This document shows, piece by piece, positions 1 to 64,000 of a stretch of 64,000 nucleotides of DNA; the stretch's first letter is position 1, and each line of letters starts with the position of its first letter. Source of the stretch: Macrostomum lignano (taxonomy: Eukaryota); contig NIVC01000449.1 of assembly GCA_002269645.1 (NCBI GenBank), positions 290,775 to 354,774 of the forward strand, read 5' to 3'. Both the position numbers and the translations under genes were made by a program. The notes under the pieces were generated by a model. It saw only the letters and a program-made list of their open reading frames with translations. It did not search any database and was not told the origin of the DNA.

Positions 1-522
1 TAGAGTTTATATCCTAAAAATGATGTTATGCAATAGATTATGCAATAGATTCTAATAGATTCTGCAATAGGATATTGCATATATGCAATAGATTTTTAAA
101 AAATGGCTCAACTAATTTTATTCAAACTTGCACCATTTGATTAGAAAATTTTCTAGGACAGTACATACATCTTGGCTAAGAAATCACTCAATGTTAAAAG
201 GATTAAATATTCAAAAACATGCTTTTTTGCAAAGGTCAAGCAGCTCTTTCAATCTGAAATTCATTGTAAAAATGCTAAAGAAAAAACTGACAGGCTGAAT
301 TCCAATTGTGATAAAGATTGTATCACAACAAGTTGAAAACAGTGTCGAAGAAATGCACACCAGACTTGATTGAAATTGCGTAACTATATTGCTAACTTTA
401 ATTGAGACTAATACTGGCTGACTGAGAAATTGATTATATCATAACTTTTAACTCTAACCAACTTGCTATAAGTATTGAATTCTAAAGGCCACAACATACA
501 TGTGCAACTTTGGGAATCACCT

Positions 523-3500
523 GGGTAAATCTCAAACACAGAAGTAAAAAATTTGACAAAAACTAAAAGTTCAGAGACATGGAAGAAAATACTTTACCTC
601 TAAAGATTAAACATTAGTATAATAATTTTTCTACTTAAAACCACAAGTAACACTGAATTTCAAGAAAGAAGAGTTTTCTTTGGCGTCATCCTTGCCCACC
701 ACATGCCTAAAGATCAGAATGTCAATCAGCAGTATTTCAAACACTTCATAATTCACCATCTTCGCCCAGCTCTCTGCAAAAAGCGTCCGAGGACTTGAAT
801 CTCTGTGAACAATCAACTGTTTGTTCTGATGTCAGTCCAAACTACATGTAAAACATGATTGCACAAACTTTTGGGATGACCCTTAGAGATATAAAAAAAA
901 CTTACACCACACGACAAAAAGTAGTGCAGTAAAGATTTGATAAATGGAGCTTGTTTCTTCACAAAACACAGGAAACGTCGCAGAAAAAAATTTCTGGAAT
1001 GTCATCGCGCACTCTGATGCCAGCACATTGCCAGTGCTACCATTTATGGTAGCCATCACATTGGATCCACTGAAGCTTGACGGATTGCAGCCGTAGACTG
1101 TTCAGACTCGCTATCACCTACGTGTTGATGTCGATGTCCATGGCGACGCACACGATTGCAATTTGAACCATCAACTGACTGTAGATTTTTCGGTGTATCG
1201 TTCTGACTCACACGTGCAGCTGCAGTGCCTGAGACTCAAAACAGGTTCCAGATTTTGGCGTCATAGCAATGGCACTCTGGTGTTGAATGAGGACACAAAT
1301 AGGTAAGCCAGCGATACACGATTTCTCTTTGTGTTCAGCAGACGTCATGGCAGTTTGCAATTCCTCGCATTTCATTTAGGTTGATCATTCAAAGTACGCC
1401 TTTCTGCAGGTCGATATCTTGTGCTGTGACAATAAATAAAATAACCTTTAAATCTGGTTCACAATGAGCAGCCGCCATGACCTCATCTGGGGTTCGCACA
1501 GTGCCTCCCATCAATACAATGCTGTCGCATCGCCTCTTGATAACTGCTCCTACTCCGTCAGCTGCGCCTTTGCCATGGCCCACTTCTGTAAAAAGCCACT
1601 GCCAGTCATGTACTCCCATTTTTCGCAGCAGACAATTGAAAACATACAGATTAAATTGATTTCTATACTGGCTGCTAGGAGAGTCTGATATTACAGTAAT
1701 CTTGGTAATTTTTGGAAATTTGTCCCAGAACTACCTTAGGACAGGCAAAAGGTGAGCTCCTACTGCGTCTTTAGTCTTGCAATTATCTGCTAACAACGTT
1801 GAAAAGCAAACAGGACTTTGACTAGGGTGATAGCACACTCCTTGATGAATAGTCACTTCATGCTTGGCACCAAAATGACTCAACTGCACTTCATGTCCAC
1901 ACTTCCCAGAGTAGTTCTCGGAAAAATCAATTAGCAAAATGAGATGACTTGGTTTTTGATTGAATTTTAGCTCCCGGATGGCTCAGTACTGATGTCTAAG
2001 CCGAAAAAAGTGGCAGGAATACTTCACCATTTGCTTTTTCATCTTACTTAGGGCAAGGTCGCATGGAATACTTTTTTGCACCAACTGAGTGCTGAAACTG
2101 CCAGAATCTCCTATGGGAACTGACTTCCACTTGCAGTAGCAAATCTCTTGGTTGGATTCCTTAAATTTTGAAGGCAGCTTGTCGTGGCATTGTGTACAGT
2201 TTTGCTGAAGGCATGCTTCATTCTCCATTGAGCATACCATTTCATTAAGATTCTGGTTCACATCAGTGGAGGCAATCAGCTTTGATGCATGAAAACCTTT
2301 CAGTAACAGAGCAGTATTCGTGCATTGCTGACACAAGCACATATCTCTGTCAGTAAGCTTCGGGTGAAGCACATGCCATGGCTTCCATCTATAAAATGTT
2401 GCCCTGCTCACTCGAGCTGTTGGATGCTCTGAAACAAACTTTAGTCGGAGAACCTCAATCATAGAAAGAAGGTACCTTTTCTGGCGGGTCTACTTTTTGC
2501 ATGTTATGGACTCCTTCTTTCCTGCTGTTGCCTGACTATTATCATCTTGCAGAAAAAAGTCTTGTACCACCAAAAGCCAAGGGTTAACCCAAGGCTTTTT
2601 CTCCTTTGGATTCCATAGGCTTTTCGAGCACTTGAGTGTTGTCTTCAATGCCCTTTCAAGCATGGGATTGGAGGCAGCCAAGGAGCACATTCCCTTGAAG
2701 ACTTGTTGGGTCGATCGCTTTCTTTTCGAGGTGAGAAGGTACTGAACAATCGCATTAGCGGACTCTGAGCATTTCTCCTTCGACCCCTTCTGACCCTGCT
2801 TCTTCAAAAATTGAATCTCTTTCTTTAAATTATCTACTTGACTTGCCAGAGACTGATTGGATTTATTACTTTCTGTCGCTCTCTTTGCCTTGCTGCTTTG
2901 GATTTGGACAGGCCTGTTCTTTTTCTGTCTTTCTCACAATCACTAGACACCTTGATTGATGTTAAATTGCTACATGTATGCTTCATTTTTGCCCTGTAAC
3001 GTCGGGCAGACGCCAGGCTTTCTGCCTCTCTTTCACTCTGCTTTTGCTCGGCACTCAAAGAATGTCGTCTCTTGGCACTCCAATTCCGCTGTAACTCTCT
3101 CTGCTTCTCTGGGTCAGTCTTGTACTTCTTTGCAAGTGCACAACGGTTTGCTTCTAGCCAACACTGCCATTTTGGTTTTGCCATGGGCAGAAGACTGAAA
3201 AGTTGCCAAAATTGGTTGTGTATATTGAATGACAGCTCAAAGAGCAGGTGCTGCAGCAGCTTGTCGATGCAAAAGAGTGAGGTTTTAGCATTGCAACAGC
3301 CCTGCTGCTTGAAGAAAAGGCAGGACAGACGAAATATTTTACAGACCGGAGCACTAGTCCTGCCCTTATTCTCCAAAGAAACAAATGGCACTGACTGCTG
3401 GAGGAGCAATCAGACCAACCAGAGTGGATGCCATTGAGCAGCAGAAGTTTTCTTCATCTGCCTTTGGTGGCATAAGGCACACCAGGGTTCCACTAGCCTC

Positions 3501-5125
3501 ACCAGGCACTAATCTGCCTAAGGCAAAGTTTGCCTGGTAGGCTTCTTGGGTTGACACCCATGACACATAAAACTCAGGTGTGCTCGCGCATGAAGTTGGA
3601 CGCTGATCCCTGGGGCCACACTTCACAGAGCTGCTTACACTGCTAGCTTATTAACATGGTTGTGAGCCTACTAATATATTAATATATTCTATTATCATGC
3701 GACATCCATTTTTATTCCAGACAGAAAATGAATTTTTAAGTCAATTTGTGTATTTCAGAAACCATATAAGAATGAGGTATTATCATCTTCATGGTTTCTG
3801 GTATCAATTTAATGAAAATAACTGTGGTAATTTTAAGAATATCTGCATTTAAAATTGCCAAAATTTACAAATAGGCAGATGAGACTCTCACTTTCTATTT
3901 TTGTATGTAATTATGAAGATTGACAATTGAAAATAACTAAATAGAGTGGTAGATATGGCATTCAGATTGCAAGGTAAACATATACTGCTACACAGATATA
4001 AATACAAATAGAAATAGATAGATTGTGCTAGTGTTAGATACTAAGGGGTCATTAAATACAATAAAAATATGTAATATCAGGGTTCTTTTTGCTTTAACCT
4101 AACCATGGGATCTGTTTCTAAGGGTTCCTGCCATACCTATTATCCTGCCATACCTATTATCCTTTGCTAGCCAAAAACAGGCATCAAATATGATAATATA
4201 AGAGGAACATACTAAATAGATTGACAGGAATAAATTAGAGTTATTCTGTGGATTACTGAACATTAGAGCTCAAGATATACACATAAGATCAAAAAAAAAT
4301 ATCATTACAAGTGAATTCATCGTAGATTTTTGCACAAAAAAACTAAAACTGCTTATTTAGTTATAATACTTGGCTATGAATGTTTAAAAACCCATATAAT
4401 GAACTTAATAAGGTCCATACTTCTTTAGTAAAATCACAAGAACATGCAATGAAAAACTACTCTTTGTTTAGTATTTTTCTACATAATTAAAACATTTTGG
4501 GAACATATACAAGCTTATGAGCTGAGTAAACTGACACCTTACAAGAAATTTTGTGCTTATGAAAAAAGTCAAAATGTAACATCAATAGGCATAAGTAAGT
4601 AACAATGCATTGACAATTGCAGATAAAATGGAAAAACTATATTTAAAATGTCTCTGAAAGAATGAATCACTAAAGATCAAAAATGTTTGGTGTTGTTTAT
4701 TAGAAAACTTACACCTTACAGGAACTTTTCAACAGTAGACAAATATCATGCAATTGAGACAAGGCCAAATAAGTTCATAAATATTAAAAACACAGTGGTA
4801 CAATATCCACAAGCTCCCAGATAAAGGTTTTCCCCAATATTTTCAGTCTTTGTCACATAGACAAAGATAGTACACGTGCAAAAAAGCGTTATGAAACAAA
4901 AAATGTACTTAAGATAACAAGTCAGAAAGCTACGTTTTTAGTTGCTATCGCCACGAAAAAACAGAAGCTCTGGCTAAACGTTTAAAGAAACATTTATTGA
5001 TTGGTTTTTTTTATAAATACCAGGTAAAGTTATGTACAAATACTTCTGATTTAACTATGAAATTCATGCTCAAAGAAAAAATTTGTTTATAATTTACATA
5101 TATATTGTCAATCTGAGATTTACCC
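523..5125 (-). mobile_element. 4.6-kb cut-and-paste DNA transposon, Sola-like DDD transposase family (decayed)
   Basis: Perfect 12-bp TIRs GGGTAAATCTCA (523-534) / TGAGATTTACCC (5114-5125), 4-bp TSD ACCT (519-522, 5126-5129) and an internal transposase pseudogene. Removing it restores one arm of a host palindrome. Superfamily assignment needs a profile search. Confidence 0.8.
1265..3409 (-). pseudogene. DDD transposase pseudogene
   Basis: Colinear fragments: basic coiled N-terminus, Cys-rich FYRWKPWHV...CLCQQC...C, then DFSENY (1731-1937), an in-frame TAG at 1733-1731, then SDSPSSQYRN and WLFTEVGHGKGAADGVGAVIKR, and a downstream YRWLTYLCPHSTPECHC-type Cys motif. Multiple stops and frameshifts. 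Confidence 0.75.
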
Positions 5126-5258
5126 ACCTGGCTGTTTCTATTGGCAATACAATACACACGTAAGTTGCTATTGGCTAAGAGCAGTCACGTGACTATTATT
5201 CCATCCAACAGCGACTTACATGTGTGTGTTGCCAATAGAAATGGCTGAGTGAATCCCA
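5126..5258. repeat. Imperfect palindrome (~140 bp; left tip displaced to 511-522 by the transposon insertion)
   Basis: TTCTATTGGCAA pairs with TTGCCAATAGAA; ACACACGTAAGTTGCT pairs with AGCGACTTACATGTGT; the centre is the perfect palindrome AGTCACGTGACT (5183-5194); TGGGAATCAC (511-520) pairs with GTGAATCCCA (5249-5258). Confidence 0.7.
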
Positions 5259-6012
5259 TGTCAAATATATACATGACTACATGTTGAACATAAAAGAGCC
5301 ACTATGTCAAACATAGAAGAGCCAACCATGTCAAACATTATGGAGCCACTATAAAGCTGAGGATATTATTGTACTAGCTACTTCTTGTCTTGGTGGATTC
5401 TTGCTATTTAAGGAGAGATTATTGCTATCAAGGGGATGCTTGCTATTAGAAGAATGTTTGCAATCTGGGGTAATTGGCTATTGGATGATGCTTGGATAGA
5501 GAGTACTTGCTATCTGAGAGGGGGTTGCTATAGCTATCTATAAGGATTTTTTGTATCTAGGGATGCCTGTTATCTAGGGGATGCTTGCTATCAGGGGATA
5601 TTTGCTATCTGGTAGATGTTTGCTATATGGGGTTGCTTGCTATCTAGGGGATTCTTGCTATCTAAGGCCTGAGAGATGCTTGCATGCTGTCTAGGGATGC
5701 TTGATTTTGGGGAGGCAAGAAGCCTACTCTTGGAGGAAGGGGGGGTACATGCTATATTGGGAGGGGTTGCTATCTGGGTGATGCTTGCTATCTGGGAGAT
5801 GCTTCTTGTTATTGTATTTAGGGTGCTTGCTATTATATTTGGATAGGGTGCTTGCTATTTGAGGGATGCTTGCTGTCTTGAGATGATTTATTTTTAGAGA
5901 GAATGTCTGTTGTCTTTGTGAAGGCTTTATTTTCCTGTCTTTGTTACTTGTAGAGAACAAAAATTCTATCTAGATGTCCCCCCATTAGGGGGCAAAAATT
6001 GCTAGTTATAAA

Positions 6013-7413
6013 TCTAATATACAAAAAATAAAAAAATTGCTTGCTTGCTTGCTTGTCCATATACTAAAAATGGTCTGTCTATGTCTATCTATCTGTGATT
6101 GATTAGAGAAAAATGGCTCAACTAATTTTCTTCAAACTTGCACCATTTGATCAGAAATTTTCCCGTGATGGTATATGCATTATGGCTAAGAAATTGCTCA
6201 ATGTTAAAACTATCAAATATTAAATAAACATGCTTTTTTGCAAAGGTCAAGCAGCTCTTTTGACTTCAAATACATTTTAAGATTGCTCAAAAATAAATTG
6301 ACTAGTTGAATTCTGATTCTAAAATAGATTGCATCATACTAGGCTTTTATTAATTTAGTCTGTGTACTGGCTAAATTTTAATACTGAATTGAATTGCATT
6401 GCAATATTAAAAATTCAGTATGGAAGCTTTGCACAAGGCTTGATTTATATTGCAGAACTATATTATTAACTATAATAGAGACTAGTATTGACTTGCCTGA
6501 GAAATTGATTAATGTCATCAACTAAATTGGTGTAAGTGTTGAATTATAAATGCTATAAATTCATTTACAAATTCAATGACAGCTAGCCTAGATATAAATA
6601 GACTGAACTGCTAATGCAGCAACCTAGGTTTAAATCTTAGTAAATATAATTTTTTTATTGAAAGCATTTAATAATAGACTAATTAAAAAGACACAGATTA
6701 TTGCACTTCATAAGCCAAGGATTATTGCACTTGATAAGTAAATGATTATTGCACTTGATGAGTAAATGATTATTGTACTAGTCTAGATTAAAAGATTCAT
6801 TATGCTGCCTAATATATGGTTTATTGCACAACCAAAAAAAGCAATTATTATAATAAAAATATTTGCATTAGCTACTTGTCTGGTAGATGCTTGCTATTGT
6901 ATCTGGGGGATGCTTGAACTGATATATTTGGAAGTGGGTGCTTAGTATTGGGGGGAAGCTTGTTCTCTAGCAAGAGGGGGGGTACTTGCTATTTGGTATA
7001 GAGGGGTACTAGCTATATGTATCTATATTTATGGGATTATTTCTATCCAAAGATGCTTACTATTTAGAGATACTTTGTATCTATAGGATGCTTCCTATCT
7101 GGGAGATGCCTGCTATCTGGGAGATGCTTGCTATCTGGAAAATACTTGCTATAAAGAGGAGGGATGCTTGCTTTCTGGGGGGTACTTGCTATCTGCAGGA
7201 GGCTTTCTATCTTGGGGATATTTTATATTTAGGGAGAATGTCTATTATCTTTGTGAAAGCTTTGTCTGTCAATTTTAATAAAAAAAGATTTATAGAAAAC
7301 ATCTTTGTCCGTGACAATTTTACTTGAATAAGATGATTTTTAAAACTGAAAAAAGAATTGGTTTTTAAGAGAATGTGCTTATTTGGCACCCTGAAAGGGT
7401 ACTAGATTGCTAG
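6013..7413 (+). mobile_element. Non-autonomous Helitron-like element, copy 2
   Basis: Starts A|TCTAATATACAAAAA with a (TTGC)n/(CTAT)n microsatellite; ends with hairpin ACCCT-GAA-AGGGT (7388-7400) then TTGCTAG (7413). Shares both ends with copy 1. Confidence 0.6.
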
Positions 7414-9157
7414 ATTTTTTCTGAAACAAATGTAAATAGACCTATATTTTATAATATATATTTGCTTTTATTTTATTTTATGTAATTATATTACAAATAT
7501 ATTGATTTAAAAAAAACAGAATTTTTATTTATATTTTCTTTTGTATACATATTGACATCTACCATTGTCAAAAAGATGGCCTTTTTTTGACAAAAAAATT
7601 ATTGCACAAAATGGGGTTAGACATATACTCCACTAGCCCATTCCAATGCAATAGGAAAATCCTAGGGGGAAAATCCAGCTTAGTGCAACACAAGACAAAA
7701 GAGTTGCCGCAATTTATTGCAAGGCAAAAACTTTTGGCAAGACTATTTTTACAAATGGAAAATTAGCATGTAATTTCTTTTTATTAGCAAATTTTTTTTC
7801 ACTAGTATATTGATGGCTTTTTAAAATTAAAATATATTACCATTGCATTTTTCTATGAAACAGATTCAAATATAAGTTTTAAGGGTATCACAGATATTAA
7901 AATAACTTAATAGGTCTCTCTGGCATATACTTAGCAAAACAGCTTTCTACTTTCAGTTCAATAGCATAGAAGAATATATAAGTTATTTTATGAAAACAAA
8001 GGTAGCTAAAACAACTTTAATAAGTTTAGAAGCCCAATGCTTGCAGGTGAAAACAACTTCCTAAATGGTTCAGCAATAATGTACACTGGCCAGTCCACTG
8101 AAATGTACATAGTAGCTTTAGACTAGAATTCTATGAAAAGCAATCAAATTGGGGCAGGGCAGGCAGAAAGTAGTATAGAAAGGTGTGGTTGGAGGGTTTA
8201 GGCTAGAGGAGGGGGATAAGAGCCAATAAATGAGCCTTGGCTTTAAAAATGCATTAAAATGCTTTGGTTTAACTTACTACGGAACTGAAAGTAGCTTGCA
8301 TGCAAATGTGCTGAGTGACCCATCTAGTTTTTCTAGAATGGCTGGTATAAATATTGATTTTTGTGTTTCTTTTAAAAAAGTTTTAACACAACAGAAGCAA
8401 ACTTTTTTGATAAGATTTATTCTGGCATAGGCAAGTCATGATTTTGACTATAAAACATCCATAGTTTGGATGGTGTATTAGTATATGCCAGCTCCAGTGA
8501 GGGATACAAGTAGAGGACCTCATTTGTATGCTAGGGCATGGGACTAAAAAATGTGCCACTCATCAGTGTTTCTACTGTTATATATGCTAGGATGTATATA
8601 GATGTATACTAAAAATAGCAAGTAGCCTTGTTATATGCCAGGAAATCCGAGCATATATGTTGCCTTCCAAACTAAAGATTGGCATGTCATAATACCTTTA
8701 TTGAATTCCTTATCTCTAAGGTCTTAGTTTCTAAAATTAAATTTGTTGCTTGCCTATTAGGCCTACAAATATAAACTTTGGTATGATTAATTTGTTTTTA
8801 AAAGCCTATATCATAAAGTTTTATTGGGATATAGTTAGAGTTCTATAGGAAGTTACAGATATGGAGGTTTTTTGGCAAAGTATATGGGTACTGAAATAGT
8901 TCTAGGAATATATTTCCTATATCTAGTTCCTGTATCTAGTAATACCACTCAACTGGGACCATTGGAGCTATTGATTCGATGGGTGTAAGATAATAGAAAT
9001 AAATGAATGTTGCTAGTTTCAAAGTGAGGAGAATCCTTAAGTCCTTGGAATTTAGGACTTAAGCATCAACATAGATTTTTAATGCCATGTCCACATTGTG
9101 ATTGGGTGGTAAAGGCTAAAGTTAAGATGAACATTTTATCACTTTCAAAGAGCTCTA

Positions 9158-9943
9158 GGCTCATTCCATATAAGCATGGTCGTAACATGACAGGTTATTT
9201 TTACTTATAAAATGAAATCTAATAATAGAATATACTAAACCAATATTTTAAATGAAAGATTATTTTGTCTAGAATATATTTATAGAGTTTCATATAGATA
9301 TCATCATTAGTATAGATGCTATTAAACCTTAAATGAAACTTATGGTCGTAACGACAGGATTTTTGACATATAGAAACTAAAAGGTAAAAGTCTTATAACA
9401 TTTTTCATTTTTGATATTTTGCAATACATTTTTAAAATTTGACTAAGAACATCTTTAGAAATCATACTCTTTTATTAGAATATATAAACTCAAAAGGCAA
9501 CAAAGATACAAAAGAAAAGGCAGCCTTATGGTCGTAACATTATGGTCGTAACATATTTTTTTCTGTCAATTCAATAATTTTGAGGTACTAATACATTAAA
9601 AATATAATAGATTATTTGGTCACCAATGCTTTTATCTGATGATGCAAGTACTATACTTTTATCTATAGTTTGTTTCAACCTTCAAAAGCTTTCTATTTGT
9701 TTTTAAAAGGTACAAAATCTTAATGATGTCTTTTGCTTCGAAAAATGTCCAAATTTTTACAAAAATGACTTTTTGCCAATTGATAACATACTAATCCAAC
9801 ATTTTACCATTCCTTTATTCTTAGATTGTATATATTGCACAATATAAACATTTGGTAAAAAAATAGGCTAATTAGGCAATGGCAAGCAAAAATATTGACT
9901 TTTTTCTATTTTCCAAATATGTCCATCTTATATGGAATGAGCC
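9158..9943. mobile_element. 786-bp MITE / non-autonomous DNA transposon
   Basis: Perfect 17-bp TIRs GGCTCATTCCATATAAG (9158-9174) / CTTATATGGAATGAGCC (9927-9943), 4-bp TSD TCTA, and four internal ATGGTCGTAAC motifs (~9177, 9342, 9528, 9542). Confidence 0.8.
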
Positions 9944-10619
9944 TCTAGGTCTTTGCAAAGATTTGGAGACTTAAGCAACAGAGAGTTTTGATGCCACTAG
10001 ACTGTTGCATACTCCAAATGCTGTACATATCATGGCTACATGTGCAGTATTCAGCTGTCTCTCTAAGGTATCTATCAGGGTCCAGGCCTTGGCATTGTAT
10101 AACAGTTATAGAAAGTTTACTAGCTATAGATACAGATATGGACATAGATAGGCTACAGGAAAAATTTTGAAATATGGCTATAGATATAGATATAGGAAAA
10201 ATTTCGTTATAGAAGAACTTTAGATAGAAAGATTAAAAAGATTTAAAATGCCAATACAAATATTAATATATGCAACAAATTTTGTAAAAACTAGCATCTC
10301 TAAACAAAAACTTTTAATCAATATTGTAGATATTTTTTCTGTTTTCAACATGTTTCAATTGATATGGGTCATTTTGATGTACCAAATTAATTTTTTGCAA
10401 ATAAAACTATATAAAATTAAATAGACAATTGTTAAAAAGTGGACCTGATGAATAGTTAAATAGGTTGAAATGTCAATGTACAGTTTAGAGTAAAATGAGC
10501 TAGGGGCTAATGAGCAAATTGGAGACAGAGTCCATTCCTAGATCCAAATAGAGTGCAGTCTTTAAAACACACTTAAAAGATGCCCACACTACTATATATA
10601 AGTTATATATTTGTTTAGT

Positions 10620-11549
10620 AGGTAGGTTGCATTGACACAAGTTTGCTGTCATTTGAAAGTGGCTAGTCTCTTTAAAATGACTCAAACTGCAATCTATTTG
10701 GATTTGTATTTCAAGAGATATATAAACTTAAGTAGAGGAAGATCTGCCATAGACTTACAGAAGCTCAAATATCTACTAAAATTAGCATTCTTCTTAGTGG
10801 CAATCAATATTTATTGCATGCATGAGTTGTTTCAAAGTTGAAATTGTGACACAGTGAAAAGCTCTCTCAAGACTATAGCTGCACCAGTTAAGCAGAAAAA
10901 ATTCAGTTGCTTAATTTTCATCTGTCAATTGTCAAATGAACAGTCATTCAAGGACTGGGCAGTAGCATGACATCTTTACACTTTGGGGCTCCAGGTACAA
11001 AACAGCTGGTACTCACAAGTAACTTGGCACTGCGCATAGTGACCATTCCATCAGCATAATGACTGTGAACAGGTGGGTGAATGAGTTCAAGGGTGAAAGA
11101 ACTGATGTTAAGCAACATGCCAAGGTAAGGACACCATGAGATCCATGACAGCAGTGGCTTAGTGGATCCCATTCTCAACTTGATCAATGAAGACTACTGC
11201 CAAAGCATCTGTGAAATACCCCATTGATTGATTGCTTGAAGTCCACAGTTTACAAGTGTCTGCAGAAGATTAATCATGTCAAACTGAGTGCTTGCTGGGT
11301 TTCTTGATAGCTCACTGAGGACATAAAGCTGGGTCATCTGTCCAGATAGCTTGTGTGTCTGTAAGTCTATGACCAATGTTCCTCTACTTAAGTGCACATA
11401 TCTCTTGAAATACAAATCCAGATTGATTGCAGCTTAAGTAATTTTAAATAAGAGAATTGCCACTTTCAAATAACACCAAACTTGTGTCAATCCAACTTAC
11501 CAAATGTCTGCTACAAGTGAAAGTAACACTATTTTTTGGACACCCCTTG
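10620..11549 (+). mobile_element. Internally deleted Tc1/mariner relic
   Basis: Long inverted repeats ~10620-10790 / ~11345-11500. Right terminus ...GGACACCCCTTG|TA. Internal mariner HTH-like remnant MTVNRWVNEFKGERTDVKQHAKVRTP (11059-11136). The outer left TIR is not recognisable. Confidence 0.65.
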
Positions 11550-12245
11550 TAGAATTGTACAAATGGACACCCCTTGTACAAATAAGCAACTCATTCAACT
11601 CTTAAAGTTATTTCCAAAGGTCTGAGTAGTTATATATTTGAACCAATATGATATGGAGCAGTAAATGGTTATCTATATTCTAGAGCAAAAATTGCTTCTT
11701 TATATAGCCAATATTTTACATATATTTATAACAAAAAATAATTAGGCTATCTATTTGTACAGTAAAACAAAAGAAAACTTGATTAGGTGTCTTGCACAGA
11801 TTTGGTTTCTGAAAAAATGAGTAGAATATTAGTGCTACTTCAATACAATAGTTAAATGTCATCATTTAAAATTAAGCAAGTTTAACTATTTTTTTTTCTT
11901 TTACCAAAATGATAAGTTCATTTTTTGCTGTTCTTGTAGTTTCCTGCTATATTTTCTATAAAGAAGTATGTTTTAATATTAATTTACACTTGATTCTATA
12001 TGGAAAACTTAAGTCTAATGTATCATATCTATAAAGATTCCTCTGTCAACTATGTTAAAATTGCATCTTTGCAAGGTTACTGGTAACATTAATTTGAGTT
12101 TATATTTAATATTTTTGTGTAAACCTATTTCACAGGGCTGGTCGGTTTCGTTGCAAAACAGTTGGCTGATTGATTGATTAGTTTGCCTGCTTGCGAGCGA
12201 AAGGAGAACTCTACTTACTATTTGAATTACAATCGGCTATTGAAC

Positions 12246-15200
12246 ATGTACAACAGCGGCAGAGATGCCAGAGATGGCGACTCGGTCAATGCCGAGAAAG
12301 AGATTGCTTCTAGGAATGTGCAGGTAATAAATAGAGTTATGAATATTTTTAAATATCTATTATTGGCCTAACAGAGTGTACCTTCGCGATCATAGTAATT
12401 CAGGGCTCTCATCTTGATCTGCAGCTTGACGTTATTGAAGTTTCATTAAAATTGATTGAAAAAACCTGTCAGACTCCTCGTTTACAGATGACTCATATTT
12501 GGCAGATATAATATAGAGTTGGGATCGGGACCTGACAGTTTTGAGATTGGAATCGGGATTCTAGTGATCTGGATTGGGATCAGGATTACACTTACGTTGG
12601 GATTAAAACTGGAATCGGGATTACATTTGGAATGGAGATTGGGATCGGGGTTACATTTGGGATCAGGATTACATTTGGGATGGGGATTACATTTGGGATC
12701 GGAATTACATTTGGGATCAGGATTACATTTGGGATCGGGATTAAATTTGGGATCGGGATTAAATTAGGGATCAGGATTACATTTGGGATCGGATTACCAT
12801 TGGGATCGAGATTACAATTGGAATGGGGATTTTAGAAAACAGATTCCGGGATTTCAGTATCAGGAAGAATAGATATCCCAATTTTAACCTCTAATCTCGC
12901 ACCTGCTACCTTAATAACCCGCCGCCGCAGGTGCAAGCCAAGCGGTTCTATCTGGACGTGAAGCAGAATCGTAGGGGCCGATTTCTGAAAATAGCCGAAG
13001 TTGGGGCCAGCGGGCAGAAGAGCCGAATCCTGATGGGCATGAGCACTACAACAGAGTTTCGGGAGAAGCTGGACGAGCTGATCAAATATCACAAGCAGAC
13101 GGATTCTGGCGCCACAGATGGAGGCGATCAGCAGGCTTTCAAATTTCGATCGGAGACCATCGTCCGTGAGAACCGGCGCTACTTTCTCGACCTGAAAGAG
13201 AATCAGCGCGGCAAATTTCTGCGCATCGCTCAGCAGGTGTCGCCGTCTGGGATGCGCAACCAGATTGCCGTGCCTGTACAGGGCCTTGAGGACATGCGAG
13301 ACCGTCTGGTGGAGCTCATGGAGGAGTGCGGCACTGATGATATGGCTGGTGAGGGAGGGAGGGAAATCTGCTAAACCGAAGTTCAATTAATTTTCACTTC
13401 ATTAAAGTCTGGCAAACCTTAGACTACAAAGATGGTTAAATTTCGGTTCAGCGCTTGATTTAAGAAAATATTTGAAAGAAAAGTTTCTATTGTATTATGA
13501 GTAGTAAGCTGAAAATTCTCGAGACTGTGTATACATCAAGTTGCTCACTAAAAGTTTTCTTTTGGCCTAAAGCCTGATTTGATATACTAATTAATTTTAG
13601 AAATAGTTATCATTTGAAGGCCATTTAAAGGATTTTTTGTTTTCTTAAAAATATTGTGTCTTCACCTTTTTTAAAAATTAATACGTATCGTGCATTTTGT
13701 TATTTAACAATTGTTACGTTGCTAATTTCCAAGAATCACTTTGCCAGTCTCCAACAATCACATTGCCATTTTCCAAGAATCGTATTGTCGTTTTCCAAGA
13801 ATTACATTACCATTTTTTAAGAATCACATTGCTGTTTTCCAAGAATCACATTGCTGTTTTCCAAGAATCGCATTGCCAGTTTCCAAGAATCGCATTGCTG
13901 TTTTCCAAGAATCGCATTGGCAGTTTCCAAGAATCGCATTGGCAGTTTCCAAGAATCGCATTGCCAGTTTCCAAGAATCGCATTGGCAGTTTCCAAGAAC
14001 CACATTGCTGTTTTCCAAGAATCGCATTGGCAGTTTCCAAGAATCGCATTGCCAGTTTCCAAGAATCGCATTGCCAGTTTCCAAGAACCACATTGCTGTT
14101 TTCCAAGAATCGCATTGGCAGTATCCAAGAATCGCATTGCCAGTTTCCAAGAATCGCATTGCCAGTTTCCAAGAATCGCATTGCCAGTTTCCAAGAATCG
14201 CATTGCCAGTTTCCAAGAATCGCATTGCCAGTTTCCAAGAATCGCATTGCCAGTTTCCAAGAATCGCATTGCCAGTTTCCAAGAATCGCATTGCCAGTTT
14301 CCAAGAATCGCATTGCCAGTTTCCAAGAACCACTGCTGTTTTCCAAGAATCGCATTGGCAGTTTCCAAGAATCGCATTGCTGTTTTCCAAGAATCGCATT
14401 GGCAGTTTCCAAGAATCGCATTGCTGTTTTCCAAGAATCGCATTGGCAGTTTCCAAGAATCGCATTGCCAGTTTCCAGGAATCGCATTGCCAGTTTCCAA
14501 GAATCGCATTGGCAGTTTCCAAGAATCGCATTGCCAGTTTCCAAGAATCGCATTGGCAGTTTCCAAGAACCACATTGCTGTTTTCCAAGAATCGCATTGG
14601 CAGTTTCCAAGAATCGCATTGCTGTTTTCCAAGAATCGCATTGCCAGTTTCCAAGAATCGCATTGCCAGTTTCCAAGAATCACATTGCCAGTTTCCAAGA
14701 ATCGCATTGGCAGTTTCCAAGAATCGCATTGCCAGTTTCCAAGAATCGCATTGCCAGTTTTCAAGAATCGCATTGCCAGTTTCCAAGAATCGCATTGCCA
14801 GTTTCCAAGAATCGCATTGCCAGTTTTCAAGAATCGCATTGCCAGTTTCCAAGAATCACATTGCCAGTTTCCAAGAATCGCATTGCTATTTTCCCAGAAT
14901 CGCATTGCCAGTTTCCAAGAATCGCATTGCCAGTTTCCAAGAATCGCATTGGCAGTTTCCAAGAATCGCATTGCCAGTTTCCAAGAATCGCATTGGCAGT
15001 TTCCAAGAATCGCATTGCCAGTTTCCAAGAATCGCATTGCCAGTTTCCAAGAATCGCATTGCCAGTTTCCAAGAACCACTGCTGTTTTCCAAGAATCGCA
15101 TTGGCAGTTTCCAAGAATCGCATTGCTGTTTTCCAAGAATTGCATTGCTGTTTTCCAAGAATCGCATTGGCAGTTTCCAAGAATCGCATTGGCAGTTTCC

Positions 15201-16176
15201 AAGAATCGTATTGGCAGTTTCCAAGAACCACATTGCTGTTTTCCAAGAATCGCATTGCCAGTTTCCAAGAATCGCATTGCTGTTTTCCAAGAATCGCATT
15301 GGCAGTTTCCAAGAACCACATTGCTGTTTTCCAAGAATCGCATTGGCAGTTTCCAAGAATCGCATTGCTGTTTTCCAAGAATCGCATTGCCAGTTTCCAA
15401 GAATCGCATTGCCAGTTTCCAAGAATCACATTGCCAGTTTCCAAGAATCGCATTGGCAGTTTCCAAGAATCGCATTGCCAGTTTCCAAGAATCGCATTGC
15501 CAGTTTTCAAGAATCGCATTGGCAGTTTCCAAGAATCGCATTGGCAGTTTCCAAGAATCGCATTGCCAGTTTCCAAGAATCGCATTGCCAGTTTTCAAGA
15601 ATCGCATTGCCAGTTTCCAAGAATCACATTGCCAGTTTCCAAGAATCGCATTGCTATTTTCCCAGAATCGCATTGCTATTTTCCCAGAATCGCATTGCTA
15701 TTTTCCAAGAATCGCATTGCTATTTTCCCAGAATCGCATTGCTATTTTCCAAGAATCAAATCTTCAAGATTTTCTAAGAAACATCTGTTTTTTCGAGATT
15801 TGCTACCGCTATTTCTAAGAATTGCATTCCCGTCTTTTTTTCTAAGATACTCGTCCCCTTTAATATAAACATCCCATTTCTAAGAATTTCACGCCCCCCC
15901 TCTCTTTCCCAATCTCCCAAACCCACAGAGGGCGTGGAGCGCCTACCCGCCCCGAAATCGCTACGCGTAGACAACAAGATGTTCTACTTTGACGTTGGCG
16001 CCAACAGGCGCGGCATGTTCCTGCGCCTGTCTGAGGTGCGCGCCAACTTCCGTACGGCTGTCACCGTGCCGGAGAAGTCCTGGGCCAGCGTGCGCGACAT
16101 CCTGGACGAGTACATCGGCAAGATGGCTGAAGAGAATAAGGAGGACGCCAAGGAGGCTGACGAGAAGGAGCAGTGA
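12246..16176 (+). CDS. PURA: Pur-alpha-like single-stranded nucleic acid-binding protein, 247 aa
   Basis: join(12246..12323,12931..13348,15929..16176) with GT-AG introns in consistent phases 0 and 1. Three PUR repeats: [39 protein letters not shown] and [21 protein letters not shown]. Confidence 0.93.
12519..12830. repeat. 18-bp minisatellite (GGGATCGGGATTACATTT) in PURA intron 1
   Basis: Tandem units visible; 6-aa period in the translation. Confidence 0.85.
13720..15758. repeat. 22-bp minisatellite (CCAAGAATCGCATTGCCAGTTT) in PURA intron 2
   Basis: ~90 tandem units with degenerate edges; 22-aa period in the ORFs. Confidence 0.95.
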
Positions 16177-17266
16177 CCTTATCACCACTCCGTGCTCTGG
16201 GGATTTGGAGAGCACGGAAATTTGGAAATTTAATTAAATAAACCATAAGCTGCTAATGAATGTTATTGTGTTAAACAGCCTGGTTGATGGGTGACTGAGC
16301 TCTGTGCTCAGCTCAACTTATTTATTTGTGTTTGTTTTGAGACCAATATTTATTATGTCTAACCTTGTTTGTGTGTGGGGGGAAGCTGAATTCAATTAAT
16401 AATTAATTCGATTGGAGACACTGTATTTTAATACACAATCGCTTCCTACTTCTAATTATAAAAAATCAGTTTGTCTGTCTTGTGCTGTGTGTGTATTGTT
16501 GTTTCTTCTTCCATCTCAAAAAATGCCCTTTTCGGTAACTCTCTTATTGTCTCAGCGTTTCCCTTTGTCACTTTTTGTCCCCTGCAGGTACAGAAGCATT
16601 CACAGACAGGCACAGGTTTTAACAAAAAATGTTAGGCTTGTATTTTTCCCCCTTTATCGAATTTTGTTTGTCTAGGAGTGAAGAGATAAACATTGATTAA
16701 AAAAAACAATTGCAGCAATTTTTTTCGCAACCAATCTAACTTTTGGCATTTGTTATAACGCACCCAGTCCTTTATTGTTACTATATTATTATAAACATAA
16801 TTATTATTGCTATTATGTATTCATATGCCCATGTTTATCACACGCAATTATAAGCGGGTATATTTTCAAACTTAATCATAAATCAATGAAGCGGCTTGAG
16901 AAGACTCAAAAACTAATGGTACCATCTTTCTGGTTTCGAATGCTAAACTATTTAATTGTATTTAATGTCTATTTATAAGAAGTCTGTTGAACATCAATTA
17001 TACAACACTATAAACATATTTAATAAAATAAACTCATTCTTTGTTTTTTGACAGTCAAGTTTGAGGATAATAAAAAAACCCAGTTACGCCCGGTTTAAAG
17101 TTTGAGAAGCCAATCAGCTGGTACGAACTTCTCGCGCTGACGGTTGCTTAAAACCGAACTTTAGCGTGAACTGGTTCTGGTTGACTTTGTTTTGGATTGA
17201 AAAAAATGTTTCAAAAAATAATTTTTTCTGTCTTGTTTGATGCCTCTTGCTTATTTTGCAAAAAAA

Positions 17267-17865
17267 TCAGTGGTACCTGTCAGACATTGATGTCAGATAT
17301 CAGTGGTACCTGTCAGACATTGGGTGTGAGATATCAGTGGTACCTGTCAGACATTGGGTGTGAGATATCAGTGGTACCTGTCAGACATTGGGTGTCAGAT
17401 ATCAGTGGTACCTGTCAGACATTGGGTGTCAGATATCAGTGGTACCTGTCAGACATTGGGTGTCAGATATCAGTGGTACCTGTCAGACATTGGGTGTCAG
17501 ATATCAGTGGTACCTGTCAGACATTAGTGTCAGATATCAGTGGTACCTGTCAGGCATTGGGTGTCAGATATCAGTGGTACCTGTCAGACATTGGGTGTCA
17601 GATATCAGTGGTACCTGTCAGACATTGGGTGTCAGATATCAGTGGTACCTGTCAGACATTAGTGTCAGATATCAGTGGTACCTGTCAGACATTGGGTGTC
17701 AGATATCAGTGGTACCTGTCAGGCATTGGGTGTCAGATATCAGTGGTACCTGTCAGACATTGGGTGTGAGATATCAGTGGTACCTGTCAGACATTGGGTG
17801 TCAGATATCAGTGGTACCTGTCAGGCATTGGGTGTCAGATATCAGTGGTACCTGTTAGGCATTGG
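17267..17865. repeat. 34-bp minisatellite (GTGGTACCTGTCAGACATTGGGTGTCAGATATCA)
   Basis: Tandem units with 33-bp variants. Confidence 0.92.
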
Positions 17866-18554
17866 ATTCAAATGGCAGTGGTACCCGTCAGTTGTCTGTG
17901 GGGTGTCTCAGCCTTAAGTGTCGCTTGTATACTCGTCAGGCACTTTTAGGTAGTTTATGCTTGACCTTTTGTGTTACGCGTAACGTGTAAATTATAAATT
18001 AAAGCAAAAAAATACATGTACATGAAAGCAAGCATGCACTACTATTATCCATCGGTGAGTAAAATATATTATTTGAGCATGAACATTCTAGGTGTACTTT
18101 GTATTTTTAGTCATGCTTTTTATTTAACTGTGGCGTTCGTTTTATTACATCGCACACAAGCTGTTCTACTTATTTAGCAAACTGCAGTTTAGTAGTGTGT
18201 TTGCGCATTTGCTTGATACAGTAGTACATGACTTTTAAATGATTTTTTAAATCCTAAATCAAGTTTTCTGCAGACAGAGCAAAAATTTTGTAAAATCGCA
18301 TTATATAACATACTTAAACCATTAACTGCATGCTAAACTGAATGAGCAATGGGCATGTACATTTCATGTGCCAGATGAGTTCAAGAGACTGATCAGATAG
18401 AAAAAAATGTAGCTACGGAATTAACATGTATTAATTATTAAACACTAAATTTTGCGACACATTATTCGGAAATTACGCGCTTGTACGAGCGTATGATTGA
18501 TTGATTTTGTTGCAAAACATCATGTTATAAAATAATAATAGATTGTAATGCCAC

Positions 18555-19036
18555 TTTAAGATCGCAGTTAAGTCTCAGTTTAAGATCCCATTTTAGTCCC
18601 AGTTTAAGATCCCATTTTAGTCTGATCAGTTTAAGATCCCATTTTAGTCCCAGTTTAAAATCCCATTTTAGTCTCAGTTTAAGATCCCATTTTTAGTCCC
18701 AGTTTAAGATCCCATTTTAGTCCCAGTTAAAGATCCCATTTTAGTCTGATCAGTTTAAGATCCCATTTTAGTCTCAGTTTAAGATCCCATTTTAATCCCA
18801 CTTTAAGATCCCGTTTTAGTCCCACTGTAAGATCCCATTTTAATCCCACTGTAAGATCCCGTTTTAGTCCCACTGTAAGATCCCATTTTAATCCCACTGT
18901 AAGATCCCATTTTAGTCCCACTGTAAGATCCCATTTTAGTCCCACTGTAAGATCCCATTTTAGTCTCACTGCAATTGATCCCATTTTAATTCCACTTTAA
19001 AATCCCATTTTAGTCCCACCATATAAGATCCCATTT
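18555..19036. repeat. 24-bp minisatellite (TTAAGATCCCATTTTAGTCCCAGT)
   Basis: Tandem units just past the channel gene stop codon. Confidence 0.9.
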
Positions 19037-19111
19037 AGGCGTCTTACCATATGCATAGCATGGCATTATTTCATAATTCAAAAGTCTAGTAGTACAAGTA
19101 CATGCAGTAAG

Positions 19112-22100
19112 TCAGCCAGTCAGCAAGTAGAAGCACCAGTAGCACAAATTGAAAAGTACAAACAGTGACGGAAAAGCCAGCCTCGAATACTTGTCAATCT
19201 TGTTCACATCCTTGATCCTTGGTATTTGATTGCGAATATGTTTGGCCCTCTGTCGAATGTTGCTCATTAGACGGTAGCGTCGTTTTGCCTGCTGGTAGCT
19301 GGAGCAGTGATGGCTTTGTGAGTTCAAGCTGTACATCTGTGCCTGCTGCTGGTGCAGGTGATTGCCAGCTGACGATTGGTGATGACGCCTGTGACGCAGC
19401 TGGGACCGGAATCCGTGATGGTGATAACTGCTTCCGAACAGGTAACTGGGCCGGCTGATATACGGCAGGTGGGGACTCATTGGTGGGTACATGGGGATTG
19501 CTGGCGGCTGTCTGGGGTACACCTGAGCGGGCGGGTCGGCTGCAGATTCAACTCCGTTATCGTCTGAAGAATGTCCCGTTGGCTCGCCGTCAGAAGCGTT
19601 TGCTGATGCTGCTGCTCCAGATTCTACTGCTGAAGTATCATTGAGCTGCTGCTGCCGCAGACCACTCGCTCGAATCCCAATAATGGGAGAAAGTCGGTGC
19701 TGAGGCGGTGCTGCTCGGTCGAAATTGCCAGCGAAGTACTGCGGTGAGGTGTGATACAGGCAGGTCAAAATCATCAGTGACTGTTATCAGTGACTGCTAT
19801 CAGTGACTGCTATCAGTGACTGTTATCAGTCACTGTTATCAGTGACTGTTATCAGTGACTGCTATCAGTGACTGTTATCAATGACTGCTATCAGTGACTG
19901 TTATCAATGACTGCTATCAATGACTGCTATCAGTGACTGTTATCAATGACTGTTATCAATGACTGCTATCAGTGACTGTTATCAGTGACTGCTATCAGTG
20001 ACTGTTATCAATGACTGTTATCAGTGACTGTTATCAGTGACTGCTATCAGTGACTGTTATCAGTGACTGTTATCAGTGACTGTTATCAGTGACTGCTATC
20101 AGTGACTGTTATCAGTGACTGTTATCAGTGACTGTTATCAATGACTGTTATCAGTGACTGTTATCAATGACTGTTATCAATGACTGTTATCAATGACTGC
20201 TATCAATGACTGTTATCAGTGACTGCTATCAGTGACTGTTATCAATGACTGCTATCAGTGACTGTTATCAATGACTGCTATCAGTGACTGTTATCAATGA
20301 CTGCTATCAATGACTGCTATCAGTGACTGTTATCAATGACTGTTATCAATGACTGTTATCAATGACTGTTATCAGTGACTGTTATCAGTGACTGTTATCA
20401 GTGACTGTTATCAGTGACTGTTATCAGTGACTGCTATCAGTGACTGTTATCAGTGACTGTTATCAGTGACTGTTATCAGTGACTGCTATCAGTGACTGTT
20501 ATCAATGACTGCTATCAGTGACTGTTATCAATGACTGTTATCAATGACTGTTATCAATGACTGTTATCAATGACTGTTATCAATGACTGTTATCAATGAC
20601 TGTTATCAATGACTGTTATCAATGACTGTTATCAGTGACTGTTATCAATGACTGTTATCAGTGACTGTTATCAGTGACTGTTATCAGTGACTGTTATCAG
20701 TGACTGTTATCAGTGACTGCTATCAGTGACTGTTATCAGTGACTGTTATCAGTGACTGTTATCAGTGACTGCTATCAGTGACTGTTATCAATGACTGCTA
20801 TCAGTGACTGTTATCAATGACTGTTATCAGTGACTGTTATCAGTGACTGTTATCAGTGACTGTTATCAGTGACTGTTATCAGTGACTGCTATCAGTGACT
20901 GTTATCAGTGACTGTTATCAGTGACTGTTATCAGTGACTGTTATCAGTGACTGTTATCAGTGACTGTTATCAGTGACTGTTATCAGTGACTGTTATCAGT
21001 GACTGCTATCAGTGACTGTTATCAATGACTGCTATCAGTGACTGTTATCAGTGACTGTTATCAGTGACTGTTATCAGTGACTGTTATCAGTGACTGTTAT
21101 CAGTGACTGTTATCAGTGACTGTTATCAGTGACTGTTATCAGTGACTGTTATCAGTGACTGCTATCAGTGACTGTTATCAATGACTGCTATCAGTGACTG
21201 TTATCAGTGACTGTTATCAGTGACTGTTATCAGTGACTGTTATCAGTGACTGTTATCAGTGACTGTTATCAGTGACTGTTATCAGTGACTGTTATCAATG
21301 ACTGTTATCAGTGACTGTTATCAGTGACTGTTATCAGTGACTGTTATCAGTGACTGTTATCAATGACTGTTATCAGTGCCTTATCAGTGATCAGTAATTG
21401 CTATCAATGATGGTTATAGAAGTGAAAAAAATACATGTAGTTACCGAATTATCCATAAAGCTGGTATTTGCCAGATTCTCTTCTCCATCTTTCAATCGTT
21501 TGGCCTTCCGCTTGGCCCTGGCGCCCCAGTAGGTGTAGTTGACCATGGCGTACTCGAGCAACGCGGCGAACACGAACACAAAGCACATGACCAGGTAGAT
21601 GTCTATGGCCTTCACGTAGCTTATGCGAGGTAGCGAGGATCTCACGCCGGTGCTTATGGTTGTCATGGTGAGCACGGTTGTGATGCCTGCAAGATGGTGG
21701 TTCGGGTAAAATATTTTATTGGCATTTTTTCGAATAAGATAGCTTAATAAGAATTACAGATTGATAATGAGGATTTCAGATTGATAATGAGGATTTCAGA
21801 TTGATAATGAGGATTTCAGATTGATAATGAGGATTTCAGATTGATAATAAGGATTTCAGATTGATAATGTGGATTTCAGATTGATAATAAGGATTTCAGA
21901 TTGATAATAAGGATTTCAGATTGATAATGTGGATTTCAGATTGATAATGAGGATTTCAGATTGATAATGTGGATTTCAGATTGATAATGTGGATTTCAGA
22001 TTGATAATAAGGATTTCAGATTGATATAATGTGGATTTCAGATTGATAATAAGGATTTCAGATTGATAATGAGGATTTCAGATTGATAATGAGGATTTCA

Positions 22101-25100
22101 GATTGATAATAAGGATTTCAGATTGATAATGTGGATTTCAGATTGATAATGAGGATTTCAGATTGATAATGAGGATTTCAGATTGATAATGAGGATTTCA
22201 GATTGATAATGTGGATTTCAGATTGATAATGAGGATTTCAGATTGATAATGTGGATTTCAGATTGATAATGAGGATTTCAGATTGATAATAAGGATTTCA
22301 GATTGATAATGTGGATTTCAGATTGATAATGAGGATTTCAGATTGATTATGATGATGTCAGATTGATTATGAGGATGTCAGATTGATTATGAGGATGTCA
22401 GATCGATATTCAGGATGACAGATTGATAATGAGGATGTCAAATTGATTATTAGGATGTCAGATCGATATTCAGGATGACAGATTGACAATGAGGATGTCA
22501 GATTGATTATTAGGATGTCAGATCGATATTCAGGATGACAGATTAACAATGAGGATGTCAGATTGATTATGAGGATGTCAGATCGATATTCAGGATGACA
22601 GATTGACAATGAGGATGTCAGATTGATTATGAGGATGTCAGATCGATATTCAGGATGACAGATTGATAATGAGGACGTCAGATAATTGACAGCTCACCCA
22701 GAGCAACCCGGGCGGATGTTGCCTCGTGGTTGATCCAAAAGGACACCCAGGACAGCATGACAATGAGTATGGAGGGCAGGTAGGTTTGAAACACAAAGAA
22801 ACCAACATTCCTGCGCAGTCGGAACACCAGCGACAATCGCTGGTAGGCACCTGAAATTGGAAGCCATATATGGAACTGGTTGTCAGGGGGAACTGGATCT
22901 CTAATTATAGAACACAAACTTCCCCAATTCAGGGAGTCATTTTGGCTGCTGATTAATTAATCAACTAGACTCAAGTACTTCCTCTTGCGTGACCCCAAAG
23001 GCAGTTTTTGTTTTACTGCTAATTGACCAAAATTTTTTATAATACTGGGTTGATCTATTTTTAGAATGGTTGGCGCTCACCCGTTGACAAAGAGATGGTT
23101 GTTGTGCCGACTTCGAAATGTTCCAAAGTGAATTGCGGCATTTTCACTCTGTCAGCCCCATCAACTGCAGACTGCCCGTTTTTCCATTGCATCGTAACGT
23201 CCTCTGTGGGGTAGCCGTCTGCGGGTGGGGAGTTTCAATGTTGGGGAAATTTAGTGTCGGGTATATTAGATGTAGGGGATATTTTACCTAGGGGATATTT
23301 GATGTAGGGGATATTTTACTTAGGGGGATATTTGATGTAGGGGATATTTTACTTAGGGGATATTTGATGTAGGGGATGTTTGATGTAAGGATATTTGATG
23401 TAGGGGATATTTGATGTTAGGGGATATTTGATGTAGGGGATGTTTGATGTTAGGGGATATTTGATGTAGGGGATATTTGATTAGGGGATATTTGATTAAG
23501 GGGATATTTGATGTTGATGTGGCCGCAGCCTTCTGCTGCAAGCATAGGGCCGCAGTCACATCTTAGGCGCTGCTGTCCGCTGCTAGTATCTGGAATAGGA
23601 ATTTTTCTGCTGCCTCCAAGCACTCTAAGCAGCCTTCCTTGGCGCTCAGAAGTTGCACAATATGGCGCAATCTTTTGACATAGGAAATTAGGAAGTTTTG
23701 CCTAGCCTAGGGTTAGTTAGTGGAAGCCGCCAAATTTGGCGCTTGCCTGTACTGTTGTTGCCTGGCCTGCCGCGTACAATCGCTCAGTGTACGCAAGTCT
23801 AGTTAGCCGCACTCCTCCCCCGTGCGCTCTCTGGACCCTTCCCCTTCTGCTCTCTCGTTCCTCCTGCGTCCGAGCCTCTCCCCATGCGTCATTCTATTTT
23901 TAGACTGAGGGTTTCGCGGACCCCGTGTCCCGAGCTGAACCCTCCCTCACGTGCAGCCTTGTGCGCACAAGCCCAAATTTGGCATGCTATTGTCACTGGT
24001 GGCTTGAGGCGACTGTCGGCGCTTCGTACAAGCTACTTTCTCCCCCATGTTTAATCAATATCTGTTGTGCATCATTATCCGCACTTTTCGGGCTGCAGTT
24101 CCATGGTCAAGCCACGGAATGCCCAAACGCTCCACCCTCCGCGTTCTATATTAACGAATGCAGGCCCGCTTGTCTGAATTTTTCCTCAGAACCGTTTTGA
24201 CCGCTGGTCAGACTTGTCGAGAGCCTTCTCCAAGTCAAGCGCTCTAGCGCCGGTTAACAGCGAAGCAAAGCTCCTGAGCAGGTCTTGGTAGAGCTTTAAG
24301 CATCGCTAAGCAGCTGCAAGCTCCTGAGCAGGTCTTGGTAGAGCATTGCAGCGCTCAAGCAGAAAGCACGCTTCTGAGCAGGTCTTGGTAGAGCATTGCT
24401 AGTGCTATAGCTCTGGTTTTCCAGCCTACCCTATTGGCAGGAAATCAGTTAGCTGAAGCCATTCTGCTAGTGTCTATTCGCGACACAGGCGCGAATAAGA
24501 GTGAGAGTGAGTGTGCAGACGCAGCACTCGTGCGCGATCCTAAGACTAGCTGTTAGTTTATAGGCCTAGAGTCTATTGCTGCTTCAGGCGCATAGACCTA
24601 TTCCTCGCCGCCCATCTGCGCGAGACGTAGCTATTAGGTTAGTAGGAGTTAGGGGTCCTCTGAGAGCTAAACTCAGACACGCTCAAGCGCGGACATTTGT
24701 CAGTGCCAGGACTGCGCCGCTCAGGCCATTTGCTACCATTGAGTCCTGTCACTTGGACATTGAAATATCTGAGACTAGTTGTTCTAGCGTTATTTATTTG
24801 CGTGGAGCCCAAACAGACCCCTTCATTGCGGATCCTACGGTTCCCACGCTGGTGGCAGCACTACCCTTAATTTTAGATTTCCCCAGTCTCAACCCCCACA
24901 AGCGTGCTTGCTAAGGTTGCCTCGGCCAATAGCAGTCCGCCTCACCCTAGCAGCCAGATACCGAGACACAACACTGGTGGCAGCGGTGGGATACCAAGAT
25001 TTACAGACCCGAGCCAAGGCAATCAGAAGCAAGGGCACTTTACTGGTGGAGCAGCGGTTGGGATTACGATACCGACTCCAACTCCGGACCAAATAGTTAG

Positions 25101-28100
25101 GAAGTTTAGTAGTGAAGCAGCTGTTGGGAATACCATACCAATAAGCGCTCAAGAGGGAATAGCATCCTATCAGTTAGTAGATAGATTCCCTAGTATATCA
25201 GCTATTAGTATTAGATCGCGCGAAGCTCGCTGCAAATTAGAATCAGTTGAATTCTCGCCTTATAAAAGTGAGAATGTCATTGAACCGATCCCGTTCGTTA
25301 GAGAGTGGTTCAGAGCAAATTCCGAATGAGAACAGGGGCGCAGCCGCCGCTGCAGCCGCATCTCCATGCGCTAGCCCTGATGATGGCATATTTGGAGCAG
25401 ACTCAGACTTCATTAGAGGTCTTGGCGCAGGCGTAAATGCTAACCTGCTGCAAAACCTGCTCGTAAATATGAACAGGCAGATGAATCTGCAGACTAAAAA
25501 GCAGATTAAAATCGCCAAGTACAAGCCATCAATGGACATTCGAATTTGGCTCGAAATGTTTGAGATGAAGTGCGAAAGAGAAGAAGTCTATGACATGAGA
25601 GAGAGGAAAGCTTTAATCATGGATAGCCTAGATATGGAGACTGCCCTCGCCGCAGTTCTGCATATGAAGCTACCACATGATCTTCCTTATCACAGCTTTC
25701 GGGAGCAGCTCATTGAGCGCTTCGAGAAGCTTGGCGGACCAAACGCCTATAGGGAAGAGTTCCGCTCTCGATTGCAGCGGAAGAATGAGTCAGTTGATGA
25801 CTATGCTGAAACGCTTCAGGCACTCGGAGAACAAGCGTACCCGAACCTGAGAGCTGACCAGATTGAGATAGAGCTCGTAGATGCTTTCACCCGCGGTGTA
25901 CGCGTAAGCCCTGACACTCGCGAAAAGCTTCTACTGATGCAACCGGCTACGATTATGGAGGCAAAGCGTGCGCTCAAGCGCATAGAAGCTGCGCGAGAGT
26001 TCGCCAATCGAACTCGTGACGCGCCCGTCAGGATGATGCAAGATGACTCGCGATCATCAGAGCATTCCATCCCCAAAGGCCTCCAAGAGTTGATGACAAG
26101 GCAGACAGCCGCGCTGGAACGCCAGCAGCAGGCTACGCAGCAGTTGCTTGAGCTTGTAAGCTCGCAAAGCGCGTGTCCGCCAGGACTGCAGCAGCCGAGA
26201 GCTGCGCATCACCAGCAGTCCCACTGGTCGAGCAACGTCGAGATTCCGAGATACCGACAGCGTGCAACATGCTACGGCTGTGGCCAGGAAGGCCATCTTC
26301 TCGGACAATGCCAGCGCTACAAAGAGCAGCAAGCGCTCGGAAAGCGCTATTCGTGTGAACGCTGCGGAGAGTCAGGACATGCTGTCCAAGATTGTCCCGC
26401 GCGTGGTATTGATCGACAGTACAAGAAGAAAGTTTCGGGAAACGGCGCCGCAGGCGGTTGCGACGGCAACAACCCCTGCGTCAACAGCCAAGAGCCCGCA
26501 GCCAAGAACACCCGGCGACAGTAAGCTTCGCTGGAGGAGAGGAGGCACGTCCCTCAGGCCATCAGGACTCGAGTGAGATCGGTGCCAATTTTGTACAAAA
26601 TCTATGCGATGCCGACCCATATGTTACGGCACATATATCCCGATGCAGTGTCGCCTTCCTGTTAGATACCGGTAGCAGACGGAATCTAATTGGCAGCGAT
26701 ACTTGGTCTGCGATTAAGGCGCAGCACCCAAATTGCGTAGTTTCACCTACTTATTCCGATGCGATCCAAATGTATGATGGATCTGCACTAGCGCTGCTAG
26801 GCAAAGTTTTTATTCCGATTGAGTTTGGCGACTTTAGCGCTGAAACTGAATTTTACATCGCTAAAGGCGCTCATGAAAATATTTTGGGGATTAACTTTAT
26901 GAGAGAAAACTGCCTTGAGCTAAATTTTCAGCAAGGTATGTTGACTTTCAAATCGTTAACCCGTGTGCCAGTGAGATTTACTAGACGCGAAGCTGCAGCC
27001 AGTAGATTGTATACAGCCGACAGGTATACAATTCCACCGCGCAGCACACGCGTAGTTGAAGTGAAAGTGGCGAAAGGGCGCCAAGATTTGAATGGCACGC
27101 CCCTGATTTTCGAGCCACTGAAATCCGGTAATAGAGTAGGCAGCCTTACTTACACTATGGCGCCAGCACTCTTAACCGTGAATGAAGGCCACAGCTATTT
27201 AGAAATAATCAATAATAGTTCGGCTGAAATTACAATTAGAAACAATGTACTGCTTGGAGTAGCTAGTCCGCTTAAATGGCAGGATTTAGCGTACTTCGAA
27301 GAGCCTTCAGAGGCGCGAGTCAGACACTTGCAGCCGGATGATGCCCAAGCAGGAAAGAAGAGCTGGATAGATCAGATAGAAATTAGTGACCAGCTCTCAG
27401 CAGATCAGAAGAAATTAGTTAGAGAACTGCTGCTCCAAAAGAGCGCAGCTTTCGCCAAAGACGAGCTAGACCATGGGCTCACGCATCTAGTGACTCATGA
27501 GATGATCATGACTGATAACACTCCAGTCAGAATTCCGCCGCGCAGAGTGCCGCCGCACTTGCAGGAAAAGCTCGATGGCGTAATAGATGAGATGTTGGCA
27601 AAGAACATCATCAGGCCAGCATACTCTAGTTACAACTCGCCAGTGCTGTTAGTACCTAAAAAGGATGGAACAGTTAGATTAGTGTTAGATTATCGCGAGT
27701 TGAATAAGAAATGTTTAAGGCACGTCTATCCTCTGCCTAACATTCAAGATACCTTTGCTTGCTTAAAGGGCTCGAATTTCTATTCCTGCCTAGACTTAGC
27801 GCAAGGTTTCTTTCAAATACCGCTTAGACAAGAAGATCAGCATAGAACAGCCTTTTCAATTATTAATCGTGGCCAATTTTGTTTTAATGTGCTACCAATG
27901 GGCTTGACTGATTCGCCCGGCTCATTCCAAAGGACCATTAATTTGCTCCTAGAAGGATTGAAGCCCCACACTGCGCTCGGGTATATGGATGACATTCTAG
28001 TTCATTCAGTAACCTTTGAGCAGCATCTTGCGCACTTAGAAACAGTGCTGCAGCGCGTAATTGACGCGAAACTGAAGCTGAAGGCGAAGAAATGTTCGCT

Positions 28101-31100
28101 GTTCTCAGCTGAGTTGGCTTACTTAGGACATAAGCTAACTCCTGAAGGTGTCAAGACGGATGAGGCGAAGCTCGCCGCTATCCGCGATTGGCCAGTGCCG
28201 CGCACAGCCTCGCAGCTGCGCAGTTTTCTAGGCCTGGCCCAGTACTATAAGAAGTACATTAAGGACTATTCTAGTATAGCATCGCCATTGCACGCTTTAA
28301 CGCGCAAAACTATCACTAGCCTGTCAAAATTATGGACTGACGAGCATCAACAAGCTTTTCAGGCCCTGAAGGACAAATTATGTTCTTCAGAAGTTTTAGC
28401 TTATCCTGAATTTACCAGTGATCCTAAGGTGTCATTCATCTTGGACACAGATGCTAGTGATATAGGAATTGGCGCATGCTTAGGCCAGATTCAGTCTGAT
28501 GGCGAGAGCATCCTATTGCTTACTTCAGCCGCAAGTTGTCAGCTGCAGAAATGCGCTACACGACAACTAAGAAAGAGTTGTTAGCGATTGTCGATTCTCT
28601 CCGACATTTCCGCTACTATCTATTAGGGAAGAAGTTTAAGATTAGGACAGACCATTCCGCGCTTTGCTGGCTACTTCGCCAAACTGAAGCCACCGGAATT
28701 CTAGGTCGTTGGGTGCAGAGGTTGAGTGAGTTTGATTTCGAGTTGTCCCATAGAGCTGGGAAACTGCACGTCAACGCTGACACGTTGTCCAGGAAGCCGG
28801 AGACCCCGGCCCAATGTTCAACTAGCGCCTTGAATAACCCATGCGAGATTCGAGAGGCAACTGTCTCAGGCCCCCGACTGACCGCATTGCTGGAGGAGAG
28901 TGCGCCAGCTAAAGATGCTGCTGTAAAGCGCATCAAGAGTGCCTGCGAGAAATCAGACTGGGAAAGAAGCGAGGAGGCCACTGTGAATTCAGCCCACCCG
29001 CCGGAAATCCCTCAACACTCAGGATGTGATGAAGGCGCGTTAAGGCCCGACTGCTCTCCCATGAGCCCGCCTAATGCAACCGATAGTCTAACTAAGACTC
29101 CATGGCTCGATTGCTTTCCCATAAGCCTGCCAGGTGTCGCCAAACCAAGTGCGCAGAACTCGAATTGCTCCCCTCTGAGCCGTTCTGCTGCAATGCCGAC
29201 TATCTCGAAGGTCAAATCGAAGCGATCACTGACCCTGATGTCGAGCAATCCTGCTGAGATGGGCACTAAAGCGTCGATACGATGCGGATTCCAATCCCGC
29301 CTTCGACATGCCAATCAGCAGTGGATGAAGAATTCTGCCAGAGCCAGAAAGGCGCCTCAGAATTGGCTGCCAGAAGCTGAGTGCTCTGATGATGATCATG
29401 ATGCAACAGGTTCGGACTGCACGACAGAATCTGAGACCAATCGACAGCCTGATTCGCCCGATGCATTGCCGAAGCCTCAGTTTGATTTCGACTCCCACCA
29501 GTCACCGTCGCTGCCAAGATGTCGATTTCTGCTGTCTGAAGCCCTAGAAGCACCGATTACGAGACAGGAGCTGCTTGAAGCGCAGAAGAGAGACCCTGTA
29601 CTCGCGAAAATCGCTGAGCTGAAGGCGCAGAGTGCGCCCAAACCGTCTTTTGACGAGAGACTAAGCATGAGCAAGGAAATGAGAAACCTGCTCGGGTACT
29701 ATGAGACCCTATGCTTAGATGATGATGGCATTCTAATGATAGATTTCGATGATAATCGACCCATTAGATTTGTCTTGCCAAAGGAGTTAGACGCTGCAGT
29801 AATGCGCGCACTGCATGACTCCCCGCTAAGCGGCCATTTGGGCCAGAAAAAGACTCTGCAGAGAGTCCAGCAGTTATTCTGGAGACCCGGAATTCACACT
29901 GTGGTCGATCGTTATATCGCCCAGTGCAGAGCTTGCTTAGAGAGCAAAGCCAGGCGCAAAGTGCACTTGCCGCCTCAGAAATTCCCGGTCGGAGATGTGT
30001 TAGACCGCGTACACTTGGAAATCATGGGCCCAATCAATCAGCCTAGTGCTGCAGGCCATAGATATGTCCTAACCTTGTGTGACGCGACGTCGAAGTATCC
30101 GTGGGCCTATGCTCTGAGAAATCAGAAGGCCAAGACGATTATCAAAGTGATTCAGGAACAGTTCATTCCAATTTACGGTGTGCCAGCCCAGTTCCATTCT
30201 GATCAAGGAACTAATTTTACGGGCGCCGCCTTTAATAATTTTTGCAAATTATATGGGATAAGACACACAGTAACTTGTCCGTATAATCCTGCATCTAATG
30301 GACTTGTTGAGAACCTGAATCGGAATATTAAGTCTGTGCTGACATGTCTGTTAGAGACCAAGCACAAAGATTGGGCACACTATCTGCCAGCTTGCTTAAT
30401 AGCGCTGCGCACGGCTGTTCACTCAGTGACAGGATACAGCCCGCATTTTCTGATGTTTGGCCGCACGTTCAATTTGCCTATTGAGAACGCATTGCGCCAC
30501 TCACCTGATTATCAGAATTTGCCAGATTATGTGCGCCAATTTGAAAGTCGACTGAGTGAGGCGACCGCCCTAGCAAAAGAGCGAATTCGCGCTCAGCAGG
30601 ATTTCCGCGTAGATCACTTTGCCGGAAAACCGCAAGTAGATCCGCTGCAGCCAGGACAATTAGTGTTCTTGGCGAATCCAGTGCTAGAGGCCGGTGAAGC
30701 GCCGAAATTCCATAGACCGCGGAAGGCCGTCTATGAGGTGATTGAGCAAAAGGGCGAGCTGGTCTACAAGATCCGTCGCCAAGGCGAGAAGCGCCGTGCT
30801 CGAAAAGAGGTGCTTGTAGTGCACCGAAAGAATCTGCTCCCCGTGCCAACTGCCGACTATCTCCCACAGGTCGCAGAAGCACAGCACCCGATGCACCGAC
30901 AGCGTTGTCATCCGGCGCCACAGGCTGCTACCGAAGCGCCAGGCTGCCACGCTGAGTTCTGCACCGAGGATTCCGACGAGGACGGAGACGAGAGCATTGT
31001 CGACGTGAATTGGGCGCACCCAGCTGCAGCCGCCGCTGCGCTGAGGTCGACGCGCTCGCCGCTGCAAGCGCGATCGCGAGGCGCCAACGCTGAAGTTGTC

Positions 31101-34100
31101 GACCGAGGAGCTGAAATGAGGATGGGAGATGTTGCGCCCATCGAGGTTGCGCAATTGCCGTCACGCAGCCCAAGCCCACGCGAATCTCCTATTCCCGCGC
31201 TCCCATCCCCCATCGCACCTGAGCAACAACTAGGAGAAATTTCGACTATAGATAGGCAGGCAACTAGGACTAGGGACGTCGATCTAGCGACACTAAACCG
31301 CCCAGAGCGATTGCGCAGGGAACCTGATAGGTTACAGGTCAACCCTAGCCGCAAGACATATGCGTCTCGCCTGGCGAGGTTACTTAACCGCATCTTCCGT
31401 CGAAAATAATTGCCTTCCAGCGACAATTATGTCGGACGAAGAAATGAAATCCGCGATCAGGACTACAACTAAACCTAAAAAGCCGGCGGGTGGCACTACT
31501 GTTGCCCAGAGGGTCGATCAGATGAGGAACCAGGGCGAACTCCAGCTCCGGAGCTCGGTGGCTGTTCCGCTAAATAGCCGAGTTCCCTCATTGACCTTCT
31601 TGAACGAAGAATTGGAGCTGATGGCCCCGGACTCACCTTTGGATGACACCACCGCCAGGGCATCCATCAATCGTTTGAGACCGGCAGATGAAGGCATTCC
31701 ATTGGTGCCGCAACCAAAGGGTCTGCGCCCAATTGATGCTGGTGCCGCTTCGCAGGAGCGCCCGTCAACAGTAGGAGGCGGCCCCCAAGGGCGCCCAGGA
31801 GGCGCGGACACACCGCAGCCCCGCGGCGATCCAGAGGCCCGTCCTCTGATCCGCCGTCGAGGACGACGAGCAGGCCGTTTCCGAGGCCCAGCTGGGCGAG
31901 AGCTGTTTTTAAGCCTGTGCCAGGCTGCTGCCCGGGCAGCCACCGCCACGCCGCTTTATGCGCGAAACGTGAGGCCTCCTGGCCCCTGTCCGCCGCCTGG
32001 ATTGCGAGCTCCGCCAACGACACCGGTCAGCCGCGGCACGTCCACCGACGATCTCATGGCGTGGACAAGACAGAGACAGGCCCAGGCCATCGCTGATTTG
32101 ATTAAGCTGGCTGGCGTACGCCGGCACTTGTTCGCCGAGCTGCCGCCAGACCTACAGGCCCAGCTCAGGCAAGAAAGCCTGCAGTCCCGGCAAACACTTT
32201 TTGAATGGGCGGCGAACTTAGCAGCCAGGAAGCTGGCCGACCGAGAATTCAGCCGCCAACACACTGAACTGGTAGCGCGGCGATTCGCCGCGGAGCTCGG
32301 CCATGTAGACCTGCCGCCGCCGCTCAAGGCCGTCCTGCGAGAGTAAGGCGAGAGTGGACATGTGCGATTATTTCCGCTCTAACTATCTGAACTCAATCTG
32401 ATGGTGCGACAGGCCAATCCGGCCTCTATTAAGCATTTTCCTGTTATTCAAATTTATCCCCCCCCCTTTTCTCAAGGCATTCAGGATGTTGCATTTTCTT
32501 TGGATCAGGTCAAACTCTACTTTGTTCTTAGGTTATTTTGTACACCGTTGCCGAAATCAATCCTCGAACTTATTTTTGGTTCTACATTTCTCAGCCAAAT
32601 GATGACGCCTGTAATTCGCCTTCTCTTCGCCAATATTTGTTCTGCATGTAACATCTATTGAATAAATATGACGAACTTACCTTTTTCAAATAAACGCTGA
32701 AGCCGTCAGCTTCTTCCGGCTCATCTTTTAGCTGGAGGAGAGTGATGTGGCCGCAGCCTTCTGCTGCAAGCATAGGGCCGCAGTCACATCTTAGGCGCTG
32801 CTGTCCGCTGCTAGTATCTGGAATAGGAATTTTTCTGCTGCCTCCAAGCACTCTAAGCAGCCTTCCTTGGCGCTCAGAAGTTGCACAATATGGCGCAATC
32901 TTTTGACATAGGAAATTAGGAAGTTTTGCCTAGCCTAGGGTTAGTTAGTGGAAGCCGCCAAATTTGGCGCTTGCCTGTACTGTTGTTGCCTGGCCTGCCG
33001 CGTACAATCGCTCAGTGTACGCAAGTCTAGTTAGCCGCACTCCTCCCCCGTGCGCTCTCTGGACCCTTCCCCTTCTGCTCTCTCGTTCCTCCTGCGTCCG
33101 AGCCTCTCCCCATGCGTCATTCTATTTTTAGACTGAGGGTTTCGCGGACCCCGTGTCCCGAGCTGAACCCTCCCTCACGTGCAGCCTTGTGCGCACAAGC
33201 CCAAATTTGGCATGCTATTGTCACTGGTGGCTTGAGGCGACTGTCGGCGCTTCGTACAAGCTACTTTCTCCCCCATGTTTAATCAATATCTGTTGTGCAT
33301 CATTATCCGCACTTTTCGGGCTGCAGTTCCATGGTCAAGCCACGGAATGCCCAAACGCTCCACCCTCCGCGTTCTATATTAACGAATGCAGGCCCGCTTG
33401 TCTGAATTTTTCCTCAGAACCGTTTTGACCGCTGGTCAGACGTGTCGAGAGCCTTCTCCAAGTCAAGCGCTCTAGCGCCGGTTAACAGCGAAGCAAAGCT
33501 CCTGAGCAGGTCTTGGTAGAGCTTTAAGCATCGCTAAGCAGCTGCAAGCTCCTGAGCAGGTCTTGGTAGAGCATTGCAGCGCTCAAGCAGAAAGCACGCT
33601 TCTGAGCAGGTCTTGGTAGAGCATTGCTAGTGCTATAGCTCTGGTTTTCCAGCCTACCCTATTGGCAGGAAATCAGTTAGCTGAAGCCATTCTGCTAGTG
33701 TCTATTCGCGACACAGGCGCGAATAAGAGTGAGAGTGAGTGTGCAGACGCAGCACTCGTGCGCGATCCTAAGACTAGCTGTTAGTTTATAGGCCTAGAGT
33801 CTATTGCTGCTTCAGGCGCATAGACCTATTCCTCGCCGCCCATCTGCGCGAGACGTAGCTATTAGGTTAGTAGGAGTTAGGGGTCCTCTGAGAGCTAAAC
33901 TCAGACACGCTCAAGCGCGGACATTTGTCAGTGCCAGGACTGCGCCGCTCAGGCCATTTGCTACCATTGAGTCCTGTCACTTGGACATTGAAATATCTGA
34001 GACTAGTTGTTCTAGCGTTATTTATTTGCGTGGAGCCCAAACAGACCCCTTCATTGCGGATCCTACGGTTCCCACGCTGGTGGCAGCACTACCCTTAATT

Positions 34101-37100
34101 TTAGATTTCCCCAGTCTCAACCCCCACAAGCGTGCTTGCTAAGGTTGCCTCGGCCAATAGCAGTCCGCCTCACCCTAGCAGCCAGATACCGAGACACAAC
34201 ACTGGTGGCAGCGGTGGGATACCAAGATTTACAGACCCGAGCCAAGGCAATCAGAAGCAAGGGCACTTTAATGTAGGGATGATAAATTGAGGGGAGTCTT
34301 ATGTAGGCGTTATTAGAGTATGGGGATTATAATTTATAGGATTATTCGACCCAACTCACAGCTTTCAATCTCCACAGTGCAATTCTGCACATCCAGTGGG
34401 TAATAGTGCAGATCCATCATACAAGCCAATGTGGTAGTGAATCTGAAATCAAAGTTTAAAAGTTGATAATTATTTAAAAATCAATTCTCCTATTAGTGCT
34501 ATTTTCATTATCGATTTTTGCACATAGATTGTACAGCCCTACCGGTCTCAATCTCACCTCATCCCGTAGATTATCCTGCCATCTCCATACAACCGGACCA
34601 TCTTGTTCTGCTCGGTCACGTCGTGAAGAAACGAGTGCTTGTCGTTCGCGAGAAAAGTGTCCGGCACCCAGATCCTGCTGGCGAACTCGCCTGTCAGAGT
34701 CATCGACTTGTTGGGATTCTTCACGTCGAAAGCGAGTCGCCTGTCGGTCCAGTACTGGTTGAGGTACATCGTTATGGTGTAGTCCTGGGGGCGGGTGGGG
34801 TGAGTTGAACCGTGAGTAGAGACCGAGATATTTGAGAATAAAGGGTCACTGGAGTACTATTAGAGTGAAAAACAACCGAGTGCTATACAGAGTGAGAATA
34901 GAGTGAGAGAACGAAGGGATAATAGAGAGTGACAATGTAGAGTGACAATGGAGAGTGCCAATGGAGAGTGACAATGGAGAGTGACAATGGAGAGGAATGA
35001 CAACCGGAAGTGACAATGGAGAGTGATAATGGATAGTGGCAATGGAGAGTGACAATGGAGAGTGACAATGGATAGTGGCAATGGAGAGTGACAATGGAGA
35101 GTGGCAATGGAGAGTGACAATGGAGAGTGACAATGGAGAGTGGTAATGGAGAGTGACAATGGAGAGTGGCAATGGAGAGTGGCAATGGAGAGTGACAATG
35201 GAGAGTGACAATGGATAGTGGCAATGGAGAGTGGCAATGGAGAGTGACAATGGAGAGTGGCAATGGAGAGTGACAATGGAGAGTGACAATGGAGAGTGAC
35301 AATGGAGAGTGACAACGGAGAGTGACAATGGAGAGTGACAATGGAGAGTGACAATGGAGAGCGACTACGGAGTTACAAGGGGATTATAATGCATAGTGCA
35401 CCCTTAAGACGTGTACTTTCATAAAATAAGTTAACTTAAACACACTATCACCAAAATTTCTTTAGAATTTCTCGCTGAACTTTTTAGCATTTCTATCTTC
35501 TTTTAAATTTCGTTCTGTCTATTAACTTAATCAAAGTTATGAGACTCCAGTAATGAACTTAAATCAGCACTGCGTGCTTTCGTGAAGAACTTTCTCAAGG
35601 ACAACACTTTCAGTTTCACACGCAAAATTCTGCATGTTAAAGATATATTTTTCGAAATAGGAAGCATACTCTGAATTTTCGGTTTAAAAATTTACCTGAA
35701 AGCATAACGCATCGAAATTAGAGATCAAGTGCATCTGCAGGACCTTAGATTAATACATTTTCGCAGTTTCGCTGTGGGCACCCTGGTGCCCCTGTCTCTT
35801 GGTGGGCGCCCCTGTCTCTTGGTTGGGTGCCCCTGTCTCTTGGTGGGCGCCCCTGTCTCTTGGTTGGGTGCCCCTGTCTCTTGGTGGGTGCCCCTGTCTC
35901 TTGGTGGGCGCCCCTGTCTCTTGGTTGGGTGCCCCTGTCTCTTGGTGGGCGCCCCTGTCTCTTGGTGGGTGCCCCTGTCTCTTGGTGGGTGCCCCTGTCT
36001 CTTGGTGGGCGCCCCTGTCTCTTGGTGGGTGCCCCTGTCTTTTGGTGGGCGCCCCTGTCTCTTGGTGGCCGCCCCTGTCTCTTGGTGGGCGCCCCTGTCT
36101 CTTGGTTGGGTGCCCCTGTCTCTTTGTTGGGTGCCCCTGTCTCTTGGTGGGCGCCCCTGTCTCTTGGTGGGTGCCCCTGTCTCTTGGTGGGTGCCCCTGT
36201 CTCTTGGTGGGCGCCCCTGTCTCTTGGTTGGGTGCCCCTGTCTCTTGGTGGGCGCCCCTGTCTCTTGGTGGGTGCCCCTGTCTCTTGGTGGGTGCCCCTG
36301 TCTCTTGGTTGGTACCCCTGTCTCTTGGTGGGCGCCCCTGTCTCTTGGTGGGTGCCCCTGTTTCTTGGTGGGTGCCCCTGTCTCTTGGTGGGTGCCCCTG
36401 TCTCTTGGTGGGCGCCCCTGTCTCTTGGTGGGCGCCCCTGTCTCTTGGTGGGTGCCCCTGTCTCTTGGTGGGCGCCCCTGTCTCTTGGTGGGCGCCCCTG
36501 TCTCTTGGTGGGTGCCCCTGTCTCTTGGTGGGCGCCCCTGTCTCTTGGTGGGTGCCCCTGTCTCTTGGTGGGCGCCCCTGTCTCTTGGTGGGCGCCCCTG
36601 TCTCTTGGTGGGCCCCCCTGTCTCTTGGTTGGGTGCCCCTGTCTCTTGGTGGGTGCCCCTGTCTCTTGGTGGGCGCCCCTGTCTCTTGGTGGGTGCCCCT
36701 GTCTCTTGGTGGGTGCCCCTGTCTCTTGGTGGGTGCCCCTGTCTCTTGGTGGGCGCCCCTGTCTCTTGGTTGGGTGCCCCTGTCTCTTGGTTGGGTGCCC
36801 CTGTCTCTTGGTTGGGTGCCCCTGTCCCTTGGTGGGCGCCCCTGTGTCTTGGTTGGGTGCCCCTGTCTCTTTGTTGGGTGCCCCTGTCTCTTGGTGGGCG
36901 CCCCTGTCTCTTGGTTGGGTGCCCCTGTCTCTTGGTGGGTGCCCCTGTCTCTTGGTGGGTGCCCCTGTCTTTTGGTGGGTGCCCCTGTCTCTTGGTGGGC
37001 GCCCCTGTCTCTTGGTGGGTGCCCCTGTCTCTTGGTGGGCGCCCCTGTCTCTTGGTGGGCGCCCCTGTCTCTTGGTGGGCGCCCCTGTCTCTTGGTGGGC

Positions 37101-40100
37101 GCCCCTGTCTCTTGGTTGGGTGCCCCTGTCTCTTTGTTGGGTGCCCCTGTCTCTTGGTGGGCGCCCCTGTCTCTTGGTTGGGTGCCCCTGTCTCTTTGTT
37201 GGGTGCCCCTGTCTCTTGGTGGGCGCCCCTGTCTCTTGGTGGGTGCCCCTGTCTCTTGGTTGGGTGCCCCTGTCTCTTGGTGGGCGCCCCTGTCTCTTGG
37301 TTGGGTGCCCCTGTCTCTTGGTGGGCGCCCCTGTCTCTTGGTGGGTGCCCCTGTCTCTTGGTGGGTGCCCCTGTCTCTTGGTGGGTGCCCCTGTCTCTTG
37401 GTGGGCGCCCCTGTCTCTTGGTGGGTGCCCCTGTCTCTTGGTGGGTGCCCCTGTCTCTTGGTGGGTGCCCCTGTCTCTTGGTGGCCGCCCCTGTCTCTTG
37501 GTGGGCGCCCCTGTCTCTTGGTGGGTGCCCCTGTCTCTTGGTGGGTGCCCCTGTCTCTTGGTTGGGTGCCCCTGTCTCTTGGTGGGCGCCCCTGTCTCTT
37601 GGTGGGCGCCACTGTCTCTTGGTGGGCGCCCCTATCTCTTGGTTGGGTGCCCCTGTCTCTTGGTGGGTGCCCCTGTCTCTTGGTTGGGTGCCCCTGTCTC
37701 TTGGTGGGTGCCCCTGTCTCTTGGTGGGCGCCCCTGTCTCTTGGTGGGTGCCCCTGTCTCTTGGTTGGGTGCTCCGGTCTCTTTGTTGGGTGCCCCTGTC
37801 TCTTGGTGGGCGCCCCTGTCTCTTGGTGGGTGCCCCTGTCTCTTGGTGGGTGCCCCTGTCTCTTGGTGGGCGCCCCTGTCTCTTGGTTGGGTGCCCCTGT
37901 CTCTTGGTGGGCGCCCCTGTCTCTTGGTTGGGTGCCCCTGTCTCTTGGTTGGGTGCCCCTGTCTCTTGGTGGGTGCCCCTGTTTCTTGGTTGGGTGCCCC
38001 TGTCTCTTGGTGGGCGCCCCTGTCTCTTGGTTGGGTGCCCCTGTCTCTTGGTGGGCGCCCCTGTCTCTTGGTGGGCGCCCCTGTCTCTTGGTGGGTGCCC
38101 CTGTCTCTTGGTGGGTGCCCCTGTCTCTTGGTGGGCGCCCCTGTCTCTTGGTGGGTGCCCCTGTCTCTTGGTGGGCGCCCCTGTCTCTTGGTGGGTGCCC
38201 CTGTCTCTTGGTTGGGTGCCCCTGTCTCTTGGTGGGCGCCCCTGTCTCTTGGTGGGCGCCCCTGTCTCTTGGTGGGCGCCCTTGTCTCTTGGTTGGGTGC
38301 CCCTGTCTCTTGGTGGGCGCCCCTGTCTCTTGGTGGGCGCCCCAGTCTCTTGGTGGGCACCCCTGTCTGTCTGTCTCTTTGGAACTGGACTGGACTGGAC
38401 TGGACTGGACTGGACTGGACTGGACTGGACTGGACTAGCCTAGCCTAGGCTAGCATGAGGCCACACATATGCGGCTGAGAAGAAAGGAGAGAGGAGAGAG
38501 GAGAGGAAGATCGAGTAAGGCCACCTCTTGATAAGCGGGGACGGCAAGCAAGCAAAATTTAGCCGGCAGACTTCCGCGAGTAGCCGAGAAAGAAAGAGAA
38601 AAAGTCGATGTTGAAAAGTTTTCTATAGAGTTGTCGCTCAAGGATTGAGGGACTCCCTGTCCGCGTTTCACCCATTATATATTAATAATAATAGTTCTGT
38701 ATTAATTGTGATGAAGTCTCTCGCTTAGCCCCCCCCCCAATCTCTCTCCATTCCGGCAGAATAGTTCAGCAGATGAAAAATGAAAAAGAATTTTAGGTTG
38801 GCTACATCTTTATCTGCCCATAGGGTTGCATGTTCTGCTTCAAATTTTGTACTTTTATTTTAAAGTCAAGACTTAGACGTGTGCATTCCGTGCACAGAGA
38901 TTTGGTTGTTAATTTTGTTTAACTTGCTGATGACTTGGGCCATGCAGTTCTGCTAGCAAATTTAATCTTGCTTTAATCGTTCGTCTGTTTGCGAGAATTT
39001 TTTTAGGGAAATGTTTCATTTTTTAAACTGTTGATTTCGGGAACATTTTTTGAAAAAGGTTTTATTGTGGGCCGATATTCTAAGGTAGCAATACATGTAA
39101 ATTGTCTGGAACCATTATTTTCTTATAAATTATTAGGCTTTGATTTTAGAGACGAATCTCACGTGAGATTATCCAGCTTAGATTTGAATAAACACGAATC
39201 TCAGGGGTGAGATTATCTAGCTTAGCTTTGTGTAGACACAAATCTCAGGGGTGAGATTATCTAGCTTAGATTTGAATAGACACGAATCTCAGGGGTGAGA
39301 TTATCTAGCTTAGCTTTGTGTAGACACAAATCTCAGGGGTGAGATTATCTAGCTTAGCTTTGTGTAGACACAAATCTCAGGGGTGAGATTATCTAGCTCA
39401 GCTTTGTGTAGACACGAATCTTAGGGGTGAGATTATCTAGCTTAGATTTGAATAGACACAAATCTCAGGGGTGAGATTATCTAGCTTAGCTTTGTATAGA
39501 CACGAATCTCAGGGCTGAGATTATCTAGCTTAGCTTTGTGTAGACACAAATCTCAGGGGTGAGATTATCTAGCTTAGATTTGAATAAACACGAATCTCAG
39601 GGGTGAGATTATCTAGCTTAGATTTGAATAGACACGAATCTCAGGGGTGAGATTATCTAGCTTAGCTTTGTGTAGACACAAAAGTCAGGGGTGAGATTAT
39701 CTAGCTTAGCTTTGTGTAGACACAAATCTCAGGTGTGAGATTATCTAGCTCAGCTTTGTGTAGACACGAATCTCAGGGGTGAGATTATCTAGCTTAGCTT
39801 TGTGTAGACACAAATCTCAGGGGTGAGATTATCTAGCTTAGCTTTGTGTAGACACAAATCTCAGGGCTGAGATTATCTAGCTTAGCTTTGTATAGACACA
39901 AATCTCAGGGCTGAGATTATCTAGCTTAGGTTTGTATAGACACAAATCTCAGGGCTGAGATTATCTAGCTTAGCTTTGAATAGACACGAATCTCAGGGGT
40001 GAGATTATCTAGCTTAGCTTTGTGTAGCCACGAATCTCAGGGGTGAGATTATCTAGCTTAGCTTTGTGTAGACACGAATCTCAGGGGTGAGATTATCTAG

Positions 40101-41672
40101 CTTAGCTTTGAATAGACACGAATCTCAGGGGTGAGATTATCTAGCTTAGCTTTGTGTAGCCACGAATCTCAGGGGTGAGATTATCTAGCTTAGCTTTGTG
40201 TAGACACGAATCTCAGGGGTGAGATTATCTAGCTTAGATTTGTAGAGACGAAGAAGAAACGAATACCATTGTGATTTGAAGCATATAACATAAACAGCCA
40301 GTTAAATAAACAAAATATCAAAATGCACTCACCATATTAACCTCAGAGATGCTATCGAAGCTGGCAATGACCACCTCCATGTTGATGTCAAGTACACTGG
40401 CTAAAAATAATCAATGAGATGTTTTGTTGTTAGATTTACAGCGACACACGCTGTGAAATCAAATTTATAGTCTATTTGTCAAGTTTGCCGTAAGCTAGGT
40501 ATGGAGCCTCATTTATCAGACAGAACCTGACAGCTCTAAAATATGCTAGCAAATTTGAAGGCACCAGCTTATTGATGAGTGATGGATGCACTGGGGCTTA
40601 ATGTTCTCAATAACTGATGAAGTTGTACTTTATGAAGCGGAGGTTGAAGGTTAAATAATTTACAAAATCATTGATAATAAAACCCTGCACGAAAATATAT
40701 GTAAATCAATGTTAGATAGTAGAATAATTCTATTTTGAGTCACTTTTAGAGATCTATAACTTAAATACTTGGTTGTCCATTTTTCAATAGCAGGGTGTCC
40801 ACTCTTTGATAACAGGGTGTCCACTCTTTGATAACAGGGTGCCCACTCTTTGATAACAGGGTGTCCACTCTTTGATAACAGGGTGTCCACTCTTTGATAA
40901 CAGGGTGCCCACTCTTTGATAACAGGGTGTCCACTCTTTGATAACAGGGTGTCCACTCTTTGATAACAGGGTGTCCACTCTTTGATAACAGGGTGCCCAC
41001 TCTTTGATAACAGGGTGTCCACTCTTTGATAACAGGGTGTCCACTCTTTGATAACAGGGTGCCCACTCTTTGATAACAGGGTGTCCACTCTTTGATAACA
41101 GGGTGTCCACTCTTCAATAACAGGGTGTCCACTCTTCAATAGCAGGGTGTCCACTCTTCAATAGCAGGGCGTCCACTCTTCAATAACAGAGTGTCCACTC
41201 TTCAATAGCAGGGTGTTCACTCTTCAATAGCAGGGCGTCCACTCTTCAATAACAGGGTGTCCACTCTTCAATAACAGGGTGTCCACTCTTCAATAACGTG
41301 GTGTCTTCAACACTAAAGACAGTCTCAGTTTCAGTTCTCAAAAAGCCTAATTAGAATGTCCAGTTGAAGACCAAATCTTCATACACTTCAGGCACAGGAT
41401 GTCTCTCTACTCAGTGCATCTTACCCTATTTCATGAGCATCAATAAATCAACAACAAACTGACTCACTGCCAAAGTTCGGCCTCAATCGGTTGTCATAGT
41501 TGGAGATCAGCTTCTTGATGGCGCCGGACAGCCTGGCCGAATTCAAGCCTTCGCTGATGTTGCTGTTGCCAGCTTCAGCAGGAGCTGCCGGCCCAGATGG
41601 CTGTACATTTGAAGAAGCAGGTCCAACCAGTATCAGGCAGCAGCAAAAGCAGAGAGCACTGCAGCAGCTCAT
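19112..41672 (-). CDS. Lcch3: Cys-loop ligand-gated chloride channel subunit, LCCH3 / GABA-A receptor beta-like, 580 aa
   Basis: complement(join(19112..19738,21445..21686,22698..22850,23081..23218,34360..34442,34558..34784,40333..40400,41468..41672)) = 1743 nt, all GT-AG and phase-consistent. Signal peptide, [40 protein letters not shown], Cys-loop [17 protein letters not shown]2 [17 protein letters not shown]3 YVKAIDIYL and M4 [10 protein letters not shown]. Confidence 0.93.
19772..21390. repeat. 13-bp minisatellite (ATCA(G/A)TGACTG(T/C)T) filling channel intron 7
   Basis: ~120 tandem units. Confidence 0.95.
21758..22685. repeat. 20-bp minisatellite (GATTGATAATGAGGATTTCA) grading into a 60-bp higher-order repeat, channel intron 6
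   Basis: Monomers to ~22340, then a trimeric unit repeated about 5 times. Confidence 0.93.
23265..23514. repeat. ~17-bp minisatellite (GGGGATATTTGATGTA) interrupted by the LTR element
   Basis: Tandem units; the sequence resumes as ATGTAGGGA after 34270. Confidence 0.85.
23515..25042 (+). repeat. 5' LTR
   Basis: Direct repeat of 32743-34270; starts TGATGT, ends CACTTTA. Confidence 0.95.
24975..24992 (+). other. Perfect 18-nt tRNA-Leu-type primer-binding site located inside the LTR
   Basis: TGGTGGCAGCGGTGGGAT is complementary to the conserved tRNA-Leu 3' end (AUCCCACCGCUGCCACCA). Preceded by ...ACAACA-C and duplicated at 34203-34220. Confidence 0.85.
25274..26524 (+). CDS. gag: Gag with two CCHC zinc knuckles
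   Basis: Open frame with capsid-like [19 protein letters not shown], then [14 protein letters not shown] and [14 protein letters not shown]. Confidence 0.9.
   Translation: MSLNRSRSLESGSEQIPNENRGAAAAAAASPCASPDDGIFGADSDFIRGLGAGVNANLLQNLLVNMNRQMNLQTKKQIKIAKYKPSMDIRIWLEMFEMKCEREEVYDMRERKALIMDSLDMETALAAVLHMKLPHDLPYHSFREQLIERFEKLGGPNAYREEFRSRLQRKNESVDDYAETLQALGEQAYPNLRADQIEIELVDAFTRGVRVSPDTREKLLLMQPATIMEAKRALKRIEAAREFANRTRDAPVRMMQDDSRSSEHSIPKGLQELMTRQTAALERQQQATQQLLELVSSQSACPPGLQQPRAAHHQQSHWSSNVEIPRYRQRATCYGCGQEGHLLGQCQRYKEQQALGKRYSCERCGESGHAVQDCPARGIDRQYKKKVSGNGAAGGCDGNNPCVNSQEPAAKNTRRQ
26437..31409 (+). CDS. pol: Pol (protease, RT, RNase H, long linker, integrase) in the -1 frame, with a 1-bp frameshift at ~28506
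   Basis: [18 protein letters not shown] / ELLAIV / [14 protein letters not shown]...CRAC, SDQGTNF and NGLVENLNR. Slippery G_GGA_AAC at 26437-26443 is phased to gag, with an open -1 frame. Confidence 0.9.
31429..32346 (+). CDS. Retrotransposon ORF3, 305 aa, unknown function (not env-like)
   Basis: Intact ORF between the pol stop (31409) and the 3' LTR, preceded by acceptor-like TGCCTTCCAG (31411-31420). No signal peptide or TM segment visible. Confidence 0.7.
   Translation: MSDEEMKSAIRTTTKPKKPAGGTTVAQRVDQMRNQGELQLRSSVAVPLNSRVPSLTFLNEELELMAPDSPLDDTTARASINRLRPADEGIPLVPQPKGLRPIDAGAASQERPSTVGGGPQGRPGGADTPQPRGDPEARPLIRRRGRRAGRFRGPAGRELFLSLCQAAARAATATPLYARNVRPPGPCPPPGLRAPPTTPVSRGTSTDDLMAWTRQRQAQAIADLIKLAGVRRHLFAELPPDLQAQLRQESLQSRQTLFEWAANLAARKLADREFSRQHTELVARRFAAELGHVDLPPPLKAVLRE
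32743..34270 (+). repeat. 3' LTR
   Basis: Direct repeat of the 5' LTR followed by TSD ATGT. Confidence 0.95.
34905..35362. repeat. 13-bp minisatellite (GAGAGTGACAATG), channel intron 2
   Basis: Tandem units. Confidence 0.92.
35778..38372. repeat. 20/21-bp satellite (GGG(C/T)GCCCCTGTCTCTTGGT), array A
   Basis: ~125 units; same family as 46470-46915 (inverted) and 55995-57445. Confidence 0.95.
38384..38437. repeat. (GGACT)n microsatellite
   Basis: About 10 perfect copies. Confidence 0.9.
39150..40245. repeat. 44-bp minisatellite with internal hairpin AATCTCA-GGGG-TGAGATT
   Basis: ~25 tandem units with no unique spacers. Confidence 0.93.
40783..41297. repeat. 22-bp minisatellite (CAGGGTGTCCACTCTTTGATAA), channel intron 1
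   Basis: Tandem units. Confidence 0.92.
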
Positions 41673-42819
41673 CGTCGATCACTCTTTTGGTCCGACTTTC
41701 CTTCAGAGCAAAAGCAACTTGGGGAACAATTTTTTTAGTCAGCTCAGCTCATATCAGATTTCTTCTCTGTGTCTCTCAGCAGAGCTTTGAAAAGTTAAGA
41801 CTCTGCTGAGCACCTCAAGCAGTCGGCGTGTCTTACATATATCTAAGCCAGAGGGTAAACTGACACAAATATAAATCTTATACCCTAAAAAATCTTTTTT
41901 TCTCCTAGACGCACTGACAAGCCAACTAATGTCTGTCTTTAAAAACCTTGTAAGAACAACTGTTGGCGTCTTGGGGGTGATTGGGTGGGGGCGGCTTGGC
42001 AATGCAAGGAAGAACAGAAGAAAAAAGACTTGCAAGTTGACTTTCTTTACTTCTTAACGGCTCTTGCGAATCTCCGAGTAGTTTTCCTATTGGAGCTGGG
42101 GCTGTAAAGTCGGTATGTTTTATCTCTAATCCCCAAGTCCTTTCTGTCCCCCAGCTTTTTTTACCGTCTCTCCACTAGGGATTTGGTTTTTTGGACTGGG
42201 CATGGAATGGGAGATGGGAAATGCAAATGGGAGCAGAGCGAGAGAGAGAGCGAGAGCGGGAGCTTCAACCAAGGACTTAACTGGATCTGGTGTCTTCCCT
42301 ACCCCCGCGACAGCCAATCGGGTTTAGGGGTAAGACGGGACTGTCTGAGGGAAGAGATCTGGGAGAGGGAGGCGAGAGGACTCAGGCCAAAGCACGGGAG
42401 CTTGAGTTACAGAGTACAGTCCCCCGATTCCAGACCTCAGACTGTCAGATTTCTAACTGAAATGAAAGCGATAGGGCAATTCTGAAAGGACACTGACACA
42501 GTTAATCTTGTAATAATAAGCTGGCTGCCTGTCATCCTGGATAACCCTTCAAGACTCGGGTGTCTCCCTCTGGGGAAGACCCGTCAGATTTGATACTGTT
42601 CAATCTGCATGAGACTCTGACAACTAATTGATAATTAATGATAATAACAGTAATAACCATTTGATTTGATCATTGTCGCTAATGGACTTGAGGTCAGATC
42701 ACGGAGCTGAAAAGTTCAGGGGGAAGTTTTTAGTACTCTTGCTAGAAATGGAACAGGCCCAAACCCACTCCACCTCAGCAAAACTGTGCCTGGCGCCAAA
42801 ACCATAAACTGCGTGAGGT

Positions 42820-43165
42820 TGTGTGGTGCCCTCATGAAGACCAGGACTAAAGTTGTGGCGCCCTCATGAAGCCCAAGACTTAAGTTGTGGCGCCCTCATG
42901 AAGACCAGGGCTAAAGTTGTGGCACCCTCATGAAGACCAGGACTTAAGTTGTGGCGCCCTCATGAAGACCAGGGCTATAGTTGTGGCGCCCTCATAAAGA
43001 CCAGGACTGAAGTTGTGGCGCCCTCATGAAGACCAGGACTTAAGTTGTGGCGCCCTCATGAAGCCCAAGACTAAAGTTGCGGCGCCCTTAGGAAGACCAG
43101 ATTAAAGTTGTGGCGCCCCAGGAAGACCAGATTAAGTTGTGGCGCTCTCATGAAGACAAGACTAA
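42820..43165. repeat. 33-bp minisatellite (AAGTTGTGGCGCCCTCATGAAGACCAGGACTTA)
   Basis: About 10 diverged tandem units. Confidence 0.88.
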
Positions 43166-43774
43166 ATACACCCTCAAATCTGAGGCAGCCAAGCATCATT
43201 CTATTCAAGCCAATCACTTATCTCAGCAAGCAAAATCCAACTCTTCAAAAAGGACTGCCAATTTGAAAAGAGAACTACCCTTGAAGCAATTACTTTAGAG
43301 GCCGCCAGGAACTTTGGACCATCTGTCTGTCTGTCCTTCATTTCTGCCCCCCCCCATAATTCTGGAATTAATTATCCCACTCTTCTATTGGGTGGAAATG
43401 TAATTCAAGGATTTCATTTTTTACTTTCTCGTCCAGATTTTTTAAATTAAAAGTCCATGGCCAAGACTATTCTATTCTTCGAAGTACAGACTATCGAATA
43501 GGTATTATAATATCCAATCGGAGTATTTCTAAAAATCTGTTTCCTCTCACTCGTGACATGGCATAAAATTTAGCAAAAAAAGATTTGAAGGCGAAGCCAT
43601 GTATAAAATAGAAATTAGCATAAGATAAATCAATGAAAATTGAAATATATAGTTGTTCAAATTGATTCAGCTACTTCAAGTAGTCTAACTATGTTAAATT
43701 TTGGGTCTACATGTATTAAAAAGGCTTCAATCAGCTGTAGGTCAAATAACTATAAGACAGTTATTATTTAAGTC

Positions 43775-44500
43775 GCTCCTGTCACTCATGTCACCCAAAT
43801 TGTCACTCCTGTCACTCCTGCCACTCCGGTCACTGCTGTCACTGCTGTCACTGCTGTCACTCCTGTCACTTCTGTCACTCCTGTCACTCCTGTCACTTCT
43901 GTCACTGCTGTCACTTCTGTCACTTCTGTCACTCCTGTCACTCCTGTCACTTCTGTCACTGCTGTCACTCCTGTCACTTCTGTCACTCCTGTCACTCCTG
44001 TCACCCAAATTGTCACTCCTGTCACCCAAATTGTAACTCCTGTCACTCCTGTCACTCCGGTCACTCCGGTCACTGCTGTCACTGCTGTCACTCCTGTCAC
44101 TTCTGTCACTCCTGTCACTGCTGTCACTCCTGTCACTGCTGTCACTGCTGTCACTGCTGTCACTGCTGTCACTCCTGTCACTCCTGTCACTGCTGTCACT
44201 CCTGTCACTTCTGTCACTGCTGTCACTCCTGTCACTTCTGTCACTCCTGTCAACCCTGTCACTTCTGTCACTGCTGTAACTCCTGTCACTGCTGTCACCC
44301 TAACTGTCTCTCCTGTCACCCCTGTCACCCTAATTGTTACTCCTGTGACTCCTGTCACCCTAATTGTTACTCCTATCACTCCTGTCACACCTGTCACTGC
44401 TGTCACTCCTGTCACTTCTGTCACTCCTGTCACACCTGTCACTCCTGTCACTCCCGTCACTTCTGTCACTTTTGTCACTCCTGTCTGTCCTGTCACTTCT
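43775..44500. repeat. 9-bp repeat (CTGTCACT(C/G/T))n
   Basis: Tandem units. Confidence 0.9.
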
Positions 44501-44567
44501 GTCAACCCTGGCAACCCTATTTTTGTATGGATAAAAAGGAAATCAATATCTGCTTTACCATCAACCA

Positions 44568-47500
44568 TCAGCAGCAGGCTGCATCTAATTATTTAATTAT
44601 CAGTATATTTTATGCATATTGCTGACTATAATATTGCTGGGACACAGATGGTCAATCCTGAATAAATGTGTTTATATAACGCCAGATTTTCATCACCGTT
44701 CATGCGCAGGTGCACAGGTGCTCACAGAGCTGAAATGAGAATTTTGACCATCAGTTACTCATAATTACAGGGGGTCAGGTTAGTCAGGGCGAGCTCACAA
44801 GCTAGTCAAGCTACTCATAATTACAGAGGGACAGGTCGGCCAGGGCGAACTCACAAGCTAGTCAAGCTACTCATAATTACAGAGGGACAGGTCGGCCAGG
44901 GCGAACTCACAAGCTAGTCTAGCTACTCATAATTACAGAGGGACAGGTCGGCCAGGGCGAACTCACAAGCTAGTCAAGCTACTCATAATTACAGAGGGAC
45001 AGGTCGGCCAGGGCGAACTCACAAGCTAGTCAAGCTACTCATAATTACAGAGGGACAGGTCGGCCAGGGCGAACTCACAAGCTAGTCACAAGCCTGTCAA
45101 CCTTACAGAGGGACAGGTCGGCCAGGGCGAACTCACAAGCTAGTCAAGCTACTCATAATTACAGAGGGACAGGTCGGCCAGGGCGAACTCACAAGCTAGT
45201 CAAGCTACTCATAATTACAGAGGGACAGGTCGGCCAGGGCGAACTCACAAGCTAGTCAAGCTACTCATAATTACAGAGGGACAGGTCGGCCAGGGCGAAC
45301 TCACAAGCTAGTCAAGCTACTCATAATTACAGAGGGACAGGTCGGCCAGGGCGAACTCACAAGCTAGTCAAGCTACTCATAATTACAGAGGGACAGGTCG
45401 GCCAGGGCGAACTCACAAGCTAGTCAAGCTACTCATAATTACAGAGGGACAGGTCGGCCAGGGCGAACTCACAAGCTAGTCAAGCTACTCATAATTACAG
45501 AGGGACAGGTCGGCCAGGGCGAACTCACAAGCTAGTCAAGCTACTCATAATTACAGAGGGACAGGTCGGCCAGGGCGAACTCACAAGCTAGTCAAGCTAC
45601 TCATAATTACAGAGGGACAGGTCGGCCAGGGCGAACTCACAAGCTAGTCAAGCTACTCATAATTACAGAGGGACAGGTCGGCCAGGGCGAACTCACAAGC
45701 TAGTCACAAGCCTGTCAACCTTACAGAGGGACAGGTCGGCCAGGGCGAGCTCACAAGCTAGTCAAGCTACTCATAATTTCGCTACTCACCGCTACACTCC
45801 TTGCCCCGGTTGTCCCCATCGCAGGTGCACTCATAGCGCACCCCGCCGTAGCGCACCCGGTAGCGCTGGCCGCGATCCACGTAGCGGCCCTCGATATCCT
45901 TGCACTTGCCGGCGTTGTCGAACTGCTCCTTGCTCAGGCAGTTCCTGTAGCCTTCCAGCCCGGCGCAGTCGCACACGAACATCACGCCGCCGTTCTCCAC
46001 CGTCACCTTCTCGCCGGCCTTCTTGTCGGATCCGCTGACGTCTCTGCAGAGCGGAGATCGGCAGCTACCGTAGGCATTGGTGCCGCCGCAGGTGCAGTGC
46101 AGGACGGCTCCGTCCCGCTCAGTGGTGGCCGGGGCGCCGACCTCCACGTAGCTGCCGGAGGCCGCGTCCAGGCACCTGCCCTCGTTGCGCACAGCCTCAT
46201 CGGTGCGGCAGTTCTGGAAGCCGTCAACTCCGGCGCAGGTGCAAATGTAGGTGACGCCGCCGCTCACTGTGGTGACCTGCTGGCCCTTCTTCTTGGCCTC
46301 TCCGGTTCGGCTGTCCCTGCAGGTCTCTGCGGGAGTCGGCGTTATTTGGAGCTCAGTGGCGTGCGATAGCGGGGGGCTGGGGGCTCCTTCAACAACTAAA
46401 TGAAAAAGGCGTGACATAAATGACAGGAGCTCCATTTAGCCCGTACAAGATGCAGGGACGTCCACGTACCTAAGAGAAAGGGACGCCCACCAAAAGACAG
46501 GGCGCCAACCTAAGAGACAAGGGCGCCAACCTAAGAGACAAGGGCGCCAACCTAAGAGACAGGGGTGCTCACCAAGAGACAAGGGCGCCCACCAAGAGAC
46601 AGGGGCGCCCACCAAGAGACAGGGGCGCCCACCAAGAGACAGGAGCGCCCACCAAGAGACAGGGGCGCCCATCAAGAGACAGGGGCGCCCACCAAGAGAC
46701 AGGAGCGCTCACCAAGAGACAGGGGCGCCCACCAAGAGACAGGAGCGCTCACCAAGAGACAGGGGCGCCCACTAAGAGACAGGGGCGCCAACCTAAGAGA
46801 CAGGGGCGCCAACCTAAAAGACAGGGGCGCCAACCTAATAGACAGGGGCGCCAACCTAGGAGACAGGGGCGCCAACAAAGAGACAGGGGCGCCCACAAAG
46901 AGACAGGGGTCACCCAAAGGACAGTTATCTCTTGTGACACTAAAACGGCACAGTATTCTTCTTCATTACCTATATATAGATCTTCTTTCAAGCACGCCAA
47001 CAATAGAAACCGGGTTTCCCCAGCGGGGGGGGCAGCAGCGCTAGTCTACAGCACTAAACCTGGGGCAGCCCTCGCACTCACCAGTTCTGCAGTTGGCGAA
47101 GGTGAACGAGCCGCCAGACTCCTGCTGGCAGACGCAGTGCATCGGGCCGCTGGCGCCGGTCACCGTGGCGGCCTCGCCAGCCTTGTAGCACCTGCCGCCG
47201 CTGCTCTCGCGGCAGCCGACTTCAATTGGAAGTAAATTGAGCAGGTGAGCGGACCGGGTAAAGAAGATTTTTCTAATTTTCACAGCACGACACATCTGGG
47301 TTATTTAATCAGGTTTCAGCACCAGGGGCGCCAGCACCAGAGGCGCCAGCACCAGAGGCGCCAGCACCAGGGGCGCCAGCACCAGAGGCGCCAGCACCAG
47401 AGGCGCCAGCACCAGAGGCGCCAGCTCCAGAGGCGCCAGCTCCAGAGGCGCCAGCACCAGGGGCGCCAGCACCAGGGGCGCCAGCACCAGGGGCGCCAGC

Positions 47501-47794
47501 ACCAGGGGCGCCAGCACCAGAGGCGCCAGCACCAGGGGCGCCAGCATCAGGGGCGCCAGCACCAGACTACTCACTCATGGTAGATTTGCACATGTCGCTG
47601 CCAGCCACACCGGGGCTGCAGGTGCAGTTGTGCCTGGCGCAGTTCTGCTCAAACACGTGGCTCTGGCCCGGCCGCAGCGTGCGGTCCCCGTAGCGGCAGG
47701 TGACGGCGGCGCCAAACGCCAGGACTGGCAGGGACGCCAGCACAACGAGAAGCAGGCGGGACACTGCGGGATGCGAGAGCAAATGAATTCTCAT
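44568..47794 (-). CDS. Secreted cysteine-rich protein with six tandem 4-Cys FN1/half-VWC-like modules (~325 aa)
   Basis: complement(join(44568..44584,45790..46395,47082..47219,47575..47794)), all introns phase 1 with GTGAGT donors. The last mini-exon (DAACC*) is tentative; the alternative is a stop at 45782. N-terminal hydrophobic signal [16 protein letters not shown]; repeated C-x~10-G-x~10-C-x-C-x~8-C; GC-rich codon usage. Confidence 0.8.
44755..45778. repeat. 56-bp minisatellite
   Basis: ~18 units GTCAAGCTACTCATAATTACAGAGGGACAGGTCGGCCAGGGCGAACTCACAAGCTA; an identical variant unit occurs at ~45080 and ~45695. Confidence 0.95.
46470..46915. repeat. 20-bp satellite array B (ACCAAGAGACAGGGGCGCCC), inverted relative to arrays A and C
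   Basis: Reverse complement of the 35778-38372 unit; lies in intron 2 of the Cys-rich gene. Confidence 0.9.
47318..47565. repeat. 15-bp minisatellite (CCAG(G/A)GGCGCCAGCA)
   Basis: Fills intron 1 of the Cys-rich gene. Confidence 0.92.
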
Positions 47795-47915
47795 GAAGTT
47801 GGCTGAGAATAAAAAACTGAAAAGCTTAAAAAATAGACTTACTCTTTTTGAATATTTTATGAAGCAGCGTTTGAATTTTGTGGACGCAATGCAGGCTCGC
47901 TCTGCAGCTCCGGTG

Positions 47916-47923
47916 TATTTATA
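47916..47923 (-). promoter_or_regulatory. TATA box candidate for the Cys-rich secreted gene
   Basis: TATAAATA on the - strand, ~125 bp upstream of the ATG at 47794. Confidence 0.5.
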
Positions 47924-48539
47924 GGCACTGCCTGGCTTTGGGCAGGAAAATAAACATTGCGCATATGTTTGTGTCATGTTTGTCAGAAAATTGCAGTCTG
48001 TCTGTCTGTTTATCTGAGTCTGTGAGCAATTTTTGCACTGCAACTTAACTGGGTTTCACAGTTGAGCTCAGTTGAGACTGCAGGGGACTCAAATTACACA
48101 GCGCTGGGATTCCAGTGCGGCTCTCTGCAAACCGAAATTGTCAAATTAAATATTGCAGAATAATTTTAACCGGAAAATACAACTCGATCTGCCCGCTCAG
48201 ACCATGAGATTCAACATGGTCAGCAATGGACTTTGAAAATGATCTCACTTTTCAGTTGGTCCGCTTTTCAGTCTGGCATTTTAGTGACGTTGAGTGAAAT
48301 TTGAATTTGAGTAATTTGAGTGACCGTTTTGTGGGAATTCTGAGTGATCTGCTGTCAGTCTGAACCTCTGACAGCTGTTGTGGAGATCAAATTTAGTGCT
48401 CAGCTCATTTGTTGCCTTCTGGTTATGCAAACTCGAATATTAGAGTTCGAGGTTTTGATGTTGGATTTTTAGCACTGTTTGATTTGACTGGAGCTGAGTT
48501 GGACCTTTGGGTGAAATACGAGCGTAATTAGCACTCGTA

Positions 48540-49995
48540 AGACAGACACTGAGATAGACACTGAGACAGACACTGAGACAGACACTGAGACAGACACTGA
48601 GACAGACACTGAGACAGACACTGAGACAGACACTGAGACAGACACTGAGACAGACACTGAGACAGACACTGAGACAGACACTGAGACAGACACTGAGACA
48701 GACACTCAGACAGACACTGAGACAGACACTCAGACATACAATGAGACAGACACTCAGACAGACAATGAGACAGACAATGAGACAGACAATGAGACAGACA
48801 ATGAGACAGACACTGAGACAGACAATGAGACAGACAATGAGACAGACACTGAGACAGACACTGAGACAGACACTGAGACAGACAATGAGACAGACACTAA
48901 AATGGACACCAAGACAGACACTAAGACAAATACTAAAACAGACAATGAGACAGACACTCAGACAGACAATGAGACAGACACTCAGACTAACAATGAGACA
49001 GACACTAAAATGGACACCAATACAGACACTAAGACAAATACTAAGACAGACGCTAAGACAGACAATGAGACAGACACTGAGACAGACACTGAGACAGACA
49101 CTGAGACAGACACTGAGACAGACACTGAGACAGACACTGAGACAGACACTGAGACAGACACTCAGACAGACACTGAGACAGACACTGAGACAGACACTCA
49201 GACAGACAATGAGACAGACACTCAGACAGACAATGAGACAGACACACAGACAGACAATGAGACAGACGCTCAGACAGACAATGAGACAGACACTAAAATG
49301 GACACCAAGACAGACACTAAGACAAATACTAAGACAGACAATGAGACAGACACTCAGACAGACAATGAGACAGACACTAAAATGGACACCAAGACAGACA
49401 CTAAGACAAATACTAAGACAGACGCTGAGACAGACAATGAGACAGACACTCAGACAGACAATGAGACAGACACTCAGACAGACAATGAGACAGACAATGA
49501 GACAGACAATGAGACAGACACTCAGACAGACAATGAGACAGACACTGAGACAGACACTCAGACAGACACTGAGACAGACAATGAGACAGACACTGAGACA
49601 GACAATGAGACAGACACTGAGACAGACAATGAGACAGACAATGAGACAGACAATGAGACAGACAATGAGACAGACACTCAGACAGACACTGAGACAGACA
49701 CTCAGACAGACACTGAGACAGACAATGAGACAGACACTGAGACAGACAATGAGACAAACAATGAGACAGATATTGAGACAGACACTGAGACAGACACTGA
49801 GACAGACACTGAGACAGACACTCAGACAGACACTGAGACAGACACTGAGACAGACACTCAGACAGACAATGAGACAGACACTGAGACAGACACTGAGACA
49901 GACACTGAGACAGACACTGAGACAGACACTCAGACAGACAATGAGACAGACACTGAGACAGACACTAAAACGGACACCAAGACAGATGCTGAGAA
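48540..49995. repeat. 12-bp satellite (GAGACAGACA(CT/AT))
   Basis: Tandem units with a recurring variant block (AAAATGGACACCAAG...) four times. Confidence 0.95.
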
Positions 49996-50127
49996 ATTCA
50001 TTTAATAAAATTTTCGAGAATTTTTAAAGCGCCTATTTCTATCGAATTTCTGTGAGAAATTCTGAGACTTCACTAAATATAGCATTGCTAAAACACAGTC
50101 TCAGCTTCGTGTTGCGTCTTCCGTTTC

Positions 50128-50221
<94 letters not shown>

Positions 50222-50234
50222 GGGGCAAGAGCAT

Positions 50235-53200
50235 TGTTGTGCGCAGCCTATGCGTGTACAATGCCCTTTCTCTTGCTCTCTAGCCAACGTGCTCAGTACC
50301 CCAATGTATTGCGTAACTCATAGCTGCACGTCGGCAGCTGCGTGAATATATATCGCAAATATACGGCTCTTAGAGGCCAAGATTCTTACCCGCCAAGCGG
50401 ACTACGAGCACTACAATGGCGTCGCAGCTAAACTTACCAAGCCCAGCGCGCTTGGACCTGCGAACAGACCCCAACACGGCCCAGACTAAATGGAAAAAGT
50501 GGTACGCACAATTTGAACTTTTCGCTGTGGCTGCAAACATCGAAGACAAAAAGCGGCTTCGCCAGCTTCTGCTGTATACAGCCGGAGAGGACTTGCAGTC
50601 GATTGCGGCCGGTCTCGGCGACAAAGAGGCAGCAGGCAAAGACGTCGAAACACTTGTAGCCGCGCTTAACGACCACTTCGACAGCAAGCGGAATCTCCCG
50701 TTCACCCGCTATCAGTTCAGGTTGTGCACGCAGCGGTCCGGCGAGCCCATCGACGAATGGCTCCAGTGCCTCAAAGATGCTGCCGACTGCTGCGGCTTCG
50801 AGGGCCTCAGAGACTCCCTGATCCGTGACCAGGTGATCGCCGGCTGCAGTTCAGAGCAGCTTCGCCGCAAGCTGCTAGCGATCGACAATGTCGACCTGGA
50901 GCAGGCGCTTCGGGTGGCCAGAGCCATGGAGACAGCAGAGACTCAGGCAAGCCTCATGGAATCTAACGAGGCGGCGGTACAGCGACTTCGGCTTCGAGAC
51001 ACTGGTGCAGCGGCCTCATCAGCAGAGCGCCCAGTCAAGGGACCAGCCAAGCAGCAGCCAGGCAAGCAGACCACGTGCATCAGATGCGGAGTCCCGGGCC
51101 ACCGCACATGCAACGCAGCCAGAGGCAAGACGTGCGAGCGCTGCGGAAGGCGAAATCACTTGGCGAGGGCCTGCCTCTCCCGGCCGTTGGAAGCCGTCCG
51201 CGCCCTGCAGGCCGACAGCGACAGCTCAGAGCCTGAGGACAGCATCTTCTGTCTGACCGTGGCGGCCACCGGGACGGCTACAGCGGGCGCCCGCACAACA
51301 GTGCTCGTCGACTCAACGCAGCTGGAAGTCCTGGTCGACAGCGGGGCCGACTGCAATATCTTGACAGAGAAAGCCTGGCGGAAACTGCCGCGACCCCCGC
51401 CGCTGCAGACAACTCGCACAAAGGTATTCGCCTTCCGCTCTTCAGAACCGCTCAGCATCCTGGGAGCCTGCAGCCTGCAGGTGACAACCGGCCAAGATAG
51501 CCAGGAGGTTCGCTTCATCGTCGTCCCCGGCGACGGCGTCAACATCCTGGGACGGGAGGCATCAACCTCACTCCGCCTTCTGAGCTTGGGGCCTCAGGTT
51601 CGCGCGATCGCAGCAGCCGAGACGAAGAACGCAGAGACCCTGGCGCTGGCCAAGCGATTTCCGGAGCTCTTCAAAGGCCTCGGAAAGGTCAAGGGTGTTT
51701 CGGTTCAGATTGGTATCAAGCCTGACGCCAGGCCCGTCTGCCATCCGCCCTCTCGGGTACCAGTGCATCTCAGAGAGGCGCTGGACCGCGAGCTGGACGA
51801 GCAAGAGCGCCTGCAGATCATCCAGCCAGTAGAAGGCCCCACGCCATGGGTCAGTCGCATCGTCGTGGTACCGAAAGAAGACGGGAAGACCGTGAGGATC
51901 ACCCAGGATTTGCGAGACGTTAACAAGGCGGCCCTGAGGCAACGACACCAAATCCCGACTTTTGAAGAAGCTACCAGCGACATGACGGGGTCGACAATCT
52001 TCACCAAGCTCGACATCTTCAAGGCGTTTCATAAAATTGAGATCAGTGAGGACAGCCGCAAGTACTTCGTCTTCTCAACGCCCCGAGGGATGCGTCAGCT
52101 GACACGCCTGAGCATGGGATTCGCCTCCGCCTCGGAGATCCTGCAGCGCGTCATGCAGCAAGTGCTGGAAGGCCTCACTGGTGTCAAGTGGATCCACGAC
52201 GACATCATCATCCACAGTCAGGGCCCTGAAGTTCACCAGGAACATGTGGCAGCCTGCCTGACCAGACTGCGTGACAATGGCATCACCCTGAATGCCAGCA
52301 AGTGCCGCTGGGGCATCGGCAAGGCCAAGTTCATGGCCATGACGCTCTCCAAGTTCGGCATTCAGCCATCAGAAGAGAAAATCGCAGAGCTGCAAGCATT
52401 CAAGGATCCACAGTCTGCCAAGGAAGTCCGGTCGTTTCTCGGCCTGGCCAATCACCTCGAGAAGTTCATGCCGCACCTTTCCAACAAAGCGGAGCCGCTG
52501 AGGCGACTAACACGGAAAGGCCAGGAATTCGTCTGGGACCGCGAGCAGCAGCAGTCCTTCCAGGCCGTCAAGGACTGCATCTCCGAGGGCTGCACGCTGG
52601 CCTTCTTCGACAAGCGGCTGCCGACCGAGCTGGTGGTCGCTGCGTCACCCGTCGGCGTTGGTGCCATTCTGCAGCAGCGGCACCCAAGCGGGCAGACGCG
52701 GCCGGTGGCCTACGCGAGCCGCACGCTCAGTGACGTCGAACGGCGCTACAGCCAGATCGAGCGCGAGGCCCTGGGCGTCAAGTTCGGCTGCTTGAAGTTC
52801 GCGTTTTACCTGGAGGGCTGCCCGCACTTTGATATCTACACCGACCACAAGCCGCTGCTCGGGATCTACAGAGCAGACTCAAGGCCGCCGCCCCGGCTCG
52901 AGCGTATCATGCTGCAGACCCAGCACTTCACGTTCACACTGCACTACCGCAAAGGCGAGGACAACCCGGCAGACCCACTGAGCCGCAATCCGCTGACAAG
53001 CGCATCGTCACACAAAGACGAGGCTGAGGACACCAGACTGTGCAACGCCGTTGTCCAAGCGGCCACCCCAAAGGGCCTGACCGTCGACAGGATCCAGGCT
53101 GCGACCGAGAGAGACCCAGCTCTGGTGGTCGTCATGCGCGCCTTGGAAACAGGAAACTGGAGCTGCGGCGCGGCGAGCCCGGCGCACAGTTTTCGGTCCC

Positions 53201-54751
53201 TCAAAGACGAACTGAGCGTTCACGCAGGCCTTCTGCTCCGGGGAAACAGAATCGTGATCCCGGCGGAGCTTCAGCAGCTTACGATCGGTTTAGCGCACCA
53301 GGGCCACCTCGGACAGAAGAAGACGTGCGACCGACTGCAGCGTAAGGTCTGGTGGCCCGGCATGTCCAAGCAGGTCGAGGCGGTCGTCACTAACTGCCTC
53401 CCGTGTCAAGCGGCCCGGACCGACGGCGCCGTGAAACACCCGCCGATGCAGCCGACGCCGCTTCCGTCGGGGGCCTGGCAATCGCTCAGCGTCGACGTGT
53501 GCGGACCATTCCCAACGGGCGAGAACGTAGTTGTCTTGGTGGACTACTTCAGCCGCTACCCGGACCTCTACGTGGTGCGCAGCCTCACCAGCGCCAGCGT
53601 CATCAACTGCGTCATTGCCTCATTCAGCCGCTTCGGTGTGCCGCAGCAGATCACTACGGACAACGCCACCTACTTCACGAGCGAAGAATTCAACGTGTTT
53701 CTGGACGGCCTCGGGGTTCGACAGCGCAGGGTCACCCCACTCTACCCGGCGGCGAACGGCGAGGTGGAGCGCTTCAACCGCAGCCTCAACAAGGCCATCA
53801 ACGCCGCCACGGCCGAAGGCAACGACTGGCGGCGGGCGATCCACGAGTGGCTGCTCGGATACCGCAACTCTGTGCACCAAGGCACCGACCGCACGCCCAA
53901 CGACCTCATGTTCAACCGAGAGACCGGCGACATCCTGCCATCTGGCCTGACAAAGCAAACCGGCAGCTCCGGACGGCAGCTGCAGCTCCACGACCGCGGC
54001 TACAAGCAGGCGATGCGCAAGGCGGCCGACACGCGGCGTTCGGCTGCGCCACACGGCATCCTGGCAGGCGCCCGCGTGCTGCTCAGAAACCGCGGCAAGG
54101 CCAAGCTGCGCTGTCCGTTCGACCCGCGGCCTTGGCTTGTCAAGGCAGTCAGCGGCGGCGCCCTGACTCTGCAACGCGGCACGGCAGTCATTCGGCGGCA
54201 TGTGACCGAGACGAAGCCGCTTCGTGAGTGCCCCTGGGACCTTGACGAGATGGACGGCGATCAGCGGCCGGGGGCGCCTGTGACAGAGGCAAATTCGGCC
54301 AACGACGGTCCGATTGCGCAGAGGCCTCATCCCAGGACAGCAAAGCAGCCCGTCTGCTACAAGCAGTGACTTGATTCGAACTGAGCCGGAACGCTGTCAA
54401 AGATCGGCATGCTTTAATTGTTTAAGTATTTAATCGTTCGAAATCAAAAAAATTTGAGACTGTTTTACTAATTAATTTTTTTTAATCCTTCACGTCGTTT
54501 CTTGACCAATTTTCGCAATGAAATTTTAAACCCTCTCGTATTGGACTTTTCTTTTGCTTTGGGGGAGAGATGTGGTGCGCAGCCTATGCGTGTACAATGC
54601 CCTTTCTCTTGCTCTCTAGCCAACGTGCTCAGTACCCCAATGTATTGCGTAACTCATAGCTGCACGTCGGCAGCTGCGTGAATATATATCGCAAATATAC
54701 GGCTCTTAGAGGCCAAGATTCTTACCCGCCAAGCGGACTACGAGCACCACA
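50235..54751 (+). mobile_element. Full-length Mag-like Ty3/Gypsy LTR retrotransposon (4,517 bp)
   Basis: 181-bp LTRs (50235-50415, 54571-54751) with TG...CA ends, 5-bp TSD AGCAT (50230-50234, 54752-54756), PBS-like TGGCGTCGCAG at 50417, PPT GGGGGAGAGA (54561-54570) and a single gag-pol ORF. Confidence 0.95.
50416..54369 (+). CDS. Gag-Pol polyprotein, 1317 aa
   Basis: Two Cys-His knuckles, LVDSGA protease, RT IHDD, RNase H (LVVAAS, EREAL, YTDH), and integrase HQGH...CLPC, VDVCGP, TDNA, NGEVER. Confidence 0.93.
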   Translation: MASQLNLPSPARLDLRTDPNTAQTKWKKWYAQFELFAVAANIEDKKRLRQLLLYTAGEDLQSIAAGLGDKEAAGKDVETLVAALNDHFDSKRNLPFTRYQFRLCTQRSGEPIDEWLQCLKDAADCCGFEGLRDSLIRDQVIAGCSSEQLRRKLLAIDNVDLEQALRVARAMETAETQASLMESNEAAVQRLRLRDTGAAASSAERPVKGPAKQQPGKQTTCIRCGVPGHRTCNAARGKTCERCGRRNHLARACLSRPLEAVRALQADSDSSEPEDSIFCLTVAATGTATAGARTTVLVDSTQLEVLVDSGADCNILTEKAWRKLPRPPPLQTTRTKVFAFRSSEPLSILGACSLQVTTGQDSQEVRFIVVPGDGVNILGREASTSLRLLSLGPQVRAIAAAETKNAETLALAKRFPELFKGLGKVKGVSVQIGIKPDARPVCHPPSRVPVHLREALDRELDEQERLQIIQPVEGPTPWVSRIVVVPKEDGKTVRITQDLRDVNKAALRQRHQIPTFEEATSDMTGSTIFTKLDIFKAFHKIEISEDSRKYFVFSTPRGMRQLTRLSMGFASASEILQRVMQQVLEGLTGVKWIHDDIIIHSQGPEVHQEHVAACLTRLRDNGITLNASKCRWGIGKAKFMAMTLSKFGIQPSEEKIAELQAFKDPQSAKEVRSFLGLANHLEKFMPHLSNKAEPLRRLTRKGQEFVWDREQQQSFQAVKDCISEGCTLAFFDKRLPTELVVAASPVGVGAILQQRHPSGQTRPVAYASRTLSDVERRYSQIEREALGVKFGCLKFAFYLEGCPHFDIYTDHKPLLGIYRADSRPPPRLERIMLQTQHFTFTLHYRKGEDNPADPLSRNPLTSASSHKDEAEDTRLCNAVVQAATPKGLTVDRIQAATERDPALVVVMRALETGNWSCGAASPAHSFRSLKDELSVHAGLLLRGNRIVIPAELQQLTIGLAHQGHLGQKKTCDRLQRKVWWPGMSKQVEAVVTNCLPCQAARTDGAVKHPPMQPTPLPSGAWQSLSVDVCGPFPTGENVVVLVDYFSRYPDLYVVRSLTSASVINCVIASFSRFGVPQQITTDNATYFTSEEFNVFLDGLGVRQRRVTPLYPAANGEVERFNRSLNKAINAATAEGNDWRRAIHEWLLGYRNSVHQGTDRTPNDLMFNRETGDILPSGLTKQTGSSGRQLQLHDRGYKQAMRKAADTRRSAAPHGILAGARVLLRNRGKAKLRCPFDPRPWLVKAVSGGALTLQRGTAVIRRHVTETKPLRECPWDLDEMDGDQRPGAPVTEANSANDGPIAQRPHPRTAKQPVCYKQ

Positions 54752-54987
54752 AGCATCAAGTGCAATCAGAGAGCGCCACCGACCTCGTCGCAGGGGCGGC
54801 GGTCAGAACCTCGAGTCCAGGGTGTCCTCATCGAAGATTTTCAGCCTCAGGTGCCGGGAGGGCGAGGCAACCCAGCCAGTGTTTTTTGAGGTCTTCAGGG
54901 CCCTCCATACAGCGGTGACAGGTGGGGTCAGCGGCTGGGTTAGCGATGGTGCTGTAGGCGCGGAGAAGGCCAGAAGTTTCCAGAAAG

Positions 54988-55597
54988 AGGAGCACCTCGC
55001 CAGGAGCACCTCGCCAAGAGCACCTCGCCAGGAGCACCTCGCCAAGAGCACCTCGCCAGGAGCACCTCGCCAAGAGCACCTCGCCAGGAGCACCTCGCCA
55101 AGAGCACCTCGCCAGGAGCACCTCGCCAAGAGCATCTCGCCAGGAGCACCTCGCCAAGAGCACCTCGCCAGGAGCACCTCGCCAAGAGCACCTCGCCAGT
55201 AGCACCTCGCCAAGAGCACCTCGCCAGGAGCACCTCGCCAAGAGCACCTCGCCAAGAGCACCTCGCCAGGAGCACCTCGCCAAGAGCACCTCACCAAGAG
55301 CACCTCGCCAGGAGCACCTCGCCAAGAGCACCTCGCCAGGACCAACTCGCCAGGAGCACCTCGCCAGGAGCACCTCGCCAAGAGCACCTCGCCAAGAGCA
55401 TCTCGCCAGGAGCACCTCGCCAGGAGCACCTCGCCAGGAGCACCTCGCCAAGAGCACCTCGCCAAGAGCACTTCGCCAAGAGCATCTCGCCAGGAGCACC
55501 TCGCCAAGAGCACCTCGCCAGGAGCACCTCGCCAAGAACACCTCGCCAGGAGCAACTCGCCAGGAGCACCTCGCCAAGAGCACCTCGCCAAGAGCAC
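54988..55597. repeat. 14-bp minisatellite (GAGCACCTCGCCA(A/G)) inside the LINE relic
   Basis: ~43 tandem units. Confidence 0.93.
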
Positions 55598-55994
55598 TGC
55601 GTCCTGGCGGATCTGGCAGCTCTTCCCGGTTCAAAGCGCGGTAGACAGCAGCGGTGCGGGCGTGGGTCGCGGCGGATGTGCCTCGATCGATCGTTGCGTA
55701 GATGTTGTCAACGACCAGGGACTTCTTGGTGCCCAGAAAGACACGCACGCGACAGATCTCAATCGGCTCTGCTGTGTCAACTGGGATGCGCTTGTATTCA
55801 AGGTGGTCTCGGATAAAGCTCAGCGGACCACCCGCCCCATCAGATTGCTTGCGGTCCACGCGTAAAGTGGCGAAAACGGAAATATACATGATGGCGTCGT
55901 TCGTGCATCGTGCATTCGTGTGTTCGTGCATTCCTGTACATTATGCATCTGCAGACCTTCAGATTAATAAGTATTCGCTGTTGCGCTGTGGGCT

Positions 55995-57445
55995 CCCTGG
56001 CACCCCTGTCTCTTGGTGGGTGCCCCTGTCTTTTGGTGGGCGCCCCTGTCTCTTGGTGGGCACCCCTGTCTGTCTGTCTCTTGGTGGGAGTCCCTGTCTC
56101 TTGGTGGGCGCCCCTGTCTCTTGGTGGGCGCCCCTGTCTCTTGGTGGGCGCCCCTGTCTCTTGGTGGGCGCCCCTGTCTCTTGGTTGGCGCCCCTGTCTC
56201 TTGGTGGGCGCCCCTATCTCTTGGTTGGCGCCCCTGTCTCTTGGTTGGCGCCCCTGTCTCTTGGTGGGCACCCCTGTCTCTTGGTGGGCGCCCCTGTCTC
56301 TTGGTGGGCGCCCCTGTCTCTTGGTGGGCACCCCTGTCTCTTGGTTGGTGCCCCTGTCTCTTGGTGGGCGCCCCTGTTTCTTGGTGGGTGCCCCTGTCTC
56401 TTGGTGGGAGTCCCTGTCTCTTGGTGGGCACCCCTGTCTGTCTGTCTCTTGGTGGACGCCCCTGTCTCTTGGTGGGCGCCCCTGTCTCTTGCTGGGCGCC
56501 CCTGTCTCTTGGTGGGCGTCCCTGTCTCTTGGTGGGCGCCCCTGTCTCTTGGTGGGCGCCCCTGTCTCTTGGTGGGCGCCCCTGTCTCTTGGTGAGCGCC
56601 CCTGTTTCTTGGTGGGCGCCCCTGTCTCTTGGTGGGCGCCCCTGTCTCTTGGTGGGCGCCCCTGTCTCTTGGTGGGCGCCCCTGTCTCTTGGTGGGCGCC
56701 CCTGTCTCTTGGTGGGCGCCACTGTCTCTTGGTGGGCGCCCCTGTCTCTTGGTGGGCGCCCCTGTCTCTTGGTTGGCGCCCCTGTCTCTTGGTGGGCACC
56801 CCTGTCTCTTGGTGGGCACCCCTGTCTCTTGGTGGGCGCCCCTGTCTCTTGGTGGGCGCCCCTGTTTCTTGGTTGGCGCCCCTGTCTTTTGGTGGGCGCC
56901 CCTGTCTCTTGGTGGGCGCCCCTGTCTCTTGGTGGGCGCCCCTGTCTCTTGGTGGGTGCCCCTGTCTCTTGGTGGGCGCCCCTGTCTCTTGGTGGGCGCC
57001 CCTGTCTGTTGTCTCTTGGTGGGCGCCCCTGTCTCTTGGTGGGTGCCCCTGTCTCTTGGTGGGCGCCCCAGTCTCTTGGTGGGCGCCCCTGTCTCTTGGT
57101 GGGCACCCCTGTCTCTTGGTGGGCACCCCTGTCTCTTGGTGGGCGCCCCTGTCTCTTGGTGGGCGCCCCTGTTTCTTGGTTGGCGCCCCTGTCTCTTGGT
57201 GGGCGCCCCTGTCTCTTGGTGGGCGCCACTGTCTCTTGGTGGGCGCCCCTGTCTCTTGGTGGGTGCCCCTGTCTCTTGGTGGGCGCCCCAGTCTCTTGGT
57301 GGGCGCCCCTGTCTGTTGTCTCTTGGTGGGCGCCCCTGTCTCTTGGTGGGTGCCCCTGTCTCTTGGTGGGCGCCCCAGTCTCTTGGTGGGCGCCCCTGTC
57401 TGTTGTCTCTTGGTGGGAGTCCCTGTCTCTTGGTGGGCACGAGAG
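55995..57445. repeat. 20-bp satellite array C (GGGCGCCCCTGTCTCTTGGT)
   Basis: Same family as array A. Confidence 0.95.
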
Positions 57446-57939
57446 AGACAGGTAAAAGCATAGGAGAGTCGGGAGAGAGCCAGAGCCCTGTTGCTAAGCA
57501 ACCGATTCTCTACAACTACTGTACAGTTGAGAAGGCCAGTAGGCAGAGTGAGAGAGAAAACTGGCCCAGTTTAACAATGCATTTTATGCACATTTGACCG
57601 CCTCCTCACACCGAAGCACTGCGAGACTGAGCAGCATTTTACTCTGCTCAGTAATTAAATGCATTTAAAGATCTCAGACTGCACTGGGGCACAATGGGTC
57701 AGCTCAGCCTCATCAAGTACAGCTTGGGGTGGCCGCTGCAGCCGCAGCCTCTCCGTTGCCATGCTGGGTGCACAGAGGCGAAGGCGGCGGACTCAGCGCT
57801 CATGCTCGGGAGAGAAGTTTCGGCTGCTCAGGCCGAGGGGTGGTCGGCCTCGCCAGAGGCTGCAAAAGGGCGGGCAGCTGAGAGATGAGGCGGTAAAATC
57901 TTTCGGGCAACCGGCTGCACAAACCTTTGAAACACCTCC

Positions 57940-58510
57940 ACTCTGACAGCAGCCGTGACTGACATCTGCCTCTCTGACAGCAGCCGTGACTGACATCTGC
58001 CTCTCTGACAGCAGCCGTGACTGACATCTGCCACTCTGACAGCAGCCGTGACTGACATCTGCCTCTCTGACAGCAGCCGTGACTGACATCTGCCACTCTG
58101 ACAGCAGCCGTGACTGACATCTGCCACTCTGACAGCAGCCGTGACTGACATCTGCCACTCTGACAGCAGCCGTGACTGACATCTGCCACTCTGACAGCAG
58201 CCGTGACTGACATCTGCCACTCTGACAGCAGCCGTGACTGACATCTGCCACTCTGACAGCAGCCTGACTGACATCTGCCACTCTGACAGCAGCCGTGACT
58301 GACATCTGCCACTCTGACAGCAGCCGTAACTGACATCTGCCACTCTGACAGCAGCCGTGACTGACATCTGCCACTCTGACAGCAGCCGTGACTGACATCT
58401 GCACTCTGACAGCAGCCGTGACTGACATCTGCCACTCTGACAGCAGCCGTGACTGACATCTGCCACTCTGACAGCAGCCGTGACTGACATCTGCCACTCT
58501 GACAGCAGCC
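57940..58510. repeat. 31-bp minisatellite (CTCTGACAGCAGCCGTGACTGACATCTGCCA)
   Basis: ~18 tandem units. Confidence 0.93.
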
Positions 58511-59090
58511 AGACATTACGGACAAGGTTCATAAAGTCTCTTCATAATTCATTAAAAACATTTACAGCCGCAAAGCTGCAAACCTCACCTCTACCTCTGT
58601 CCCTTCCTCTTTCTTTTTCCCACCCTTCTTTTTCCCTCCCTCCCTCCTTCTCCCTCCCTCCCTCTTTCTTTCGTCCTCCTCTCTTTCTCTCTTCTCTCTT
58701 TCTTGCACATGTCGTGCCGTAGCCATAAGGAGGACTCTTCGTTATAAGAGAGCGCTTAGTTGAGCACAAGAAAAAAACGCAACTTCAAGTGACAGTTAAG
58801 CGGCCTTTATTATATTGAGAAACAACCGACAAAACGCCTATAATATAGCGCAGTCAAACATTTCTAACTTTAGCCTAGGCACAACGTGGCGCGTGAACGC
58901 TACGTACATTGGCGATGAGTAAATATTACGTACACAAAGTAAGTCAGTAAAAATCAGTCAATGAGCTAAGCCAGGCGGCGCCACAGCTCCCTCACTTTCT
59001 TCTCCCTCCACTTCATTTTCCCTACATCCCCAACTTTCTCCTATTTTCCACCACTTTTAACCTTACTAATCCAACACGTTCTAGAGAACA

Positions 59091-62000
59091 ATGAGCCAAA
59101 ATCAAAGTCAGCATCAGTTCGTCACGACCGAAAACATCCCGCAAACTGCTCGACGTGCCCATGGTACGACATCGTCCAGCTTAAGTGATATCGTTCAGGC
59201 CACTCACAGTGCTTTAGACAACGGTGACTTTGAAATCATCAAGTTTCTCGTCCCACAAATCAATGACCAATCAAACAGGGACACCTGCTGCATCAATGCT
59301 GCCGAAAAAGCTGCAGACAATGTCACTTTGAAATCGTCAAGTTTCTCGTCTCACAAATCAATGACCAATCAAACAGGGACACCTGCTGCATCAAAGCTGC
59401 CGAAAAAGCTGCAGACAATGGTCACTTTGAAATCGTCAAGTTTCTGTCCCACAAATCAATGACCAATCAAACAGGGACACCTGCTGCATCAAAGCTGCCG
59501 AAAAAGCTGCAGACAATGGTCACTTTGAAATCGTCAAGTTTCTCGTCCCACAAATCAATGACCAATCAAACAGGGACACCTGCTGCATCAAAGCTGCCGA
59601 AAAAGCTGCAGACAATGGTCACTTTGAAATCGTCAAGTTTCTCGTCCACAAATCAATGACCAATCAAACAGGGACACCTGCTGCATCAAGCTGCCGAAAA
59701 AGCTGCAGACAATGGTCACTTTGAAATCGTCAGTTTCTTCGTCCCACAAATCAATGACCAATCAAAAGGGACACCTGCTGCATCAAAGCTGCCGAAAAAG
59801 CTGCAGTCAAGGGTCACTTTGAAATCGTCAAGTTTGTCGTCTCACAAATCAATGACCAATCAAACAGGGACACCTGCTGCATCAAAGCTGCCGAAAAAGC
59901 TGCAGACAATGGTCACTTTGAAATCGTCAAGTTTCTCGTCTCACAAATCAATGACCAATCAAACAGGGACACCTGCTGCATCAATGCTGCCGAAAAAGCT
60001 GCAGACAATGGTCACTTTGAAATCGTCAAGTTTCTGTCTCACAAATCAATGACCAATCAAACAGGGACACCTGCTGCATCAAGCTGCCGAAAAAGGCTGC
60101 AGTCAATGGTCACTTTGAAATCGTCAAGTTTCTCGTCCCACAAATCAATGACCAATCAAACAGGGACACCTGCTGCATCAAAGCTGCCGAAAAGCTGCAG
60201 ACAATGGTCACTTTGAAATCGTCAAGTTTGTCGTCTCACAAATCAATGACCAATCAAACAGGGACACCTGCTGCATCAAGCTGCCGAAAAAGCTGCAGAC
60301 AATGGTCACTTTGAAATCGTCAAGTTTCTCGTCCCACAAATCAATGACCAATCAAAAAGGGACACCTGCTGCATCAAAGCTGCCGAAAAGCTGCAGCAAT
60401 GTCACTTTGAAATCGTCAAGTTTCTCGTCCACAAATCAATGACCAATCAAAAAGGGACACCTGCTGCATCAAAGCTGCCGAAAAAGCTGCAGACAATGGT
60501 CACTTTGAAATCGTCAAGTTTCTGTCCCACAAATCAATGACCAATCAAAAAGGGACACCTGCTGCATCAAAGCTGCCGATAAAGCTGCAATTTTTGATCA
60601 CTTTGAAATCGTCAAGTTTCTCGTCCCACAAATCAATGACCAATCAAAAAGGGACAACTGCTGCATCAAAGCTGCCAAAATAGCTGCAGAATGGTCACTT
60701 TGAAATCGTCAAGTTTCTCGTCTCACAAATCAATGACCAATCAAAAAGGGACACTGCTGCATCAAAGCTGCCAAAATAGCTGCAATGGTCACTTTGAAAT
60801 CGTCAAGTTTCTCGTCTCACAAATCAATGACCAATCAAAAAGGGACACCTGCTGCATCAAAGCTGCCGAAAAAGCTGCAATGGTCACTTTGAAATCGTCA
60901 AGTTTCTCGTCTCACAAATCAATGACCAATCAAAAAGGGACACTGCTGCATCAAAGCTGCCAAAAAGCTGCAGTCAAGGGTCACTTTGAAATCGTCAAGT
61001 TTCTCGTCTCACAAATCAATGACCAATCAAACAGGGACACCTGCTGCATCAAAGCTGCCGAAAAAGCTGCAGTCAAGGGTCACTTTGAAATCGTCAAGTT
61101 TCTCGTCCCACAAATCAATGACCAATCAAACAGGGACACCTGCTGCATCAAAGCTGCCGAAAATGCTGCAGTCAAGGGTCACTTTGAAATCGTCAAGTTT
61201 CTCGTCCACAAATCAATGACCAATCAAACAGGGACACCTGCTGCATCAATGCTGCCGAAAAAGCTGCAAACAATGGTCACTTTGAAATCGTCAAGTTTCT
61301 CGTCCCACAAATCAATGACCAATCAAAAAGGGACACCTGCTGCATCAATGCTGCCGAAGCTGCACAATGGTCACTTTGAAACGTCAAGTTTTCTCTCACA
61401 AATCAATGACCAATCAAAAAGGGACACCTGCTGCATCAAAGCTGCCGAATGCTGCATTATGGTCACTTTGAAATCGTCAAGTTTCTCGTCACAAATCAAT
61501 GACCAATCAAAAGGGACACCTGCTGCATCAAAGCTGCCGAAATAGCTGCAAATTTGGTCAATTTGAAATCGTCAAGTTTGTCGTCTCACAAATCAATGAC
61601 CAATCAAACAGGGACACCTGCTGCATCAAAGCTGCCGAAAAAGCTGCAGACAATGGTCACTTTGAAATCGTCAAGTTTCTCGTCCCACAAATCAATGACC
61701 AATCAAAAAGGGACACCTGCTGCATCAATGCTGCCGAAAAAGCTGCAGTCAAGCTTCACTTTGAAATCGTCAAGTTTCTCGTCACAAATCAATGACCAAT
61801 CAAAAGGGACACCTGCTGCATCAAAGCTGCCGAAAAAGCTGCACAATGGTCACTTTGAAATCGTCAAGTTTCTCGTCTCACAAATCAATGACCAATCAAA
61901 CAGGGACACCTGCTGCATCAAAGCTGCCGATAAAGCTGCAATTTTTGATCACTTTGAAATCGTCAAGTTTCTCATCTCCTGTGTCTCTAGTCTGGATCAG

Positions 62001-63146
62001 AGAGCGAATCTCCGTTTCCAATGCGCAATCGCGGCTTGCTCTCGTCTTCACGAAAATGTCGTTGCCTCCCTCGGTCTCGAGCCCGACTGGCTCTTTCAAT
62101 ACAACACCATCCTCAGCTTCACTGCAGCAATGGCCATCGAAGACAGAAACTCCGTTCTCAACAAAACCCTCTCTCAGATGCAGACAGCTCAAATCACACA
62201 GCTGCTCCGTCTCTCCATCTCTCAAAGACACGTCGCTCTTGCCGCCACACTGCTCAATCATCAGCGATTCAGCACACAGCATGTCGATCTCCCAGACGAC
62301 AACACCGGAGCCACCGCTCTCATGCTGGCAGCTGATGCAGGTCATCACGAACTCATTCACAAACTCATCGATCTCGGCGCCTCACTGCACGCTCAAGACA
62401 CTCACGGTCGCACCGCTCTCTCACGAGCCTGCCAAGCCGGTTACGTGCAAGCAGCCAAGATTCTCATCGACAATGGAGCCGATGCCAGCCATCGAGACAG
62501 TCAGGGCCTCACCTGTGCGCAGCTCGCAGAGCGATTTGAGCAGCGGCAGGTGCTGCGGCTGCTGAATCCCACCGAGTCAGTTGCCATTAGTTGCCATTCT
62601 ACTTGCAATCACTTCGCTACCTTACCTCGCTTTCCTTCACACATTCCAGAAACCCTCAGCACCCACAGCCAGCCGCTCAACGCCTTCATCAGTGAGTCTG
62701 ACCGCTTTCACTGCCCTCTCTTGGGTCGAGCTTGGGCCACGCTTCACTCCACTGACTCCTTTCTCATCATCCCCCCCCCAGACTCTCAGACCACTCCGAG
62801 CAAGACCACCGTCTCAGCGAGGAGCTGCATCGACTGCTCAGCGATGCGGGATTCACCCATCAGAGAGCAAAGTGTCAGCAGAGACTGGCTGACTGGCTGG
62901 AAGGAGTCGCTCAAGTCCTCACACAGGATCGCAGGCAGATGACGGGCAGCTACGCAGAGGGCTGGGCCAACAGTCTGGTGCAAGTGAACGGCAGGACAGC
63001 TGCAGACTCGGACATTGACTGGACTGTGCTGGTTGAAGGGCAAGAGTTCCATCTGGAAGGTGGCTGCAAAGGAAGATCTGGATCCTGCCAAAACGCCACT
63101 CGGCTGCAGGTCACGGAGGGCCACGCACAGGTGGCAGTGGGAGCAG
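59091..63146 (+). CDS. Ankyrin-array / cGAS-Mab21-like nucleotidyltransferase gene (5' partial; array frameshifted as assembled)
   Basis: Exon 1 (59091-62575): ATG, ~28 x 99-bp repeats (AAxxGHFEIVKFLV...), a unique linker, and ~3 canonical ankyrins (TGATALMLAADAGH, GRTALSRACQAGY, GLTCAQLA). Phase-2 intron 62576-62781. Exon 2 (62782-63146) is open and encodes MTGSYAEGWANSL...ADSDIDW, ending G|GTGAGT. Confidence 0.75.
59223..61977 (+). repeat. Coding tandem array of ~28 x 99-bp (33-aa) ankyrin-like units
   Basis: Unit GHFEIVKFLV(P/S)QINDQS(N/K)RDTCCI(K/N)AAEKAA(DN/VK/...), with many 1-2-bp deletions. Confidence 0.9.
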
Positions 63147-63476
63147 GTGAGTGACGCTGGGTTCATCATCAAAATGCTGAGATCCGCATGCAGCAGGATT
63201 CGCTGGATTTGCCCATTAATTTGCTCGAATTTTAATTCAGCCTCCAGCAGCTCCAAGCAGCTTCTCTGCCATGAGGTTTATATCGTCTGGTTTTTATTCA
63301 CATATTTTCACCCTTTCTCGCACTGTTTGTAATTTTTTTATTTTTAAGAAGTAAGGCAGGGGAATCTCAACAGAAACTTAGCATACATTGTCATTAATTT
63401 TTGCCGGCTTAAGCGTCCCTTTTCCGGGCGTCAATGTGGCAATTCGTGCCTTGAATTGTCTATGGTATTTTCTATC

Positions 63477-63998
63477 TCAGTAATAGAGCGAAATAGAACA
63501 ACAGTGTGAAACAGAGGCAAACAAATAACAGCAGAAGTTAATGTTAATGTTAATCTCTGGGCGACTGAGACAGAAGAAGCGATGCAGTCCGGCTCTAATG
63601 CAGATGAGACTTGCTGGAGCATAGTACCGCTCGTCCTTTGTTCGCAGTGTCGAATAGAAGAAACGCAAATAATTAGCCAGAATCGACTTTGGAATTCGCG
63701 GCAGATCCGTTGACAGTTTCATTTCTTCCAGAAAAGTCTTGAAGCGGCTCACATTGTCCTCCATCTGCCGGGCGAAGGAGTCCGGTATTCCATCTCGTTC
63801 AAGCTGATTCAACTCTTGCATCACGTCCTCCGGAATGTCGAGAATCTCTTCTGATTCTATCTTGCGCGCAAATTCTTCGCTCAGTTCCTCCAAATACCGG
63901 CTGTTCGACTCGGATGATACCCACGCCAGCTCTTCGGCCGACATACCGGAAACCATTTCTCCCGGCAGATTAGAATAATTAATTAAATGGTAGATCAT
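63477..63998 (-). mobile_element. Crypton-like tyrosine-recombinase element, N-terminal (core-binding) fragment, truncated
   Basis: FKTFL...IPKSILANYLRFFYSTLRTKDERYYAPASLICIRAGLHRF matches the Crypton/DUF3504-associated N-terminal pattern. The frame drifts into non-coding-like sequence before any catalytic R-H-R-Y residues. Confidence 0.7.
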
Positions 63999-64000
63999 TT

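Follow-up and report, generated by a model that had tools for sequence, protein, structure and literature searches.

Introduction

Fusions of ankyrin repeats with cGLR enzymes have already been described, and Macrostomum lignano is one of the species in which they occur. Li et al. (2023) catalogued M. lignano ankyrin-cGLR fusions, as listed in the consulted parts of their Tables S2 and S3, and described the same kind of fusion in the coral Stylophora pistillata (PMC9980059); an earlier note on the DNA studied here had already remarked that such a fusion is not necessarily new. According to the consulted part of Table S3, five paralogous M. lignano nucleotidyltransferase (NTase) domains (nos 89-93) were cloned for a screen of 140 enzymes (PMC9980059). 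In the text of that paper, none of the M. lignano proteins is reported to be active, and its authors state that, in the absence of the right ligand, many cGLRs seem to be inactive in vitro (PMC9980059). In the same study, flatworms are mostly without cGLRs, and therefore the M. lignano family represents a lineage-specific expansion. The flatworm entries (cestodes) in the consulted part of Table S5 have 0 cGLR and 0 STING, and no entry for Macrostomum was found in that part of the table (PMC9980059).

The closest systems to the gene described here are the M. lignano ankyrin-cGLRs (e.g., PAA68676.1 and PAA93208.1), which share with it the species, the family, and the ankyrin plus NTase architecture. 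PAA68676.1 is 82% identical to the present product over 415 aligned positions and carries identical GS...SDID and RPAQD motifs. Compared with the M. lignano proteins of Li et al., the present copy differs by an array of 28 repeats, whose frame is broken as assembled, and by a 15-aa insertion in the last exon; its annotated product, PAA67646.1, was not found in the consulted parts of the tables (PMC9980059). Among enzymes of known structure, vertebrate cGAS (PDB 4K9B, 6CTA) is the best structural match of our model and presents the same order of Gly-Ser, Asp-x-Asp, and third Asp. However, the identity with cGAS is 12-16%, ankyrin repeats take the place of its N-terminal region, Gly-Ser and Asp-x-Asp are separated by a longer loop, and the present family has in addition a helical extension (~130 aa) and, at the C-terminus, a conserved segment of ~100 aa. 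The best match by sequence profile is PDB 8GJY, "cGAS-like receptor 1" (E 2.6e-8), a match limited to the C-lobe. Coral cGLRs fused to ankyrin repeats or to death domains are also among the closest systems. MAB21L1 (PDB 5EOG) has the same fold (Foldseek E 2e-6, profile E 0.012). No functional active site is predicted in Mab21L1/2/3 (PMC9980059), whereas in the present family the Gly-Ser and all three Asp residues are retained.

In this work, we analyzed a window of 64,000 nucleotides of M. lignano DNA. We consider it probable that its region 59091-63146 belongs to one copy of an M. lignano-specific ankyrin plus cGLR family, and that the frameshifts in its repeat array are largely assembly errors.

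Results

Structure of the gene

The region 59091-63146, on the forward strand, is the 5' part of a gene that the GenBank annotation cuts into three partial models; the pieces corresponding to this region are BOX15_Mlig033350g2 and BOX15_Mlig009614g1 (PAA67646.1). The gene models of M. lignano come from an RNA-seq-guided annotation (PMC5730564). Positions 53136-64000 of the window align to NIVC01001464.1 with 99.0% identity. The window also carries Ty3/Gypsy elements, flatworm genes, and at least eight tandem arrays; a bacterial or viral origin was rejected on account of these elements and genes and of the short GT-AG introns.

Coding exon 1 opens with the ATG at 59091 and a unique N-terminal sequence (MSQNQSQHQF..., 59091-59215). 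This ATG is also the start of the annotated partial protein BOX15_Mlig033350g2, which has the same first residues, and the product of 59091-59215 is homologous to the N-terminus of a paralogue (P0002) that matches Pfam Ank_2 with an E value of 1.5e-38. The repeat array follows (59216-61978), and then the unique end of the exon (61979-62575), whose stop-free translation contains degenerate and canonical ankyrin repeats (Ank_2 E 3.4e-22, with 61950-62575 searched) and is 97.5% identical to residues 4-246 of PAA67646.1 by tblastn. The exon ends at the donor GT at 62576.

The earlier note had joined this donor (GA/GTCAGT, 62575/62576) directly to an acceptor (CAG/A) at 62781/62782. Both sites exist and their junction is in frame, but the RNA-seq-guided model PAA67646.1 includes between them a micro-exon of 42 nt (62650-62691, NPQHPQPAAQRLHQ) that encodes (E)NPQHPQPAAQRLH(Q), maintains the reading frame, and is bordered by good splice sites (ttccag upstream and gtgagt downstream). 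The micro-exon was also mapped by tblastn in a public contig (L001), and a paralogous locus (L002), in which the gene structure is conserved, has one at the same position. According to the sequence and the exon map, it is preceded by an intron of 74 nt (62576-62649, gtcagt...ttccag) and followed by one of 90 nt (62692-62781, gtgagt...cccccag). The next exon, 62782-63146, matches residues 260-380 of PAA67646.1 with 100% identity over 62783-63145, and ends at the donor GCAG/GTGAGT (63146/63147). The first 854 nt of intron 3 (63147-64000) complete the window; in the public contig, this intron has a total length of ~2.25 kb.

The third catalytic Asp and the C-terminal lobe had been expected to lie beyond the window, and the exon that carries them was located in L001, ~1.4 kb past the window end. 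Residues 381-838 of PAA67646.1 map to ~12250-13775 of this contig, in which the window ends at 10847, and the rest of the nucleotidyltransferase is encoded there in one uninterrupted frame of 503 or more codons. Taken together, the non-array exons are stop-free over ~830 codons. The last exon of the present gene carries a private insertion of 15 aa.

A family search returned 79 representatives among 1.8 billion proteins, some of which are called "Mab-21 domain-containing" in UniProt, and the 20 clusters that were looked up were all from M. lignano. One of the homologues (P0027) was discarded as a spurious repetitive protein. The comparison of the non-array codons with the paralogue, which contain no stops, gave dS values of 0.06-0.25 and dN/dS values moderately below 1 (0.49 and 0.60), except for the small exon with the Gly-Ser motif, where dN/dS was 1.4.

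The ankyrin-like repeat array

The array at 59216-61978 consists of 28 near-identical units of ~99 bp, each corresponding to a variant ankyrin-like repeat of 33 aa. TRF reported a period of 98-99 bp, 28.4 copies, 93% matches, and 3% indels. The consensus encodes the unit DNGHFEIVKFLVSQINDQSNRDTCCIKAAEKAA, and five consensus units matched Pfam Ank_2 with an E value of 3e-28. The annotated relatives have at most nine diverged variant repeats, against 28 near-identical ones in the present copy. The large ankyrin-like array described in the earlier note is thus present, but the solenoid of ~920 aa proposed there is not a continuous ORF in the assembled sequence: the unit lengths range from 92 to 99 bp and the frame is broken in 18 units. 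Because only 10 of the 28 lengths are divisible by three, the reading frame hops among all three frames. In the public contig, 15 of the 28 units are off-frame. Summed over the array, the units fall short by 48 nt in the window, which is divisible by three, and by 55 nt in L001. Three or more in-frame units at high identity were found in no assembly or database protein. A search with five consensus repeats among 5.8 billion proteins revealed no ORF with several in-frame units, and returned just the 97-aa GenBank fragment of the locus itself and generic ankyrin proteins with 30-48% identity.

These broken frames could mean that the copy is decaying, that is, that the frameshifts are real, the block is a non-coding minisatellite, and the locus makes nothing functional or, at most, an N-terminally truncated product in which two array repeats or fewer precede the canonical ones and the NTase. 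The off-frame units of both sequences would fit this explanation, as would the annotation of the locus as three partial models, the dN/dS range of 0.5-1.4, and the private insertion in the last exon. The same applies to the abundance of minisatellites, since tandem repeats represent 15% of the M. lignano genome (PMC5730564) and the window itself holds several such arrays. Moreover, five array units share one off-frame length in both assemblies, so some of the array frameshifts may be real.

However, the openness of all the non-array exons argues against decay, as does the distribution of the indels. Relative to the array consensus, we counted 30 deletion events and 0 insertions, mostly in homopolymer runs. 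A second assembly differs from the window at 31.8 sites/kb in the array and at 1.7 sites/kb outside it; nearly all the differences lie in the array, where the indels vary between the assemblies (32/kb), while the flanks are identical. The unit lengths are different in 17 of the 28 units, and identical homopolymer sites flip in different units between the two assemblies. In addition, the array of the paralogous locus L002 (8.4 x 99 bp), which is diverged, shows 0 indels and is open in the same assembly. The two assemblies may not be fully independent, both possibly coming from the same PacBio reads; the ML2 and Mlig_3_7 assemblies do derive from the same PacBio reads (PMC5730564), and the sequencing technology of the 2023 M. 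lignano assembly was not found in its paper. From these results, we infer that the frameshifts are largely long-read consensus errors in a near-perfect tandem repeat, and we regard the decay of this copy as possible but rather doubtful.

The nucleotidyltransferase core

In the Pol-beta-type core, Gly-(Gly/Ser) ends strand 1, (Asp/Glu)-x-(Asp/Glu) is on strand 2, and a third acidic residue is on a later strand. In cGAS, the Ser and the first Asp are separated by ~11-12 residues. The translation of the exon at 62782-63146 contains an N-terminal "spine" helix, the Gly-Ser of strand 1, and the Asp-x-Asp of strand 2, and the motif on which the earlier note had based its proposal is present exactly as claimed: GSYAEG at 62945-62962, then 15 residues, and then SDID at 63008-63019. 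The Ser-to-Asp spacing in this exon is 20 residues, longer than in cGAS. A chance motif was rejected, since the exon has 78 real homologues. Among 28 aligned family members, the Gly-Ser is present in 28, Asp336 in 27, Asp338 in 26, and Asp398 in 24. Asp398 of PAA67646.1, located in the sequence RPAQD and within a predicted strand (147-156 of the model), is probably the third catalytic Asp, as judged by motif order.

The AlphaFold2 model (pLDDT 83, pTM 0.86) places a helix at 36-57, a strand at 60-64, before the Gly-Ser, and a strand at 87-93, at the DID. When this model was compared with the PDB using Foldseek, the best 40 matches were all cGAS, followed by MAB21L1; the best E value with cGAS was 2e-8, over ~390 aligned columns. 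The TM scores of the best cGAS matches were 0.43-0.46 by query and 0.55-0.61 by target, and those of the 40 matches were 0.37-0.46 by query and up to 0.61 by target. The model thus predicts that the overall bilobed cGAS fold is present. In sequence comparisons, Pfam Mab-21_C (PF20266) was matched by the 28 family members (best E 5.2e-10), while the product of the present gene scored 19-21.5 bits, under the cut-off of 24.1. The family profile matched cGLR1 (8gjy) in the PDB as well as the C-lobe of cGAS (E ~1e-7). Weak Pfam matches to the MTPAP-like palm and to NTP_transf_2 were found in 6 and 1 of the 28 members, respectively. PF03281, the N-terminal NTase domain of Mab-21, had no match in the window exon or in any of the 28 members, and the exon with the Gly-Ser and Asp-x-Asp motifs gave only noise when searched alone against Pfam. 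Similarly, when the family profile was compared by hhalign with six classical cGLRs listed by Li et al. (Table S3, PMC9980059), the N-lobe gave no sequence-profile alignment and the only similarity was in the C-lobe, with a probability of 19%. The catalytic residues were therefore assigned from the order of the motifs and from the secondary structure prediction.

The ankyrin plus cGAS/Mab-21-like architecture put forward in the earlier note is borne out by the identity with PAA67646.1, by Mab-21_C in all family members, by the PDB profiles, and by the structural model, which is closest to cGAS; as regards profiles, the family matches Mab-21_C, cGLR1, and cGAS, but not PF03281. A protein with this fold could still be a non-enzymatic scaffold that binds proteins and produces no nucleotide signal, as proposed for MAB21L1 and some crustacean Mab21 proteins. 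In one study, shrimp Mab21 is argued to signal outside the canonical pathway (PMC12928593). The unusually long loop between Gly-Ser and Asp-x-Asp and the near-neutral pI of the NTase region (7.2) are consistent with such a role, and so are the five M. lignano constructs without reported activity in the 140-enzyme screen and, in the consulted entries of Li et al., the absence of both cGLR and STING from other flatworms (PMC9980059). However, the retention of the Gly-Ser and the three Asp residues in 24-28 of the 28 paralogues is unexpected for a family of dead enzymes, and Li et al. attributed the in vitro inactivity of many cGLRs to a missing ligand (PMC9980059). We think it improbable that this protein is a non-enzymatic scaffold.

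A third explanation, namely, an intact receptor-enzyme in which a homogeneous ankyrin solenoid of ~920 aa gates the synthesis of a second messenger after direct splicing of 62575 to 62782, has the right architecture and an in-frame junction in its favor, and, should the indels be assembly errors, its array could well be unbroken in the living animal, but the array is open in no sequence source and the annotated transcript uses the micro-exon, which makes this explanation unlikely.

Discussion

The gene described here belongs to the ankyrin-cGLR family that has already been catalogued, and its unusual feature is the array of 28 near-identical units. In the explanation that we favor, a family copy with array frameshifts that are largely assembly errors, the region would represent the 5' two-thirds of one ankyrin-cGLR gene. 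Exon 1 holds the start codon, the 33-aa variant ankyrin repeats, and the canonical ones. After the 42-nt micro-exon, exon 3 encodes the spine helix together with the two catalytic strands that bear Gly-Ser and Asp-x-Asp. The last exon, outside the window, adds the putative third catalytic Asp as well as the helical lobe of Mab-21 and, C-terminally, an extension specific to the family. The variant-repeat block of this copy has been amplified to 28 nearly identical units of 99 bp. As suggested by family membership, the product is a putative cytosolic sensor-enzyme, which, once a ligand or partner has bound, would link two nucleotides to give a cyclic di-nucleotide signal; its ankyrin region is the putative protein- or ligand-binding module.

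We regard it as unlikely that the 28 units are open in vivo and form, on a catalytically competent cGLR, a recently amplified ankyrin solenoid that exceeds 900 residues and is probably polymorphic in length.

The analysis of this locus indicates that a cGAS-like enzyme was correctly recognized from a single exon of raw sequence. It also calls for caution, as, in long-read assemblies, coding repeats that are long and near-perfect can mimic pseudogenes or giant proteins when the sequence is unreliable. The lack of STING in the other flatworms of Li et al. raises the question of the signaling partner in M. lignano. If real, a coding minisatellite of 28 near-identical ankyrin repeats would allow quick changes in length and could diversify the binding surface. 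Should the array be open, this gene would provide a fast-evolving, minisatellite-like sensor module, possibly acting in a STING-independent pathway, in a phylum otherwise reported to be without cGLRs and STING.

Source locus and gene structure

The DNA of the window is eukaryotic and repeat-rich. A search of 1.84 billion representative proteins with the translation of the motif exon (62783-63145) returned 79 matches, the best of which, P0001, was 100% identical over all 121 residues and corresponds to GenBank PAA67646.1, "hypothetical protein BOX15_Mlig009614g1, partial", from Macrostomum lignano. P0027, also among the homologues, was discarded as a spurious repetitive protein. M. lignano was the source of all homologue clusters looked up (20/20), and the expansion of this family, in which ankyrin repeats are fused to a cGAS-like receptor (ANK-cGLR), is lineage-specific. 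We observed that window positions 53136-64000 align with the start of NIVC01001464.1 (L001; assembly Mlig_3_7) at 99.0% identity, which therefore provides a second representation of the locus that reaches past the window.

The gene begins at the ATG at 59091, the start of the annotated partial model P0102 (BOX15_Mlig033350g2). After the repeat array, the unique stretch up to 62575 is an open frame encoding canonical ankyrin repeats (E 3e-22). The splice from 62575 to 62782 proposed in the earlier note keeps the frame; the annotated transcript, however, includes an additional 42-nt micro-exon on the forward strand (62650-62691, NPQHPQPAAQRLHQ), bordered by ttccag and gtgagt. The paralogue P0002 (PAA62074.1, locus L002) also has a micro-exon at the corresponding position, and its four-exon plan is identical. 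The motif exon ends at a consensus donor (63146/63147) and, according to the L001 sequence, an intron of ~2.25 kb is followed by a single, open last exon (L001 ~12250-13775). This exon begins ~1.4 kb past the window end; the third Asp, the Mab-21 lobe and a C-terminal extension specific to the family are all encoded there. Thus, the third Asp and the C-terminal lobe do lie beyond the window, as had been suspected, but they are not disrupted.

Mlig_3_7 gene models derive from an RNA-seq-guided transcriptome assembly (PMC5730564), and therefore lend indirect RNA support to the micro-exon and to transcription of the 5' and 3' ends of the array; the feature gene is annotated as transcribed gene models. 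The dN/dS values of the non-array exons against P0002 were 0.49, 1.38 (few sites) and 0.60, and no stops were found in ~830 codons; judged by these values, the non-array exons do not resemble those of an old pseudogene.

The PAA67646.1 model splices out ~50 codons of the last exon (VESGLEPQDI...PFLPEFTQ, L001 ~13400). The genome has an open frame through these codons and the paralogue conserves them, so the deposited protein probably lacks a real segment. Also in the last exon, outside the window (L001 ~12700), is an insertion of 15 aa that is private to this copy, WIPLGIHGATKAEAW; it resembles a short tandem duplication around KAEAW, and neither P0002 nor PAA68676.1 has it. Within intron 3, antisense to the gene, there is a 173-aa ORF (window 63477-63998, reverse strand; L001 10324-10845) without annotation in the public contig. 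In Pfam it matched the QRICH1 domain alone, and weakly (E 0.088); it may represent part of a gene derived from a mobile element.

The enzyme domain

GSYAEG, followed after 15 residues by SDID, is present at 62945-63019. The motif exon alone gave no Pfam match; however, when a ~450-residue domain was aligned for 28 family members (alignment A1), all of them matched Mab-21_C (28/28, best E 5.2e-10), the feature gene's own product scoring 21.5 bits, just below the 24.1 cut-off. Against PDB sequences, the A1 profile matched "cGAS-like receptor 1" (8gjy, E 2.6e-8), many cGAS entries (~1e-7 to 1e-6) and MAB21L1 (0.012). The P0001 domain, modelled by AlphaFold2 from A1, reached a mean pLDDT of 83 and a pTM of 0.86. 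When this model was compared with the PDB by Foldseek, the top matches were all cGAS (E 2e-8 over ~390 aligned columns; highest TM 0.46 by query, 0.61 by target), and MAB21L1 ranked after them. These results bear out the assignment to cGAS/Mab-21-like enzymes. In the model, the insertion WIPLGIHGATKAEAW lies within the one internal loop of low confidence (residues 257-266).

The model has its elements in the order of a Pol-beta-type core: first a long helix, then a strand (60-64) with Gly-Ser at its end, a loop, a strand (87-93) starting with Asp-Ile-Asp, and a later strand (147-156) bearing Asp149. In A1, GS is conserved in 28/28 members, Asp336 in 27/28, Asp338 in 26/28 and Asp398 in 24/28 (PAA67646.1 numbering), and these are the putative catalytic residues. 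This assignment is inferred from motif order, as sequence profiles gave no alignment of the N-lobe. The Ser-to-Asp spacing is 20 residues in the feature gene; in cGAS it is shorter. The predicted pI of the nucleotidyltransferase (NTase) region is near-neutral (7.2; family range, 5.7-9.3), which would count neither for nor against direct nucleic-acid sensing.

Past the cGAS-like domain, the family has two more elements in common: a helical extension at model residues 384-459 and a second, C-terminal conserved segment (~100 aa; TLFTARLSQP...LYVNFRCLSWSLQAELL...). Pfam gave no match for either of them.

The repeat array

According to TRF, the array (59216-61978) comprises 28.4 copies of a unit of 98-99 bp (matches, 93%; indels, 3%). 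The consensus translates to DNGHFEIVKFLVSQINDQSNRDTCCIKAAEKAA, and five units of this kind gave a Pfam Ank_2 match (E 3e-28), in agreement with the ankyrin-like array first described. The intact ~920-aa solenoid was not supported by the sequence as assembled: units are 92-99 bp long and divisible by three in 10/28 in the window, so the ankyrin frame shifts through all three frames and the assembled array is not one ORF. When five consensus repeats served as the query of a protein search, none of the database proteins had at least three in-frame array units. The size and homogeneity of the array are indeed unusual, since annotated relatives have at most 9 variant repeats, which are diverged, versus 28 units with 93% consensus matches here. 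The amplification is recent and minisatellite-like.

Comparison of the window with L001 over 58900-64000 showed 107 differing alignment columns, only two of which, both intron homopolymer indels, lie outside the array. Over the whole shared 10.9 kb, we calculated 31.8 differences per kb in the ankyrin array, versus 1.7 in non-array sequence and 1.4-10 in other minisatellites. Both assemblies have 28 units, with different lengths in 17 of them; 99-bp units number 9 in the window and 12 in L001 (15 in at least one assembly, 6 in both). Relative to the consensus, the window array shows 30 deletion events and 0 insertions. Single-base deletions fall mostly within homopolymer runs (CCC and AAAAA unit variants counted), and the same homopolymer sites are deleted in different units between assemblies. 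The P0002 array, at L002 in the same assembly, has 8.4 copies of 99 bp with 83% matches and 0 indels. Short-read polishing of PacBio Canu assemblies performs poorly inside near-identical repeats. Mlig_3_7 was produced in this way (PMC5730564). From these observations, we concluded that much of the frameshifting probably represents consensus error. Some of it may be real decay, given that five units each have an off-frame length that is unchanged between the assemblies and that the two assemblies may share raw reads.

Other elements in the window

Tandem repeats account for 15% of the M. lignano genome (PMC5730564), and at least 8 arrays occur within the 64-kb window. A GC-rich minisatellite with a 20-bp unit (GGCGCCCCTGTCTCTTGGTG, or the complement) was detected by TRF at 55999-57405 and through similar repetitive ORF translations at 35729-38448 and 46565-47044; it yields long spurious ORFs on both strands. 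A 14-bp array lies at 55000-55597, a 31-bp array at 57938-58510, and others at 13697-15868, 17197-17858, 34846-35354, 43786-44568 and 48741-50027.

Two Ty3/Gypsy-type LTR-retrotransposon coding regions are on the forward strand, one at 25247-31409 (gag with zinc knuckle, RT, RNase H and integrase in overlapping ORFs) and one at 50416-54369 (one intact 1317-aa protease-RT-RNase H-integrase ORF). The forward strand also bears an exon of a PurA-type single-stranded DNA/RNA-binding protein (12931-13374; Pfam PurA, E 8e-49), overlapped by an antisense ORF. On the reverse strand, a 220-residue ORF (19112-19774) resembles Cys-loop neurotransmitter-gated ion channels (Neur_chan_memb, E 1e-8), the transmembrane-region match being confined to its C-terminal part (~residues 125-213).

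Proposed mechanism and relation to known cGLRs

The analyses demonstrated the gene structure, the fold and the conserved active-site signature. In a working model, the protein would act in the cytosol as a sensor-enzyme, producing a nucleotide second messenger once a ligand or partner binds, and the ankyrin region may be the binding module.

Animal cGLRs were defined by Li et al. 2023 (PMC9980059). Their tables include ankyrin-bearing M. lignano proteins, so the fusion is not new, as the earlier note had allowed; Table S3 lists five M. lignano NTase domains (nos 89-93) cloned for the 140-enzyme screen, and no. 93, PAA68676.1, is 82% identical to the feature gene's product. The active enzymes named in that text include no Macrostomum enzyme, and many cGLRs are noted there to look inactive in vitro because the right ligand is missing (PMC9980059). 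Proteins of this kind are therefore known already, and this family has been catalogued. The ankyrin-plus-NTase architecture, as first proposed, is right, and the interest of this gene lies in its hyper-amplified array.
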